Positions 1-44,765 of a stretch of DNA of 44,765 bases are shown here, piece after piece. The notes beneath the pieces were generated by a model. It was not told where the DNA came from, did no database searches, and was given only the letters and a program-made list of their open reading frames with translations. The stretch is from the IMG/VR virus record IMGVR_UViG_3300025015_000053, positions 1-44,765 of that record, one strand, 5' to 3'. Position 1 is the first letter of the stretch, and the number at the start of each line of letters is the position of its first letter. The DNA is from a virus. Its lineage: Duplodnaviria > Caudoviricetes. The translations under genes were made by a program, and so were the position numbers.

Positions 1-1
1 T

Positions 2-169
2 TATGTCCCCCCCCGCTACTTTTATTACTTCTCTATCCCGGTCTATGGTCTCATCTGAGAAAACCATTTCTATAGTTCTTTTCTTTTCATCTATAGCCTT
101 CAATTCCTGATAAGTAGGCCAAGAAGCCATAACTTCCCTTCCATCTTTTACCCCTATCTTAATTGCCAA
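2..169 (-). CDS. Prohead protease, N-terminal part (runs off the window edge)
   Basis: Not in the ORF track. Manual translation from TTG at 169 gives MAIKIGVKDGREVMASWPTYQELKAIDEKKRTIEMVFSDETIDRDREVIKVAGGDI. RTIEMVFSDETIDRD resembles the start of HK97-type prohead proteases, and it lies downstream of the portal. Confidence 0.7.
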   Translation of the reverse strand, partial: MAIKIGVKDGREVMASWPTYQELKAIDEKKRTIEMVFSDETIDRDREVIKVAGGDI

Positions 170-171
170 AT

Positions 172-399
172 CTATTTCCCCTCTACAATATCCTTTTTAA
201 TCATCTTATCTATAAAACTTTCTGGCTTCTTCTTTTTCTTTCCCATTTTCTCTCCTCCCTCTCCTTCTTCTTCATTATATTCTTGTTCTATCAAATCCAT
301 TACTTTGTCTAATCTCCGATCCTGCTCTTTATATCCATCTGAACCAGGATCAGCCCTATACATTCCCCCATAAAGTATTTCTCTTAGCTCTTCTCTCAT
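172..399 (-). CDS. Small charged hypothetical protein
   Basis: 75-aa ORF packed tightly in the head operon. Confidence 0.6.
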   Translation of the reverse strand: MREELREILYGGMYRADPGSDGYKEQDRRLDKVMDLIEQEYNEEEGEGGEKMGKKKKKPESFIDKMIKKDIVEGK

Positions 400-402
400 A
401 AA

Positions 403-591
403 TTATTCCTCCTCCTCCTCTTCTTCTTCCTCTATTATTTCTTCCTCAGAAGGCTCTCCCCTGTCATACTCTGGATCATAAGAATCATCCTCCGTCAATT
501 TTGCAGGAAGAACCTTGCCCTCCTCATCCACAAAATTAATTGATTCAATCCAATCTCTAAAATCCTTTTCTTCTTTTTCTTGTTCTACCAT
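403..591 (-). CDS. Very acidic 62-aa protein (possible inhibitor or DNA mimic)
   Basis: ATG directly abuts the TAA of the portal fusion; E/D-rich with a poly-E tail. Confidence 0.6.
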   Translation of the reverse strand: MVEQEKEEKDFRDWIESINFVDEEGKVLPAKLTEDDSYDPEYDRGEPSEEEIIEEEEEEEEE

Positions 592-3500
592 TTACAAACC
601 GCCTCCCCCTATTATGTCCCATACCATTGGATCTATATATGCCTTCTTTGCCATAGACGGAGTGTTTTTTAGAAAAAAACTTACTTTTTCCAAAGTGGTT
701 TTTATTATATCCTTTTTTTCTTTGGTAGACAAAACTTTTCCCCCATATTGTTTCAACTCTTCCCTAGCAATACGAGAGCCATGAAAAGTTCTAAAATCCT
801 TAATAGAAAAACTCTTACCAGATATTTCCTTAATATATTTATTGAGTTCATTTGCTGGAATATCAGGAAAAAGCCTCTCTCCTATTTGCACTTGACTTTG
901 CCTAGCTTTTAACCAAGTAGCCAAAACATTATCTTCTAATTCATAATGAGCGGGTATACCTTTCTTTGCTACAAAATCTAAAATAATTTTATTACCTTTA
1001 ACAACCACATGTTCATTTTGTAAGGTTGTTAACCCATAGGCTTTTTTCTTTGCCTTCACATCAACCAAAGACCCCGCTCTTATGCCTGTTTTATCTTCAA
1101 GCTTCAGAAGAAAAGCTCTTGAATCATTATTAACTATCCCTTTCTCAATCCCATTTCTAATCTTATCTATCTTTCTTTCAAAAATTTTTAGCCTATTAAA
1201 CTTATTTTTAGCTGCCTCTCCTATATGCAGAGCTGAATATCTATATTGCCATCTACCCGCAATATCCATACCAACAACTTGCACCTTTGCTTTAGGATCA
1301 GTAGAGGCTACTACTTGCTTCCATCCAGGAGGAATTCTCATCTTTTTAAATCTTTCTGTAACCTCTTCAGAAACAAGCTCTCCCCTTAAACTCCATTCCC
1401 CTCCTTCATCTCTTGTATAATCCATACATTCAGAAGGAATTTTAAACTCAAAGCCAACAGTAAAAAATTTTTCTGGTAAAATACACTTTACAAACCGGCC
1501 AATAGAACTCATAGGAGGTTCATAAATAGGTTTTGCTTCAATCTCTCCTAGCTTTTCTCTAATTACTGGAAGTATAGAACACCGACAGCCTACGTGGGGA
1601 TCCGGGGGCTGATAATATCCCCCAGAAAAGCTGGCCTCCAAATCTACTACCTCACCATGCAATCTAGCACAAATTTCCTCTACTCTACTATCAAGCTGAG
1701 CCAACCACTGCTTTGCTCTAACAATATGCCTATTCCTTTGATACTGAGTTAATCTACTAAAGTTAGCTATTCTTATAGTCTCAGTTCTAGCTATCCGTCT
1801 AGCAGCATATCCCTTTTCTCTTATTGTTCCAGCAAAAACATTTTGAGCTCTCTTAGTTAATTCCTCTACGCTCTCTCCCAATCTATATCCTTCATTAAAT
1901 GTATTCTCTAGTTTTTCTAACTGAGTCCCTGTTACCCCAGAATATTGACCCGGCCTAAGATTTTCCCTACCTGTACCAGCAAACCAGCTTGCCTGATTCC
2001 TTCCATATTCTATCACAGTAGGGCTCTGCTCATCTACTAAATTAGTCAAATTCCATTTAGCCATCTCTTCACTAGAAGTATTCCTCATTATAAAACCAAA
2101 ATTACTTAAATATATATCCCTCATATTATTTATTGCATGACTCTCATCAAACAATAATGATTTAACAGGTATAAGTTGGCCTTCATTTAATTTATTTAAA
2201 TTATTTAAGGTCTCATTTAACTCTCTCCTAAACTCTACATTCAAAGACCTTACAAAGCGGTCTTCTTCCTTTAATCTCCTTACTGCCCATTCCCTCCAGT
2301 ATTGCTGTTGTTCCTCTCCTATATCAAATTCTGGTTGAATACTCCATATATACTCTTCTGAATACTTATCCTCTACCAAAGAAGTATTATCATCAGTCTT
2401 GATGTCTAATACTTCTCCTTCTATTAATTTAGCATTGCCATTATCTTTTATCTTTTTAGCTATTTTCTCTGCTAATATATTAAGAATTCCCTCTACCTGA
2501 ACCCCCCCTCCTCCAGAGGACATAAAGCCAGCTGGAACTAAATTAGCTGAAACCAGAGGCTCTTTACCTCCCCATGAGGCTGGAGGCAAGCTATAAAGTC
2601 TCTCTCTAACTTCATCTACCGAAAAAATTGGATTGTTCCCCCCAATTAACCTTACAGCTATTTCGCTTTTTTCTATCTCACTCATTTGTAATGATCTTAC
2701 TTCACTCAAGTCATGTCTAAATCTATAGTTTGATAACTCACTCTTCTTAAAAAAGAAAGGCAATAACCACTCGTCAAAGAACCCTTCTCGCTTCTTGAGT
2801 CTAGGAATTATAGTGTCTGACCAAAACAACCTCTCCTGTATTTCTGCATTGGCTAACTTACTAGCTGCTTCCATATCCATCATCTTTAATGGTGGTATAT
2901 TATATATTGCCTCAACTTCCTCTTTATTCCATTTTTTTAATTCCTTATACTCCATATCTTTTGGAGGAACACTTATTCTTTTCCAATCCAAACCCCCCTC
3001 CAAAACCATTGGCCGATGCATCATCTCTACTCCACTATACCGAGCCTCAGTTTGTTTTCTTAATCTTTCAAATTGCTTATCATCCAACCTCCCACCAGCA
3101 ACTAATATACCTGTCTCTCGTACTCCATGTTTAAAAAAATTACTTTCATAGACTTTAGTATAATATTCAAAAGTCAACCCCATTTTAAATACAGCTAACG
3201 GACTAGCTCCCCAAAACCAATTAGTAGGATTATAGTACTTTCTATGAATCATTTCATCCCTAGAATACAAAATTGGCTTCTGTCCATCACCCAAATGAAC
3301 TGTATAACCCAGTACCTCCCCTGTCTCCTTATCAGGATGTATCCTCACCAAATCTGGCCTTATAGGCCATATTTCTCTGGGCATTTTAGTTGATGGAGAT
3401 GGGTTTTCCAAGGCCAAAAAGCAATTACCAGTCAATTCCATATATATACTTTCAGCTTCAGTAAAGTCATAATAAGTCATTACCGGATTAATATTTTCAA

Positions 3501-3792
3501 ATAACCTAGGTAAGGAACCTGAATATATATTTTCCCATTCTCCCTTCCGATTCCGTCCTTGAATAAGAAGAGGAAGCTGAGCCTGTGCTTCACTTATTGC
3601 TCTTACTGCCCGAAAAACCCAAACATTAGCCAAAGCTCCTTCCCCATACACAGAAAGAAAATCCTTAAAAGCATAAGCTTTCGGGGCTTCTATTCCAGTC
3701 TCCTGCTGCCAAGGAGAAATAACTTGAGCCAAAACCCTATGGACTTTCTCTTCCCCCCGAGAACTTATTTTATCAATATCTTTTCTTTTCAT
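592..3792 (-). CDS. HK97-type portal + MuF/SPP1 gp7-like head morphogenesis domain + type IB DNA topoisomerase fusion
   Basis: Portal motifs (VFRAVRAISEAQAQLPL, MELTGNCF, EIWPIRPD, GASPL, VLEGGLDW) at about 3700-2540; MuF motifs (ARRIARTET, KQWLAQLDSRV, PHVGCRC) at about 2300-1570; TopIB motifs (IPPGW, GRWQYRY, TGIRAG, GLTTL, FVAKKG, KDFRT, NTPSMAKKAYIDP) at about 1340-592. Confidence 0.9.
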   Translation of the reverse strand: MKRKDIDKISSRGEEKVHRVLAQVISPWQQETGIEAPKAYAFKDFLSVYGEGALANVWVFRAVRAISEAQAQLPLLIQGRNRKGEWENIYSGSLPRLFENINPVMTYYDFTEAESIYMELTGNCFLALENPSPSTKMPREIWPIRPDLVRIHPDKETGEVLGYTVHLGDGQKPILYSRDEMIHRKYYNPTNWFWGASPLAVFKMGLTFEYYTKVYESNFFKHGVRETGILVAGGRLDDKQFERLRKQTEARYSGVEMMHRPMVLEGGLDWKRISVPPKDMEYKELKKWNKEEVEAIYNIPPLKMMDMEAASKLANAEIQERLFWSDTIIPRLKKREGFFDEWLLPFFFKKSELSNYRFRHDLSEVRSLQMSEIEKSEIAVRLIGGNNPIFSVDEVRERLYSLPPASWGGKEPLVSANLVPAGFMSSGGGGVQVEGILNILAEKIAKKIKDNGNAKLIEGEVLDIKTDDNTSLVEDKYSEEYIWSIQPEFDIGEEQQQYWREWAVRRLKEEDRFVRSLNVEFRRELNETLNNLNKLNEGQLIPVKSLLFDESHAINNMRDIYLSNFGFIMRNTSSEEMAKWNLTNLVDEQSPTVIEYGRNQASWFAGTGRENLRPGQYSGVTGTQLEKLENTFNEGYRLGESVEELTKRAQNVFAGTIREKGYAARRIARTETIRIANFSRLTQYQRNRHIVRAKQWLAQLDSRVEEICARLHGEVVDLEASFSGGYYQPPDPHVGCRCSILPVIREKLGEIEAKPIYEPPMSSIGRFVKCILPEKFFTVGFEFKIPSECMDYTRDEGGEWSLRGELVSEEVTERFKKMRIPPGWKQVVASTDPKAKVQVVGMDIAGRWQYRYSALHIGEAAKNKFNRLKIFERKIDKIRNGIEKGIVNNDSRAFLLKLEDKTGIRAGSLVDVKAKKKAYGLTTLQNEHVVVKGNKIILDFVAKKGIPAHYELEDNVLATWLKARQSQVQIGERLFPDIPANELNKYIKEISGKSFSIKDFRTFHGSRIAREELKQYGGKVLSTKEKKDIIKTTLEKVSFFLKNTPSMAKKAYIDPMVWDIIGGGGL

Positions 3793-3891
3793 TTTCTTAC
3801 TCTATCTGATTCCAAAAATACATGATCCCCTATTTTACAAACTCATTTCATCTTCACTGCCCACCAAGGAGGGATATTCAATCTCATTTCC

Positions 3892-4074
3892 TTAGGGGCA
3901 TAGTAGTGATCCGCCCTGTCCGCCAAGCCTATCAATCTTTCTCCCAATTCCCAACATCCCTCCTCCACCAATTATATAAGGCATCCCCTGGGTAATATCT
4001 TGACTGTAAATAATTAGGGCTATTCCATACAATATGCTTAGGCATCCCGTTACCTTAGTAATCCAACTTTTCAT
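3892..4074 (-). CDS. Small membrane protein, holin-like
   Basis: Start reassigned to ATG 4074 (GGAGGTG SD upstream); two hydrophobic segments in MKSWITKVTGCLSILYGIALIIYS...PYIIGGGGMLGIG. Confidence 0.5.
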   Translation of the reverse strand: MKSWITKVTGCLSILYGIALIIYSQDITQGMPYIIGGGGMLGIGRKIDRLGGQGGSLLCP

Positions 4075-4100
4075 AAAAATCACCTCCCTATAAAAAAATA

Positions 4101-4484
4101 TTACACCGTCACTGACCTCATATAATCCTGCAAAATAATATCCCATTCCCAGCCTATTGGCCTAAAAGGAGGACGATACAGTCTTATTTCTTCGATCTCT
4201 TCCTGCCAAGAAGCTAAAATCTTAGGGTCAGGATCAAGTGGCTCCATATCATATTGAGTCTTTTTGTCCCGGGCTATCCTACCAGATGAACATCGCTGGC
4301 TGCAAGCTGGAACATATCCGGGGAACATTTTTATCTTTATATCTACTATAGTTCTTTTTCTGATTACTTCTTTGCCACAGTCAGGACAGGGGAATGATAC
4401 AAACTCACAGGCAGAGCAATACTTTTTCTTATTGTTATTGCCCATCTCTACGCTACAATTCGCACAAAGGCTTCTTAGAGACAT
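4101..4484 (-). CDS. Cys-rich zinc-finger hypothetical protein
   Basis: CANC, CSAC, CPDC, CSQRC motifs. Confidence 0.6.
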   Translation of the reverse strand: MSLRSLCANCSVEMGNNNKKKYCSACEFVSFPCPDCGKEVIRKRTIVDIKIKMFPGYVPACSQRCSSGRIARDKKTQYDMEPLDPDPKILASWQEEIEEIRLYRPPFRPIGWEWDIILQDYMRSVTV

Positions 4485-4495
4485 AGCTCAACTCC

Positions 4496-5203
4496 CTATA
4501 GTAAAACTGGGCATGAATATTCTAGATAAATAAAATCTTCTATCCAGGCATAGGTCTCTATGGCCCAGGCATCGTCATTATGCCAATGCTTATAAGCCAA
4601 TAGACCATATTTGGGCTCAAAAGTATTAAGATCAGGCCCAATATCATAGGCATAATTCTCTTGTATTCCATATAAGGACGTAAGAACTAGATAAGCCCGT
4701 AATCCTATATTACCTCCAAAATCATAGGTTCCTATATCACTTATATAATAACCCCAAGAAAAGTTTTGCCTAAATATAGGCTGGCAAGATATTATGTTTT
4801 TTTCATCTACCCACCTCTCTAAGTTTGCTCCTATTAACTCTGCTATATTGTTTACCTCAAACAATCTCTTAACCACAGGGATAGAAGGCTCCCATAAAAA
4901 CCCCTTCTCATTATCTAATAAAGTGCTTCGGATAGCTATAATCTCTTCATTACCTAACAAATCATTATGATAAACATCAAATATATGTTGCCCTGTAGTT
5001 CCTATTCTTTGAATCTGTACCAGTCTATCTCCAATAATTATTTCTCCCCAATGGCTATTATGAAAATCCCAGGGATCATCAGGGCTATGGTAATCTACTT
5101 CTCTGTGCTTAGCCTTACCAGGAAAATTCAGGGCAAAGGCTGTAAACATCTGATTTAGATCAATTTTCAATTTCCTGTCCCTCCCACCAAATGCTTTATA
5201 CAC
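4496..5203 (-). CDS. Hypothetical protein
   Basis: 235-aa ORF in the operon; no motif recognised. Confidence 0.65.
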   Translation of the reverse strand: MYKAFGGRDRKLKIDLNQMFTAFALNFPGKAKHREVDYHSPDDPWDFHNSHWGEIIIGDRLVQIQRIGTTGQHIFDVYHNDLLGNEEIIAIRSTLLDNEKGFLWEPSIPVVKRLFEVNNIAELIGANLERWVDEKNIISCQPIFRQNFSWGYYISDIGTYDFGGNIGLRAYLVLTSLYGIQENYAYDIGPDLNTFEPKYGLLAYKHWHNDDAWAIETYAWIEDFIYLEYSCPVLL

Positions 5204-5457
5204 CGCTCATCAATCTTTCTTAGCCAATCCGTTATCTCTTGATGATATACTCCCTGCTGAATCCTTAGATCAACAATACCATCTTTCATTTCCACAAATC
5301 TTTTTTCAAATTGTTTAAATTCATCCTGGTAGACAACCCCATTAGCCAACTTATTCATTCTATCCCAGGTTATTTTTACTACCGCCCCTACACCACCGAG
5401 GGCTATAAAAGAAGTAATTAAAAAGATAATTGTTTTTGGGTCTGCAAATATATCCAC
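5167..5457 (-). CDS. Single-TM coiled-coil protein (holin/XhlA-like)
   Basis: N-terminal TM IIFLITSFIALGGVGAVV followed by an amphipathic helix. Confidence 0.5.
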   Translation of the reverse strand: MDIFADPKTIIFLITSFIALGGVGAVVKITWDRMNKLANGVVYQDEFKQFEKRFVEMKDGIVDLRIQQGVYHQEITDWLRKIDERCIKHLVGGTGN

Positions 5458-5474
5458 TCATCACTCCTTCTTTT

Positions 5475-5645
5475 TTATCTGGCATCTGTTTCTGTTTTTC
5501 CATCTTCCTTTATTACTACTATCTTTACAGGGTTTCCACAAAGCTGACACAATCTAATTTTAGTACTCTCCCAGTATACACCACACTTATCATTGGTGCA
5601 TTTTGCGTAAGAACCATCAGTTTTTTCTTGATTTTTACGGAACAT
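5475..5645 (-). CDS. 56-aa zinc-ribbon protein
   Basis: Manual ORF MFRKNQEK...CTNDKC...CQLCG...DAR fills the gap; GGAGG-type SD upstream. Confidence 0.55.
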   Translation of the reverse strand: MFRKNQEKTDGSYAKCTNDKCGVYWESTKIRLCQLCGNPVKIVVIKEDGKTETDAR

Positions 5646-5649
5646 TATT

Positions 5650-6159
5650 TCACTTTAACCCTCCTCCAGACCTGATATAAAATAAACCTGCCTTTATAAT
5701 TTTACCTAGCATATTCTTATCTAGAGGATGATCCACCACGTACTGGTCAATCATCTCTGGCGTTAAATCTCCAAACTTAGTTATTTGCGGAAATTCGGCT
5801 AGAATAAGCCCTTCAAAGGCTTTAGCGGCTTTCTCTTCATCTGTTAAAAGAGGAACAAAATCATAGGTTAGCTGATACTTGCCCTCTAAATCTTTAGTAA
5901 CAATTATTTTAGTGGCAGTAAAGGCCTTATTTATTTCTTCTGGCAAAGAAATACTTATATAGACTTCATCAGCTTTTAGCATCTCTAGTTCATTTATTCC
6001 CGGTGCACACTCAGTAGTATCTAAAAGATTAAGGGCATATTTTTCAATAACTTCTAGCTTAACTGTATTAATCTTACACCTAACACAATTAGGAGTACCA
6101 GCAAAAGCTATTACAGAAAAGCAGCCTAGCAATAACGTTGTTATAAATAGTTTTTTCAT
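5650..6159 (-). CDS. Secreted hypothetical protein
   Basis: Start reassigned to MKKLFITTLLLGCFSVIAFA (signal peptide; AGGAG SD). Confidence 0.65.
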   Translation of the reverse strand: MKKLFITTLLLGCFSVIAFAGTPNCVRCKINTVKLEVIEKYALNLLDTTECAPGINELEMLKADEVYISISLPEEINKAFTATKIIVTKDLEGKYQLTYDFVPLLTDEEKAAKAFEGLILAEFPQITKFGDLTPEMIDQYVVDHPLDKNMLGKIIKAGLFYIRSGGGLK

Positions 6160-6169
6160 ATCTTTTCTC

Positions 6170-7225
6170 CTAATCAATTTTATATCCAGCACAAAAACTA
6201 TTATTATTTCCTAGTGTATCAACGTTCCCTCCTGTGTTTTGCGTCCCCGCACATTGAGCATAATCATTCTCGTCAAGAAATAGTAGTACGCTACTGCATG
6301 GGGTTATACCAGATGTCCCTGCTGCATGGGGCCCTCCGGTTCCTGGATAAGTAATAGAACCGTTTTTAAGCACCCCATGCTGATACACTTTTCCATCTAC
6401 ACCTGGGTTAAAACCCACACAACCTATAATAAGATAATGCCCATCCTCCCCAGGAGTGTAGCGATCAGTTGACAAATTATATTTCCCCGCAGGATCAAAA
6501 TCTTCTCCATCCATACCAATAACCGTCCATGCCTCTGAAGTTGTTGTTGTTCCCACAGTAGTATTAGCGAAAAATTGTAATCTTCTTTCTCCCATCATTG
6601 GCCCCTCGGCAAAGGCTGCTGGGATAGGGCTTTTAGTAACTGACAACCCTTCAAAATCCGCTATATCAGTATCTGCAGAAGCTACTAGCTGAATTACTAT
6701 GTTGGTAGGAGTAGCATCCGTGGTACAAGTGCCAGTTACTAATGTCCATGACGTTGCTGTAGTATCGGTGTTTATATTAGATACGCAACCAGTCGTTATA
6801 ACACTAGTCGTGTCTCCTGCTGTAGCCTTTGTCCATACTGAGATAGAATATACAGTAGAAGCTTCAAGGGTAGCTAAGGTAATGCTTATCCCTTCATCCC
6901 CGGCCCCCGTTGCCGTTACTCTCGCCGCATAAGGCCCTACACTTCCATAACCCTTAATACCCGTTATCTGAGCCACAGTAGGTGTAAGCACCAACGCAGT
7001 CCCAAACGGAGCATTACCAGTCCCATCTGGCCATAACTCCATTCCACCAGTGCCAGAGGAAAGAAGGTTGGAAGGATTGGCGTTGGGGCCGAGGCCCTCA
7101 ATATAATCACCTGATCTCACTTGCCCAGGGACACCAGCGTTCAATACTAAGGGCTTCTTATCTGCCGCTATAAGAAAAGGAAACAGCATTACCAAAAAAG
7201 CTAGCAACCAATGTTTTCTTTTCAT
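6170..7225 (-). CDS. Signal-peptide protein with CBM-like jelly-roll and C1q-like C-terminal domain
   Basis: MKRKHWLLAFLVMLFPFLIAA leader; TVYSISVW...SWTLVTGT (CBM-like); FDPAGKYNLSTDRYTPGEDGHYLI...FCAGYKI (C1q-like). Confidence 0.6.
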   Translation of the reverse strand: MKRKHWLLAFLVMLFPFLIAADKKPLVLNAGVPGQVRSGDYIEGLGPNANPSNLLSSGTGGMELWPDGTGNAPFGTALVLTPTVAQITGIKGYGSVGPYAARVTATGAGDEGISITLATLEASTVYSISVWTKATAGDTTSVITTGCVSNINTDTTATSWTLVTGTCTTDATPTNIVIQLVASADTDIADFEGLSVTKSPIPAAFAEGPMMGERRLQFFANTTVGTTTTSEAWTVIGMDGEDFDPAGKYNLSTDRYTPGEDGHYLIIGCVGFNPGVDGKVYQHGVLKNGSITYPGTGGPHAAGTSGITPCSSVLLFLDENDYAQCAGTQNTGGNVDTLGNNNSFCAGYKID

Positions 7226-7241
7226 AATATTTATCTTCTCC

Positions 7242-7658
7242 CTATTTTAAGCCTAAATAAATATTAACAATATCGCTAGCTCCCGGGCTTGCTGCCCTTA
7301 CTCCTACCCTCAAATGATCTATTTCCTCAGTCACCATATATCCCGTGTACCAGGTAGCCTGCTCGGACGTCTTAGTAAATACATCCAACTGTGTCCAGGT
7401 ACTCATAAAAGCAGCCTTACCCTCTATACTAAAAGCTACAGAGCCACTATTCAATATTCTAGGCTGATAATATATTTCTTTACTTCTATATCTTGATACA
7501 TCTATCAAACCATTAGTAGCTGCCAAACCACCAGAACCCACCGAGTTATATACAAAACTACTCGCTAGTCTAACTGGATTAAATTCCCGAAATAGAAATT
7601 GAGTAGCTGCCTTATAATAGGCATTCTGGTAAACATCAAAAATAGTAGATCTAGGCAT
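7242..7658 (-). CDS. Hypothetical beta-rich (virion-like) protein
   Basis: 138-aa ORF with no signal peptide. Confidence 0.6.
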   Translation of the reverse strand: MPRSTIFDVYQNAYYKAATQFLFREFNPVRLASSFVYNSVGSGGLAATNGLIDVSRYRSKEIYYQPRILNSGSVAFSIEGKAAFMSTWTQLDVFTKTSEQATWYTGYMVTEEIDHLRVGVRAASPGASDIVNIYLGLK

Positions 7659-7778
7659 ATTTAAATTATTTTCCTTTCCTCAATTCTATTATATTAATTT
7701 GTACAACACTTCTTAGTCCACATCAAGTTTAATAACAACACTATAGGTCAAACCCCCATCTGAACCACAATAACTGAA

Positions 7779-10601
7779 TTACCGACACGGTCCTGATGGA
7801 GGAGATCCGGCAATAAATTTTAATTCTCCAAATTGTGATGGGTCAAGATAGCTTGTCCCATCACCACTCCATTCCTCCTGACTTTCTCTTGTACCGCCGG
7901 TATCGGAATCGTTAATGGCAAAATCAAGACCAATAATATCGTTTATTGCGGGAGATACTCCGCTTCCCCCTAAGTCTGCCCAGGTTGCACTTGCTTCTCC
8001 TATCCAACCTGCATTTGCATCCCAGCCATTGCCGGTATTAGATGAGCCTAATAGCCAGGCAGGATCGTCTACTGCCGTGCCATTCTTAGCCTTTCTTCGA
8101 TCAGTATTAGGATCGGCCCTGGAATCAACACCTAGCTGCCAGTCATTAGCATCATAGCTTGTTGCGGCCTCATTATTTCGGTCAAAGTATATCTCCACTG
8201 AGTCCCATTTGTGCATATTGCCGCTCGGATGAGATGTTGGAGCTTGGACAGAATCATCATCTATATCCCAAGCAATATATATTTTACTTGAGTCAAAGAG
8301 GCACTTAAATTGCCCTGCTGTACCACTATCGCAAGTCCCCACCACACACATTGTCGCTTCAATATCATAGGCCGTAGCGGCTGTCCATACAGAATCAGCA
8401 ATAGCCCCATCTATGGTCGGTGGAGTTGCCGTCTGTGTACAATAAGCTAGCTTATTACTTGGGGGAGGTGGGGGAGGAGGGATTCCAGTAACCAGTTTAT
8501 ATATGCCTACAGTAGCAGTAGCGAAAATATCGTTACTTGGGTCTTGGTATAATCCAAAACCTACACCTTCAGGGGCCCATATTAACCCATCCATATAGCT
8601 CACCCAGTTGGTTCCACCATCAATAGTTTTTATTAACCCTCCGCTATAGCCAAACTCCCAATCATGGTTCCAACTGGCATAAACAGTATTACCAGTTGCA
8701 TCGGTACGGTCAACTAAAACAACACCATTCAGCATTTTGGCATCAGTTGCTGTATATTTTGCTGTCCAGGATGTCCCGGCATTTTCACTCTTCAATATCT
8801 TATTGTTATCCGTTACTGCCCAAACATTGTTGTTATTATTCGGATCAACCATCACTCCTAGAAAATTCCCAGCAACAAAATAAGCACTATTGTATACAAT
8901 TGACCATGAGGCCAGATTTGTTGATAAGGCTTTGTAAATATCCCCATTACAGATATTATAAGCATTCCCTGAAGAATCAAAAGCAGGACGGCCACATTTA
9001 TCTACAGTCAAAACCTTAGTAAAACTTGCTCCGGCATTAGACGAATACCAAATGCCTCCAGACGCACCGCTTCTATCTTTTCTGGCGCCAACTAAAATTT
9101 TGTTAGTATCTACTGGACTGACAGCTATCCTGGGCCAGGTAGCTAGAATTTTCCCAGTCCCACTTGCCCCTAAGTTAGAAGATACTAATGTCCAGTTAAG
9201 ACCTCCATCTGTGGTTTTAAATACTAATAACGATCCGGCAGAAGCCTCAACCCCTGCACAAGCATAATAAATGGTATTAGCATCTATCGCATCTACACCA
9301 CCACACTCATACTGCGTAGTTCCAGGACCAAGATAAAAGCCTGCCCAAGGTCCATCAGGGCTACTGGTAGATTTATGTGTTGCATAATCATAGTCCGCAG
9401 TCCAACAATTCCCCCCAGCACAATCTACATCTATTGCTGGAAGGTCATAGTAACCACTCGTTTGTGAGGTGAAAATAGCCCCACCATCTGTGCTCCTCCA
9501 GAACCCAAACTCTCCTGAAAGCCAAAAATTACTACCTGCCGCAATTAAGTCTCTTGGTTGAAAAAATGGAGTGCCATCATTCATATTATTACACTGATTC
9601 TGGACACAGTTAGCTATAGACATTGCAGCTTCTGTCCAGGATAAACCATTTGAGGAACAATATACTGGGTGTCCCCCTGTATCATTACTCTCAGGCCGAT
9701 ACTCGATTACACAGACAACCCCATTAGTATTTACTGCTATCTGGGTAGGAATGTCATCACTTGTTCCGGCACATTCGTTACAACTAGCATTCCATTTTGC
9801 CCAGGTTACTCCTCTATTTGTTGACTTATATATATCACTACCAGTAGTTCCTCTTTTTACTAAGTAGACAATATCATCATTAGATGGGTCAACATACATA
9901 AACCGAAGGTTGCCTGCACTAACCCCTGTGGCTAATGTCCAATCTCCAGTAGCATCACAGCTAGAAGTAGGATTACAATAATAAACACCATCTTCTGTTG
10001 AGATAAGGACTAATTGAGTACCAGTCTTATCCACTACATCAACATCCCAAATTGTCTGAACGCCTGAAGGGATTCCAGTACCTAAATCAGTAAATGTGCT
10101 GGCACTAATTTTACCAAAAGGAACTTTGTTGGGGGTAACATCATTTTTATTTCCATACCCAGACATCCAAATAACACTATTAGAATCGGATGACCAGGGG
10201 AATCTACTAACCATCCAATCTAACTTAGAGTATGTTTCTGGCCATATACTCTCTGCTACTATCGTCCAAACATTGCCCCCATCTTGACTCCGGTAGACTA
10301 TTGGATCATAGCTGTAGGACCAATTATCAACCTTTATAATTCCGAGGTACAAATTCGCATTATCCGTTCTTATCAACCCGTAACATCCATACTTTCTTAT
10401 CCCACCCGCAGCTTTTACATTCCACGTTTCACCACCATCTACGGTAAGATACGGTAGATCTATATCAGCACAGCCATAGACTGTATCAACATCTACCGCA
10501 GTCATCTGCCTACCAGGCCCGCCAGACTGAATCCCGCCCCACTGCCACGTATAAGCAGAAAGAATAAAACTACATAAAAAGATAAATAGTATTTTTTTCA
10601 T
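7779..10601 (-). CDS. Secreted BNR/Asp-box beta-propeller protein with poly-Pro linker and CBM9-like domain
   Basis: Signal peptide; repeated S/TxDGGxxW Asp-boxes (TVDGGETW, SQDGGNVW, STNRGVTW, TTDGGLNW, TIDGGTNW); PPPPPPP linker; PPTIDG...DSVEIYFD...IGLDFAINDSD...FGELKF typical of CBM9. Confidence 0.8.
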   Translation of the reverse strand: MKKILFIFLCSFILSAYTWQWGGIQSGGPGRQMTAVDVDTVYGCADIDLPYLTVDGGETWNVKAAGGIRKYGCYGLIRTDNANLYLGIIKVDNWSYSYDPIVYRSQDGGNVWTIVAESIWPETYSKLDWMVSRFPWSSDSNSVIWMSGYGNKNDVTPNKVPFGKISASTFTDLGTGIPSGVQTIWDVDVVDKTGTQLVLISTEDGVYYCNPTSSCDATGDWTLATGVSAGNLRFMYVDPSNDDIVYLVKRGTTGSDIYKSTNRGVTWAKWNASCNECAGTSDDIPTQIAVNTNGVVCVIEYRPESNDTGGHPVYCSSNGLSWTEAAMSIANCVQNQCNNMNDGTPFFQPRDLIAAGSNFWLSGEFGFWRSTDGGAIFTSQTSGYYDLPAIDVDCAGGNCWTADYDYATHKSTSSPDGPWAGFYLGPGTTQYECGGVDAIDANTIYYACAGVEASAGSLLVFKTTDGGLNWTLVSSNLGASGTGKILATWPRIAVSPVDTNKILVGARKDRSGASGGIWYSSNAGASFTKVLTVDKCGRPAFDSSGNAYNICNGDIYKALSTNLASWSIVYNSAYFVAGNFLGVMVDPNNNNNVWAVTDNNKILKSENAGTSWTAKYTATDAKMLNGVVLVDRTDATGNTVYASWNHDWEFGYSGGLIKTIDGGTNWVSYMDGLIWAPEGVGFGLYQDPSNDIFATATVGIYKLVTGIPPPPPPPSNKLAYCTQTATPPTIDGAIADSVWTAATAYDIEATMCVVGTCDSGTAGQFKCLFDSSKIYIAWDIDDDSVQAPTSHPSGNMHKWDSVEIYFDRNNEAATSYDANDWQLGVDSRADPNTDRRKAKNGTAVDDPAWLLGSSNTGNGWDANAGWIGEASATWADLGGSGVSPAINDIIGLDFAINDSDTGGTRESQEEWSGDGTSYLDPSQFGELKFIAGSPPSGPCR

Positions 10602-10613
10602 CTCTTCTTCATA

Positions 10614-11576
10614 TTAACGTAAATGTTCCACTAATAACATAGAGCTATCAAACGAACTTGCTGCATCATTTAATTGTATTGTAGCTTTTATTGTTACATC
10701 GGCTGCAGTATTTTGGGCTGCCGTTCCCTGACCATTATTCCCCGATGCTATGTCTATTTCATTGTATTCCTGAGCACTTACAGAACCGGTATTAAAAACA
10801 GTAATCTGAAGAATTCTATTCTGTGCTCCACTTGTAGTTATTTGTCCCACCACAGTTGTCCCAAAGTATACCCTAATTGTTACATTCCCCGTTCCAGAAT
10901 AAGTGATACTTTCAAGTTGAGCGGTTATACGGACACCGTCATTTATACCTAATGTACTGGCCGGTAGGGTATAAACAATACCATTTGTTTCATTTGTTGT
11001 TCCCGTTACATTAACATCTGTCCACTGACGAGATAAGACATAGCTCCCCACTACTCCGGTATCACTATTAACCGTTACTATTGGGGCTGCATCCGTTCCA
11101 GTAACCGCCACAGTCAGCCCAGTCCCAAAAACATAATCCGTACTGGTAGGATTAGAAGTATCAAGCCCTCCTGGTGTTGTATCCCCATCAACAATCAGAT
11201 CAGTATAATTAGTCACACAACCAATCTGATGAGTCGCCCCACCATAATAGGCATGTTCGGTCCCATCATCGGGATCAATACATACCTCTGTCCAATTAGC
11301 ATCGGAAAAGTCAATTACCGCTGACGGCGTAGAGCATAAACGTTTTACACTAGCTGTCGCTGTATCAAGTTTTGCCCTGGTTATAGTGCCATCACTCGGA
11401 GCAGGAGCAACATCTCCAATAAGCCCCCCCTGGACATCATCTTGCCTAAGATATTGACCATTACTAGGCCAGGTAATAATGGCCTTACCACCAAGACTAT
11501 CCATAGCATTAAGGCTATAAATCAGACCTAATGCAAGGCTAATATAAATGGAGGTAATAAAGATTAGTCGCTTCAT
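10614..11576 (-). CDS. Signal-peptide, Thr/Gly-rich fibre/adhesin-like protein
   Basis: MKRLIFITSIYISLALGLIYSLNA leader; DGTITRAKL fibre-type repeat; beta-rich C-terminus. Confidence 0.6.
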   Translation of the reverse strand: MKRLIFITSIYISLALGLIYSLNAMDSLGGKAIITWPSNGQYLRQDDVQGGLIGDVAPAPSDGTITRAKLDTATASVKRLCSTPSAVIDFSDANWTEVCIDPDDGTEHAYYGGATHQIGCVTNYTDLIVDGDTTPGGLDTSNPTSTDYVFGTGLTVAVTGTDAAPIVTVNSDTGVVGSYVLSRQWTDVNVTGTTNETNGIVYTLPASTLGINDGVRITAQLESITYSGTGNVTIRVYFGTTVVGQITTSGAQNRILQITVFNTGSVSAQEYNEIDIASGNNGQGTAAQNTAADVTIKATIQLNDAASSFDSSMLLVEHLR

Positions 11577-11583
11577 GATTCTC

Positions 11584-11952
11584 CTATTTAGGCACTACCT
11601 CAGCCGCTTCTTCCGCAGTAACCAAGGGCTTAATATTTATGATCCAATCCGGCGTTCCCTTCTCATCTATATCTCGCCAATCGAGAAAGAGCCGGATATA
11701 TTTCTCTATGCGCCTAAAGTTAAATTGCATCTTATCTAATGCAACTTGGTCAATACCCTGAAGATCGTTCAAGGTAACAGAACCTTTGCGCTCCTCATCT
11801 CCTGTCCAGGTATAGTTAACATTTATGGTTCCGGTCTGAGGATTTATTCTGATCTCATCAATCCTGACCGCATCATAACTAAAGCTCTTGGCCCATACTG
11901 GACTAATTAATAGGATGCTCCCTAAGATAACTAATGCGCTGATCTTTTTCAT
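11584..11952 (-). CDS. Secreted hypothetical protein
   Basis: MKKISALVILGSILLISPVWA signal peptide. Confidence 0.65.
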   Translation of the reverse strand: MKKISALVILGSILLISPVWAKSFSYDAVRIDEIRINPQTGTINVNYTWTGDEERKGSVTLNDLQGIDQVALDKMQFNFRRIEKYIRLFLDWRDIDEKGTPDWIINIKPLVTAEEAAEVVPK

Positions 11953-12733
11953 AGATTTGATCTCCTTTCATATTAAAGGCTAGGTTAAATAAGTCTGTCC
12001 ATTTCCACGGTTCGTGCTTTCTGGACATGACTAAACGAGATTGCTGATACTCTTGTTGCAGTATCTGGGTGGCAGATAGGGCATAGTTATAGACTTTTAC
12101 TTCATCTATCCGGGCTTGAGCATAATAGGTTGCAGTTGTATCATATCTTCCCAACTTAATTGTCCATGTAGGTTGAGACTGAGGATTAAGGGTTCTTGTA
12201 GTTGGAGTTGTAGCAACTCCATTAATATATAAAATTAATTGAGTAGAAGATAAAACAAAAGTAGCATGAATCCAGTTATTTTGAATATATGAATAACCAG
12301 AAGTCAAAGAGTATGTCGTTCCATTAGAAATAAATCCTTTTATTATAGAAGAAGAAGATAAATATAATAGCCAAGATATATTAGCTGCTCCGTCCCCATT
12401 ATCATGACTTAATATTCCACCATAACCAGATTCCTGTGGATAAACCCAAGCCATAATAGTAAAATTCCCTGTCAAATTTAAACTACTCCCCGTCCCACAA
12501 TTAAACCAATCTGTGCTCCCATCAAATCCTATGGCTGTCCCTCTATTAGGTAGGTATGTGGTCTGGCTATAATCAGGACTTCCATTGGCCGTACAATTAT
12601 TCCCATAGCCTGACAAGTCAGTTAGATTACCAGAAGCCTCATTCATATTAAGATGCAGGACTAAATCACTTGCCCAAGTCTGTGAGGATAAAAATAAGCT
12701 AAATAATATGGCTAATATTAATCTTTTTATCAT
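11903..12733 (-). CDS. Secreted LamG/concanavalin A-like lectin domain protein
   Basis: Signal peptide; LVLHLNMNE..DLSGYGN, FTIMAWV, WIHATFV, LYING, IDEVKVYNYALS. Confidence 0.85.
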   Translation of the reverse strand: MIKRLILAILFSLFLSSQTWASDLVLHLNMNEASGNLTDLSGYGNNCTANGSPDYSQTTYLPNRGTAIGFDGSTDWFNCGTGSSLNLTGNFTIMAWVYPQESGYGGILSHDNGDGAANISWLLYLSSSSIIKGFISNGTTYSLTSGYSYIQNNWIHATFVLSSTQLILYINGVATTPTTRTLNPQSQPTWTIKLGRYDTTATYYAQARIDEVKVYNYALSATQILQQEYQQSRLVMSRKHEPWKWTDLFNLAFNMKGDQIYEKDQRISYLREHPIN

Positions 12734-12754
12734 CTTAACTCCCCCTTGACCATA

Positions 12755-13849
12755 TTAACTTCCCCTGCTCCAACATACCTTACAGCCCCTTACCCTGGCA
12801 TTCCCAACCAGCGGAGTCCCACCTTCTTCGCTAATATCCCTCCTTAAACCAAATCTAACTAAATCGCCGCCCGTAAATGGTGTTGTTAAAGTTCCGGTTG
12901 TAGTATTCAAATCCCCTGCTATACCATCCGTAGTCTGTAAGGTCATGGCTACATCGGTTGCTGCGCCATCCACTGCATCAGAATCACTAACACTCCGATA
13001 ATCTATATCAAATTGAGCATCTCCCACAATAGCAGCCGCAGAGAACCAATATACCTCGACTGTAGCATTTCCAGCATCATAACCAGTGGGGACTTGAAAA
13101 TCCCAATAGGCATTATTATCTGCCGCATCGGAGAAATCAAGCACTGCATAAGGAGAAGTCCCATCTACCGTTACTAAAGTAGCGGCTGCTGGAGTGCCAT
13201 CCGGTAAATAGGCAGTGGAGGGAGATAGAAAAACACATTCGGTAGGCTTAGCAGAACCGGCATAACTCACAGCCCCAGCACTACTTATCCTTGTATAATT
13301 AGTAAGATCACCTACTTCAAAAGCACCAACAATATATTCCTTGTCTTCCGAGGCATCCCATAACCTATATTTACCCGATGTATCCCCGAAATGTTTCACA
13401 TCATGACCGGCATCATCCACACCGACAGTAAGCGGCCCTAAAATAGTACCACCTGCCGTAGTGAATAGGGTTCCTGAAGTGGGTAAAGTAAGACTGGTAG
13501 TGCCGGTAAGGGTTAACGTCAACGCAAAATTGCCGATTGTTGTTAGGTTATTTGCAAGGGTAAGATTTCCACCAAGATTGATTGTACGACTTAAACTATT
13601 GACAAGAAGGTTCAATATCCGATCAGAACTATCATTCTCATTCCATACTAAACTGATGGTATTTGATGAGTCACTATCATATAGAGCAATGCCAGAAGAA
13701 GGAAAAACCAAATTACCAGACTCATCAATAAGAGATCCCAGAGCCCGGATAGCTTTACTTGATAATACTAATCCCCTTTGAGCATGAGTAAAATCATATA
13801 GCCCTATTAAGAAAACAGTAGTCAGAATAAAGCCGGCTATTTTTTTCAA
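12755..13849 (-). CDS. Signal-peptide fibre/adhesin-like protein
   Basis: MKKIAGFILTTVFLIGLYDFTHA leader; LTLTGTTSLTLPTSGTL fibre-like segment; C-terminal jelly-roll (WDFQVPTGY, GDLVRFGLRR). Confidence 0.6.
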   Translation of the reverse strand: MKKIAGFILTTVFLIGLYDFTHAQRGLVLSSKAIRALGSLIDESGNLVFPSSGIALYDSDSSNTISLVWNENDSSDRILNLLVNSLSRTINLGGNLTLANNLTTIGNFALTLTLTGTTSLTLPTSGTLFTTAGGTILGPLTVGVDDAGHDVKHFGDTSGKYRLWDASEDKEYIVGAFEVGDLTNYTRISSAGAVSYAGSAKPTECVFLSPSTAYLPDGTPAAATLVTVDGTSPYAVLDFSDAADNNAYWDFQVPTGYDAGNATVEVYWFSAAAIVGDAQFDIDYRSVSDSDAVDGAATDVAMTLQTTDGIAGDLNTTTGTLTTPFTGGDLVRFGLRRDISEEGGTPLVGNARVRGCKVCWSRGS

Positions 13850-13850
13850 A

Positions 13851-13964
13851 TTACTTCTCCTTCCCCTTCTTATTAAATTCTCTAATTAACCTAATATCAC
13901 CAGTTGAATCTGATTCGTACCATTGCTTATCTATATCCAATATTTCATTTTTATCTAAATTCAT
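13851..13964 (-). CDS. Possible 37-aa peptide
   Basis: Manual ORF MNLDKNEILDIDKQWYESDSTGDIRLIREFNKKGKEK fills the gap. Confidence 0.3.
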   Translation of the reverse strand: MNLDKNEILDIDKQWYESDSTGDIRLIREFNKKGKEK

Positions 13965-13975
13965 CTTTCTTAATC

Positions 13976-14683
13976 TCAAAGGTAGGCCTGCCCAACTAAT
14001 ATTTTCCTTTTCCAATCTTCATAAGATTCTTTATTCCATAAAGGATTATCTAAAAAAATTTTTCTATTAATTTTGTTCTGTTCTTTATACCAAGTATCCT
14101 CTTTCCGAGAATGGTAAAAATGTTTTACTCTATCTCTTTTTTCAAAACCTAAACAAACGGATTCTTTTGATAAAAGCAATCCTATTCTAACTAAGAATTC
14201 GTGGTCCATAAACCCCCAATTTGTCATCAAGCAGTTCCATCCGCCAATCTCCGAACCCCATTCTTTCTTAATCATAATAAAATCACCAAGGGCATCATCA
14301 TTTTCTCTCCAACTCCCATCTCCCTGCTCATCCATCCTATAAGCAAACACTGGAAAGTCATGCAACAATAAAAGCCCATAGGCCCGCCACAACAACTGGG
14401 GCTCTATCAATATATCACCAGTTGAATAAACTATTATATCTGTTTTACTTTCTTCAGTAGCTTTATTAAATGCTTCACAACAATTATATCCCTCTTCAGT
14501 ATCTTCATTATGTATAGCCCAATAAGAACCCATCCCATAAAAAACTTTATCTTCTAACAAAGTCTTTATTATCCCCTCTCCCTTAGTTTCCCATCTAGAG
14601 GTAACTATAGAAAGAATAGTTATTATCTTATTATTACATTTATCACAAACACCTTCAATATAAGGATATTTATCTATTCTCAT
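13976..14683 (-). CDS. Glycosyltransferase (GT-A fold, GT2/GT7-like)
   Basis: AFNKATEES..DIIVYSTGDILI (DxD-like region); IGGWNCLMTNWGFMDHEFLVRI resembles the GT7/GT2 GGxxExxxGWGxED motif; HFYH. Confidence 0.7.
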   Translation of the reverse strand: MRIDKYPYIEGVCDKCNNKIITILSIVTSRWETKGEGIIKTLLEDKVFYGMGSYWAIHNEDTEEGYNCCEAFNKATEESKTDIIVYSTGDILIEPQLLWRAYGLLLLHDFPVFAYRMDEQGDGSWRENDDALGDFIMIKKEWGSEIGGWNCLMTNWGFMDHEFLVRIGLLLSKESVCLGFEKRDRVKHFYHSRKEDTWYKEQNKINRKIFLDNPLWNKESYEDWKRKILVGQAYL

Positions 14684-14734
14684 ATTATTTATTATAAAAA
14701 CCTCTGTTTAGCGAGACTAAACGACGCTTTTCCA

Positions 14735-16459
14735 CTATACAAACCTTATCCTGGGTTCTGCTGATTTTAATTTTAATATACGAGAAGCAAACGAGATCAT
14801 AAGAGCATCAAGCTCATCGGGGCTTCTCTTATACCGTCTCTTGAACTCCTCCTTTGGCTCCAAAACTAAGTGCCCTTTACTATGATATTTATATCTTATT
14901 TGACTTACCTGATCCACTATATCTTCATTATTATATAATAAGGTCTCATTATCAATCTCCTTCTTTACTTCATTAGCTAACTCAGCCCTTAGATTCATAT
15001 AATTGCCTTTGTCCAACGCCGATTCTCCTACATTAACAGCATATATCTCTATATCATTAAATTTTTCCATCTCTCCGCTCTCTTTTATCTCTACTAAGCG
15101 ATCATATACCCCAGCACCTACTCCCACTACATCTATGCATATCTCTTTTATATTAGAATTTTCCTTTACCAAAATCACTATCTCTGCTACAGCATCCATA
15201 GTTTTATGCTTAGGTATTTTCTTTATTATTTTAGCTCCAATTTCTTCATTATGTTCTTCATTATATGAACATACTGATCTAGTTTCTCTTGATCTTTCTT
15301 TATCATTATCAGAAACACTATCCCCATCATTATCAGAAACACTATCCCCACTGCCATTATCCCTTTCTCTAGTATCTTCCCATTCTCCTCCTTTCTTCTC
15401 TATATCTTCCTCTATCCATAATCTTTCATCTCTAATACATTTTTCCCTTAGTAAAATAACAGTAGTATCATCACCTTCCCTAGCTACATCCATAGCTAAT
15501 ACTAATTCACTTTCTTTATATAACTCCAGATTTTCTACATAAGCCGAATAAGCCTTCTGATAATTAACAAGACAATTAATACCCTCTTCTACAAAATTAC
15601 CTTTAACTCGTATTAAAAAGCGAGGGTCTTCTCTCCCCCATTTTCTAGCCATCTTTTCCGGCCAATCATAATTACATAGGCCAGGAATAATATTCTTTCC
15701 GGCTAATACATTGGGACTCTCCTCACAATCTATATGTATCTTATTCCAATCTCTACCTTCTTTAGTCAGAAATATCTTCCCAAAATAACTACCTAAATTA
15801 GTAGGATTACCTATTGTAAGGACTTTACTGTTAGGAGAATTTAAAGAGGTCTCTATCCCTTCAAAAATCCCTTCTTTTACTCCAGACCCCTCATCAACAA
15901 CAAATAATATATTAATTTCATGAGACCCAGTAAAAGCTTCTACCTCATCAGTTGAATATCCTATACCATACCAAAGTTTTTTATATATTTCTAAATAGTC
16001 TGTATCAAATAACCTTGCTCCCATAGCTATTCCGAATTCCCTTTTAATTTTAAGCATCATTTGTCTATACAGTCTTCGGATCTCTCCCCACAACAACAAA
16101 CTCACCTGTCGACCCGTAGGAGCAGTAGATATTACCCGAGAAGGAAAAAAATTAAATTGGAACCAAAGCATTGTTCCTGCAGCTATCTTTGTCTTTCCTA
16201 CAGTATGCCCTGATCTTACTGCTGTCCTCTGATTATCCCTGACTGATTCTATTACTTCCTTCTGTTTATCCCACCAAGTATCAAACCCTATCCAGTCTAA
16301 CCATTCTACAGGCTCTTTTCTAAATCTCTCTAACGGATAAGAAGAGTTAAATGAGGTTATCCATTGAATCAGATTTTTTTCTACTCCCAATACTGGGGAC
16401 GAAAGTTGGCCAGCCAACCTCTCCAATCCCATTATCCGTTTGTTTACTTCTAATTGCAT
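14735..16459 (-). CDS. terL: Terminase large subunit
   Basis: Walker A SGHTVGKT, Walker B FVVDEG, IGNP, nuclease LAMDVAREGDD, IDVVGVGAGVYD, SPDELDA; ATG 16459 has a GGAGGAG SD. Confidence 0.93.
   Translation of the reverse strand: MQLEVNKRIMGLERLAGQLSSPVLGVEKNLIQWITSFNSSYPLERFRKEPVEWLDWIGFDTWWDKQKEVIESVRDNQRTAVRSGHTVGKTKIAAGTMLWFQFNFFPSRVISTAPTGRQVSLLLWGEIRRLYRQMMLKIKREFGIAMGARLFDTDYLEIYKKLWYGIGYSTDEVEAFTGSHEINILFVVDEGSGVKEGIFEGIETSLNSPNSKVLTIGNPTNLGSYFGKIFLTKEGRDWNKIHIDCEESPNVLAGKNIIPGLCNYDWPEKMARKWGREDPRFLIRVKGNFVEEGINCLVNYQKAYSAYVENLELYKESELVLAMDVAREGDDTTVILLREKCIRDERLWIEEDIEKKGGEWEDTRERDNGSGDSVSDNDGDSVSDNDKERSRETRSVCSYNEEHNEEIGAKIIKKIPKHKTMDAVAEIVILVKENSNIKEICIDVVGVGAGVYDRLVEIKESGEMEKFNDIEIYAVNVGESALDKGNYMNLRAELANEVKKEIDNETLLYNNEDIVDQVSQIRYKYHSKGHLVLEPKEEFKRRYKRSPDELDALMISFASRILKLKSAEPRIRFV
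15302..15349. repeat. 24-bp tandem duplication inside terL
   Basis: ATCATTATCAGAAACACTATCCCC x2, encoding GDSVSDND x2. Confidence 0.95.
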
Positions 16460-16796
16460 CAAACATCTCCTCCAATTTCTTTATTCTCTCTTCTATAATC
16501 TTTTCATTCTTATTTTCCCTTAAACATTCTAGCAATATCCTACAAGCATTTACTATAGCATTTCCAAGGGTTGTTGTAATGACCCCTTGTTCCATTCCTC
16601 TAATAAGTCTGGACAAATATAATTTAAGAGCTCTTATAGATTCTATATATAAAGGGATTATTTCTTTTCCATTTATAGACCAACTCCTTTCTCCTGTTTT
16701 ATAAGAGCCTTTAGGTCTTCCCCTACCTCTTTTTTGGGGTTTAGTAAGGGTTTCAGCTATTTCATCTAAAACTTTTTTTTTCTTCATAAAAAACAA
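16347..16796 (-). CDS. Putative terminase small subunit with AT-hook
   Basis: Immediately upstream of and overlapping terL; KRGRGRPKGS AT-hook; helical C-terminus. Confidence 0.55.
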   Translation of the reverse strand: MFFMKKKKVLDEIAETLTKPQKRGRGRPKGSYKTGERSWSINGKEIIPLYIESIRALKLYLSRLIRGMEQGVITTTLGNAIVNACRILLECLRENKNEKIIEERIKKLEEMFDAIRSKQTDNGIGEVGWPTFVPSIGSRKKSDSMDNLI

Positions 16797-16799
16797 TTA

Positions 16800-16955
16800 G
16801 ATATTTTAGTTATTCTTGAGAAGGGTTTTTTTCTTTCTTTTAATTCCCTTCTTTTTCTATATTTTTTAGACTCAAAACTTATTATAATATAAATAAAAGG
16901 AAAAAAAAAGATAAAAGAAAGAAAACTTTTAAGCTGCCTTAAAAATAGTTCTGTC
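16800..16955 (-). promoter_or_regulatory. AT-rich intergenic region, candidate late promoter
   Basis: TATAAT on the - strand at 16881-16886 upstream of the packaging/structural block; no canonical -35. Confidence 0.35.
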
Positions 16956-16960
16956 ATTAT

Positions 16961-17602
16961 TTACTCCTTTTCCTTTAAATAGCTTATACCTTTTTCATTC
17001 TGAAAGCAAGTCCAAGCCCGATCCGCTAAATCCCCTAGAGCTCCATCCACAGAAGTTATCAAAAACTGTATTCCCATCTCATCCCTAAGCTCTTGTAATA
17101 AGACTTTTATACCTTCAATATGTTCTTCTCCGTGAAGGAATTTAAAGGGTTCGTCTAGAGCAAAAAAGGGCTCTGTCCTATCATAATTCATAGCCCATAT
17201 TACTAATCTCATTAATAGAGATACTACATCATACACACCCCCACCAAAAGACTCTTCATCAAAAGAATATTTATTTTTCCCTTTAATCAAATATAGAAAA
17301 GCTTCTGGTTTATTACGATTAATTTCAAAATTAACCTCAAAAGCATATTCCTTTCCTAGTACTTCCTTTAAGCCTTTTATAACTGTATTTTCTATATAAC
17401 TTTTTATTTTATTTTGCGTTTCAATCCCAATATTAGCTATCTTTTCTCTAACCATAACTATCAATTCAATTAATTTTTTCAATCCAAAAAGCTGTTCTTC
17501 CAAAGAAGATATTAGGTTCTCCAAATAATCCTTTCTGCTTTTTTGTCCTATATACCAATCTTTTATTACATTTATATCTCCTTCGTCTGTATGTAAAGGC
17601 AT
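16961..17602 (-). CDS. SbcC/Rad50 C-terminal ATPase half
   Basis: Signature-like SFGGG, Walker B FALDEPF, FLITS. Confidence 0.8.
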   Translation of the reverse strand: MPLHTDEGDINVIKDWYIGQKSRKDYLENLISSLEEQLFGLKKLIELIVMVREKIANIGIETQNKIKSYIENTVIKGLKEVLGKEYAFEVNFEINRNKPEAFLYLIKGKNKYSFDEESFGGGVYDVVSLLMRLVIWAMNYDRTEPFFALDEPFKFLHGEEHIEGIKVLLQELRDEMGIQFLITSVDGALGDLADRAWTCFQNEKGISYLKEKE

Positions 17603-17615
17603 ATATTTTATTCTC

Positions 17616-17672
17616 CGCTAAGGTTCGTCGTGAAGGATGCTGAGAACCACACCCCTCACGACCGCGTTAGCG
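17616..17672 (+). mobile_element. attC-like site (degenerate R'')
   Basis: CGCTAAG...GTCGTGAAGG...CCCTCACGAC...GTTAGCG imperfect palindrome of 57 bp. Confidence 0.6.
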
Positions 17673-17813
17673 ATGAGAAGAACGCAGGACATCTTCACAA
17701 TCAAGACATATTTTATGTTCAGAATAATACGGAGCTAGTTTAGTCCTAAACATAGCTCCACAGAGTTTGCAAATTACTATCTTTGTTTTTATTTTTTCGT
17801 ACCAATGTCTCAT
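17667..17813 (-). CDS. 48-aa zinc-finger cassette protein
   Basis: Manual ORF MRHWYEKIKTKIVICKLCG...KICLDCED...HR; its TAA lies inside the GTTAGCG box. Confidence 0.6.
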   Translation of the reverse strand: MRHWYEKIKTKIVICKLCGAMFRTKLAPYYSEHKICLDCEDVLRSSHR

Positions 17814-17823
17814 TTATATCCTT

Positions 17824-17873
17824 TACTAACCAATCATTGGAGCAGAATAAATCCGCTCAATTTAATATTATCT
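17824..17873 (+). mobile_element. attC-like site
   Basis: R'' TACTAAC - CAATC - L'' ATTGGAGC ... L' GCTCAAT - TTAAT - R' ATTATCT (G>A). Confidence 0.7.
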
Positions 17874-18319
17874 AAAATTGACTCCACCGACCGTCTTGTA
17901 ATAAGAGACAATTTTATGTTATCTTTATTCCTCTCATACCATTCGTTAACTTCCCACTTTCCTGTTTTCGCCCGGCCTGCGCCCATCCAATCAGCAATCA
18001 TCTCAAGTATGTATTTTTGTGGCATTTCAAGCGGCTCGTAATCGCCCCGATCCCACAAAAGTACCCAGTATTGGTAATGATGCTTATTCCGTTTTTGATG
18101 GTCATTCCAGGCAACACGAAAAGCATAATCCTCTTTATATTGCTTTGATCCATCTGGCGCAAAGAAGCATCTGGCGTAGGGTAACCATTCGGAAGGTCTA
18201 AATTTGCTGAGGTCGTGGATAATTGCCCCCCAAAGCGGAGCATCAATCCTGACACAGGCGAGAAAAACAAACCATTTATGCCTAAGTTCGTATTTCAAAT
18301 AATTGAAATGTCGTCTCAT
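17834..18319 (-). CDS. HD-like protein (DUF5662-type)
   Basis: RHKWFV, IHDLSKF..SE, HQKRNKHHYQYW, EMP..YILEMIADW. Confidence 0.75.
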   Translation of the reverse strand: MRRHFNYLKYELRHKWFVFLACVRIDAPLWGAIIHDLSKFRPSEWLPYARCFFAPDGSKQYKEDYAFRVAWNDHQKRNKHHYQYWVLLWDRGDYEPLEMPQKYILEMIADWMGAGRAKTGKWEVNEWYERNKDNIKLSLITRRSVESILDNIKLSGFILLQ

Positions 18320-18339
18320 GTTTCCTCCAATAAAAACAC

Positions 18340-18395
18340 AGATAACCAGCTACTCCAGCGGTCGCTTGCAGCGCCGCTTATCTTCAGCATTATCA
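18340..18395 (+). mobile_element. attC-like site (degenerate right arm)
   Basis: R'' AGATAAC - CAGCT - L'' ACTCCAGC - GGTCGC...GCGCC - GCTTATC - TTCAGC - ATTATCA. Confidence 0.6.
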
Positions 18396-18599
18396 ATCCC
18401 ACCTTTGGGGCGACCCTTTTTTGTAAGCATCGCATAAATCAAAAATTAATATCGGAGCGCATTCGTCGCCGTCATCTGAATTCAAAATATCCCCTGTTTT
18501 GTCCTCTATTGTACAGACCAAAGTTTCTTCTTGGTATGCGTTTTGACAGGTGGCACAACATTTAACATGCCCGATACTTCTGAAATTTTCTCCTGGCAT
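18393..18599 (-). CDS. Small Cys-rich protein
   Basis: CCATC...C...C...CDAY; GGAGG SD. Confidence 0.6.
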   Translation of the reverse strand: MPGENFRSIGHVKCCATCQNAYQEETLVCTIEDKTGDILNSDDGDECAPILIFDLCDAYKKGSPQRWD

Positions 18600-18698
18600 A
18601 TTCCCTCCACCCCCTTAAAGATAAAAATAACAATTAAATGAAGGCGTCGGGAGCTTACTCCATCACATAACCAGCAGGTAGCAGAGTAGTCTCCTCAC

Positions 18699-19067
18699 TC
18701 AAACTTTAATTCCTTTCTCTTCCAGCGAATCCATTAATTCTTCATATTCTTTAGAGACCTGTTCAATTAGGCTCTCTAATTCAAACTCTATTCTTTTTTT
18801 TTCTTTTTCCAAGCCTTCTACATTCTCTATTCCAAAATCCTTTTTTAATTGATCCAAAATATTATCAATCTCAGACTGAGTTTTATCTAATTCTCTTTTT
18901 TTATATTCAATCTCTCGGCCAGCCTTATTCAATTCCTGGTTAGCCTTCTCAAGATCAAATCCTCTTTTTTTATATTCAATCTCTCGGCCAGCCTTATTCA
19001 ATTCCTGGTTAGCCTTCTCAAGATCAAATCCTCTTTTTTCTGAATTAATTTCCCTTTTCTTTAGCAT
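18699..19067 (-). CDS. Coiled-coil protein, probably the middle segment of the split SbcC
   Basis: Heptad-like charged helix; lies between sbcD and the SbcC C-terminal half. Confidence 0.55.
   Translation of the reverse strand: MLKKREINSEKRGFDLEKANQELNKAGREIEYKKRGFDLEKANQELNKAGREIEYKKRELDKTQSEIDNILDQLKKDFGIENVEGLEKEKKRIEFELESLIEQVSKEYEELMDSLEEKGIKV
18893..19039. repeat. Perfect 69-bp tandem duplication
   Basis: Copies start at 18893 and 18962 with a 9-bp partial third copy; encodes KRGFDLEKANQELNKAGREIEYK x2. Confidence 0.95.
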
Positions 19068-20043
19068 ATTTTAGAGCCTCCATCACTATTTCTTTTACTT
19101 CCTCATTTTTCTCTGTATCCATCCATTTCATTACATTATCATAAAAAGATATTCCTTCTTCTCCCTTAACTCCTTTTTTTAGCTCATCCAAAAAATCCTT
19201 AAACGACCAATCCCGAATATTTGTTTTTTCAAGGCCTATTATTTCTCTTTCTACAAATATCTCTTCCCAATCAGAACAATCAAAAGGTATCCTCTCAAAT
19301 TTAATCTCTTTTTTGTCTATTATTACAAGTTCAAATCCCGGCCTCATTATCTTACCTTCAGAATTCTTCAATCTTTCCCTATCTCCTAAACTCAATCTGG
19401 TTACTGCCCCAGGATTTAATACAGCCAAACCTCCTTCGCAACGTGAATTACAATATGGATAATGCCAATCTCCATTAATAAAAAGATCGAATATTTTTCC
19501 CTTCTCTCTATTTATTTTTCTTACCGTAGAACAAAAAACTTCATCCTTCTGGAGTTGTTTAGGAGTTAAAATTGGCTCATGAGAAAGTAATATAGAAAAT
19601 AAATTAGCGTACTCTAAACAAACCTTTGGAATTTCTTCTCCAAAAGACATTCCATAAACAACAACTTCTTTCTCTAAAACAAGAGGCTCCTTTCCAACTA
19701 TCTCGACTAATCCAGCCTTATAAAGTAAATCTAGAGCTGTTCTTTCAACAGATCTATAACTTCTCATATAAAGATCATGTTGTCCGTAAACTAAAACAAA
19801 ATTTAAGCCTTGGTCTACCTGCTTATCAAATAACCAACCAACCGTCCTATTAAGCACTTCTTTAGAAGGAGAATAGGAATCAAAAAAATCTCCCACCTGC
19901 ATAATATATTTAATCCCATTTTCCTTCGCAAACTCAGCCGTTTGATTAAGCTTATTCATCTGAGCTTCAAATATATTATCTTTCCGATTAATCGGGTTTT
20001 GATTTCTTAAATGAAGATCCCCTAAAACTATGAATTTAACCAT
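19045..20043 (-). CDS. SbcD/Mre11-like metallophosphoesterase nuclease
   Basis: GDLH, GDFFD, GQHD, SH, GDWH, NPG motifs. Confidence 0.88.
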   Translation of the reverse strand: MVKFIVLGDLHLRNQNPINRKDNIFEAQMNKLNQTAEFAKENGIKYIMQVGDFFDSYSPSKEVLNRTVGWLFDKQVDQGLNFVLVYGQHDLYMRSYRSVERTALDLLYKAGLVEIVGKEPLVLEKEVVVYGMSFGEEIPKVCLEYANLFSILLSHEPILTPKQLQKDEVFCSTVRKINREKGKIFDLFINGDWHYPYCNSRCEGGLAVLNPGAVTRLSLGDRERLKNSEGKIMRPGFELVIIDKKEIKFERIPFDCSDWEEIFVEREIIGLEKTNIRDWSFKDFLDELKKGVKGEEGISFYDNVMKWMDTEKNEEVKEIVMEALKYAKEKGN

Positions 20044-20047
20044 CTTT

Positions 20048-20536
20048 TTATTCTTTTTCCTTCCTATTAAATTTTAAAACTTTTTTGGTTTTTATCTCCT
20101 CTTCGTTCCCCCCCCTTTTCTTATCAAAAAGTTTATCTTTCATAAAAACCAAGTCAGTTGACCAAAAACCATATCTTTCTACAATCTCAATAAACTCCTC
20201 AAAATCATGAGGAATTAAACTTAATATTCTCTTTCCTTTATTATCATAACTCACATCGATATGTTTTAATTCATGAGCTATCAAAGCATCTCTTCCGTCA
20301 TCTAAAAACTGATCCCAAGCAGCTTTATAAATTTCTATAATAAAATCAACCCTCAACAAAAACCTAAACAAACCAGATAATCTATATATCTTAGCCCAAA
20401 GTTCTTTGTTCTTCTTTAAAATAGGAGAGTTCCGAAAAACCGGCTCTATATTAATTCCTTTTAAATCAGTTCTATAATTCTCAATCAAATCATAAATAAC
20501 CTTTTTAGCCTCTTCTGCCTTACTATATTCGGTCAT
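20048..20536 (-). CDS. Putative phage metallopeptidase
   Basis: ALIAHELKH (HExxH) followed by PHDFEEF..IVERYG. Confidence 0.75.
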   Translation of the reverse strand: MTEYSKAEEAKKVIYDLIENYRTDLKGINIEPVFRNSPILKKNKELWAKIYRLSGLFRFLLRVDFIIEIYKAAWDQFLDDGRDALIAHELKHIDVSYDNKGKRILSLIPHDFEEFIEIVERYGFWSTDLVFMKDKLFDKKRGGNEEEIKTKKVLKFNRKEKE

Positions 20537-20539
20537 AAT

Positions 20540-21538
20540 TTATTCTCCCCCCTTCAATAAAGCTTCTGCCTTTTTCTCATCTATCTTACCTCTACAATAT
20601 GGGCAAAACCCCAATTTAATAATTTCTTGAATAAAACCTTCTTTCATTTTATCTAAACTTACAATACAAGAATCAAGACTAGAAACTAAATCCAATTTAC
20701 TGTTTTCTTTTCTATACAACTCACTAATTCCAAAGGATATTTTATCCATCCTACCTTCACTTATTTTTAATTCTCCTACCCTATTAATAAGCTCCCTTAC
20801 CTTCCCTTCCTTATCTATCCAAACATTAATCTCTTTCTCCTCCTTCTCCAACTTATCCAATCTAGATACCAAATAAGAAAACCTCTCTAATCTAGTCTTT
20901 ATTGGAGGTATTTTATTTTCTAATTTCAATAATCTCTCTATTTTCTCTCCTATTAACTCAATCCCTTCGTATTGTTTAATTTCTTCTTTTTTATTCTCTA
21001 AATCCTTTGAAATGGATCTCTCCTGGTTTCGTTTTTCTCTTAATTCCTTCTCAAACCAACTCATTACGGAATCAATATCTACCATCCGTGTAGAGTCATT
21101 AATTACTCTCCCTACTTCTCCAGGGCTTTCTCTAATCAAAAAATGATTAGATAATTGAGATTGATAATTTATAGAAGACAAATTTAGAGCCTTCTTAATT
21201 GGTTCGGGAACTTCGCTTCCAATCTTATTGAAATCAAATCTTTTTTCATTATCTTTCTTATGATAAAGAAAATAACCATTAAAATTTTTCTCTAAATTTT
21301 TTATTCTAGCTAGATCCCATTCTCCCTTGCTTATAAATACCCTCACTTCTGAATCTATATTCTTATCGCATTTGAAACCTTCTCCTAAAGGCCGATTACT
21401 AAACATCCAATTCAAAGCCCTCAGAATAGATGTCTTTCCTCTATCAGTCTCACCTATTATTACATTTATACCCGGAGACAACTCCAATTCTGTATTCTCA
21501 TGAGATTGATAATTTTGTATTTTAATTTTATCTATCAT
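20540..21538 (-). CDS. SbcC/Rad50 N-terminal half with zinc hook
   Basis: IQNYQSH, Walker A GETDRGKT, Q-loop NYQSQ, coiled coil, terminal CPYC. Confidence 0.85.
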   Translation of the reverse strand: MIDKIKIQNYQSHENTELELSPGINVIIGETDRGKTSILRALNWMFSNRPLGEGFKCDKNIDSEVRVFISKGEWDLARIKNLEKNFNGYFLYHKKDNEKRFDFNKIGSEVPEPIKKALNLSSINYQSQLSNHFLIRESPGEVGRVINDSTRMVDIDSVMSWFEKELREKRNQERSISKDLENKKEEIKQYEGIELIGEKIERLLKLENKIPPIKTRLERFSYLVSRLDKLEKEEKEINVWIDKEGKVRELINRVGELKISEGRMDKISFGISELYRKENSKLDLVSSLDSCIVSLDKMKEGFIQEIIKLGFCPYCRGKIDEKKAEALLKGGE

Positions 21539-21543
21539 TTTTC

Positions 21544-21612
21544 TTACCTTACCATACCTTACCTGACCTAACCTAACCCTACCTAACCAGACCAGACCTC
21601 ACCGCACTCAAT
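21544..21612 (-). repeat. GGT-NN pentamer array 2 (candidate guide RNA)
   Basis: - strand: TTG AGT GC GGT GA GGT CT GGT CT GGT TA GGT AG GGT TA GGT TA GGT CA GGT AA GGT AT GGT AA GGT AA; 12 GGT at exact 5-nt spacing. Confidence 0.9.
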
Positions 21613-21618
21613 TAAACT

Positions 21619-22152
21619 TTATTTTATCCTTTCAAAATTCTCTATTCCAAATCTCCCCCATACTGGGCGACCATCTAAAAGGCCTAAAAGCATACCCGCT
21701 TCCTGAATACATGTTTTCATTACACTTTCCAAAATACGATCATCTAACAATACCAAATTAAAAGACACCTCCCAGTTCTCAAAAAAAGGCCAATATTTTA
21801 CTACTCTACCCCCGGTTCTAGGGGGGATTCTAACTACAGCTTCATGTAAACCAGACAATTCTCCAATCAATGGGACAAAGGGACAAGGCTCTATTGCCAA
21901 AACAGCTTCTAACAAACCTTTAGTAAGCCCTTTAACTTTAACTTTCGCTGCCCCTAACGTAAAACATTTCCGAAGGGCTTCAGCTGGGATATAGTAACCT
22001 ACTTTCTCATCATAATAAGCCAACTTCATAGCTTCTTTTTTAACTTCTTCTTTGTTTTTTTTCACTCCAGAAGGATTCATATAATTTTCCAAATCAAAAC
22101 GATTCATCCTCAACGGAGCTAAGCCTTTAATTTTTATTCTACATTTATACAT
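21619..22152 (-). CDS. Stand-alone Cas7/RAMP-like protein (Vipr-like)
   Basis: Start reassigned to ATG 22152 (AAGGAGG SD). IKGLAPLRM first strand, YIPAEALRK, W.V.F, and a C-terminal G-rich loop AGMLLGLLDGRPVWGRF follow the RAMP pattern; flanked by pentamer arrays. Confidence 0.7.
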   Translation of the reverse strand: MYKCRIKIKGLAPLRMNRFDLENYMNPSGVKKNKEEVKKEAMKLAYYDEKVGYYIPAEALRKCFTLGAAKVKVKGLTKGLLEAVLAIEPCPFVPLIGELSGLHEAVVRIPPRTGGRVVKYWPFFENWEVSFNLVLLDDRILESVMKTCIQEAGMLLGLLDGRPVWGRFGIENFERIK

Positions 22153-22169
22153 CTCTTCTCCTCCTTCTC

Positions 22170-22228
22170 TTACCAAACCTTACCTCACCCTACCTAACCT
22201 TACCCTACCTAACCTTACCTCACTCAAA
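22170..22228 (-). repeat. GGT-NN pentamer array 1 (candidate guide RNA)
   Basis: - strand: TTG AGT GA GGT AA GGT TA GGT AG GGT AA GGT TA GGT AG GGT GA GGT AA GGT TT GGT AA; 10 GGT at exact 5-nt spacing. Confidence 0.9.
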
Positions 22229-22544
22229 CCCTAATCTCTTCCTTCGTAACTTTTTTTAGGTCTTTTTTTATAGTTTCAGCTATCAGTTTAGTATCTGTCC
22301 TTATTTCGGGTATATTGAAAGCAACTAATTCTTTCAATTCCTTCATATTCTTATCTGCAAAATCTTTACATATCTTATATTTCAAAGCTATATCATGATT
22401 ATCAGTAGCTCGCAGCCTGGTATAAGCACCCAAAGTCTGCATTGCTATTTTAGTTTTAGGAGTAACTACAGACTCATCTTTCAAAACTTTTCCTAGTTCT
22501 TTAATACTTTCTGCAGCCACTTCTTCTAAATCTATTGCCCTCAT
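22224..22544 (-). CDS. Hypothetical helical protein abutting array 1
   Basis: 106-aa ORF with AGGAGG SD; its TGA overlaps the array leader. Confidence 0.7.
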   Translation of the reverse strand: MRAIDLEEVAAESIKELGKVLKDESVVTPKTKIAMQTLGAYTRLRATDNHDIALKYKICKDFADKNMKELKELVAFNIPEIRTDTKLIAETIKKDLKKVTKEEIRV

Positions 22545-22586
22545 TTTTGCCTCCTTTTTCTCTGCCTAGAGCTAAACTAGATAAGG

Positions 22587-22617
22587 AAAAAGATAAGTTC
22601 AGGAAATTTTCCTGAAC
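22587..22617 (-). terminator. Inverted repeat plus U-tract (terminator or operator)
   Basis: GTTCAGGAAA-N-TTTCCTGAAC (22597-22617) followed on the - strand by TTATCTTTTT. Confidence 0.55.
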
Positions 22618-22623
22618 CATAAG

Positions 22624-23145
22624 TTAAAATAATCGGGGGTCAAATTTCTTCCACTCTTCCCAGGGAAAAATAAACAGCCTATTGTCCCCTAAAACCCTCC
22701 ATTTCAGTAAAGAAGGACTAAATTTACTACCAAAAAAAGATAATAAATGTTGATACAAAAGCTCTCCTATCACTACCAAAGGCTTTCCCCAATTGCTTTT
22801 AATAACCAAAAAGACCTGTTTGTTTTCTTTTTTTTCTCTCTCAGCCTGATCCCACCATTGATAAATTTGAGCTTTCTCACCCTTTAAGAAATTTTTCCAT
22901 AAATCTATCTTACAATTTTTCAACTCAATATCATAACGGGAAGTAAAACGATACCCTTCCCCTTTTACTGCCATTATATCTCTAGCCTGACTATCAGCTT
23001 CAACTATAGACCGGCTACCAAAAGTCCTCCTAAAAATATCTTTATCCTCCCCCTCACTCCACCATAGCGATAATTCCCTTGCAAATTGCCTTTCCCATCT
23101 TTTTCCTTTTTCCCTTCCCTTCCTAGCTCCTTCTTTAGATCCCAT
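22624..23145 (-). CDS. Holliday junction resolvase (PD-(D/E)xK, Hjc-like)
   Basis: KGKRWERQFARELS ... RDI ... IELKN ... WWDQA. Confidence 0.75.
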   Translation of the reverse strand: MGSKEGARKGREKGKRWERQFARELSLWWSEGEDKDIFRRTFGSRSIVEADSQARDIMAVKGEGYRFTSRYDIELKNCKIDLWKNFLKGEKAQIYQWWDQAEREKKENKQVFLVIKSNWGKPLVVIGELLYQHLLSFFGSKFSPSLLKWRVLGDNRLFIFPWEEWKKFDPRLF

Positions 23146-23153
23146 TACAAACT

Positions 23154-23345
23154 TTAACTCCCTTCTTTTTCTTGTATTTCACTATCAAATATCTCTCTTT
23201 CCACCAGATAATGAAGAATTGTAGTAGGCAGGGGTCTTATACATACCACTTTCCATCCTTCAGCTATCCATTCTAATAATTCCCAACAAGCAACATATCT
23301 AAACTCTCTTATTTTCTCTTCCTCTATTATCACTATAAACTTCAT
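23154..23345 (-). CDS. Hypothetical protein
   Basis: 63-aa ORF bridging recA and the resolvase. Confidence 0.5.
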   Translation of the reverse strand: MKFIVIIEEEKIREFRYVACWELLEWIAEGWKVVCIRPLPTTILHYLVEREIFDSEIQEKEGS

Positions 23346-24354
23346 CCCATATTTCTTTAACCATCTTTCTCAAATTTCCTATCTTATCTTCTCTCTCCAA
23401 TCTATTTAAAAACTTAATCAAAGATTTCTCCTCTATACAATCAAACCTAAACTTTTCTCCCTTCTTACCTAGCCTATCAGAATTTCCTCTAATAAAAATA
23501 ACACAACTTTCCAAATCATCTATTCCATAATTAAAATAGAGAGGAAAATTAGCTTTCCGATAAGGAATTCCTACCTTATTTTTAATAATTTCAGTTTCTA
23601 TATCAATTCCAATAATATTCTTATTTTCCTTAATTTTTCCTTCCTGCCTCAATAAAATCCTAAGAGAACAATAAAAACGAATAGCTCTTCCTCCTGGAGA
23701 AGACTCATTCCTCCCCCATTGCTGGCCTATGTTTTTTCGCAACTGATTAATAAATACTAAAGTAGCCTGTTTTTTTTGAATTAAATTAGCCATTGATCTA
23801 AGTACTTGACTAAATTTTCTAGCCCTCTGAGTTCCCATAGTAGGTGTAGAAAAGCTAGATCCAGCCTCTTCTAAAGTTTCAAGAGCAGCTAAGCTATCAA
23901 TTATAAAACAATAACATTTCTCATTAGTCTTATTTAAAAGGTTTTTTATTTGGTCAAAAGTTTCTTCTATAGTTCCTGGAGAAGAAGAAGGAGTTAATAT
24001 TCTTCTAGCATCCAATCCATAAAGAGAATTCTGTCTATAATCAAAAGTAGCTTCTATATCATATAAGACAACCACCCCCCCCAATCTCTGGCAACTACCT
24101 CCTATAGCAGCCCCAATAGCTGTCTTTCCAGTAGATTCCCATCCAGACACTTCAACCATAATTCCAGACGGAACCCCCCCTCCTTCTCCAATAGCCAAAT
24201 CTAACAAAGTAGATCCCGCAGAAAAATAATACCGGGGACTAACTTCCTTCTTACCCGGTATCCAAAGGTCAAAATCCTTAGCTATCTGATCTAAATAGCT
24301 ATTATCTGCTTTATTAATTATTTTTCTCATTTCTAGATTTCTCACATAATACAA
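23299..24354 (-). CDS. recA: RecA/UvsX recombinase
   Basis: GWESTGKT, IIDSLAAL, FINQLR, PGGRAIRFYCSLR, KNKVGIPYR. Confidence 0.92.
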   Translation of the reverse strand: MYYVRNLEMRKIINKADNSYLDQIAKDFDLWIPGKKEVSPRYYFSAGSTLLDLAIGEGGGVPSGIMVEVSGWESTGKTAIGAAIGGSCQRLGGVVVLYDIEATFDYRQNSLYGLDARRILTPSSSPGTIEETFDQIKNLLNKTNEKCYCFIIDSLAALETLEEAGSSFSTPTMGTQRARKFSQVLRSMANLIQKKQATLVFINQLRKNIGQQWGRNESSPGGRAIRFYCSLRILLRQEGKIKENKNIIGIDIETEIIKNKVGIPYRKANFPLYFNYGIDDLESCVIFIRGNSDRLGKKGEKFRFDCIEEKSLIKFLNRLEREDKIGNLRKMVKEIWDEVYSDNRGRENKRV

Positions 24355-24359
24355 TCCTT

Positions 24360-25247
24360 CTATCTTTTTCCTCTCTCACTCAATCTTTGCCTTAATCTAC
24401 CTATCCTTTCTTCTCCCTCTCTCTTTTCTATTCCTTCTCCTTCAGACTTTTCCTTTTCCTCATTCCCCTCAACAAAAACCCCTGTTTCTCTTTCCTTAAA
24501 GCGGTTTTCCCTCAGATCTTTTATTTCGTCATCCATTTCTCTTACCTTCTCCTCCTCTTCTTCTCTTTTTACAGTTCCTATACCCCCTCTAAAAATATCT
24601 CTAACTTCTTCATAAGTTCTCTTAACAAGCAGATCTAATAATTTAGGAAGTCCTTTTAACAAAGACTTTGGTATCTCATAATCCATAGGATACAACCTAA
24701 ACCCAAGATAATCTGTATCAGTCATAGTAGATCCTTTCCGTTCAAAATAAAACACTCTTCCTTCTTTCGGATCAGGATCAGATATATCAAGTATCTCTCC
24801 TGTTTTAGGATCCCGGCATTGTTTTCTTACATTATCTTCTATCGTAATAGGAGCGAAAAATATCTGAGGTCCTTTTCTAATCTCCTCCCTATTTGCTACA
24901 TCCAAAATTATATATAAATATCGAGGAGTAGAATTCAAAGCCTTTATTTCCTTTTCTCCCCCTCCTCTATCATATAATCCATGCCGTTCCTCACATATAC
25001 TACAAGGAGTTCCCCACATTCCAGCATTACAAAGAACAGACCCCCTATTTACTCCTATTTGATAATGAACAAATATCCTCAAACCAAAATATTCATCTTC
25101 TTTTTCTGGAGGAAGAAAACAAATATAATTATCTCCCTTCTTAATTTGATAAATCGGTAATATATCTCCCCTTAAACAGCTTTCTCTATCTCCATAATGA
25201 CTACTCCCTTGCTGTCTCTCAATAACTCTTTTTCTCTTCTCACTCAT
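24360..25247 (-). CDS. ssDNA-binding protein (T4 gp32-like)
   Basis: FLPP...VHY...C....GTPCSICE, DISDP..GRVFYFERKG..TDY, charged tail; next to recA. Confidence 0.7.
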   Translation of the reverse strand: MSEKRKRVIERQQGSSHYGDRESCLRGDILPIYQIKKGDNYICFLPPEKEDEYFGLRIFVHYQIGVNRGSVLCNAGMWGTPCSICEERHGLYDRGGGEKEIKALNSTPRYLYIILDVANREEIRKGPQIFFAPITIEDNVRKQCRDPKTGEILDISDPDPKEGRVFYFERKGSTMTDTDYLGFRLYPMDYEIPKSLLKGLPKLLDLLVKRTYEEVRDIFRGGIGTVKREEEEEKVREMDDEIKDLRENRFKERETGVFVEGNEEKEKSEGEGIEKREGEERIGRLRQRLSERGKR

Positions 25248-25383
25248 CGTCTTTATACCTCCTCCTATATTCTTTTATTGCTTTACCATAACTAAAAACC
25301 AATATCCTCACAAAAAAGGGCAACATCAACATCCCTAACAATAAATATACAACAACCCCAAAATATTTTCCTATTTCATCCAT
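25240..25383 (-). CDS. 47-aa membrane peptide
   Basis: Manual ORF MDEIGKYFGVVVYLLLGMLMLPFFVRILVFSYG...; overlaps both neighbours by a few bases. Confidence 0.5.
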   Translation of the reverse strand: MDEIGKYFGVVVYLLLGMLMLPFFVRILVFSYGKAIKEYRRRYKDDE

Positions 25384-25864
25384 CAGATTTTAATTTCCTC
25401 TTCATTCTAATTCTATCCTGAAAAGATTTCTCATCTCCCAAATTAATTTTATCTTCTGAAGTATAATAACCCCCCAAAAATAATCTTACCTCTGCCAACA
25501 ATAAATCTTTTCGTTGGAGAAAAGCCTCCTTAACCAAGGACAAAGTCATGGCTGTTTCCCTGGCTTCTATATATTTCTCATTAGCTTCTATATATTTCTC
25601 CTGTAAAGGAATTAATGAATTAATAACTCCCTCAGTAATTTTCTCTATCCCATAATTTCCAGGATTTTTCCTTATCCTAATATCTAATTCTCCCCTGACT
25701 TCATCTAATTCTTTCTTTGTCCTTTCTTTCTGAGCCTCAGTCTCTGCCCATTTTTCTCCCCAATAAATTACCTTCTCCCCATTCTCGGCACATTCTTTCT
25801 CTAGATTAAACCGATCAATATTTATTTCCTGAATAAAATTTCTCTTTTCTATCATTATCTTCAT
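25376..25864 (-). CDS. UvsY-like recombination mediator
   Basis: INIDRFNLEKEC, KITEGVI, AFLQRKDLL helical pattern; beside SSB and RecA. Confidence 0.6.
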   Translation of the reverse strand: MKIMIEKRNFIQEINIDRFNLEKECAENGEKVIYWGEKWAETEAQKERTKKELDEVRGELDIRIRKNPGNYGIEKITEGVINSLIPLQEKYIEANEKYIEARETAMTLSLVKEAFLQRKDLLLAEVRLFLGGYYTSEDKINLGDEKSFQDRIRMKRKLKSDG

Positions 25865-25885
25865 CTCCCTTCACTTATCTCTTCC

Positions 25886-25906
25886 CTATATTATACAATT
25901 ACCCTA
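25886..25906 (-). promoter_or_regulatory. Repeated promoter-like motif TAGGRTAATTGTATAATATAG, copy 1
   Basis: 20/21 identical to 34804-34824; contains TATAAT; at a gene junction. Confidence 0.55.
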
Positions 25907-26834
25907 AATTCCCTACACAAACCTTCACCAAAGCAGTTATCAAAGCAGGCTCACCAAAATAGAAAATATTAGCTTCAATCAAACTATTGCAAAAACAAGA
26001 ATATTTTTTTATCTCCTCAGAACTCCCTGCCCCCAATAAGCATCTAGAAAAATAGCTCAACATAATCCTTCTAATAGGTTCTGGCTCTAAAGCTAATTGT
26101 CTATAATCTTCCGCAAAATCTCTCCAACTTTTATACAATCCTTTACTTACCTTCCTGCAAATCTCTATTATTTCTTTCTCATCCTCATAGATACAATCAA
26201 GAGCTATTTGTTCTGCCTCTTCTATATTTTTTATATCCTTAATCTGTTCCAAAATAATTAAAGCTGTTCTAGGTATTCCGTTAGCAGCCCGAACGACCAA
26301 TTCTTCTTTTTCTTCAGATAACTCTATTTTTTCTAACCCCGCTACATCCCTAACCAATTCCCTAATATCCCCATCCCGCAACTTACTCAGTCTATACCGA
26401 GAACAACGATTAATAATAGTAGGAATTATCTTCTGAGGATCAGTAGTACAAAGCAAAAAATACATATACTTAGGAGTATCTTCCAATAATTTCAAAAAGG
26501 CATTTTGAGCCTCCTTTGTTAACATATGAACTTCATCAATTAAATAACAAACAGGCCTCCCACCCAAAGGCTTGAGAGAAGATAAATCTATCATCTCTCT
26601 AATAGTATCAATACCCCTAGTATTAGCTCCATTAATCTCTATCAAAGAGCCCTTTACTTTTTGGGTTATTATTCTAGCTACCGTTGTCTTACCGCACCCA
26701 TAAGGGCCTTCTAAAAGAAATGTGTGTGGAATCTTTTCTCCTTTATCAAATAAACTAACTAATCCATTTACTACAGCAGTATTTCCATAAATCTCATTAA
26801 AATCTAAGGGCCTATAATCTGTGTGTAAAGGCAT
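25899..26834 (-). CDS. Clamp loader, DnaX gamma/tau-like AAA+ ATPase
   Basis: YRPLDF, GPYGCGKTT, IDEVHML, NAFLKLLED, TIINRC. Confidence 0.9.
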   Translation of the reverse strand: MPLHTDYRPLDFNEIYGNTAVVNGLVSLFDKGEKIPHTFLLEGPYGCGKTTVARIITQKVKGSLIEINGANTRGIDTIREMIDLSSLKPLGGRPVCYLIDEVHMLTKEAQNAFLKLLEDTPKYMYFLLCTTDPQKIIPTIINRCSRYRLSKLRDGDIRELVRDVAGLEKIELSEEKEELVVRAANGIPRTALIILEQIKDIKNIEEAEQIALDCIYEDEKEIIEICRKVSKGLYKSWRDFAEDYRQLALEPEPIRRIMLSYFSRCLLGAGSSEEIKKYSCFCNSLIEANIFYFGEPALITALVKVCVGNLG

Positions 26835-26857
26835 TTCTCTTTCCCCTTATATAGTCA

Positions 26858-29800
26858 TTACTCCTTTTCCCTAAACCTCCTCTGCCCAACCTTCTTAGCC
26901 AAGTCATAAAATCTACCCACCTTCTCTATTGATTCTTTCAAAAGCGGTAATTTATCTGCCTCATACAAAACTGCTGCAGGATGAATACTATAAACTATCC
27001 AACACCCCCAATCAAAATTCCATTCCACAGAAGCATTCCTATCAAGAATACCTGAAGACTGACCAGAAAAAAATTCTGCTGCAGTATTTCCCAATGCTAA
27101 AATCAACAAAGGCCTTACCATTTCAATTTCTTTTTCTAACCAACTCTTACATTTTTTAACTTCAACAGAAGAAGGCTTTCTATTATCAGGAGGCCTGCAT
27201 TTTATTACATTCGTAATATATGCCTGATTTCTATTTAATCCTATATCATTTAAAATTTCCATCAATAATATCCCAGCTTTCCCAACAAATGGAACCCCTT
27301 GGCTTTCTTCCTCCCTACCTGGGGCCTCTCCTATTATCATAAATCTGGCTTTGCCTTCAATATAATCCGCTAACACAGGCCCTTTACCTTCCTTACCAAG
27401 TCCACAAGAATAACAATCACAAATCTCTTCCCACAAATCAACAATAGAATTTGTAACCAAAAAATAATTATTCAAATTAAACCACTGCTGGCTAAATTGG
27501 CCTTGCTGAAATGTTAAACACTGATCTAATCTATCTATAGAAACAAGATCATCAACAAAAAAATTGTCCTTGCCTATTATTTTTATGCCTCCCCTAACCA
27601 AGCAAATACTCCCTGCCAGTGATTCTAATAATTCTTTATTTGACCGATATAAATCAGAACCATACACCACCATCATAAAATCAGTAGCATCTTCAAAATT
27701 GCCATATATTCCTCCTAAATAATCTGAGACTATCCTTCTGCCCTCAGAAGCCCCTGCCACCCCACCTAAAAATGCTACCTTTTGCTTAAATCCATATTTT
27801 ATATCTTTTACCAAACCCAAGAGATAAAGCTCTTGTAAAGATTTTTGTTTACTATTCAATTCATTTATACCTAACAACATCAGCTTTTCTTTAAAAAGAT
27901 ATTTTCTCAAATTATCTGTAGATAAAACCTGAGATAAAAAACTAACAGGAAAAATAGACACCCCTCCCATCTCAGAAATAAGCATCTGTTGTTTTTCTTT
28001 CTCTTCAAAATCTTCTGCTGAAAATAAATCTTCTTTAAATACAGTATTTGATAACAAATCTCCTGACTCTCCAAAAAGTCTATTTTTACCCCTCAGCCTT
28101 AAAAGGTTCCCTTTTCCTTTCTGTATTGCTCCACCCAAATAAAGAGGAAGAGCTTCTATTAATTTTTTTCTATTAATACTTATATTATCAAACAACCCTG
28201 CCTTAGCCAGAATCTGAACCTTTTGTTTATTCACTTTCCTTCTATCTATTCGATATAAAAAATCCTCAATATTTTTAAAAGAGCCTGATTCTCTACTATC
28301 TAATATTGCCCTTGCTGCTATTTCCCCCAGACCTTTTATTTCTAACAATCCTACCTGCAAAGTATTTTCCAATACTATTTTCCAATGAAAATTACTAATA
28401 TTAATATCAGGGGGTAAAAATTTTACCCCCAGTCTCAAAGCATCTTTAATTGCTGCAATAACCTTATTCTTATCTTCAGTCAAAGCTAGATAGCTAGCAA
28501 AAAATTCAGCAGTATAATATATCTTACAATAACAGCACCAATATCCTATCAATGTATAGGTAGCGGAATGACTCCTATTAAAAGAATAAGAACCCGAATA
28601 ACTCATTTCCTTAAATAGGACCCTTGAAATTTTTTCTGGAATATTATGCCGGTTTTTACACCCTTCTACAAATTGTTCTGTAAATTTAGCAAATCTAGCT
28701 TGTCCCTGTGATTTACTAATAATTTTTCGTATAGTGTCTGCCGTTTTCCACGTAAACCCTGCCAATTCGTATAAAGCTAACATGATTTGTTCTTGATATA
28801 TTATCAATCCATAAGTATCTCTAGTCAACTCCTCCATATATGGGATCATATATTCTATTTTCTCCAACCCTCGTCTTCTTTGGACATAAGAAGTCATTAT
28901 CCCTGATTTAATGCCTCCTGGCCGATGCAATGTATTGGCAGCAACCAAAGTCTCAAATTCTGTTATTGGAGCCAGACTTCTCAACAGTTTAATAAATCCT
29001 TCACTTTCCATTTGAAAAACTGCTAAGGCATTTCCTGTCCCTAATTCTTCAAACACCTTTTTATCATCTAGAGGAATAGATTCAAAATCCAGCTCTTTTC
29101 CTTTAGTCTCTAATACCAATTGTTTTACTAGACTTAATATAGACAGAGTCCGCAGTCCCAAAATATCCAGCTTCATTAATCCTAAATCATCCAGATCATA
29201 TTTATCATAAGCTACCAGGGTTTCTCCACCATTGGTTTCTGTAATTAGAGGAGCTCTTTCTTTCAGGGAAACAGCAGACACTACTACTGCGGCTGCGTGT
29301 CTGCCCCTTTGCCGGACTAATCCCTCAAATTTCTTTGCCTGCCCCACTACTTGGGGATATTTTTGCTCAAATCTTTTACAGCCTTCGAAGATTTGGAAAG
29401 AATCCTCCAAGCTAAAATCTGTCCTTTCATCCCCCTTAGTCCTTTGCACAATCAATTTTGTCACATCATTGACATCCTTTTGAGGAACCTTGAAAACTCT
29501 TGCCACATCCTTTAAAGCCATTCTAGCTTTCATTTCTCCCCAGGTAACCACGCCCGCAACGTGATCTTTTCCATATTTCCTTTTCAGATAATCTATTACT
29601 TCTCCTCTTCTCTTATCTTCAAAATCCATGTCTATATCTGGCAGATCAATCCTTGCTGGAGAAATAAATCTATCAAATAACAATTTATATTTCACCGGAT
29701 CTAGCCGAGTTATATCCAATAAATAACATACCAATGAACCTGACGCAGAGCCTCTGCCTGGCCCAACAAAAATACCCATTTTTCTACAATGATTTATCAA

Positions 29801-30859
29801 ATCCTGAACTATCAGAAAATATCCACTAAACCCTAACTCTATTATTCTATCCAACTCATAAATCAATCGTTCTGAATATTCATCAAAATTCTTTTTTTTT
29901 CTAAAATGATCATCTCCCATAATCTTATTAAAACATAGCTCTATCAACTGTTCATCAGTCGTCTTATTCTCCTCTAAATTTCCCAGAAATTTGCTTCTGA
30001 CCGAAGGCAAGGAAACAAGCAAAGGAGAAAATTCCCAACAGCATTTTTCTGCTACTTCTGTGGTTCTATGGAGAGCATCTAAATATATCTTTTCAGACAT
30101 ACCCAATTGCTCAAAAGAATAAATCATTTCCTCTTCTGACTTCAAAAACAACCCCTCTACATCAAATTTCCACCTCTTAGGATCATCAAGAGTAGTCTTC
30201 CGCTGTAAAGCTAATAAAATTTCGTGAGAAAAGGCCTCTTCTTTTTCTATGTAATGGACATCATTAGAAGCTAACAAACCAATCCCCAATCGCCTGGACA
30301 GATCCAATGCTCTATAATTAATTTCAATCTGGTTTTTAAAATCCAAAGGCATAATTTCCAAATACAAATCCTCTCCAAATCGTTCTCTCAATCCTATCAC
30401 TTTTTCTTCATAATTAGGATGACTCAATACTCCAGAACTACAAGCAGTAGCAACAATAACATCTTTTAATCCTAATATATCATCCCAATCAATTCTAGGC
30501 TTTCTAAAAAAATTAAAAGAAGCCTTAGTTAAAGCCAAGGAAATAGATTGCAAACCCACCCATGACTTAGCCAAAACTAAAACATGAAATCTCTGCTCTC
30601 TCTCTTGCTTATTTCTTTCCGCCCTTAAACCAGGCCAATTTAAATCATCAACTACATAAAACTCACAGCCTATTATAGGCCTAATTCCAGCCTCTTTACA
30701 AGACCGAATAAATCTAAATCCTCCCGAAATACTAGCGTGATCAGTAATACCCAAATATGGAAATTTCATCGCTGCAGCTTTAGCTACCAAATCTTTTATT
30801 TTACAGAAACCATCAAGTAACGAAAACTCAGTGTGAATATGCAGTGGGCAAAATTCCAT
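26858..30859 (-). CDS. dnaE: DNA polymerase III alpha with C-terminal family-4 uracil-DNA glycosylase domain
   Basis: PHP (HIHTEFSLLDG, TDH), GPGRGSASGS, PDIDMDF, KLDILGL, SFNRSH; C-terminus CYSCGL, IGEAPG, NVIKCRPPDNR, IHPA. Confidence 0.93.
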   Translation of the reverse strand: MEFCPLHIHTEFSLLDGFCKIKDLVAKAAAMKFPYLGITDHASISGGFRFIRSCKEAGIRPIIGCEFYVVDDLNWPGLRAERNKQEREQRFHVLVLAKSWVGLQSISLALTKASFNFFRKPRIDWDDILGLKDVIVATACSSGVLSHPNYEEKVIGLRERFGEDLYLEIMPLDFKNQIEINYRALDLSRRLGIGLLASNDVHYIEKEEAFSHEILLALQRKTTLDDPKRWKFDVEGLFLKSEEEMIYSFEQLGMSEKIYLDALHRTTEVAEKCCWEFSPLLVSLPSVRSKFLGNLEENKTTDEQLIELCFNKIMGDDHFRKKKNFDEYSERLIYELDRIIELGFSGYFLIVQDLINHCRKMGIFVGPGRGSASGSLVCYLLDITRLDPVKYKLLFDRFISPARIDLPDIDMDFEDKRRGEVIDYLKRKYGKDHVAGVVTWGEMKARMALKDVARVFKVPQKDVNDVTKLIVQRTKGDERTDFSLEDSFQIFEGCKRFEQKYPQVVGQAKKFEGLVRQRGRHAAAVVVSAVSLKERAPLITETNGGETLVAYDKYDLDDLGLMKLDILGLRTLSILSLVKQLVLETKGKELDFESIPLDDKKVFEELGTGNALAVFQMESEGFIKLLRSLAPITEFETLVAANTLHRPGGIKSGIMTSYVQRRRGLEKIEYMIPYMEELTRDTYGLIIYQEQIMLALYELAGFTWKTADTIRKIISKSQGQARFAKFTEQFVEGCKNRHNIPEKISRVLFKEMSYSGSYSFNRSHSATYTLIGYWCCYCKIYYTAEFFASYLALTEDKNKVIAAIKDALRLGVKFLPPDINISNFHWKIVLENTLQVGLLEIKGLGEIAARAILDSRESGSFKNIEDFLYRIDRRKVNKQKVQILAKAGLFDNISINRKKLIEALPLYLGGAIQKGKGNLLRLRGKNRLFGESGDLLSNTVFKEDLFSAEDFEEKEKQQMLISEMGGVSIFPVSFLSQVLSTDNLRKYLFKEKLMLLGINELNSKQKSLQELYLLGLVKDIKYGFKQKVAFLGGVAGASEGRRIVSDYLGGIYGNFEDATDFMMVVYGSDLYRSNKELLESLAGSICLVRGGIKIIGKDNFFVDDLVSIDRLDQCLTFQQGQFSQQWFNLNNYFLVTNSIVDLWEEICDCYSCGLGKEGKGPVLADYIEGKARFMIIGEAPGREEESQGVPFVGKAGILLMEILNDIGLNRNQAYITNVIKCRPPDNRKPSSVEVKKCKSWLEKEIEMVRPLLILALGNTAAEFFSGQSSGILDRNASVEWNFDWGCWIVYSIHPAAVLYEADKLPLLKESIEKVGRFYDLAKKVGQRRFREKE

Positions 30860-30876
30860 AATCCAAGCCTTTAAAA

Positions 30877-31344
30877 TTATTTAAAAATTCTCTGAATAAC
30901 TTTCAAATCATAACCCAAAATGGATAATGTATCAAATATAATATATTTATATGTCCTATCTTTAATAGCTAAATTCTGATGACTAATTGTAATCATTTCC
31001 TGAATTGGTCTAATATCAGGAAATTCAGCAAACATAACATGCTTATATTTTTCTATATCTTCCACATGCATACCAAAATGACTAATAAAAATCCTTCCTC
31101 TTTCTAATCCCCTAATCTTATGCCAGAAATCTCCCCTCTCATACTGTAGCACTTCAAACTCACATGGCAATAATTGATAATTAAAAAACAACCTTGCTTT
31201 ATTAGTCGTCTTTCTCCCATAAACAAATCCTTCAGCTATAACCTCATCTTCTATCCAATCTCGTAAACCAATTTTTTTTAACATATCAACAATCATTAAA
31301 GGTTCCTCAGCATACACAGCAATCTGATCTATTTTTATCTCCAC
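30877..31344 (-). CDS. VOC/glyoxalase-fold protein
   Basis: IDQIAV, FEVLQY, SHFGMHV, YIIFDT..LGYDLKVIQR. Confidence 0.65.
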   Translation of the reverse strand: MEIKIDQIAVYAEEPLMIVDMLKKIGLRDWIEDEVIAEGFVYGRKTTNKARLFFNYQLLPCEFEVLQYERGDFWHKIRGLERGRIFISHFGMHVEDIEKYKHVMFAEFPDIRPIQEMITISHQNLAIKDRTYKYIIFDTLSILGYDLKVIQRIFK

Positions 31345-31708
31345 CTTCCTTGTCTCCCTCTCCTGTGTATAAATCTATATTATGAACGCCCATAACTCCA
31401 TAATTAGCTAAATCCAAATATGTCTCCCGCAATACAGCTAATACAGAATTAACCTCCTCGGCCCCTTCCAAGATATGATATATGAGTCTTTTTAATCTAA
31501 TATATTTTCTATAAACATCAGAATAACACATTATCATATCAAATTTAATATCTCCCCTCTCATATCTATCCTCACCATACTGATAAACCTTTTTCAATCT
31601 GATTTCAGCCATCTCCTCCAACACATTTTCATAACCCTCTTGAGTTTTCAAGCCTAACTTAATAGCTTTATCAATTCTATCTGTTTTTCCTCCTTTATAA
31701 CAGCACAT
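31307..31708 (-). CDS. DUF1599/Nmad1-like all-alpha nucleotide-modification-associated protein
   Basis: KKVYQYG ... RKYIRL ... ETYLDLANYGVM pattern. Confidence 0.65.
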   Translation of the reverse strand: MCCYKGGKTDRIDKAIKLGLKTQEGYENVLEEMAEIRLKKVYQYGEDRYERGDIKFDMIMCYSDVYRKYIRLKRLIYHILEGAEEVNSVLAVLRETYLDLANYGVMGVHNIDLYTGEGDKEGGDKNRSDCCVC

Positions 31709-31711
31709 CTC

Positions 31712-32446
31712 TCAATCTCCATATTCCAAAATGCAACCAGAAAGATATTTACATCTCTCTTTCTCACTAACCAAATAACCAATAAAATCAGCAAGAATTA
31801 CTGGATCTGTCTCTTCGCCACAAACTATAGAATTTGACTGATACTCTTTAGCGTATTCTTCTGTCCAACTTCTTACTTCCAAGGTTCTTTTCTCTATATA
31901 TTTACTCATACCAGTCCCCTCCAATTTATTTGGAGCAACACCAAATACAGTAACACCATATTTTTTAGTAAGCTCTCTAGCAAGCTGTTTCGTCATTATA
32001 TATGCAGCCCCTTTGCTCGCATTATAAGCTAAACTAGCCGTCATAGGAATCCGATAGGCATTACTAATTATATTTACCACGATCCCCCTAGATTGTTTCA
32101 ACTGATTTAAAAACTGTTTTGTGACTAAATATATTGCTTTTGCATTAACACCAAGAACAGAATCCCAATCAGCTTCAACCAAATTCTCCAAATAATTTAT
32201 CTTATTAATTCCAGCATTATTAATCAGAATATCTACAACAGGCACCTGCTGAGCACAATCAAATATTTCTTTAGCATTAGAAACATCACAGATAATATTT
32301 CTTATTCCCACCACAGCATCCTCTTTATTAGGCAGAGAAATAGCAAGACTTATCACAGCAATTCCCCGATTATTTAAATTTTTAGAAATCTCTAATCCAA
32401 GTCCTTGGCAGCCTCCTGTCACCACTGCTATCCTGCTTCTATTCAT
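31712..32446 (-). CDS. Short-chain dehydrogenase/reductase
   Basis: TGGCQGLG, INNAG, NIIS, YNASK; start reassigned to MNRSRIAVV. Confidence 0.9.
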   Translation of the reverse strand: MNRSRIAVVTGGCQGLGLEISKNLNNRGIAVISLAISLPNKEDAVVGIRNIICDVSNAKEIFDCAQQVPVVDILINNAGINKINYLENLVEADWDSVLGVNAKAIYLVTKQFLNQLKQSRGIVVNIISNAYRIPMTASLAYNASKGAAYIMTKQLARELTKKYGVTVFGVAPNKLEGTGMSKYIEKRTLEVRSWTEEYAKEYQSNSIVCGEETDPVILADFIGYLVSEKERCKYLSGCILEYGD

Positions 32447-32468
32447 AACAATCTCTCCTCTTAACCAA

Positions 32469-33206
32469 TTAAATTGGCTGAACTTCATGTTTTGTTATTA
32501 GCCAAATCTTTTTTGCTTCAGTCTTCATCTCTTTTCTCTCTAATAAAACTTCTTTTATTGGACAGCCAGTATAATTAGGAAATGCACAAATTCCTTTATC
32601 TACACAATAGACCTCCAAAAATGACTCTGCCCAAAAATGTATTTTTATAACCTCTTCCCTAATCTTCCGAGCCACATCTTGAAATTCCCCTTGAGCCTTA
32701 TAACACAACCTAATATTCATTATTGTACTCAAGGCCCTCAAGTTAACCTTAAACAATATATTAGTCAAAATATTAGTAGGCAGTAATCCTCTAGCATCCT
32801 GTATATTTGCCCCTTTACCAAGACAGGCCTTATAATTATCCCTAATAGCCTCCATCCCCTTATGATATTCTTCCAAATCTTTACAAGTATTCGCAGCCAA
32901 ATATTCAAACTCAGAAGCGTCTATAACCCTTTGTGCCTCTTGAGCAAAAGATACTCCCACTCTATGCCTCACCAATTGGTGAGTAAAAGCTCTAGAAACC
33001 CCTATAATCAAAAATACATAATCTACAAATTCCCAGCTACTATTTATTGTTCCTTTAATATATTGAAGTTCTTTCAATTTCTCCTTTTCGGATAATTTTT
33101 TAATATCATCTAACTCTGCACTCTCTGTTAAAAGCCTAGTTTGTTTACTAAAAATAAGCAATTCTAAAGCATCAGAAGTATAATTCACCAATTTAACATC
33201 CATCAA
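32469..33206 (-). CDS. thyX: Divergent flavin-dependent thymidylate synthase (ThyX family)
   Basis: GVSRAFTHQLVRHR, QDARGLLP, NLRAL, RLCYKAQGEF; signature Ser appears replaced (AQEAQRV). Confidence 0.82.
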   Translation of the reverse strand: MMDVKLVNYTSDALELLIFSKQTRLLTESAELDDIKKLSEKEKLKELQYIKGTINSSWEFVDYVFLIIGVSRAFTHQLVRHRVGVSFAQEAQRVIDASEFEYLAANTCKDLEEYHKGMEAIRDNYKACLGKGANIQDARGLLPTNILTNILFKVNLRALSTIMNIRLCYKAQGEFQDVARKIREEVIKIHFWAESFLEVYCVDKGICAFPNYTGCPIKEVLLERKEMKTEAKKIWLITKHEVQPI

Positions 33207-34216
33207 ACCCCTCCCCTTCTTGAAAAATATTTTTGGGATAAAACAGGAGATTCAATATACTTTTTAATTTTTTGGGCATCCTGCAATATTTCATCAGCTT
33301 TCAAGTTTTTCCATAAAGCAAACCTCCCCAAACTATAAATATTATAATCTGTTGTAAGTTTATAAAGAAGTGTCTGCCTAACTTCATCTTGCAAAGGCTT
33401 TATTTTACCATATTTCTGAATAAAGCAATCAAATGTTCCTTTTCCAGGCAAATGGATCTTTGACAATCCAAATGCTCCGAGAACCTCTAAAAGTTCCTCT
33501 TCTTTGCATTCTCTAATAGCTTCTATAATAATCTCCTTAAAATCAATAGAAGCTCTATAAACAGGAAACTCCAAATCAGGAAAATAAATCGTTTGACATA
33601 ATTCATTAAATTCAGGCTCAAAATCTGCTCTATATATAAATATAGGACTAGATTTAAATTTTATTCTTTCATCTAAATCTAGCCCCAAACAATTAACCAC
33701 AAATTCCATAGGCAATGTACTAATAATTGTATCACAATCTATCTCCCCCTTCCCTTTACAATCCTCGGCCTCATAACTTACCCAACCAAGACCCACCTGA
33801 GACACCCTACCAGGTAAAACCTTAATCCAACCTCTGTTTATTCTACTTTCTCTGAAATGGCCCCGGGTCTTAGGCAACCATCTCATCCTCGGGGTCAAAT
33901 CTTTAATTGACTTTATTATCAAAGCTTCTACTGTTTTAAGACTATACAAATTTGAAAATAATATATTAGATTCAGTATACACCTTCCCTCGATAATATAT
34001 AGCCTTATAAACAATAATCTCTATAAGATCAATACCCAACAAGGCCCCTAAATCTGCATTCTGAAACCGGAATAAAGCCTTATGATCCCAATACTTACTG
34101 TCCCCTATAATGCAGATTTCATTCAGGATTTCTTTTTCCCACGTAGATAATACTGCCTGCATTATAGAGCCAGCTAAACCCAACCCTAATATTACTATTT
34201 TCTTTTTATTAGCCAT
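33203..34216 (-). CDS. FAD-dependent oxidoreductase (Glf/amine oxidase-like fold)
   Basis: IVILGLGLAG Rossmann motif, IISTLP, YSLGRFALWK. Confidence 0.7.
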   Translation of the reverse strand: MANKKKIVILGLGLAGSIMQAVLSTWEKEILNEICIIGDSKYWDHKALFRFQNADLGALLGIDLIEIIVYKAIYYRGKVYTESNILFSNLYSLKTVEALIIKSIKDLTPRMRWLPKTRGHFRESRINRGWIKVLPGRVSQVGLGWVSYEAEDCKGKGEIDCDTIISTLPMEFVVNCLGLDLDERIKFKSSPIFIYRADFEPEFNELCQTIYFPDLEFPVYRASIDFKEIIIEAIRECKEEELLEVLGAFGLSKIHLPGKGTFDCFIQKYGKIKPLQDEVRQTLLYKLTTDYNIYSLGRFALWKNLKADEILQDAQKIKKYIESPVLSQKYFSRRGGV

Positions 34217-34773
34217 CCCCGTTTCTCCCCAAATTTCCTTGCCATTTCTATTCTAGCTTTTACATTACTGCATCTAATCCCAGCTTTTTCCAATCCCTTC
34301 TCCATTAATAATATAACCTCTGCAACATCTTTGTTCCCCATTATCTCAAGACATTCATAAGCAAGGAAAGCTGAAGTTCCTCTGGTAAAAGGATTACCCT
34401 GCTTTAAATATCTCTCAGCAAAACTATCAATCCCTTCTGGAATTTCTATTTCCTTTTCTTCTTTCTTTTCTTCTTTCTTTTCTTCTATTATCAAAGACTC
34501 TTCTTCAAGCCCAATCCCTTCTTCCTCAAGCAGCCCTCGTTTTTCTGCCTCCCTATTAAACCATTCTGCCATCTCTTTTGTTATTCGCTCATCACCTTCT
34601 GCCCCTCCTATAGCTTCTAGAACAGCTACAGTTACCTCCTCCAAATTCTCCTCAGATACAGGAATATCCCCTTCCTCAATCACTTCCATAATTAGAGCAT
34701 ACCTTTCCAACTCCGTATTCTCATGTATACTCTCCTTCTTAACTCTTTCCTTCTTATTTCCCTTCTTAGCCAT
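34195..34773 (-). CDS. Acidic hypothetical protein
   Basis: 192-aa ORF with AAGGAGG SD. Confidence 0.65.
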   Translation of the reverse strand: MAKKGNKKERVKKESIHENTELERYALIMEVIEEGDIPVSEENLEEVTVAVLEAIGGAEGDERITKEMAEWFNREAEKRGLLEEEGIGLEEESLIIEEKKEEKKEEKEIEIPEGIDSFAERYLKQGNPFTRGTSAFLAYECLEIMGNKDVAEVILLMEKGLEKAGIRCSNVKARIEMARKFGEKRGWLIKRK

Positions 34774-34803
34774 TTTTCTAGCCCTCCTTAATTTATCCTT
34801 TAT

Positions 34804-34824
34804 CTATATTATACAATTATCCTA
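34804..34824 (-). promoter_or_regulatory. Repeated promoter-like motif, copy 2
   Basis: TAGGATAATTGTATAATATAG upstream of the nucleotide-modification block. Confidence 0.55.
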
Positions 34825-35237
34825 CCAATTTCTTCGTAATTAAATTCTTGACTTCTTTCTTTTCCTTTCCTATCAACCGCAAACAGATATTCACAAGCAT
34901 CAAATACTTCACCCAATCTTTTTCTTTTTATCATAATTTTCTTCTTTCTATTCTTGGCCTCATTCATTAATAACCTATACAAAAACGAACTGAATTTACA
35001 CCTTTTCCCCTGCTTCCCTACCCTGGTGGGGTCATAGGCATTCAAAGCTTCCAAAAAAACAACTATTCCATCCTGCACCAAATCCTCATAATCTCCCGAA
35101 TAATCACTATACCGCAAGGCCTCATAGGTAGTGCTCGCCCACCAACATATCATCTTTTTCACCAATCTCAAATCAATCAGTCTGATATCAATCTTTCTCA
35201 TCTCCTTTCTCTCTCCTTTCATCATTCTAATCTCCAA
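34809..35237 (-). CDS. Sigma-70 region 2-like protein
   Basis: DYEDLVQDGIVVFLEALNAYDP...KFSSFLYRLLMN; no region 4 seen. Confidence 0.7.
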   Translation of the reverse strand: MEIRMMKGERKEMRKIDIRLIDLRLVKKMICWWASTTYEALRYSDYSGDYEDLVQDGIVVFLEALNAYDPTRVGKQGKRCKFSSFLYRLLMNEAKNRKKKIMIKRKRLGEVFDACEYLFAVDRKGKERSQEFNYEEIGRIIV

Positions 35238-35302
35238 TCCATTTAAAATACCCTAGGAGAAGCCTAAAACAGGCCGAAATTTGGATGTTCTTTCCTTCCC
35301 CC

Positions 35303-36262
35303 TTAGATAATCCTTTTCCTCCTATAAAAATAGTATTCAAACTGTCCTTTTTTTCCTAAACTGTCCGGGTCTTCCCCTTCGGGTAGCTCCACAACAGTTA
35401 TATTTCTATGATAAGGAGAAATTGTTTCAATAAACTTTTTAACTTCCTTTTCACTCCCCCCATCCAAGCATACCACCACCTCCATCAAATTCCTTCTACT
35501 AACCAAATTTCTAATTAAAAAAGCCTGATCTGATGATAAAACTTTTCCCAAAGTACCAATAACTGCATAGTTATCTAACTCTTTAATCTTACTTAATCGC
35601 CACACATCAAATATTCCTTCCACAAATATTAAACCTCCTTTCTCTAAAGACAAATCTATATTATATAAACAGGATTGATAATTCTTTCTCATACTTCCAT
35701 TAGGAGCAGGCAAATAACGAATTTTAGCCTTTCCAGTCATATCCCTACCAACTAAACAAACCCTTTCGCCTTCTTCCCACACAGAAACTATTATACGATA
35801 ACTAAAATAATGGTTCCGTTCTTTAGCCAAAGAAATATCCCATTTATATAAATCCTCCTTATCAAATCCCCTATCCTCTATCCATTCAGATAAAAGAGGC
35901 CAAAATAAATTTTCATAAATTCCTTTATAACCTACTCTTTGAATAAAATCTAAATCATTAAAATCTACTTTAAATGGTTTCCTTTCCTTTTTTTCCCTTG
36001 TTTCATAACCAAAATAATCTGCTAATATATCCTTTATCCTAGTCCCTTCCGGTTCTATAGTTTTAATTAAATTAAATATTCCTCCTTTAGCCCCGCAAGC
36101 CCAGCAATGATACATCCCTATAGTTTTATGGATATTAAGATGATAACTAGGATCGTCACAAAACAAGCAGGATATAGCCACATCTTCCCTACCTACATTT
36201 TTCCCCTCAATTCTATAAAAAATATTTCTTGATTCCAAATAATTCAATAAATTAAAATCCAT
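35303..36262 (-). CDS. DNA primase (Zn-binding + TOPRIM)
   Basis: CLFC..H..HCWAC, VEGIFD, CLDG, EDPDSL. Confidence 0.85.
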   Translation of the reverse strand: MDFNLLNYLESRNIFYRIEGKNVGREDVAISCLFCDDPSYHLNIHKTIGMYHCWACGAKGGIFNLIKTIEPEGTRIKDILADYFGYETREKKERKPFKVDFNDLDFIQRVGYKGIYENLFWPLLSEWIEDRGFDKEDLYKWDISLAKERNHYFSYRIIVSVWEEGERVCLVGRDMTGKAKIRYLPAPNGSMRKNYQSCLYNIDLSLEKGGLIFVEGIFDVWRLSKIKELDNYAVIGTLGKVLSSDQAFLIRNLVSRRNLMEVVVCLDGGSEKEVKKFIETISPYHRNITVVELPEGEDPDSLGKKGQFEYYFYRRKRII

Positions 36263-36340
36263 TTTTTATTTTCCCTTATACAAAAACGTTTTTTACCTTC
36301 ATAATTTTGAAGCATTTTTATTACCTCCAATATTTATGCC

Positions 36341-37198
36341 TTAAAACAACCTTCCTTTGGCACATGGTTTTATCCAGAGGCTCTCTACTCGTCCCTGTTT
36401 TTCTAAGGCTTTACCCTTTCCTTGTAAACCGCTACTACGAGTTCTACCAGCCACATAACAAGCAGTATGAAAATCGTATCTTTCCCAGCCAGCTTGTTCT
36501 AATGGGTCATAGTTGGGGTGATTATATCCAGATAAAACCACTTTTCCTTTCAAGCTAAGAAGAAGAGTAACAAGTTCTTGATGATCTTCGGCAGTCATTT
36601 CATGGGTGTACCCACCAGCTTTACGTGTCTCGGGAATATATGGCGGATCACAATAAAAAAGCGTTTTGGGAGTATCATACCGGTCTAGTATGGTCCTAAA
36701 ATCAGCATTCTCAATCTGTACTCGTTGTAGCCGAGCATGTATTTGGGGCAGCATATCTATACAGGATAACCACTTAGAACAAGTTGCGATCATTCCCCTA
36801 TGTGTTAAGGTTACACTGCTGCTCCAGCTCCCTCCAAAAGCACCACTAAAGCTTTGCCTTGCCACCAAGAACCACTTAGCCACCCTGACAATCTTATCTG
36901 CTTCTTCCTTCCACTCTTTTCGGTATTCATTATAAAACTGCCTGCTATAAGGCAATACTGCTGCCCTACGATAAAACTGGTCAAATAACTCAGGATTACT
37001 TAGCACAGAAAAGAAATCATATAGGCCATGATCTAAATCATTATAAACCTCAACTGGTTTAGGCTTCTTGGCCAACAGAATTGAGGCCCCTCCGCCAAAA
37101 GGCTCTACATACCTTTCATGGGGTATCCTGGTTAAAATGGGAATTATTTTTCTTACCATATTACCTTTTCCACCAAACCAACCAATTGGGCTTCTCAT
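36341..37198 (-). CDS. DNA adenine methyltransferase (Dam/D12 class)
   Basis: WFGGK, YVEPFGGGAS, VYNDL, YCDPPY. Confidence 0.92.
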   Translation of the reverse strand: MRSPIGWFGGKGNMVRKIIPILTRIPHERYVEPFGGGASILLAKKPKPVEVYNDLDHGLYDFFSVLSNPELFDQFYRRAAVLPYSRQFYNEYRKEWKEEADKIVRVAKWFLVARQSFSGAFGGSWSSSVTLTHRGMIATCSKWLSCIDMLPQIHARLQRVQIENADFRTILDRYDTPKTLFYCDPPYIPETRKAGGYTHEMTAEDHQELVTLLLSLKGKVVLSGYNHPNYDPLEQAGWERYDFHTACYVAGRTRSSGLQGKGKALEKQGRVESLWIKPCAKGRLF

Positions 37199-37222
37199 AT
37201 TTCCTCATAATAAAATACAGTT

Positions 37223-38509
37223 CTAGTCCTCTTCTCTATCTTCTCCACCTAAACTAATAGATTCTCCAAATACTATTCCCCTTTTAAGATCCATTCTCAC
37301 ATCAGCAAAAAACCCTTCCTCTCCGGTCCGATTAGCTACCAAATCTACCCTCAAAACAGAATCGGCCAATTTATCAGTAGGGTGACTTAAACCAAACATA
37401 TAATCCACATGAGCCATTTTTCTTATATCCTCACTTACGTCCCATTTCCATTTTCTATTCCTCTTTATCGACGCCCGCACTGCCTGGGTAGCAGTTATAA
37501 TCAATATCTTCCTTACTGAAGACATCCGCTTCAATCCCTTAAATACATCATCGTATTTATCCCTCCCCTCTTTATATTTCTCTTCCGGCTTCAATAAATC
37601 AGCATAGTCTATTATTACTACATTAGGACTAAATCCTTCCACTAATTCTAACTGATCTATACTTGCCTCTATATCCCTTACAGTAATTGAATAATTAGGA
37701 AAATCTTTAATCCTAATTCCTCCTCCAAACCTCATTATTTTTTTCCTAATAGCAATTATTCTTTGTGGATCATTTAATATCTCTGCTAGCTCTTTTCTTG
37801 AAATAATAGTATCCAATCTCCCTATTATTTCATCCGTATTCAATTCACAAGAAACCAAAAGAACCCTAAACCCTTGTAAGGCTGCCTGAATAACCATGTG
37901 AACCAAAGTCCAGCTCTTTTTTCCCTTTGGTGCCCCCATAAAGCAAGCCACTCGCTCTGGCTCCAGCCCCTTATTTTCTAACCCCTTCCTATCTATTCTA
38001 TCAATACCTATAATAACCCCTTTATTATACTCTTTCTTTGAATAAGCCATCAAACCGTCTAACAAATAATCTCTTCCTAAATTAAGGTCTTTTATCCCCT
38101 TGTTAAGGGTAGAATATAATCGTTTTTCTATCTCGTCCAAACGGCCCATTCTAAGTAACTCCTCACTATCATCTAACACCCTAACTAGCTCCATCTTCCG
38201 CACAAAACTATTAAGCTCACTTAATACAAAATCCCTATTAACAGACATCTCTAATAAATTTTCTAAATAAATTAATAACTCCTTCTCTATATTTTTTTTG
38301 TCTTTTTTCTCCTCAATAAGAAAAATCTCATAACCCGGAGCATCTTGATAGGACGAATAAAAATCCAAAACCTTTCTACAAACTATTTTTCTTACCGGCT
38401 CAGTAAAAATTATAGGATCTATTATTATTGCGCCCCTTCTTAAAAACTCTTTTTCTTCTATCATAAGCTTTAATACAGCGTCTTGTAAGTAGTGATTAAG
38501 CTCATACAT
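37223..38509 (-). CDS. DnaB-like replicative helicase
   Basis: GAPKGKKS, SCE, IIDYAD, ITATQ, SEDIRK, NRTG. Confidence 0.82.
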   Translation of the reverse strand: MYELNHYLQDAVLKLMIEEKEFLRRGAIIIDPIIFTEPVRKIVCRKVLDFYSSYQDAPGYEIFLIEEKKDKKNIEKELLIYLENLLEMSVNRDFVLSELNSFVRKMELVRVLDDSEELLRMGRLDEIEKRLYSTLNKGIKDLNLGRDYLLDGLMAYSKKEYNKGVIIGIDRIDRKGLENKGLEPERVACFMGAPKGKKSWTLVHMVIQAALQGFRVLLVSCELNTDEIIGRLDTIISRKELAEILNDPQRIIAIRKKIMRFGGGIRIKDFPNYSITVRDIEASIDQLELVEGFSPNVVIIDYADLLKPEEKYKEGRDKYDDVFKGLKRMSSVRKILIITATQAVRASIKRNRKWKWDVSEDIRKMAHVDYMFGLSHPTDKLADSVLRVDLVANRTGEEGFFADVRMDLKRGIVFGESISLGGEDREED

Positions 38510-38527
38510 AAAAAGGAAAATCCCTTC

Positions 38528-40072
38528 TTAAATATATTTACCTTTCTTTTCACCTTCTTCTTTGCTCTCTTTTTTTGGAAGATATTTATCTAAAAAGATC
38601 TTGTTTAATTCAAAGCCTTCAAAAAGCCAATTCCATTCCATATATTTTGGCAATACTTCTTCCCATACCCATCTTGATAAGAGATGACCTAAAAAAACTT
38701 TCCGCTCTTTTAAATTAGGAGATTCCTCCTCCTTCCTAAAAGCAAACCACAAAGCCTTACTTAATTCTCTAAAAGCTGTTTTCCAATGATAACCAAATCT
38801 CAAGGTAGGATGAGCTCCCTGGCAGCAAACATTGTCTAAAGGCTCTTCCATCTCTGTAACTTTTAATATCTTATCTTCTCCCTGCTGTTCCCAAGGCCTC
38901 CGACCATCATTTACCCAAGCTGGATTATCTATCCACTCTTCTTTTCTTATTATATCTTTCCAGGGCCGTCCGTTGTCCTGTATTATTGCTTTATTATCCT
39001 TATTAACCACTTCTTTGCATAACCATATAGCCTTATTAAGCTGAGATCTTTCTTTTTCTGTTAGTTTATCTAACTCATAAGGAGGCAAATCTCTTTCAAA
39101 CTCCTCTGTTCGACACTCAGTATTAAACCAATCCAAAGCATACTCTTGATCTTTCTGTGATGGGAGAGGAGAGTCTAAGAAAACTCCATAATTCTGATTG
39201 ACATTATTAAGTTTGCCTTCTTTTTCTTTAGCCCACTTAACCTGATTTAAAATCCAATTCTCCCAAGCCCTCTCCCAAAGTATAAACTTTGACTTTTTTT
39301 CTAAATGCTTATTCTTAAACAATTCAAATTCGGTTTCTATATCCATATTAGGAAATTTGCTTAAAGCATATTCTTTCATTTTCTCGGAAAGTTTAAAGTC
39401 CTTTGGAAGAGAGATCTTGTTTTTAGGGTCTTTTAGTTTCTTTGGTTTTAAAAGAAGAGTAGATTTAAATTTTTTCTCTTTTATTCTTTTCTTTTCTTCT
39501 TCTTTATTCTTATCTTCTTCTTCTTTATCATAAGTAGACTTTTGATCACTAAATTTATAATCTTGATCGTAAACGTTCCCAAACCTGCTTCTATCTTGAT
39601 TATAGATGGGATCACGAATGCTCTCGCCTTGATCATAAGTAGACTTTTGATCTTGATCATAAGTAGACTTTTGATCACTAGCAAATTTTTGATCAAAAGG
39701 AGGCCTATTTTTAAAGAGTTTTTCAGCATGTTCTGAGAGATATTTTTTGTATTTTTCATTGGGTAATTTATTGAATATGTATAGATTAGTTAATGTTTGT
39801 CCCCTCCTTATAATTTTAATTAACCCGGCCTCTTTTAATTCATTCAAATGTTTGTTAATCTGAGGTTGGGATAGATTCATTATGTTTATTAAGCGTTCTA
39901 TTCCTGGAAAGCAGAGCTTTTTATTTTCCCAAGCAAAACTAAGTAAAACCCCATATAACATCCTGCCTTGTATAGATAATATTGGATTTAACTGGATATA
40001 CTTAGGGATTGGTGTAAAACCTTTACTAAAAAAAGTATCCTCAAATATAAAATTTGGTTCTATTTTTTTCAT
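38528..40072 (-). CDS. Replication initiator (N-terminal wHTH) with internal iterons
   Basis: GFTPIP...LYGVLLSFAW...CFPGIERL...LNELKEAGLI...NLY; DQKSTY repeats; directly upstream of the helicase. Confidence 0.75.
   Translation of the reverse strand: MKKIEPNFIFEDTFFSKGFTPIPKYIQLNPILSIQGRMLYGVLLSFAWENKKLCFPGIERLINIMNLSQPQINKHLNELKEAGLIKIIRRGQTLTNLYIFNKLPNEKYKKYLSEHAEKLFKNRPPFDQKFASDQKSTYDQDQKSTYDQGESIRDPIYNQDRSRFGNVYDQDYKFSDQKSTYDKEEEDKNKEEEKKRIKEKKFKSTLLLKPKKLKDPKNKISLPKDFKLSEKMKEYALSKFPNMDIETEFELFKNKHLEKKSKFILWERAWENWILNQVKWAKEKEGKLNNVNQNYGVFLDSPLPSQKDQEYALDWFNTECRTEEFERDLPPYELDKLTEKERSQLNKAIWLCKEVVNKDNKAIIQDNGRPWKDIIRKEEWIDNPAWVNDGRRPWEQQGEDKILKVTEMEEPLDNVCCQGAHPTLRFGYHWKTAFRELSKALWFAFRKEEESPNLKERKVFLGHLLSRWVWEEVLPKYMEWNWLFEGFELNKIFLDKYLPKKESKEEGEKKGKYI
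39527..39694. repeat. Iteron-like repeats, candidate replication origin
   Basis: ATCATAAGTAGACTTTTGATC at 39527, 39632 and 39656; eight GATC between 39544 and 39694; AT-rich stretch adjacent. Confidence 0.7.
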
Positions 40073-40086
40073 TTTCTTTACTCCTT

Positions 40087-40485
40087 CTAATAATGTTTTT
40101 TGATGAAGAATTTGCTTTTGATTAATAGAGCTCTCTTCTGAAGCTCTTGCTCAGATTCAGATTTTTTTACGGGGGAGTCAATAGCTTTTCTTTTGTATGT
40201 CTTGTGGGAGGGTGATTTTTGAGTGGCTTCTTTTTTGTGTGTATTATCTTCAGAAAGGATCAATTTACCCTGAGCTTGTAGTCTTTGGAGATAATACAAA
40301 GTAGCTTTTTTGTCATAGGGGTTTTTAATATCTAAGGAAGCTATTTGATCTGGAGAGATTATTAGTGGATCTTTGTTTGAATTGTTGGAAGAAGTGGCTT
40401 TCAAGATTAATTCAAGTAATGCCAAAGCCTTTCTATTTTTTATTTTGGCAGACTTACACTTAAATCTAGGTAGTTTTTTTAACAT
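40087..40485 (-). CDS. Basic hypothetical protein (possibly DNA-binding)
   Basis: 132-aa ORF, first gene after the promoter and structured leader. Confidence 0.6.
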   Translation of the reverse strand: MLKKLPRFKCKSAKIKNRKALALLELILKATSSNNSNKDPLIISPDQIASLDIKNPYDKKATLYYLQRLQAQGKLILSEDNTHKKEATQKSPSHKTYKRKAIDSPVKKSESEQELQKRALLIKSKFFIKKHY

Positions 40486-40492
40486 GCACTAA

Positions 40493-40586
40493 TCCTCGGA
40501 AAATTATTGATGTCAGTTGATTGGAGGGAAGGAAGCTTTTCCGAGAAGCTTCCTTCGTTGCCCCTGCCTGGCCTTGGGGCCTCCAT
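40493..40586 (-). ncRNA. Structured 5' leader with putative SD-sequestering pseudoknot
   Basis: Stems TGGAGG/CCTCCA, GCCCC/GGGGC, GAAGGAAGCTT/AAGCTTCCTTC; loop CTCGGAA is complementary to TTCCGAG overlapping the SD. Confidence 0.55.
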
Positions 40587-40599
40587 ACAGAATAAATAT

Positions 40600-40628
40600 A
40601 TTATACAACAAAGAAAAGAAAAAGCCAA
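40600..40628 (-). promoter_or_regulatory. Sigma-70-type promoter
   Basis: TTGGCT-N17-TATAAT upstream of the replication operon. Confidence 0.65.
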
Positions 40629-40648
40629 GAAAAAGTTTTTGTAGCTCA

Positions 40649-41095
40649 CTACACTACGGATTTATGATCAATCATTCTGAACTTGGTTTCTTCTAGTTGT
40701 TCGTACAATGTTTTGCCCGTATTCATTTGAAGATAGGGCATAAAAACTTCTTGAATTTGAACCATCTCGGTATCCACAAGGGCTAATTGTGCTTCAATCC
40801 AGCGAAGAATCTGTCTCCAGGCCACCCGGCGGGCCTGTGTTTCATCATTACGGTTATAGGGTCTTCTCTTTCTCTTGGATTGCAATTTTTTAAAAATCGC
40901 TTGCCATCGGCAGGGGAGACGAAAGGGGATATGCTGCCCGTTGAATAGAACCCTGAATGAGACAGCTATAACTTCGCCTTTTTCATATTCTGTCAGGACA
41001 GCACTTGCTCCATAATTGCCCAATAACCGCTGAATTTCTCCCACGGTTTGACTGGCAGAAATTTTAGTGGTTTCCATAAAAAGAGTTTTAACCAT
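40649..41095 (-). CDS. Conserved phage hypothetical protein
   Basis: TKISASQTVGEIQRLL...QARRVAWRQILRWIEAQL; SD sits just after the GTTAGAC box. Confidence 0.75.
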   Translation of the reverse strand: MVKTLFMETTKISASQTVGEIQRLLGNYGASAVLTEYEKGEVIAVSFRVLFNGQHIPFRLPCRWQAIFKKLQSKRKRRPYNRNDETQARRVAWRQILRWIEAQLALVDTEMVQIQEVFMPYLQMNTGKTLYEQLEETKFRMIDHKSVV

Positions 41096-41108
41096 CTTAA
41101 AAACCTCC

Positions 41109-41169
41109 GTCTAACAAACCACTTGACCCGACCGTCAAAAGCCCCGGCAAGTCAGCCTTTACGTTCTCC
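41109..41169 (+). mobile_element. attC site
   Basis: R'' GTCTAAC - AAACC - L'' ACTTGACC - CGAC... - L' AGTCAGC - CTTTAC - R' GTTCTCC. Confidence 0.75.
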
Positions 41170-41401
41170 CCTTCTTTCTCGGTGGCATAATTTTCTTAAC
41201 TTCTCCATCCTCATATTCTATCTGGATTCTTTTCCTCTCTACCTTTTCTTTTTCTTCTTCTTCCTCAAAAGCTACCCGTAATAACCCTTTAACTTTCTCA
41301 AATAGCTTATCTGCAATAGTTGCCATATCTTTATCCCACAGCCCTAAAATTGCTTTCTGGATACAGTCTAAAGCTAAATTCCTTGCGGTTTCAGGAAACA
41401 T
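41159..41401 (-). CDS. Hypothetical protein
   Basis: 80-aa ORF ending inside the attC; GGAGG SD. Confidence 0.65.
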   Translation of the reverse strand: MFPETARNLALDCIQKAILGLWDKDMATIADKLFEKVKGLLRVAFEEEEEKEKVERKRIQIEYEDGEVKKIMPPRKKGRT

Positions 41402-41403
41402 AA

Positions 41404-41559
41404 TTATCCTCCCTCACTAATATATTTATGGAACCGAAGCTGGGGTTCCCACGCTACCAGAATCTTATTCTCCAGACCCATCTTCTTTTCATATCTCTGC
41501 CTTTTACGGGCCCGGGTATTATGGGTACGGTCTCGTTGCTTGCGGTATGTCCTGGCCAT
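41404..41559 (-). CDS. 51-aa Arg-rich protein
   Basis: Manual ORF MARTYRKQRDRTHNTRARKRQRYEKK...; AAGGAG SD. Confidence 0.55.
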   Translation of the reverse strand: MARTYRKQRDRTHNTRARKRQRYEKKMGLENKILVAWEPQLRFHKYISEGG

Positions 41560-41735
41560 TAGTACTCCTTGGGATATGGAAGATCTCCCTCGTTTATGTC
41601 ATACTCAAGATCCTCATCGCTGTTATTCTCTGCTACTTCCTTATGCTTTTATGGCTCCACTATCTGATTTGAAATATATCTTCTTCAATGTCACACATTA
41701 CCTCTCATTTCGTACTTACTCTTAGGTAGACATCA

Positions 41736-41753
41736 ACCTAACGTCTGTTAGCA
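41736..41753 (+). mobile_element. Collapsed attC or bare recombination point
   Basis: ACCTAAC-GTCT-GTTAGCA; GTTAGCACT is the 9-bp reverse complement of AGTGCTAAC at 42132-42140. Confidence 0.55.
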
Positions 41754-42113
41754 CTCACAGAAATCCACACTCTCACTATAATATCCATTCGATTCACCAT
41801 ACCACCGAATTGTTACATAACCTTTCAGGGTGGCAAATTTATAGAATGTCCATGTGAAACTTTCCTGATATTCTTTATTTATCCCTTCTGGATTCTCGTT
41901 GCTCGTCTCCTCTTCAGCCATCAGAAGTGGGGAACCTACTAAATCCGCCAGATTGCCAATGACATCCTCAACAGTAACAGATTCACTACAATCATATGTG
42001 TGATATAGTTTGTATTTTTCCCCTTTATCTGTGGTAAAAATTATCTCCTCATTGTCTTTGTTCTCAACACTCATCATCGTTTTGCCTATCAGGTCTTTCA
42101 ATTTTGCTCCCAT
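41748..42113 (-). CDS. Conserved phage protein in an inverted cassette
   Basis: YH.YDCSESV..EDVIG.L.DLVGSPL..AEE, TWTFYKFATLKGYVTIRWYGESNGYYSE, a family common in phages; TAA lies in the GTTAGCA box. Confidence 0.8.
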   Translation of the reverse strand: MGAKLKDLIGKTMMSVENKDNEEIIFTTDKGEKYKLYHTYDCSESVTVEDVIGNLADLVGSPLLMAEEETSNENPEGINKEYQESFTWTFYKFATLKGYVTIRWYGESNGYYSESVDFCEC

Positions 42114-42133
42114 ATTATCCTCCTATAAAAAAG

Positions 42134-42190
42134 TGCTAACAAGGCATTCCAGCGGATCACTAAGGGCTCCCGCTGATTTCTACGTTATGT
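42134..42190 (+). mobile_element. attC site
   Basis: R'' TGCTAAC - AAGGC - L'' ATTCCAGC ... L' GCTGATT - TCTAC - R' GTTATGT. Confidence 0.85.
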
Positions 42191-42364
42191 TTTCTGTATT
42201 CTACCATCATATTCAAAAACAAGCCCCACGTCTACTCTAACCTTATGCTTCTTAGATTTGGCGTGTTTTGCGGCTATCGCTTGCCCATTTTTATATTCTT
42301 CTGTCCGCCACGCACAATCCTCACATTCTGCCACCACATGGATTACCCCTCCCTTTTTCTTCAT
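42185..42364 (-). CDS. C2H2-like small protein in an inverted cassette
   Basis: Start reassigned to MKKKGGV (GGAGG SD); CEDC...H....H; TAA lies in the GTTATGT box. Confidence 0.7.
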   Translation of the reverse strand: MKKKGGVIHVVAECEDCAWRTEEYKNGQAIAAKHAKSKKHKVRVDVGLVFEYDGRIQKT

Positions 42365-42381
42365 GGACCCTCCAATAAAAC

Positions 42382-42441
42382 ACATAACTAGTCACTCCAC
42401 CTAACCGCCAGGATCGGCGGCAGGTGAGCTTGTCGTTCGGG
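42382..42441 (+). mobile_element. attC site
   Basis: R'' ACATAAC - TAGTC - L'' ACTCCACC ... L' GGTGAGC - TTGTC - R' GTTCGGG. Confidence 0.85.
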
Positions 42442-42444
42442 GAA

Positions 42445-42576
42445 TCAAATTTGAGTCAGAATTTGCAACGATCCCATTGTGATCCACCAATGATCCTCAT
42501 TTATTTCCAATCCAAGCGTCCCTAATAAAATCGCTATACAGATCCCTTTAATTATCGGAATCAGCAAATTTTCCAT
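42445..42576 (-). CDS. 43-aa membrane peptide
   Basis: Manual ORF MENLLIPIIKGICIAILLGTLGLEINEDHWWITMGSLQILTQI; GGAGG SD. Confidence 0.55.
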   Translation of the reverse strand: MENLLIPIIKGICIAILLGTLGLEINEDHWWITMGSLQILTQI

Positions 42577-42608
42577 GATCTCCTCCAATAAACGGGTTTT
42601 CATTTTGT

Positions 42609-42929
42609 TTACCAATCCCCAGCCCCCTTTTCTACCCAGGCTTTAGAAATCTGAAACAACTCTTTCTCTAATACCATTAGTCGATCTGTACTACTTATGG
42701 CTTTATCTACGTCCTGGGTCTTAAAAAAGAAGGCCCTTTCTCGGTTCCAGTGGAGATACAACTCATTCTCGGCAAAAGTCTCTTGTAGGTCATTCCGACA
42801 ATCCTGGCATAGGATGGTATGATAATGTCCTACAAGAACTATTGGTTGAATGATCTTCCCAAGGTCATTATTGGTTTTACATCGGGCACAAAAAGAATAC
42901 ATAACAATCTCCTTTCTCAAATAAGTCAA
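42609..42929 (-). CDS. Zinc-finger hypothetical protein
   Basis: CARC...CQDC; the true start is probably MYSF. Confidence 0.6.
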   Translation of the reverse strand: MTYLRKEIVMYSFCARCKTNNDLGKIIQPIVLVGHYHTILCQDCRNDLQETFAENELYLHWNRERAFFFKTQDVDKAISSTDRLMVLEKELFQISKAWVEKGAGDW

Positions 42930-43054
42930 TGTTCCTACTTATCCCTTTGTCTCTTGAAGATTCCTTCTCGTATCGCTATATTTCTCACAATGGCAAGAAA
43001 AAGAAACGCTCATGGTTTATTATCTCCGGTTGAGTAGGCCGATGCAGTCAGAGA

Positions 43055-44530
43055 CTAGTCACAATCTTCCAATAGCCTTCTTTTTAATCTGATAGAATTG
43101 AAGTCCTGAATATGCTTAACTACCTTGGAACCAAACTTTTTATTTATCATATTTAAATATTTTTCACTACCAAAGTATCGATGAAAAGCCTTATCTCTGA
43201 AAGCCAGGATTTCTTTGGCAAGAAGATTTTGGTTAGACAATGGATAAGTTTCGTATCCATGTTGAGAGTATCCTTCCCATGATAAAGGTAATCTAAAAGG
43301 TTCCTCTTTATTAATTTTTTCATATAATTGACTACCAGGATATGCCATTGTACAATAGAAATTAGCAAATTCTGTATTGAGCTCTAGAGCCAGGTCTAAA
43401 GTCTCTTGCATAGATTGCAAAGTATCATTAGGCATTCCAAACATATAATTTGTACAGGTAAACATAAAATAATCTTGTGTCATTTTTATTGTTTCTTTTG
43501 CTTTTCTGTTTTTAATATCATTAATTGATTCTATGCCTATACCTATCCATTTTACTCCAGCTTCAGCCATAGAAAAAAGAGTGTTGTCATTAAGGGTGTC
43601 TAATCGAGCATAAATAGACAGATTAAGATTGTATCTTCTTTCTTTTATTTGGTCTGCAAAGGACTCTAATTTCTTAATATCATAAGTAAATAAATGATCA
43701 TGTATTCTGATATTTCTTACTTCATATTTCAGTACTAATTCATCTATCCATCTTAGAATAGTTTTTAGTTCCCAATCTCTTCCTTCTCCCTTATGCAAAT
43801 GATTAGCACAGCAATAAAAACAATTATTTGGACAGCCAAGGCTAGTATAAATAGCAGCATAAGGAGATCTAACATCACTAAAATCCTCCTTTTTACTATC
43901 CTTAAAATATTGAAAGCAATGAAAGTTATGGGATCGGTAATAATCCAATGAGGGAATAAGATCCCAAGAATAACCAATTAATTCTTTATTAAGATCTTCT
44001 ATAAATACCCTCTCAGAGGCACAGAACAGCCCTAAATTTGGGGTTTTAAAAGCTAACTCTATAGAACTATTACCTTTAGATTTTCCCCTTATATAATCAA
44101 GAATATCGATTATTTGGTATGGGCCTTCACCAGTTATTACAAAATCAATAGCCTCTTCTTCTAAAGTTCTCTCTGGCAAAGCTGATGGATGAATACCTCC
44201 CATAGCTATAGGTATATCCTTATTAACAGCTTTAATATCTTTAGCTATTTGGCTAGCTATAGGCATAGTCTGAGTGCTAGCTGAGGGATGGTGGCCAAAG
44301 ACCCATATAACTATAAGCTTAGGCTCATAATAATAAATTAAAGCTCCCGCTGTTTTTTCTTTCCATTCTGATATATTGCAATCGTGTATTGCTACTGAAT
44401 ACCCTTGTCTTCTTACATAATCAGCCAATAATAATGTATAAGCTGGAGGGCATATAGCAGTTAGATTATTAGATAATTCTTGATAAATGCCTTTTTGGCC
44501 TCCTGGATGAATAAATAATATATCTATCAC
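43055..44530 (-). CDS. Cobalamin-binding radical SAM enzyme (class B methyltransferase-like)
   Basis: N-terminal B12-binding domain (PPAY..LA, GGIHPSALP, GEG); TSLGCPNNCFYC; GIES; AYPGSQLY. Confidence 0.9.
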   Translation of the reverse strand: MIDILFIHPGGQKGIYQELSNNLTAICPPAYTLLLADYVRRQGYSVAIHDCNISEWKEKTAGALIYYYEPKLIVIWVFGHHPSASTQTMPIASQIAKDIKAVNKDIPIAMGGIHPSALPERTLEEEAIDFVITGEGPYQIIDILDYIRGKSKGNSSIELAFKTPNLGLFCASERVFIEDLNKELIGYSWDLIPSLDYYRSHNFHCFQYFKDSKKEDFSDVRSPYAAIYTSLGCPNNCFYCCANHLHKGEGRDWELKTILRWIDELVLKYEVRNIRIHDHLFTYDIKKLESFADQIKERRYNLNLSIYARLDTLNDNTLFSMAEAGVKWIGIGIESINDIKNRKAKETIKMTQDYFMFTCTNYMFGMPNDTLQSMQETLDLALELNTEFANFYCTMAYPGSQLYEKINKEEPFRLPLSWEGYSQHGYETYPLSNQNLLAKEILAFRDKAFHRYFGSEKYLNMINKKFGSKVVKHIQDFNSIRLKRRLLEDCD

Positions 44531-44565
44531 AATTTAACCCCCCTCATGGATTCCTTCCCTTCTAA

Positions 44566-44763
44566 TCAACGATTTCTTTTTTTTTCATTAAGCTTGGCTA
44601 AATCAGCTAAAGTAAGATGGCTAATATTCGGTGTAAAACATGATATCGCATCTCTAGTGTCTACATGTCTAATCATATTCAACGGATCAAAACGTCTTTG
44701 CAATTTATTCATTATTGGCCCATTATTTTCCAAATCTTCGAGAATAATATCAATAATTTCCTG
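44566..44763 (-). CDS. C-terminal end of an unidentified gene (starts outside the window)
   Basis: Open frame QEIIDIILEDLENNGPIMNKLQRR...KKRNR-stop. Confidence 0.5.
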   Translation of the reverse strand, partial: QEIIDIILEDLENNGPIMNKLQRRFDPLNMIRHVDTRDAISCFTPNISHLTLADLAKLNEKKRNR

Positions 44764-44765
44764 CT

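Follow-up and report, generated by a model that had tools for sequence, protein, structure and literature searches.

An integron-type array of reversed gene cassettes in an uncultured phage and its relation to an integron variant widespread among phages

The phage genome fragment described here contains what its attC sites and cassette junctions identify as a genuine CALIN, i.e., an array of attC sites lacking an accompanying integron integrase gene (intI), with two intact cassettes whose genes are reversed relative to the attC sites; comparison with related loci places it in a variant of this system that is widespread in phages. The window, i.e., the whole stretch of DNA analyzed, spans the 44,765 bases of the record, which is 49% complete according to CheckV. 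Its genes, which include those for a portal protein, terminase, DnaE polymerase, primase, helicase, and methylase, lie nearly all on the G-rich - strand, and the sequence is present in groundwater and soil runs. A near-identical record (G001) overlaps it at 99.97–100% identity and extends its right end by 11.5 kb, bringing the total DNA of this phage that was examined to 56 kb, with ~40% of the genome unseen; G000 and G001 are near-identical. An 88.7-kb metagenome contig (L490, L491) matches the phage at 100%.

Three sites on the + strand, viz., attC1 (41109–41169; R'' GTCTAAC, an extra T in L'', R' G↓TTCTCC with its G at 41163; the arrow marks the crossover point throughout), attC2 (42134–42190; R'' TGCTAAC, L'' ATTCCAGC with an extra C, R' G↓TTATGT), and attC3 (42382–42441; R'' ACATAAC, L'' ACTCCACC, a left arm with two extra bases, R' G↓TTCGGG), had been proposed as attC sites from the sequence, and the scanner and covariance model described below both recover them. 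All three have AAC in R'', GTT in R', L''/L' pairing at spacings of 5 and 5–6 nt, and an extra-helical base near L'' in the left arm of the + strand (C, C, and T). A scored attC scanner, adopted in place of a loose scan that returned many false sites, ranks them as the top three in the window (attC1 17.5, attC2 16, attC3 21.5) and gives no match of at least 15 in 893,746 bases of shuffled DNA, having been written after the sites had been seen. A covariance model built from 17 attC sites of bacterial genomes with canonical genes, and run unfiltered on both strands, recovers attC2 clearly, at 34 bits (E=1.5e-6), and attC3 (17.7 bits; E=0.024) and attC1 (14.2 bits; E=0.19) weakly, under 20 bits. 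All eight of its matches across the window are on the + strand, including a new one at 18340 (19.1 bits), another at 17824 (13.6 bits), and three weaker ones. The polarity assigned by the model matches the top strands reported for the TJE1 sites, which served as a control, and fits the rule that places extra bases close to L'' (Nivina 2016, PMC5027507). The three sites are thus, by architecture and model polarity, genuine attC sites of the + strand, and their presence within 1.3 kb with no neighboring intI corresponds to the definition of a CALIN as at least two attC sites on one strand within 4 kb. The original description of them as well-formed overstates the case: the - strands fold freely with unimpressive z-scores of -1.0, -1.0, and -1.6, and an advantage of the bottom over the top strand is seen in attC1 only (-6.4 vs -3.2 kcal/mol; attC2 -6.6 vs -6.8; attC3 -9.4 vs -9.5). 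Further, the right arm of attC1 belongs to the family of attC4, a site past the window end, and its left arm is unrelated to that family, attC1 being weak and probably chimeric; of 8 loci with this right-arm pattern, only one further viral record bears attC. Against plasmids, BLAST with attC3 yielded only chance fragments.

Cassette C (41748–42184, + strand coordinates) extends from the G↓TT at 41747 to the G at 42184 and consists of an inverted gene for a 121-aa DUF7448 protein (phrog_2650; 41748–42113, - strand) and attC2; its core GTTAGCACT (41747) complements AGTGCTAAC (42132) at 9/9 positions. Cassette D (42185–42435, + strand coordinates) extends from the G↓TT at 42184 to the G at 42435 and combines attC3 with an inverted gene for a 59-aa protein with a CxxC motif (42185–42364, - strand; nine homologs, no family), its core GTTATGT (42184) complementing ACATAAC (42382) at 7/7. 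The cassette-circle signature noted earlier is thereby borne out at both junctions; being symmetric, it carries no information on polarity. In the canonical orientation, a cassette gene is on the top strand of its attC and reads toward it; here, both genes are on the bottom strand, with a GGAGG ribosome-binding site and a start near R'', and a stop (TAA) inside the G↓TTA. The cargo is phage-like, as had been surmised, with DUF7448 clusters being 90–100% viral and represented in 159 GenBank phage records; a search of the ESM Atlas found no function for DUF7448 or for the 148-aa protein encoded alongside attC1.

As originally stated, the region has its ORFs exclusively on the - strand; the further claim that every gene in 40649–42576 belongs to a cassette is not supported, for only two are bracketed by matching cores, which leaves C and D as the intact cassettes by this measure. 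Likewise, stops inside GTTA boxes are found in two of the four genes (at 41748 and 42185), the stop of an 80-aa gene falling in the attC1 spacer and that of the 148-aa gene lacking a GTT box. The latter gene (phrog_17260; 40649–41095, - strand) has a ribosome-binding site at 41104–41108 that abuts R'' of attC1, and its far end lacks a G↓TTAGAC that would match; among 56 other loci with homologs, a search for nearby attC sites gave one partial model match, 2 kb away. A core matching R'' of its own attC is similarly absent from 41164–41746, the stretch with the 80-aa (41159–41401) and 51-aa (41404–41559) genes, both on the - strand between attC1 and 41747 and without a PHROG or Pfam match; the mismatched cores point to native or decayed DNA. 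Its edge at 41747 has the 9/9 core of cassette C and does not close a complete attC, being preceded only by ACCTAAC-GTCT. This collapsed site (41722–41753, + strand; TTAGGT...ACCTAAC-GTCT-G↓TTAGCA) may be an attC that has lost its arms or a relic of an attI: it shares with phage attI sites the AAC + 4 nt + GTT spacing and part of the upstream motif, and is 5 nt shorter. The four genes between attC3 and attC4 (42445–44733, - strand), including one for a B12-binding radical SAM protein, are probably native, as their cores mismatch. At the downstream edge of the region, a sigma-70-like promoter match (TTGGCT-17-TATAAT; 40600–40628, - strand; 10/12 matches) faces the replication genes, and is a lead only, as the promoter scan overall did not exceed shuffled sequences (17 vs 14.1).

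Comparable elements occur elsewhere in this genome. About 45 bp past the window end, in G001, attC4 folds at z -5.9 and, together with attC5, flanks a Dam methylase gene that is likewise inverted and has a 7/7 core; attC4 is adjoined by a native-looking 77-aa gene without a partner core. A loose end at 41165 was considered as a rearrangement and rejected, as it corresponds to the paralogous attC4. A second, decayed array (17616–18599, + strand) has sites at 17616–17672 (read by eye), 17824–17873, and 18340–18395, two of them with ATT in place of GTT, among inverted genes for proteins of 48 aa, 161 aa (DUF5662), and 68 aa, and a 213-aa ATPase gene (16961–17602) abuts a single attC without a partner core. 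Sites of the attC4 family are also found with canonical genes in three metagenome contigs (L497, L520, L538), in one case beside two-component-system genes, which suggests a host-side cassette pool.

To compare gene orientation, the same attC pattern was scanned in viral and bacterial genome contigs, giving at least 128 and at least 126 loci, respectively. Genes were called by a simple ORF rule led by ribosome-binding sites, in cassettes with at least 6/7 core matches on contigs not dereplicated by lineage. Among the matches listed, 65 of 108 viral cassettes have a gene on the bottom strand, three on the top, one on both, and 39 on neither; the corresponding bacterial numbers are 4, 16, 1, and 45 of 66, with two prophage-like contigs (L277, L290) left out. 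Keeping these and applying another rule, the bottom:top ratios among the matches listed are 68:3 (viral) and 12:32 (bacterial); under the ORF rule, ~36% of the viral and 68% of the bacterial cassettes listed receive no orientation. A second pattern, modeled on attC3, recovered five attC sites in 29 loci, the other 24 not being attC; four of the five have an inverted gene on the R'' side, one of these four being the twin of the present phage. For DUF7448, the best 80 of 185 viral loci with homologs were taken, 79 of them besides G001: eight have model matches, 24 of 25 of which are opposite to the gene, and 71 have none. The domain is found in four other inverted arrays with differing neighbors. 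A complete 41-kb phage (G006) contains inverted genes interspersed with nine scored attC sites and gives no match when searched with the integron-integrase model, and the published phage CALIN MW202573 is inverted as well, with five model matches on the - strand among + strand genes. The contrast between phages and bacteria has counter-examples, viz., a canonical DUF7448 cassette next to a co-oriented IntI-like gene (G005), the canonical CALIN of TJE1, and bacterial genes facing intI (L638). On these counts, cassette inversion is general, being seen in numerous uncultured phages.

Whether the genes are truly reversed depends on the side of crossover, which we approached through 383 attC sites whose flanks were compared pairwise, the pairs and contigs not being independent. 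Pairs with a common flank on the R'' side only have the same attC in 31 of 66 cases, and those with a common flank on the R' side only in none of 37. An attC thus moves together with the gene flanking it at R'', indicating that the crossover is the standard G↓TT and that the genes are reversed inside the cassette. This one-sided comparison was used in place of a strict two-sided one, which gave only five pairs. In 15 of 32 alignments homology begins at the GTT behind a different attC, with identity of up to 97.6%; the neighbors in relatives do change at G↓TT, as the original prediction had proposed to check. The DUF7448 cassette occupies differing array positions, bounded by G↓TT, in several relatives (G009, L003, L004, L006, L030), and there is no informative relative for cassette D. 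The first 13 bases of the window's DUF7448 cassette are shared with G009, where they lie behind an unrelated attC-like arm; this start of homology at GTT was rejected as sole proof of crossover, because it coincides with the end of the gene.

Consistent with the earlier observation of no intI in the window, neither an intI nor a remnant of one was found in the 56 kb of the window and G001 (best E 2.4). Among viral records with the attC pattern, three of 48 have an IntI over the TIGR02249 cut-off, as does one of 12 that are at least 90% complete. A query alignment of four IntIs, three of them viral, detected 309 IntI-like stretches in viral DNA; among the best 80 of these, 47 have attC sites, and 106 of 111 upstream attC sites are opposite to intI, which is the standard geometry. 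In 31 viral loci, out of 37 picked for having upstream attC sites, 73 genes within 1.5 kb upstream point to intI and five away from it, versus four and 11, respectively, in 11 bacterial loci out of 25 (L642 being left out). Many viral loci have a conserved attI ~110–175 bases from intI, and the order there is the standard one of cassette body followed by its attC. In a tree of 98 IntIs made by a quick method, with a bacterial sample of 27, a clade with an SH-aLRT of 99 unites 47 viral sequences and one prophage-like genome sequence (L642, whose locus is itself inverted and adjoins a second integrase). The IntI of another phage (G050) groups with bacterial IntIs and its cassettes are inverted, which suggests that inversion follows the phage life rather than one enzyme lineage. 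One phage IntI aligns with VchIntIA (PDB 2a3v) over 24–335, the insertion included, at E=2e-84. Of the proposal that the phage shuffles genes through a host IntI, the shuffling is supported by the exchange at G↓TT among relatives; the host is one candidate supplier of the integrase, as phages encode an IntI clade of their own with attI.

Taken together, the window carries a short, partly decayed attC array with inverted genes, and we consider it probable that an integron integrase of the ordinary kind, provided from beyond the sequenced part of this genome, excises and integrates its cassettes at G↓TT. The substrate of IntI would be the bottom strand in its folded form, in this array the coding strand, and a phage promoter upstream would transcribe the cassettes within a one-directional operon; in complete phage integrons, transcription probably runs on into intI, replacing Pc. 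The layout would suit expression from the promoters of phage operons, in that the ribosome-binding sites lie next to R'' and the genes are all on one strand. As only inverted cassettes would be expressed, phages might keep and trade an inverted pool of their own, with those without intI, such as the present one as far as it is seen, borrowing IntI from a host integron or a co-resident phage. Excision is raised when the bottom strand is on the lagging template (Loot 2017, PMC5371416); speculatively, if the G-rich - strand is the leading strand, the bottom strands of these sites would be so placed. A more far-reaching version, which we advance only tentatively and do not ourselves expect to hold in full, is that phages run an integron system of their own, with an IntI clade, attI, a backwards cassette pool, and operon promoters, that exchanges with hosts through two-faced cassettes (one host-facing and one phage-facing gene) and gains new cassettes by insertion of attC at stop codons.

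Foremost among the alternatives is that the array is a frozen relic, with cassettes that are old or were acquired by homologous recombination with other phages, and with dead sites kept as intergenic spacers. The chimeric attC1, the collapsed site at 41747, the ATT sites of the second array, the weak folding, and the absence of intI from the 56 kb speak for it, as does the occurrence of the DUF7448 cassette in G009 without its own attC. Cassette-skipping joints or excision variants were likewise absent from the contigs of four runs, although rare variants drop out of contigs. Against these stand the perfect cores of cassettes C and D, the folding of attC4, and the 7/7 core of the neighboring Dam cassette, and we regard the relic reading as unlikely. 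Rather less probable still is that cassettes are being made in place, with IntI inserting attC circles at secondary sites of GTT type, which correspond to the TAA-C stops of native genes read on the opposite strand; IntI insertion at secondary sites was reportedly described by Loot in 2024. Such insertion would spare the gene, place its stop in R', and produce the inverted polarity without selection for expression, a corollary to which we assign the same low credence. It would fit the stops in R' of 31 of 108 viral vs four of 74 bacterial cassettes among the matches listed, the 71 of 79 DUF7448 loci (from the best 80) without attC, and the 148-aa, 213-aa ATPase, and 77-aa genes, each of which lies against one attC and lacks a partner core; however, attC loss gives the same pattern, the perfect 7/7 cores of 87 of 138 viral cassettes among the matches listed are not expected of fresh bracketing, and the placement of R'' directly beside a native ribosome-binding site is left unexplained.

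A mirrored arrangement, in which the cassettes are normal and another recombinase uses the other strand with crossover at the 3' end of the gene, would accord with the symmetry of the core signature and of the stop in the R box, and with the differing attC in 35 of the 66 pairs that share an R''-side flank. We judge it very improbable, since the attC in no case travels with the R'-side flank, the order of attI, cassette body, and attC is standard, and the neighboring recombinases pass the integron-integrase cut-off and align with VchIntIA as noted above. That the hairpins are terminators or RNA regulatory elements resembling attC by chance might be entertained from their modest folding energies and their location between operon genes; yet no terminator match was found at any attC site (the terminator scan being at chance level), Rfam gave no match in the window, and the model matches, matching cores, and exchange at GTT make this reading nearly negligible. 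The ordinary integron integrase acting on reversed cassettes hence remains our preferred explanation.

Descriptions of integrons present them as bacterial systems by which promoterless genes are inserted behind Pc in the correct orientation. If the present reading is true, many uncultured phages shuffle accessory genes, e.g., those for DNA methyltransferases, with integron chemistry and reversed cassettes, which would form a phage-side counterpart of integron-borne defense genes. The origin of cassettes is largely unknown (Loot 2017, PMC5371416), and the existence of the same phage gene with and without attC offers a handle on cassette making. The window itself offers a minor and partly decayed instance, with no integrase of its own in the 56 kb seen. 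A literature search outside subscription journals turned up no paper that deals with inverted cassettes in phages or with an IntI clade of their own. Phage CALINs have already been published, and cassette inversion is new relative to the literature found, though one published CALIN (MW202573) is inverted and Figure 2D of Qi et al. 2023 (PMC9892861) may show this.

That work found integrons to be rare in phages (21 of 10,705 genomes), and reported 17 phage CALINs, five sites of which were recombined by IntI1. The present array resembles those CALINs (TJE1, MW202573) in having at least two attC sites without intI and a cargo of small accessory and DNA methyltransferase genes; the available part of its text presents TJE1 and PH101 as typical and mentions there neither inverted genes nor a phage IntI clade or attI family. 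TJE1 is canonical by the covariance model, unlike the present phage. With canonical integrons, both class 1 and sedentary chromosomal (Nivina 2016, PMC5027507; Cury 2016, PMC4889954), it shares R''/L''/L'/R', the extra bases near L'', the G↓TT crossover, and matching cores, and related phages further share an intI opposite to the attC polarity and an attI. It differs in its genes: those of phage cassettes occupy the bottom strand, begin beside R'', often stop in R', and are of phage type; as they read toward attI and intI, Pc would be antisense and could not express them. Co-directed cassette genes and intI are also seen in inverted-integrase integrons of the Treponema type (Cury 2016, PMC4889954); however, in these intI is flipped and the genes are canonical, a layout that G005 resembles, whereas the phage integrons keep intI in its standard direction and have the genes turned around within the cassettes. 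Finally, prophages that have captured host integrons (Vibrio Va_90-11-286_p16, Shewanella M16-3; Qi et al. 2023) similarly combine intI and cassettes in a phage record, but what they carry are pieces of the host integron, with the M16-3 genes pointing away from intI, while those of the phage integrons point toward an intI that mostly belongs to a separate clade.

Immediately past the right end of the window, in the record of a near-identical phage that extends beyond it (G001), the sites attC4 and attC5 flank a further inverted cassette, which codes for a Dam methylase (L088 10879-11427); its core is a perfect match, and attC4 shows strong folding (z -5.9). A second inverted array lies within the window itself around a DUF5662 gene (17616-18599), where two attC-like sites end in ATT in place of GTT. 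The 68-aa gene of this array is followed in other contigs (three runs) by its own attC with an R'' of TGATAAC, and loose contig ends suggest that this site likewise ends in ATT. The ATT endings might point to either locked cassettes or a variant core. An SbcC-like ATPase appears to be divided between separate frames around SbcD (16961-21538), the array apparently being inserted ahead of its C-terminal half.

Elsewhere in the window, a single 1066-aa frame combines portal, Mu gpF-like head morphogenesis and topoisomerase IB domains (592-3792), and a DnaE polymerase bears a C-terminal domain of the uracil-DNA-glycosylase superfamily (26858-30859). Window 31712-34216 and 43055-44530 and L088 3279-9210 contain genes for a radical SAM enzyme, an aminotransferase, a TPP-enzyme/glycosyltransferase fusion, a short-chain dehydrogenase, and ThyX, a complement that suggests a DNA or sugar modification pathway.

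Among the related loci, one of the phages with a DUF7448 homologue (G005) codes for a divergent IntI-like protein (212 bits, below the integron-integrase cut-off), whose gene lies upstream of, and in the same orientation as, a canonical DUF7448 cassette (L090 14852-16671), with terminase genes adjoining this region. A second viral IntI-like group (18 rows, L432-L453) was recovered with a support of 82 in a quick tree of 98 IntIs; for most of its members the scored attC scanner found no attC, and the group may use other sites. In G022, an intI within a phage operon is truncated and continues into a C-terminus of unrelated sequence (L371 15307-16044), and in KX853513 an IntI-like gene that is annotated as xerD lies within a series of phage genes sharing its orientation (L694 3995-4993). 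A provirus record contains broken intI pieces and short, near-identical tandem cassettes with a single attC type (L132 235-1570).

Certain metagenome contigs carry two-faced cassettes, in which a canonical gene after G|TT converges on an inverted gene that starts from R'' (L497 1158-2280; L538 803-2526; L520 900-1442). Their cores match at 7/7 or 6/7 positions; three of four were recognized by script, with three more found by eye, and the viral pattern set contains only one among its 108 cassettes. Inverted genes also occur in a known system: the array of MW202573, a CALIN published previously (Qi et al., 2023; PMC9892861), has five covariance-model matches on the minus strand among plus-strand genes (L692 2069-3738).
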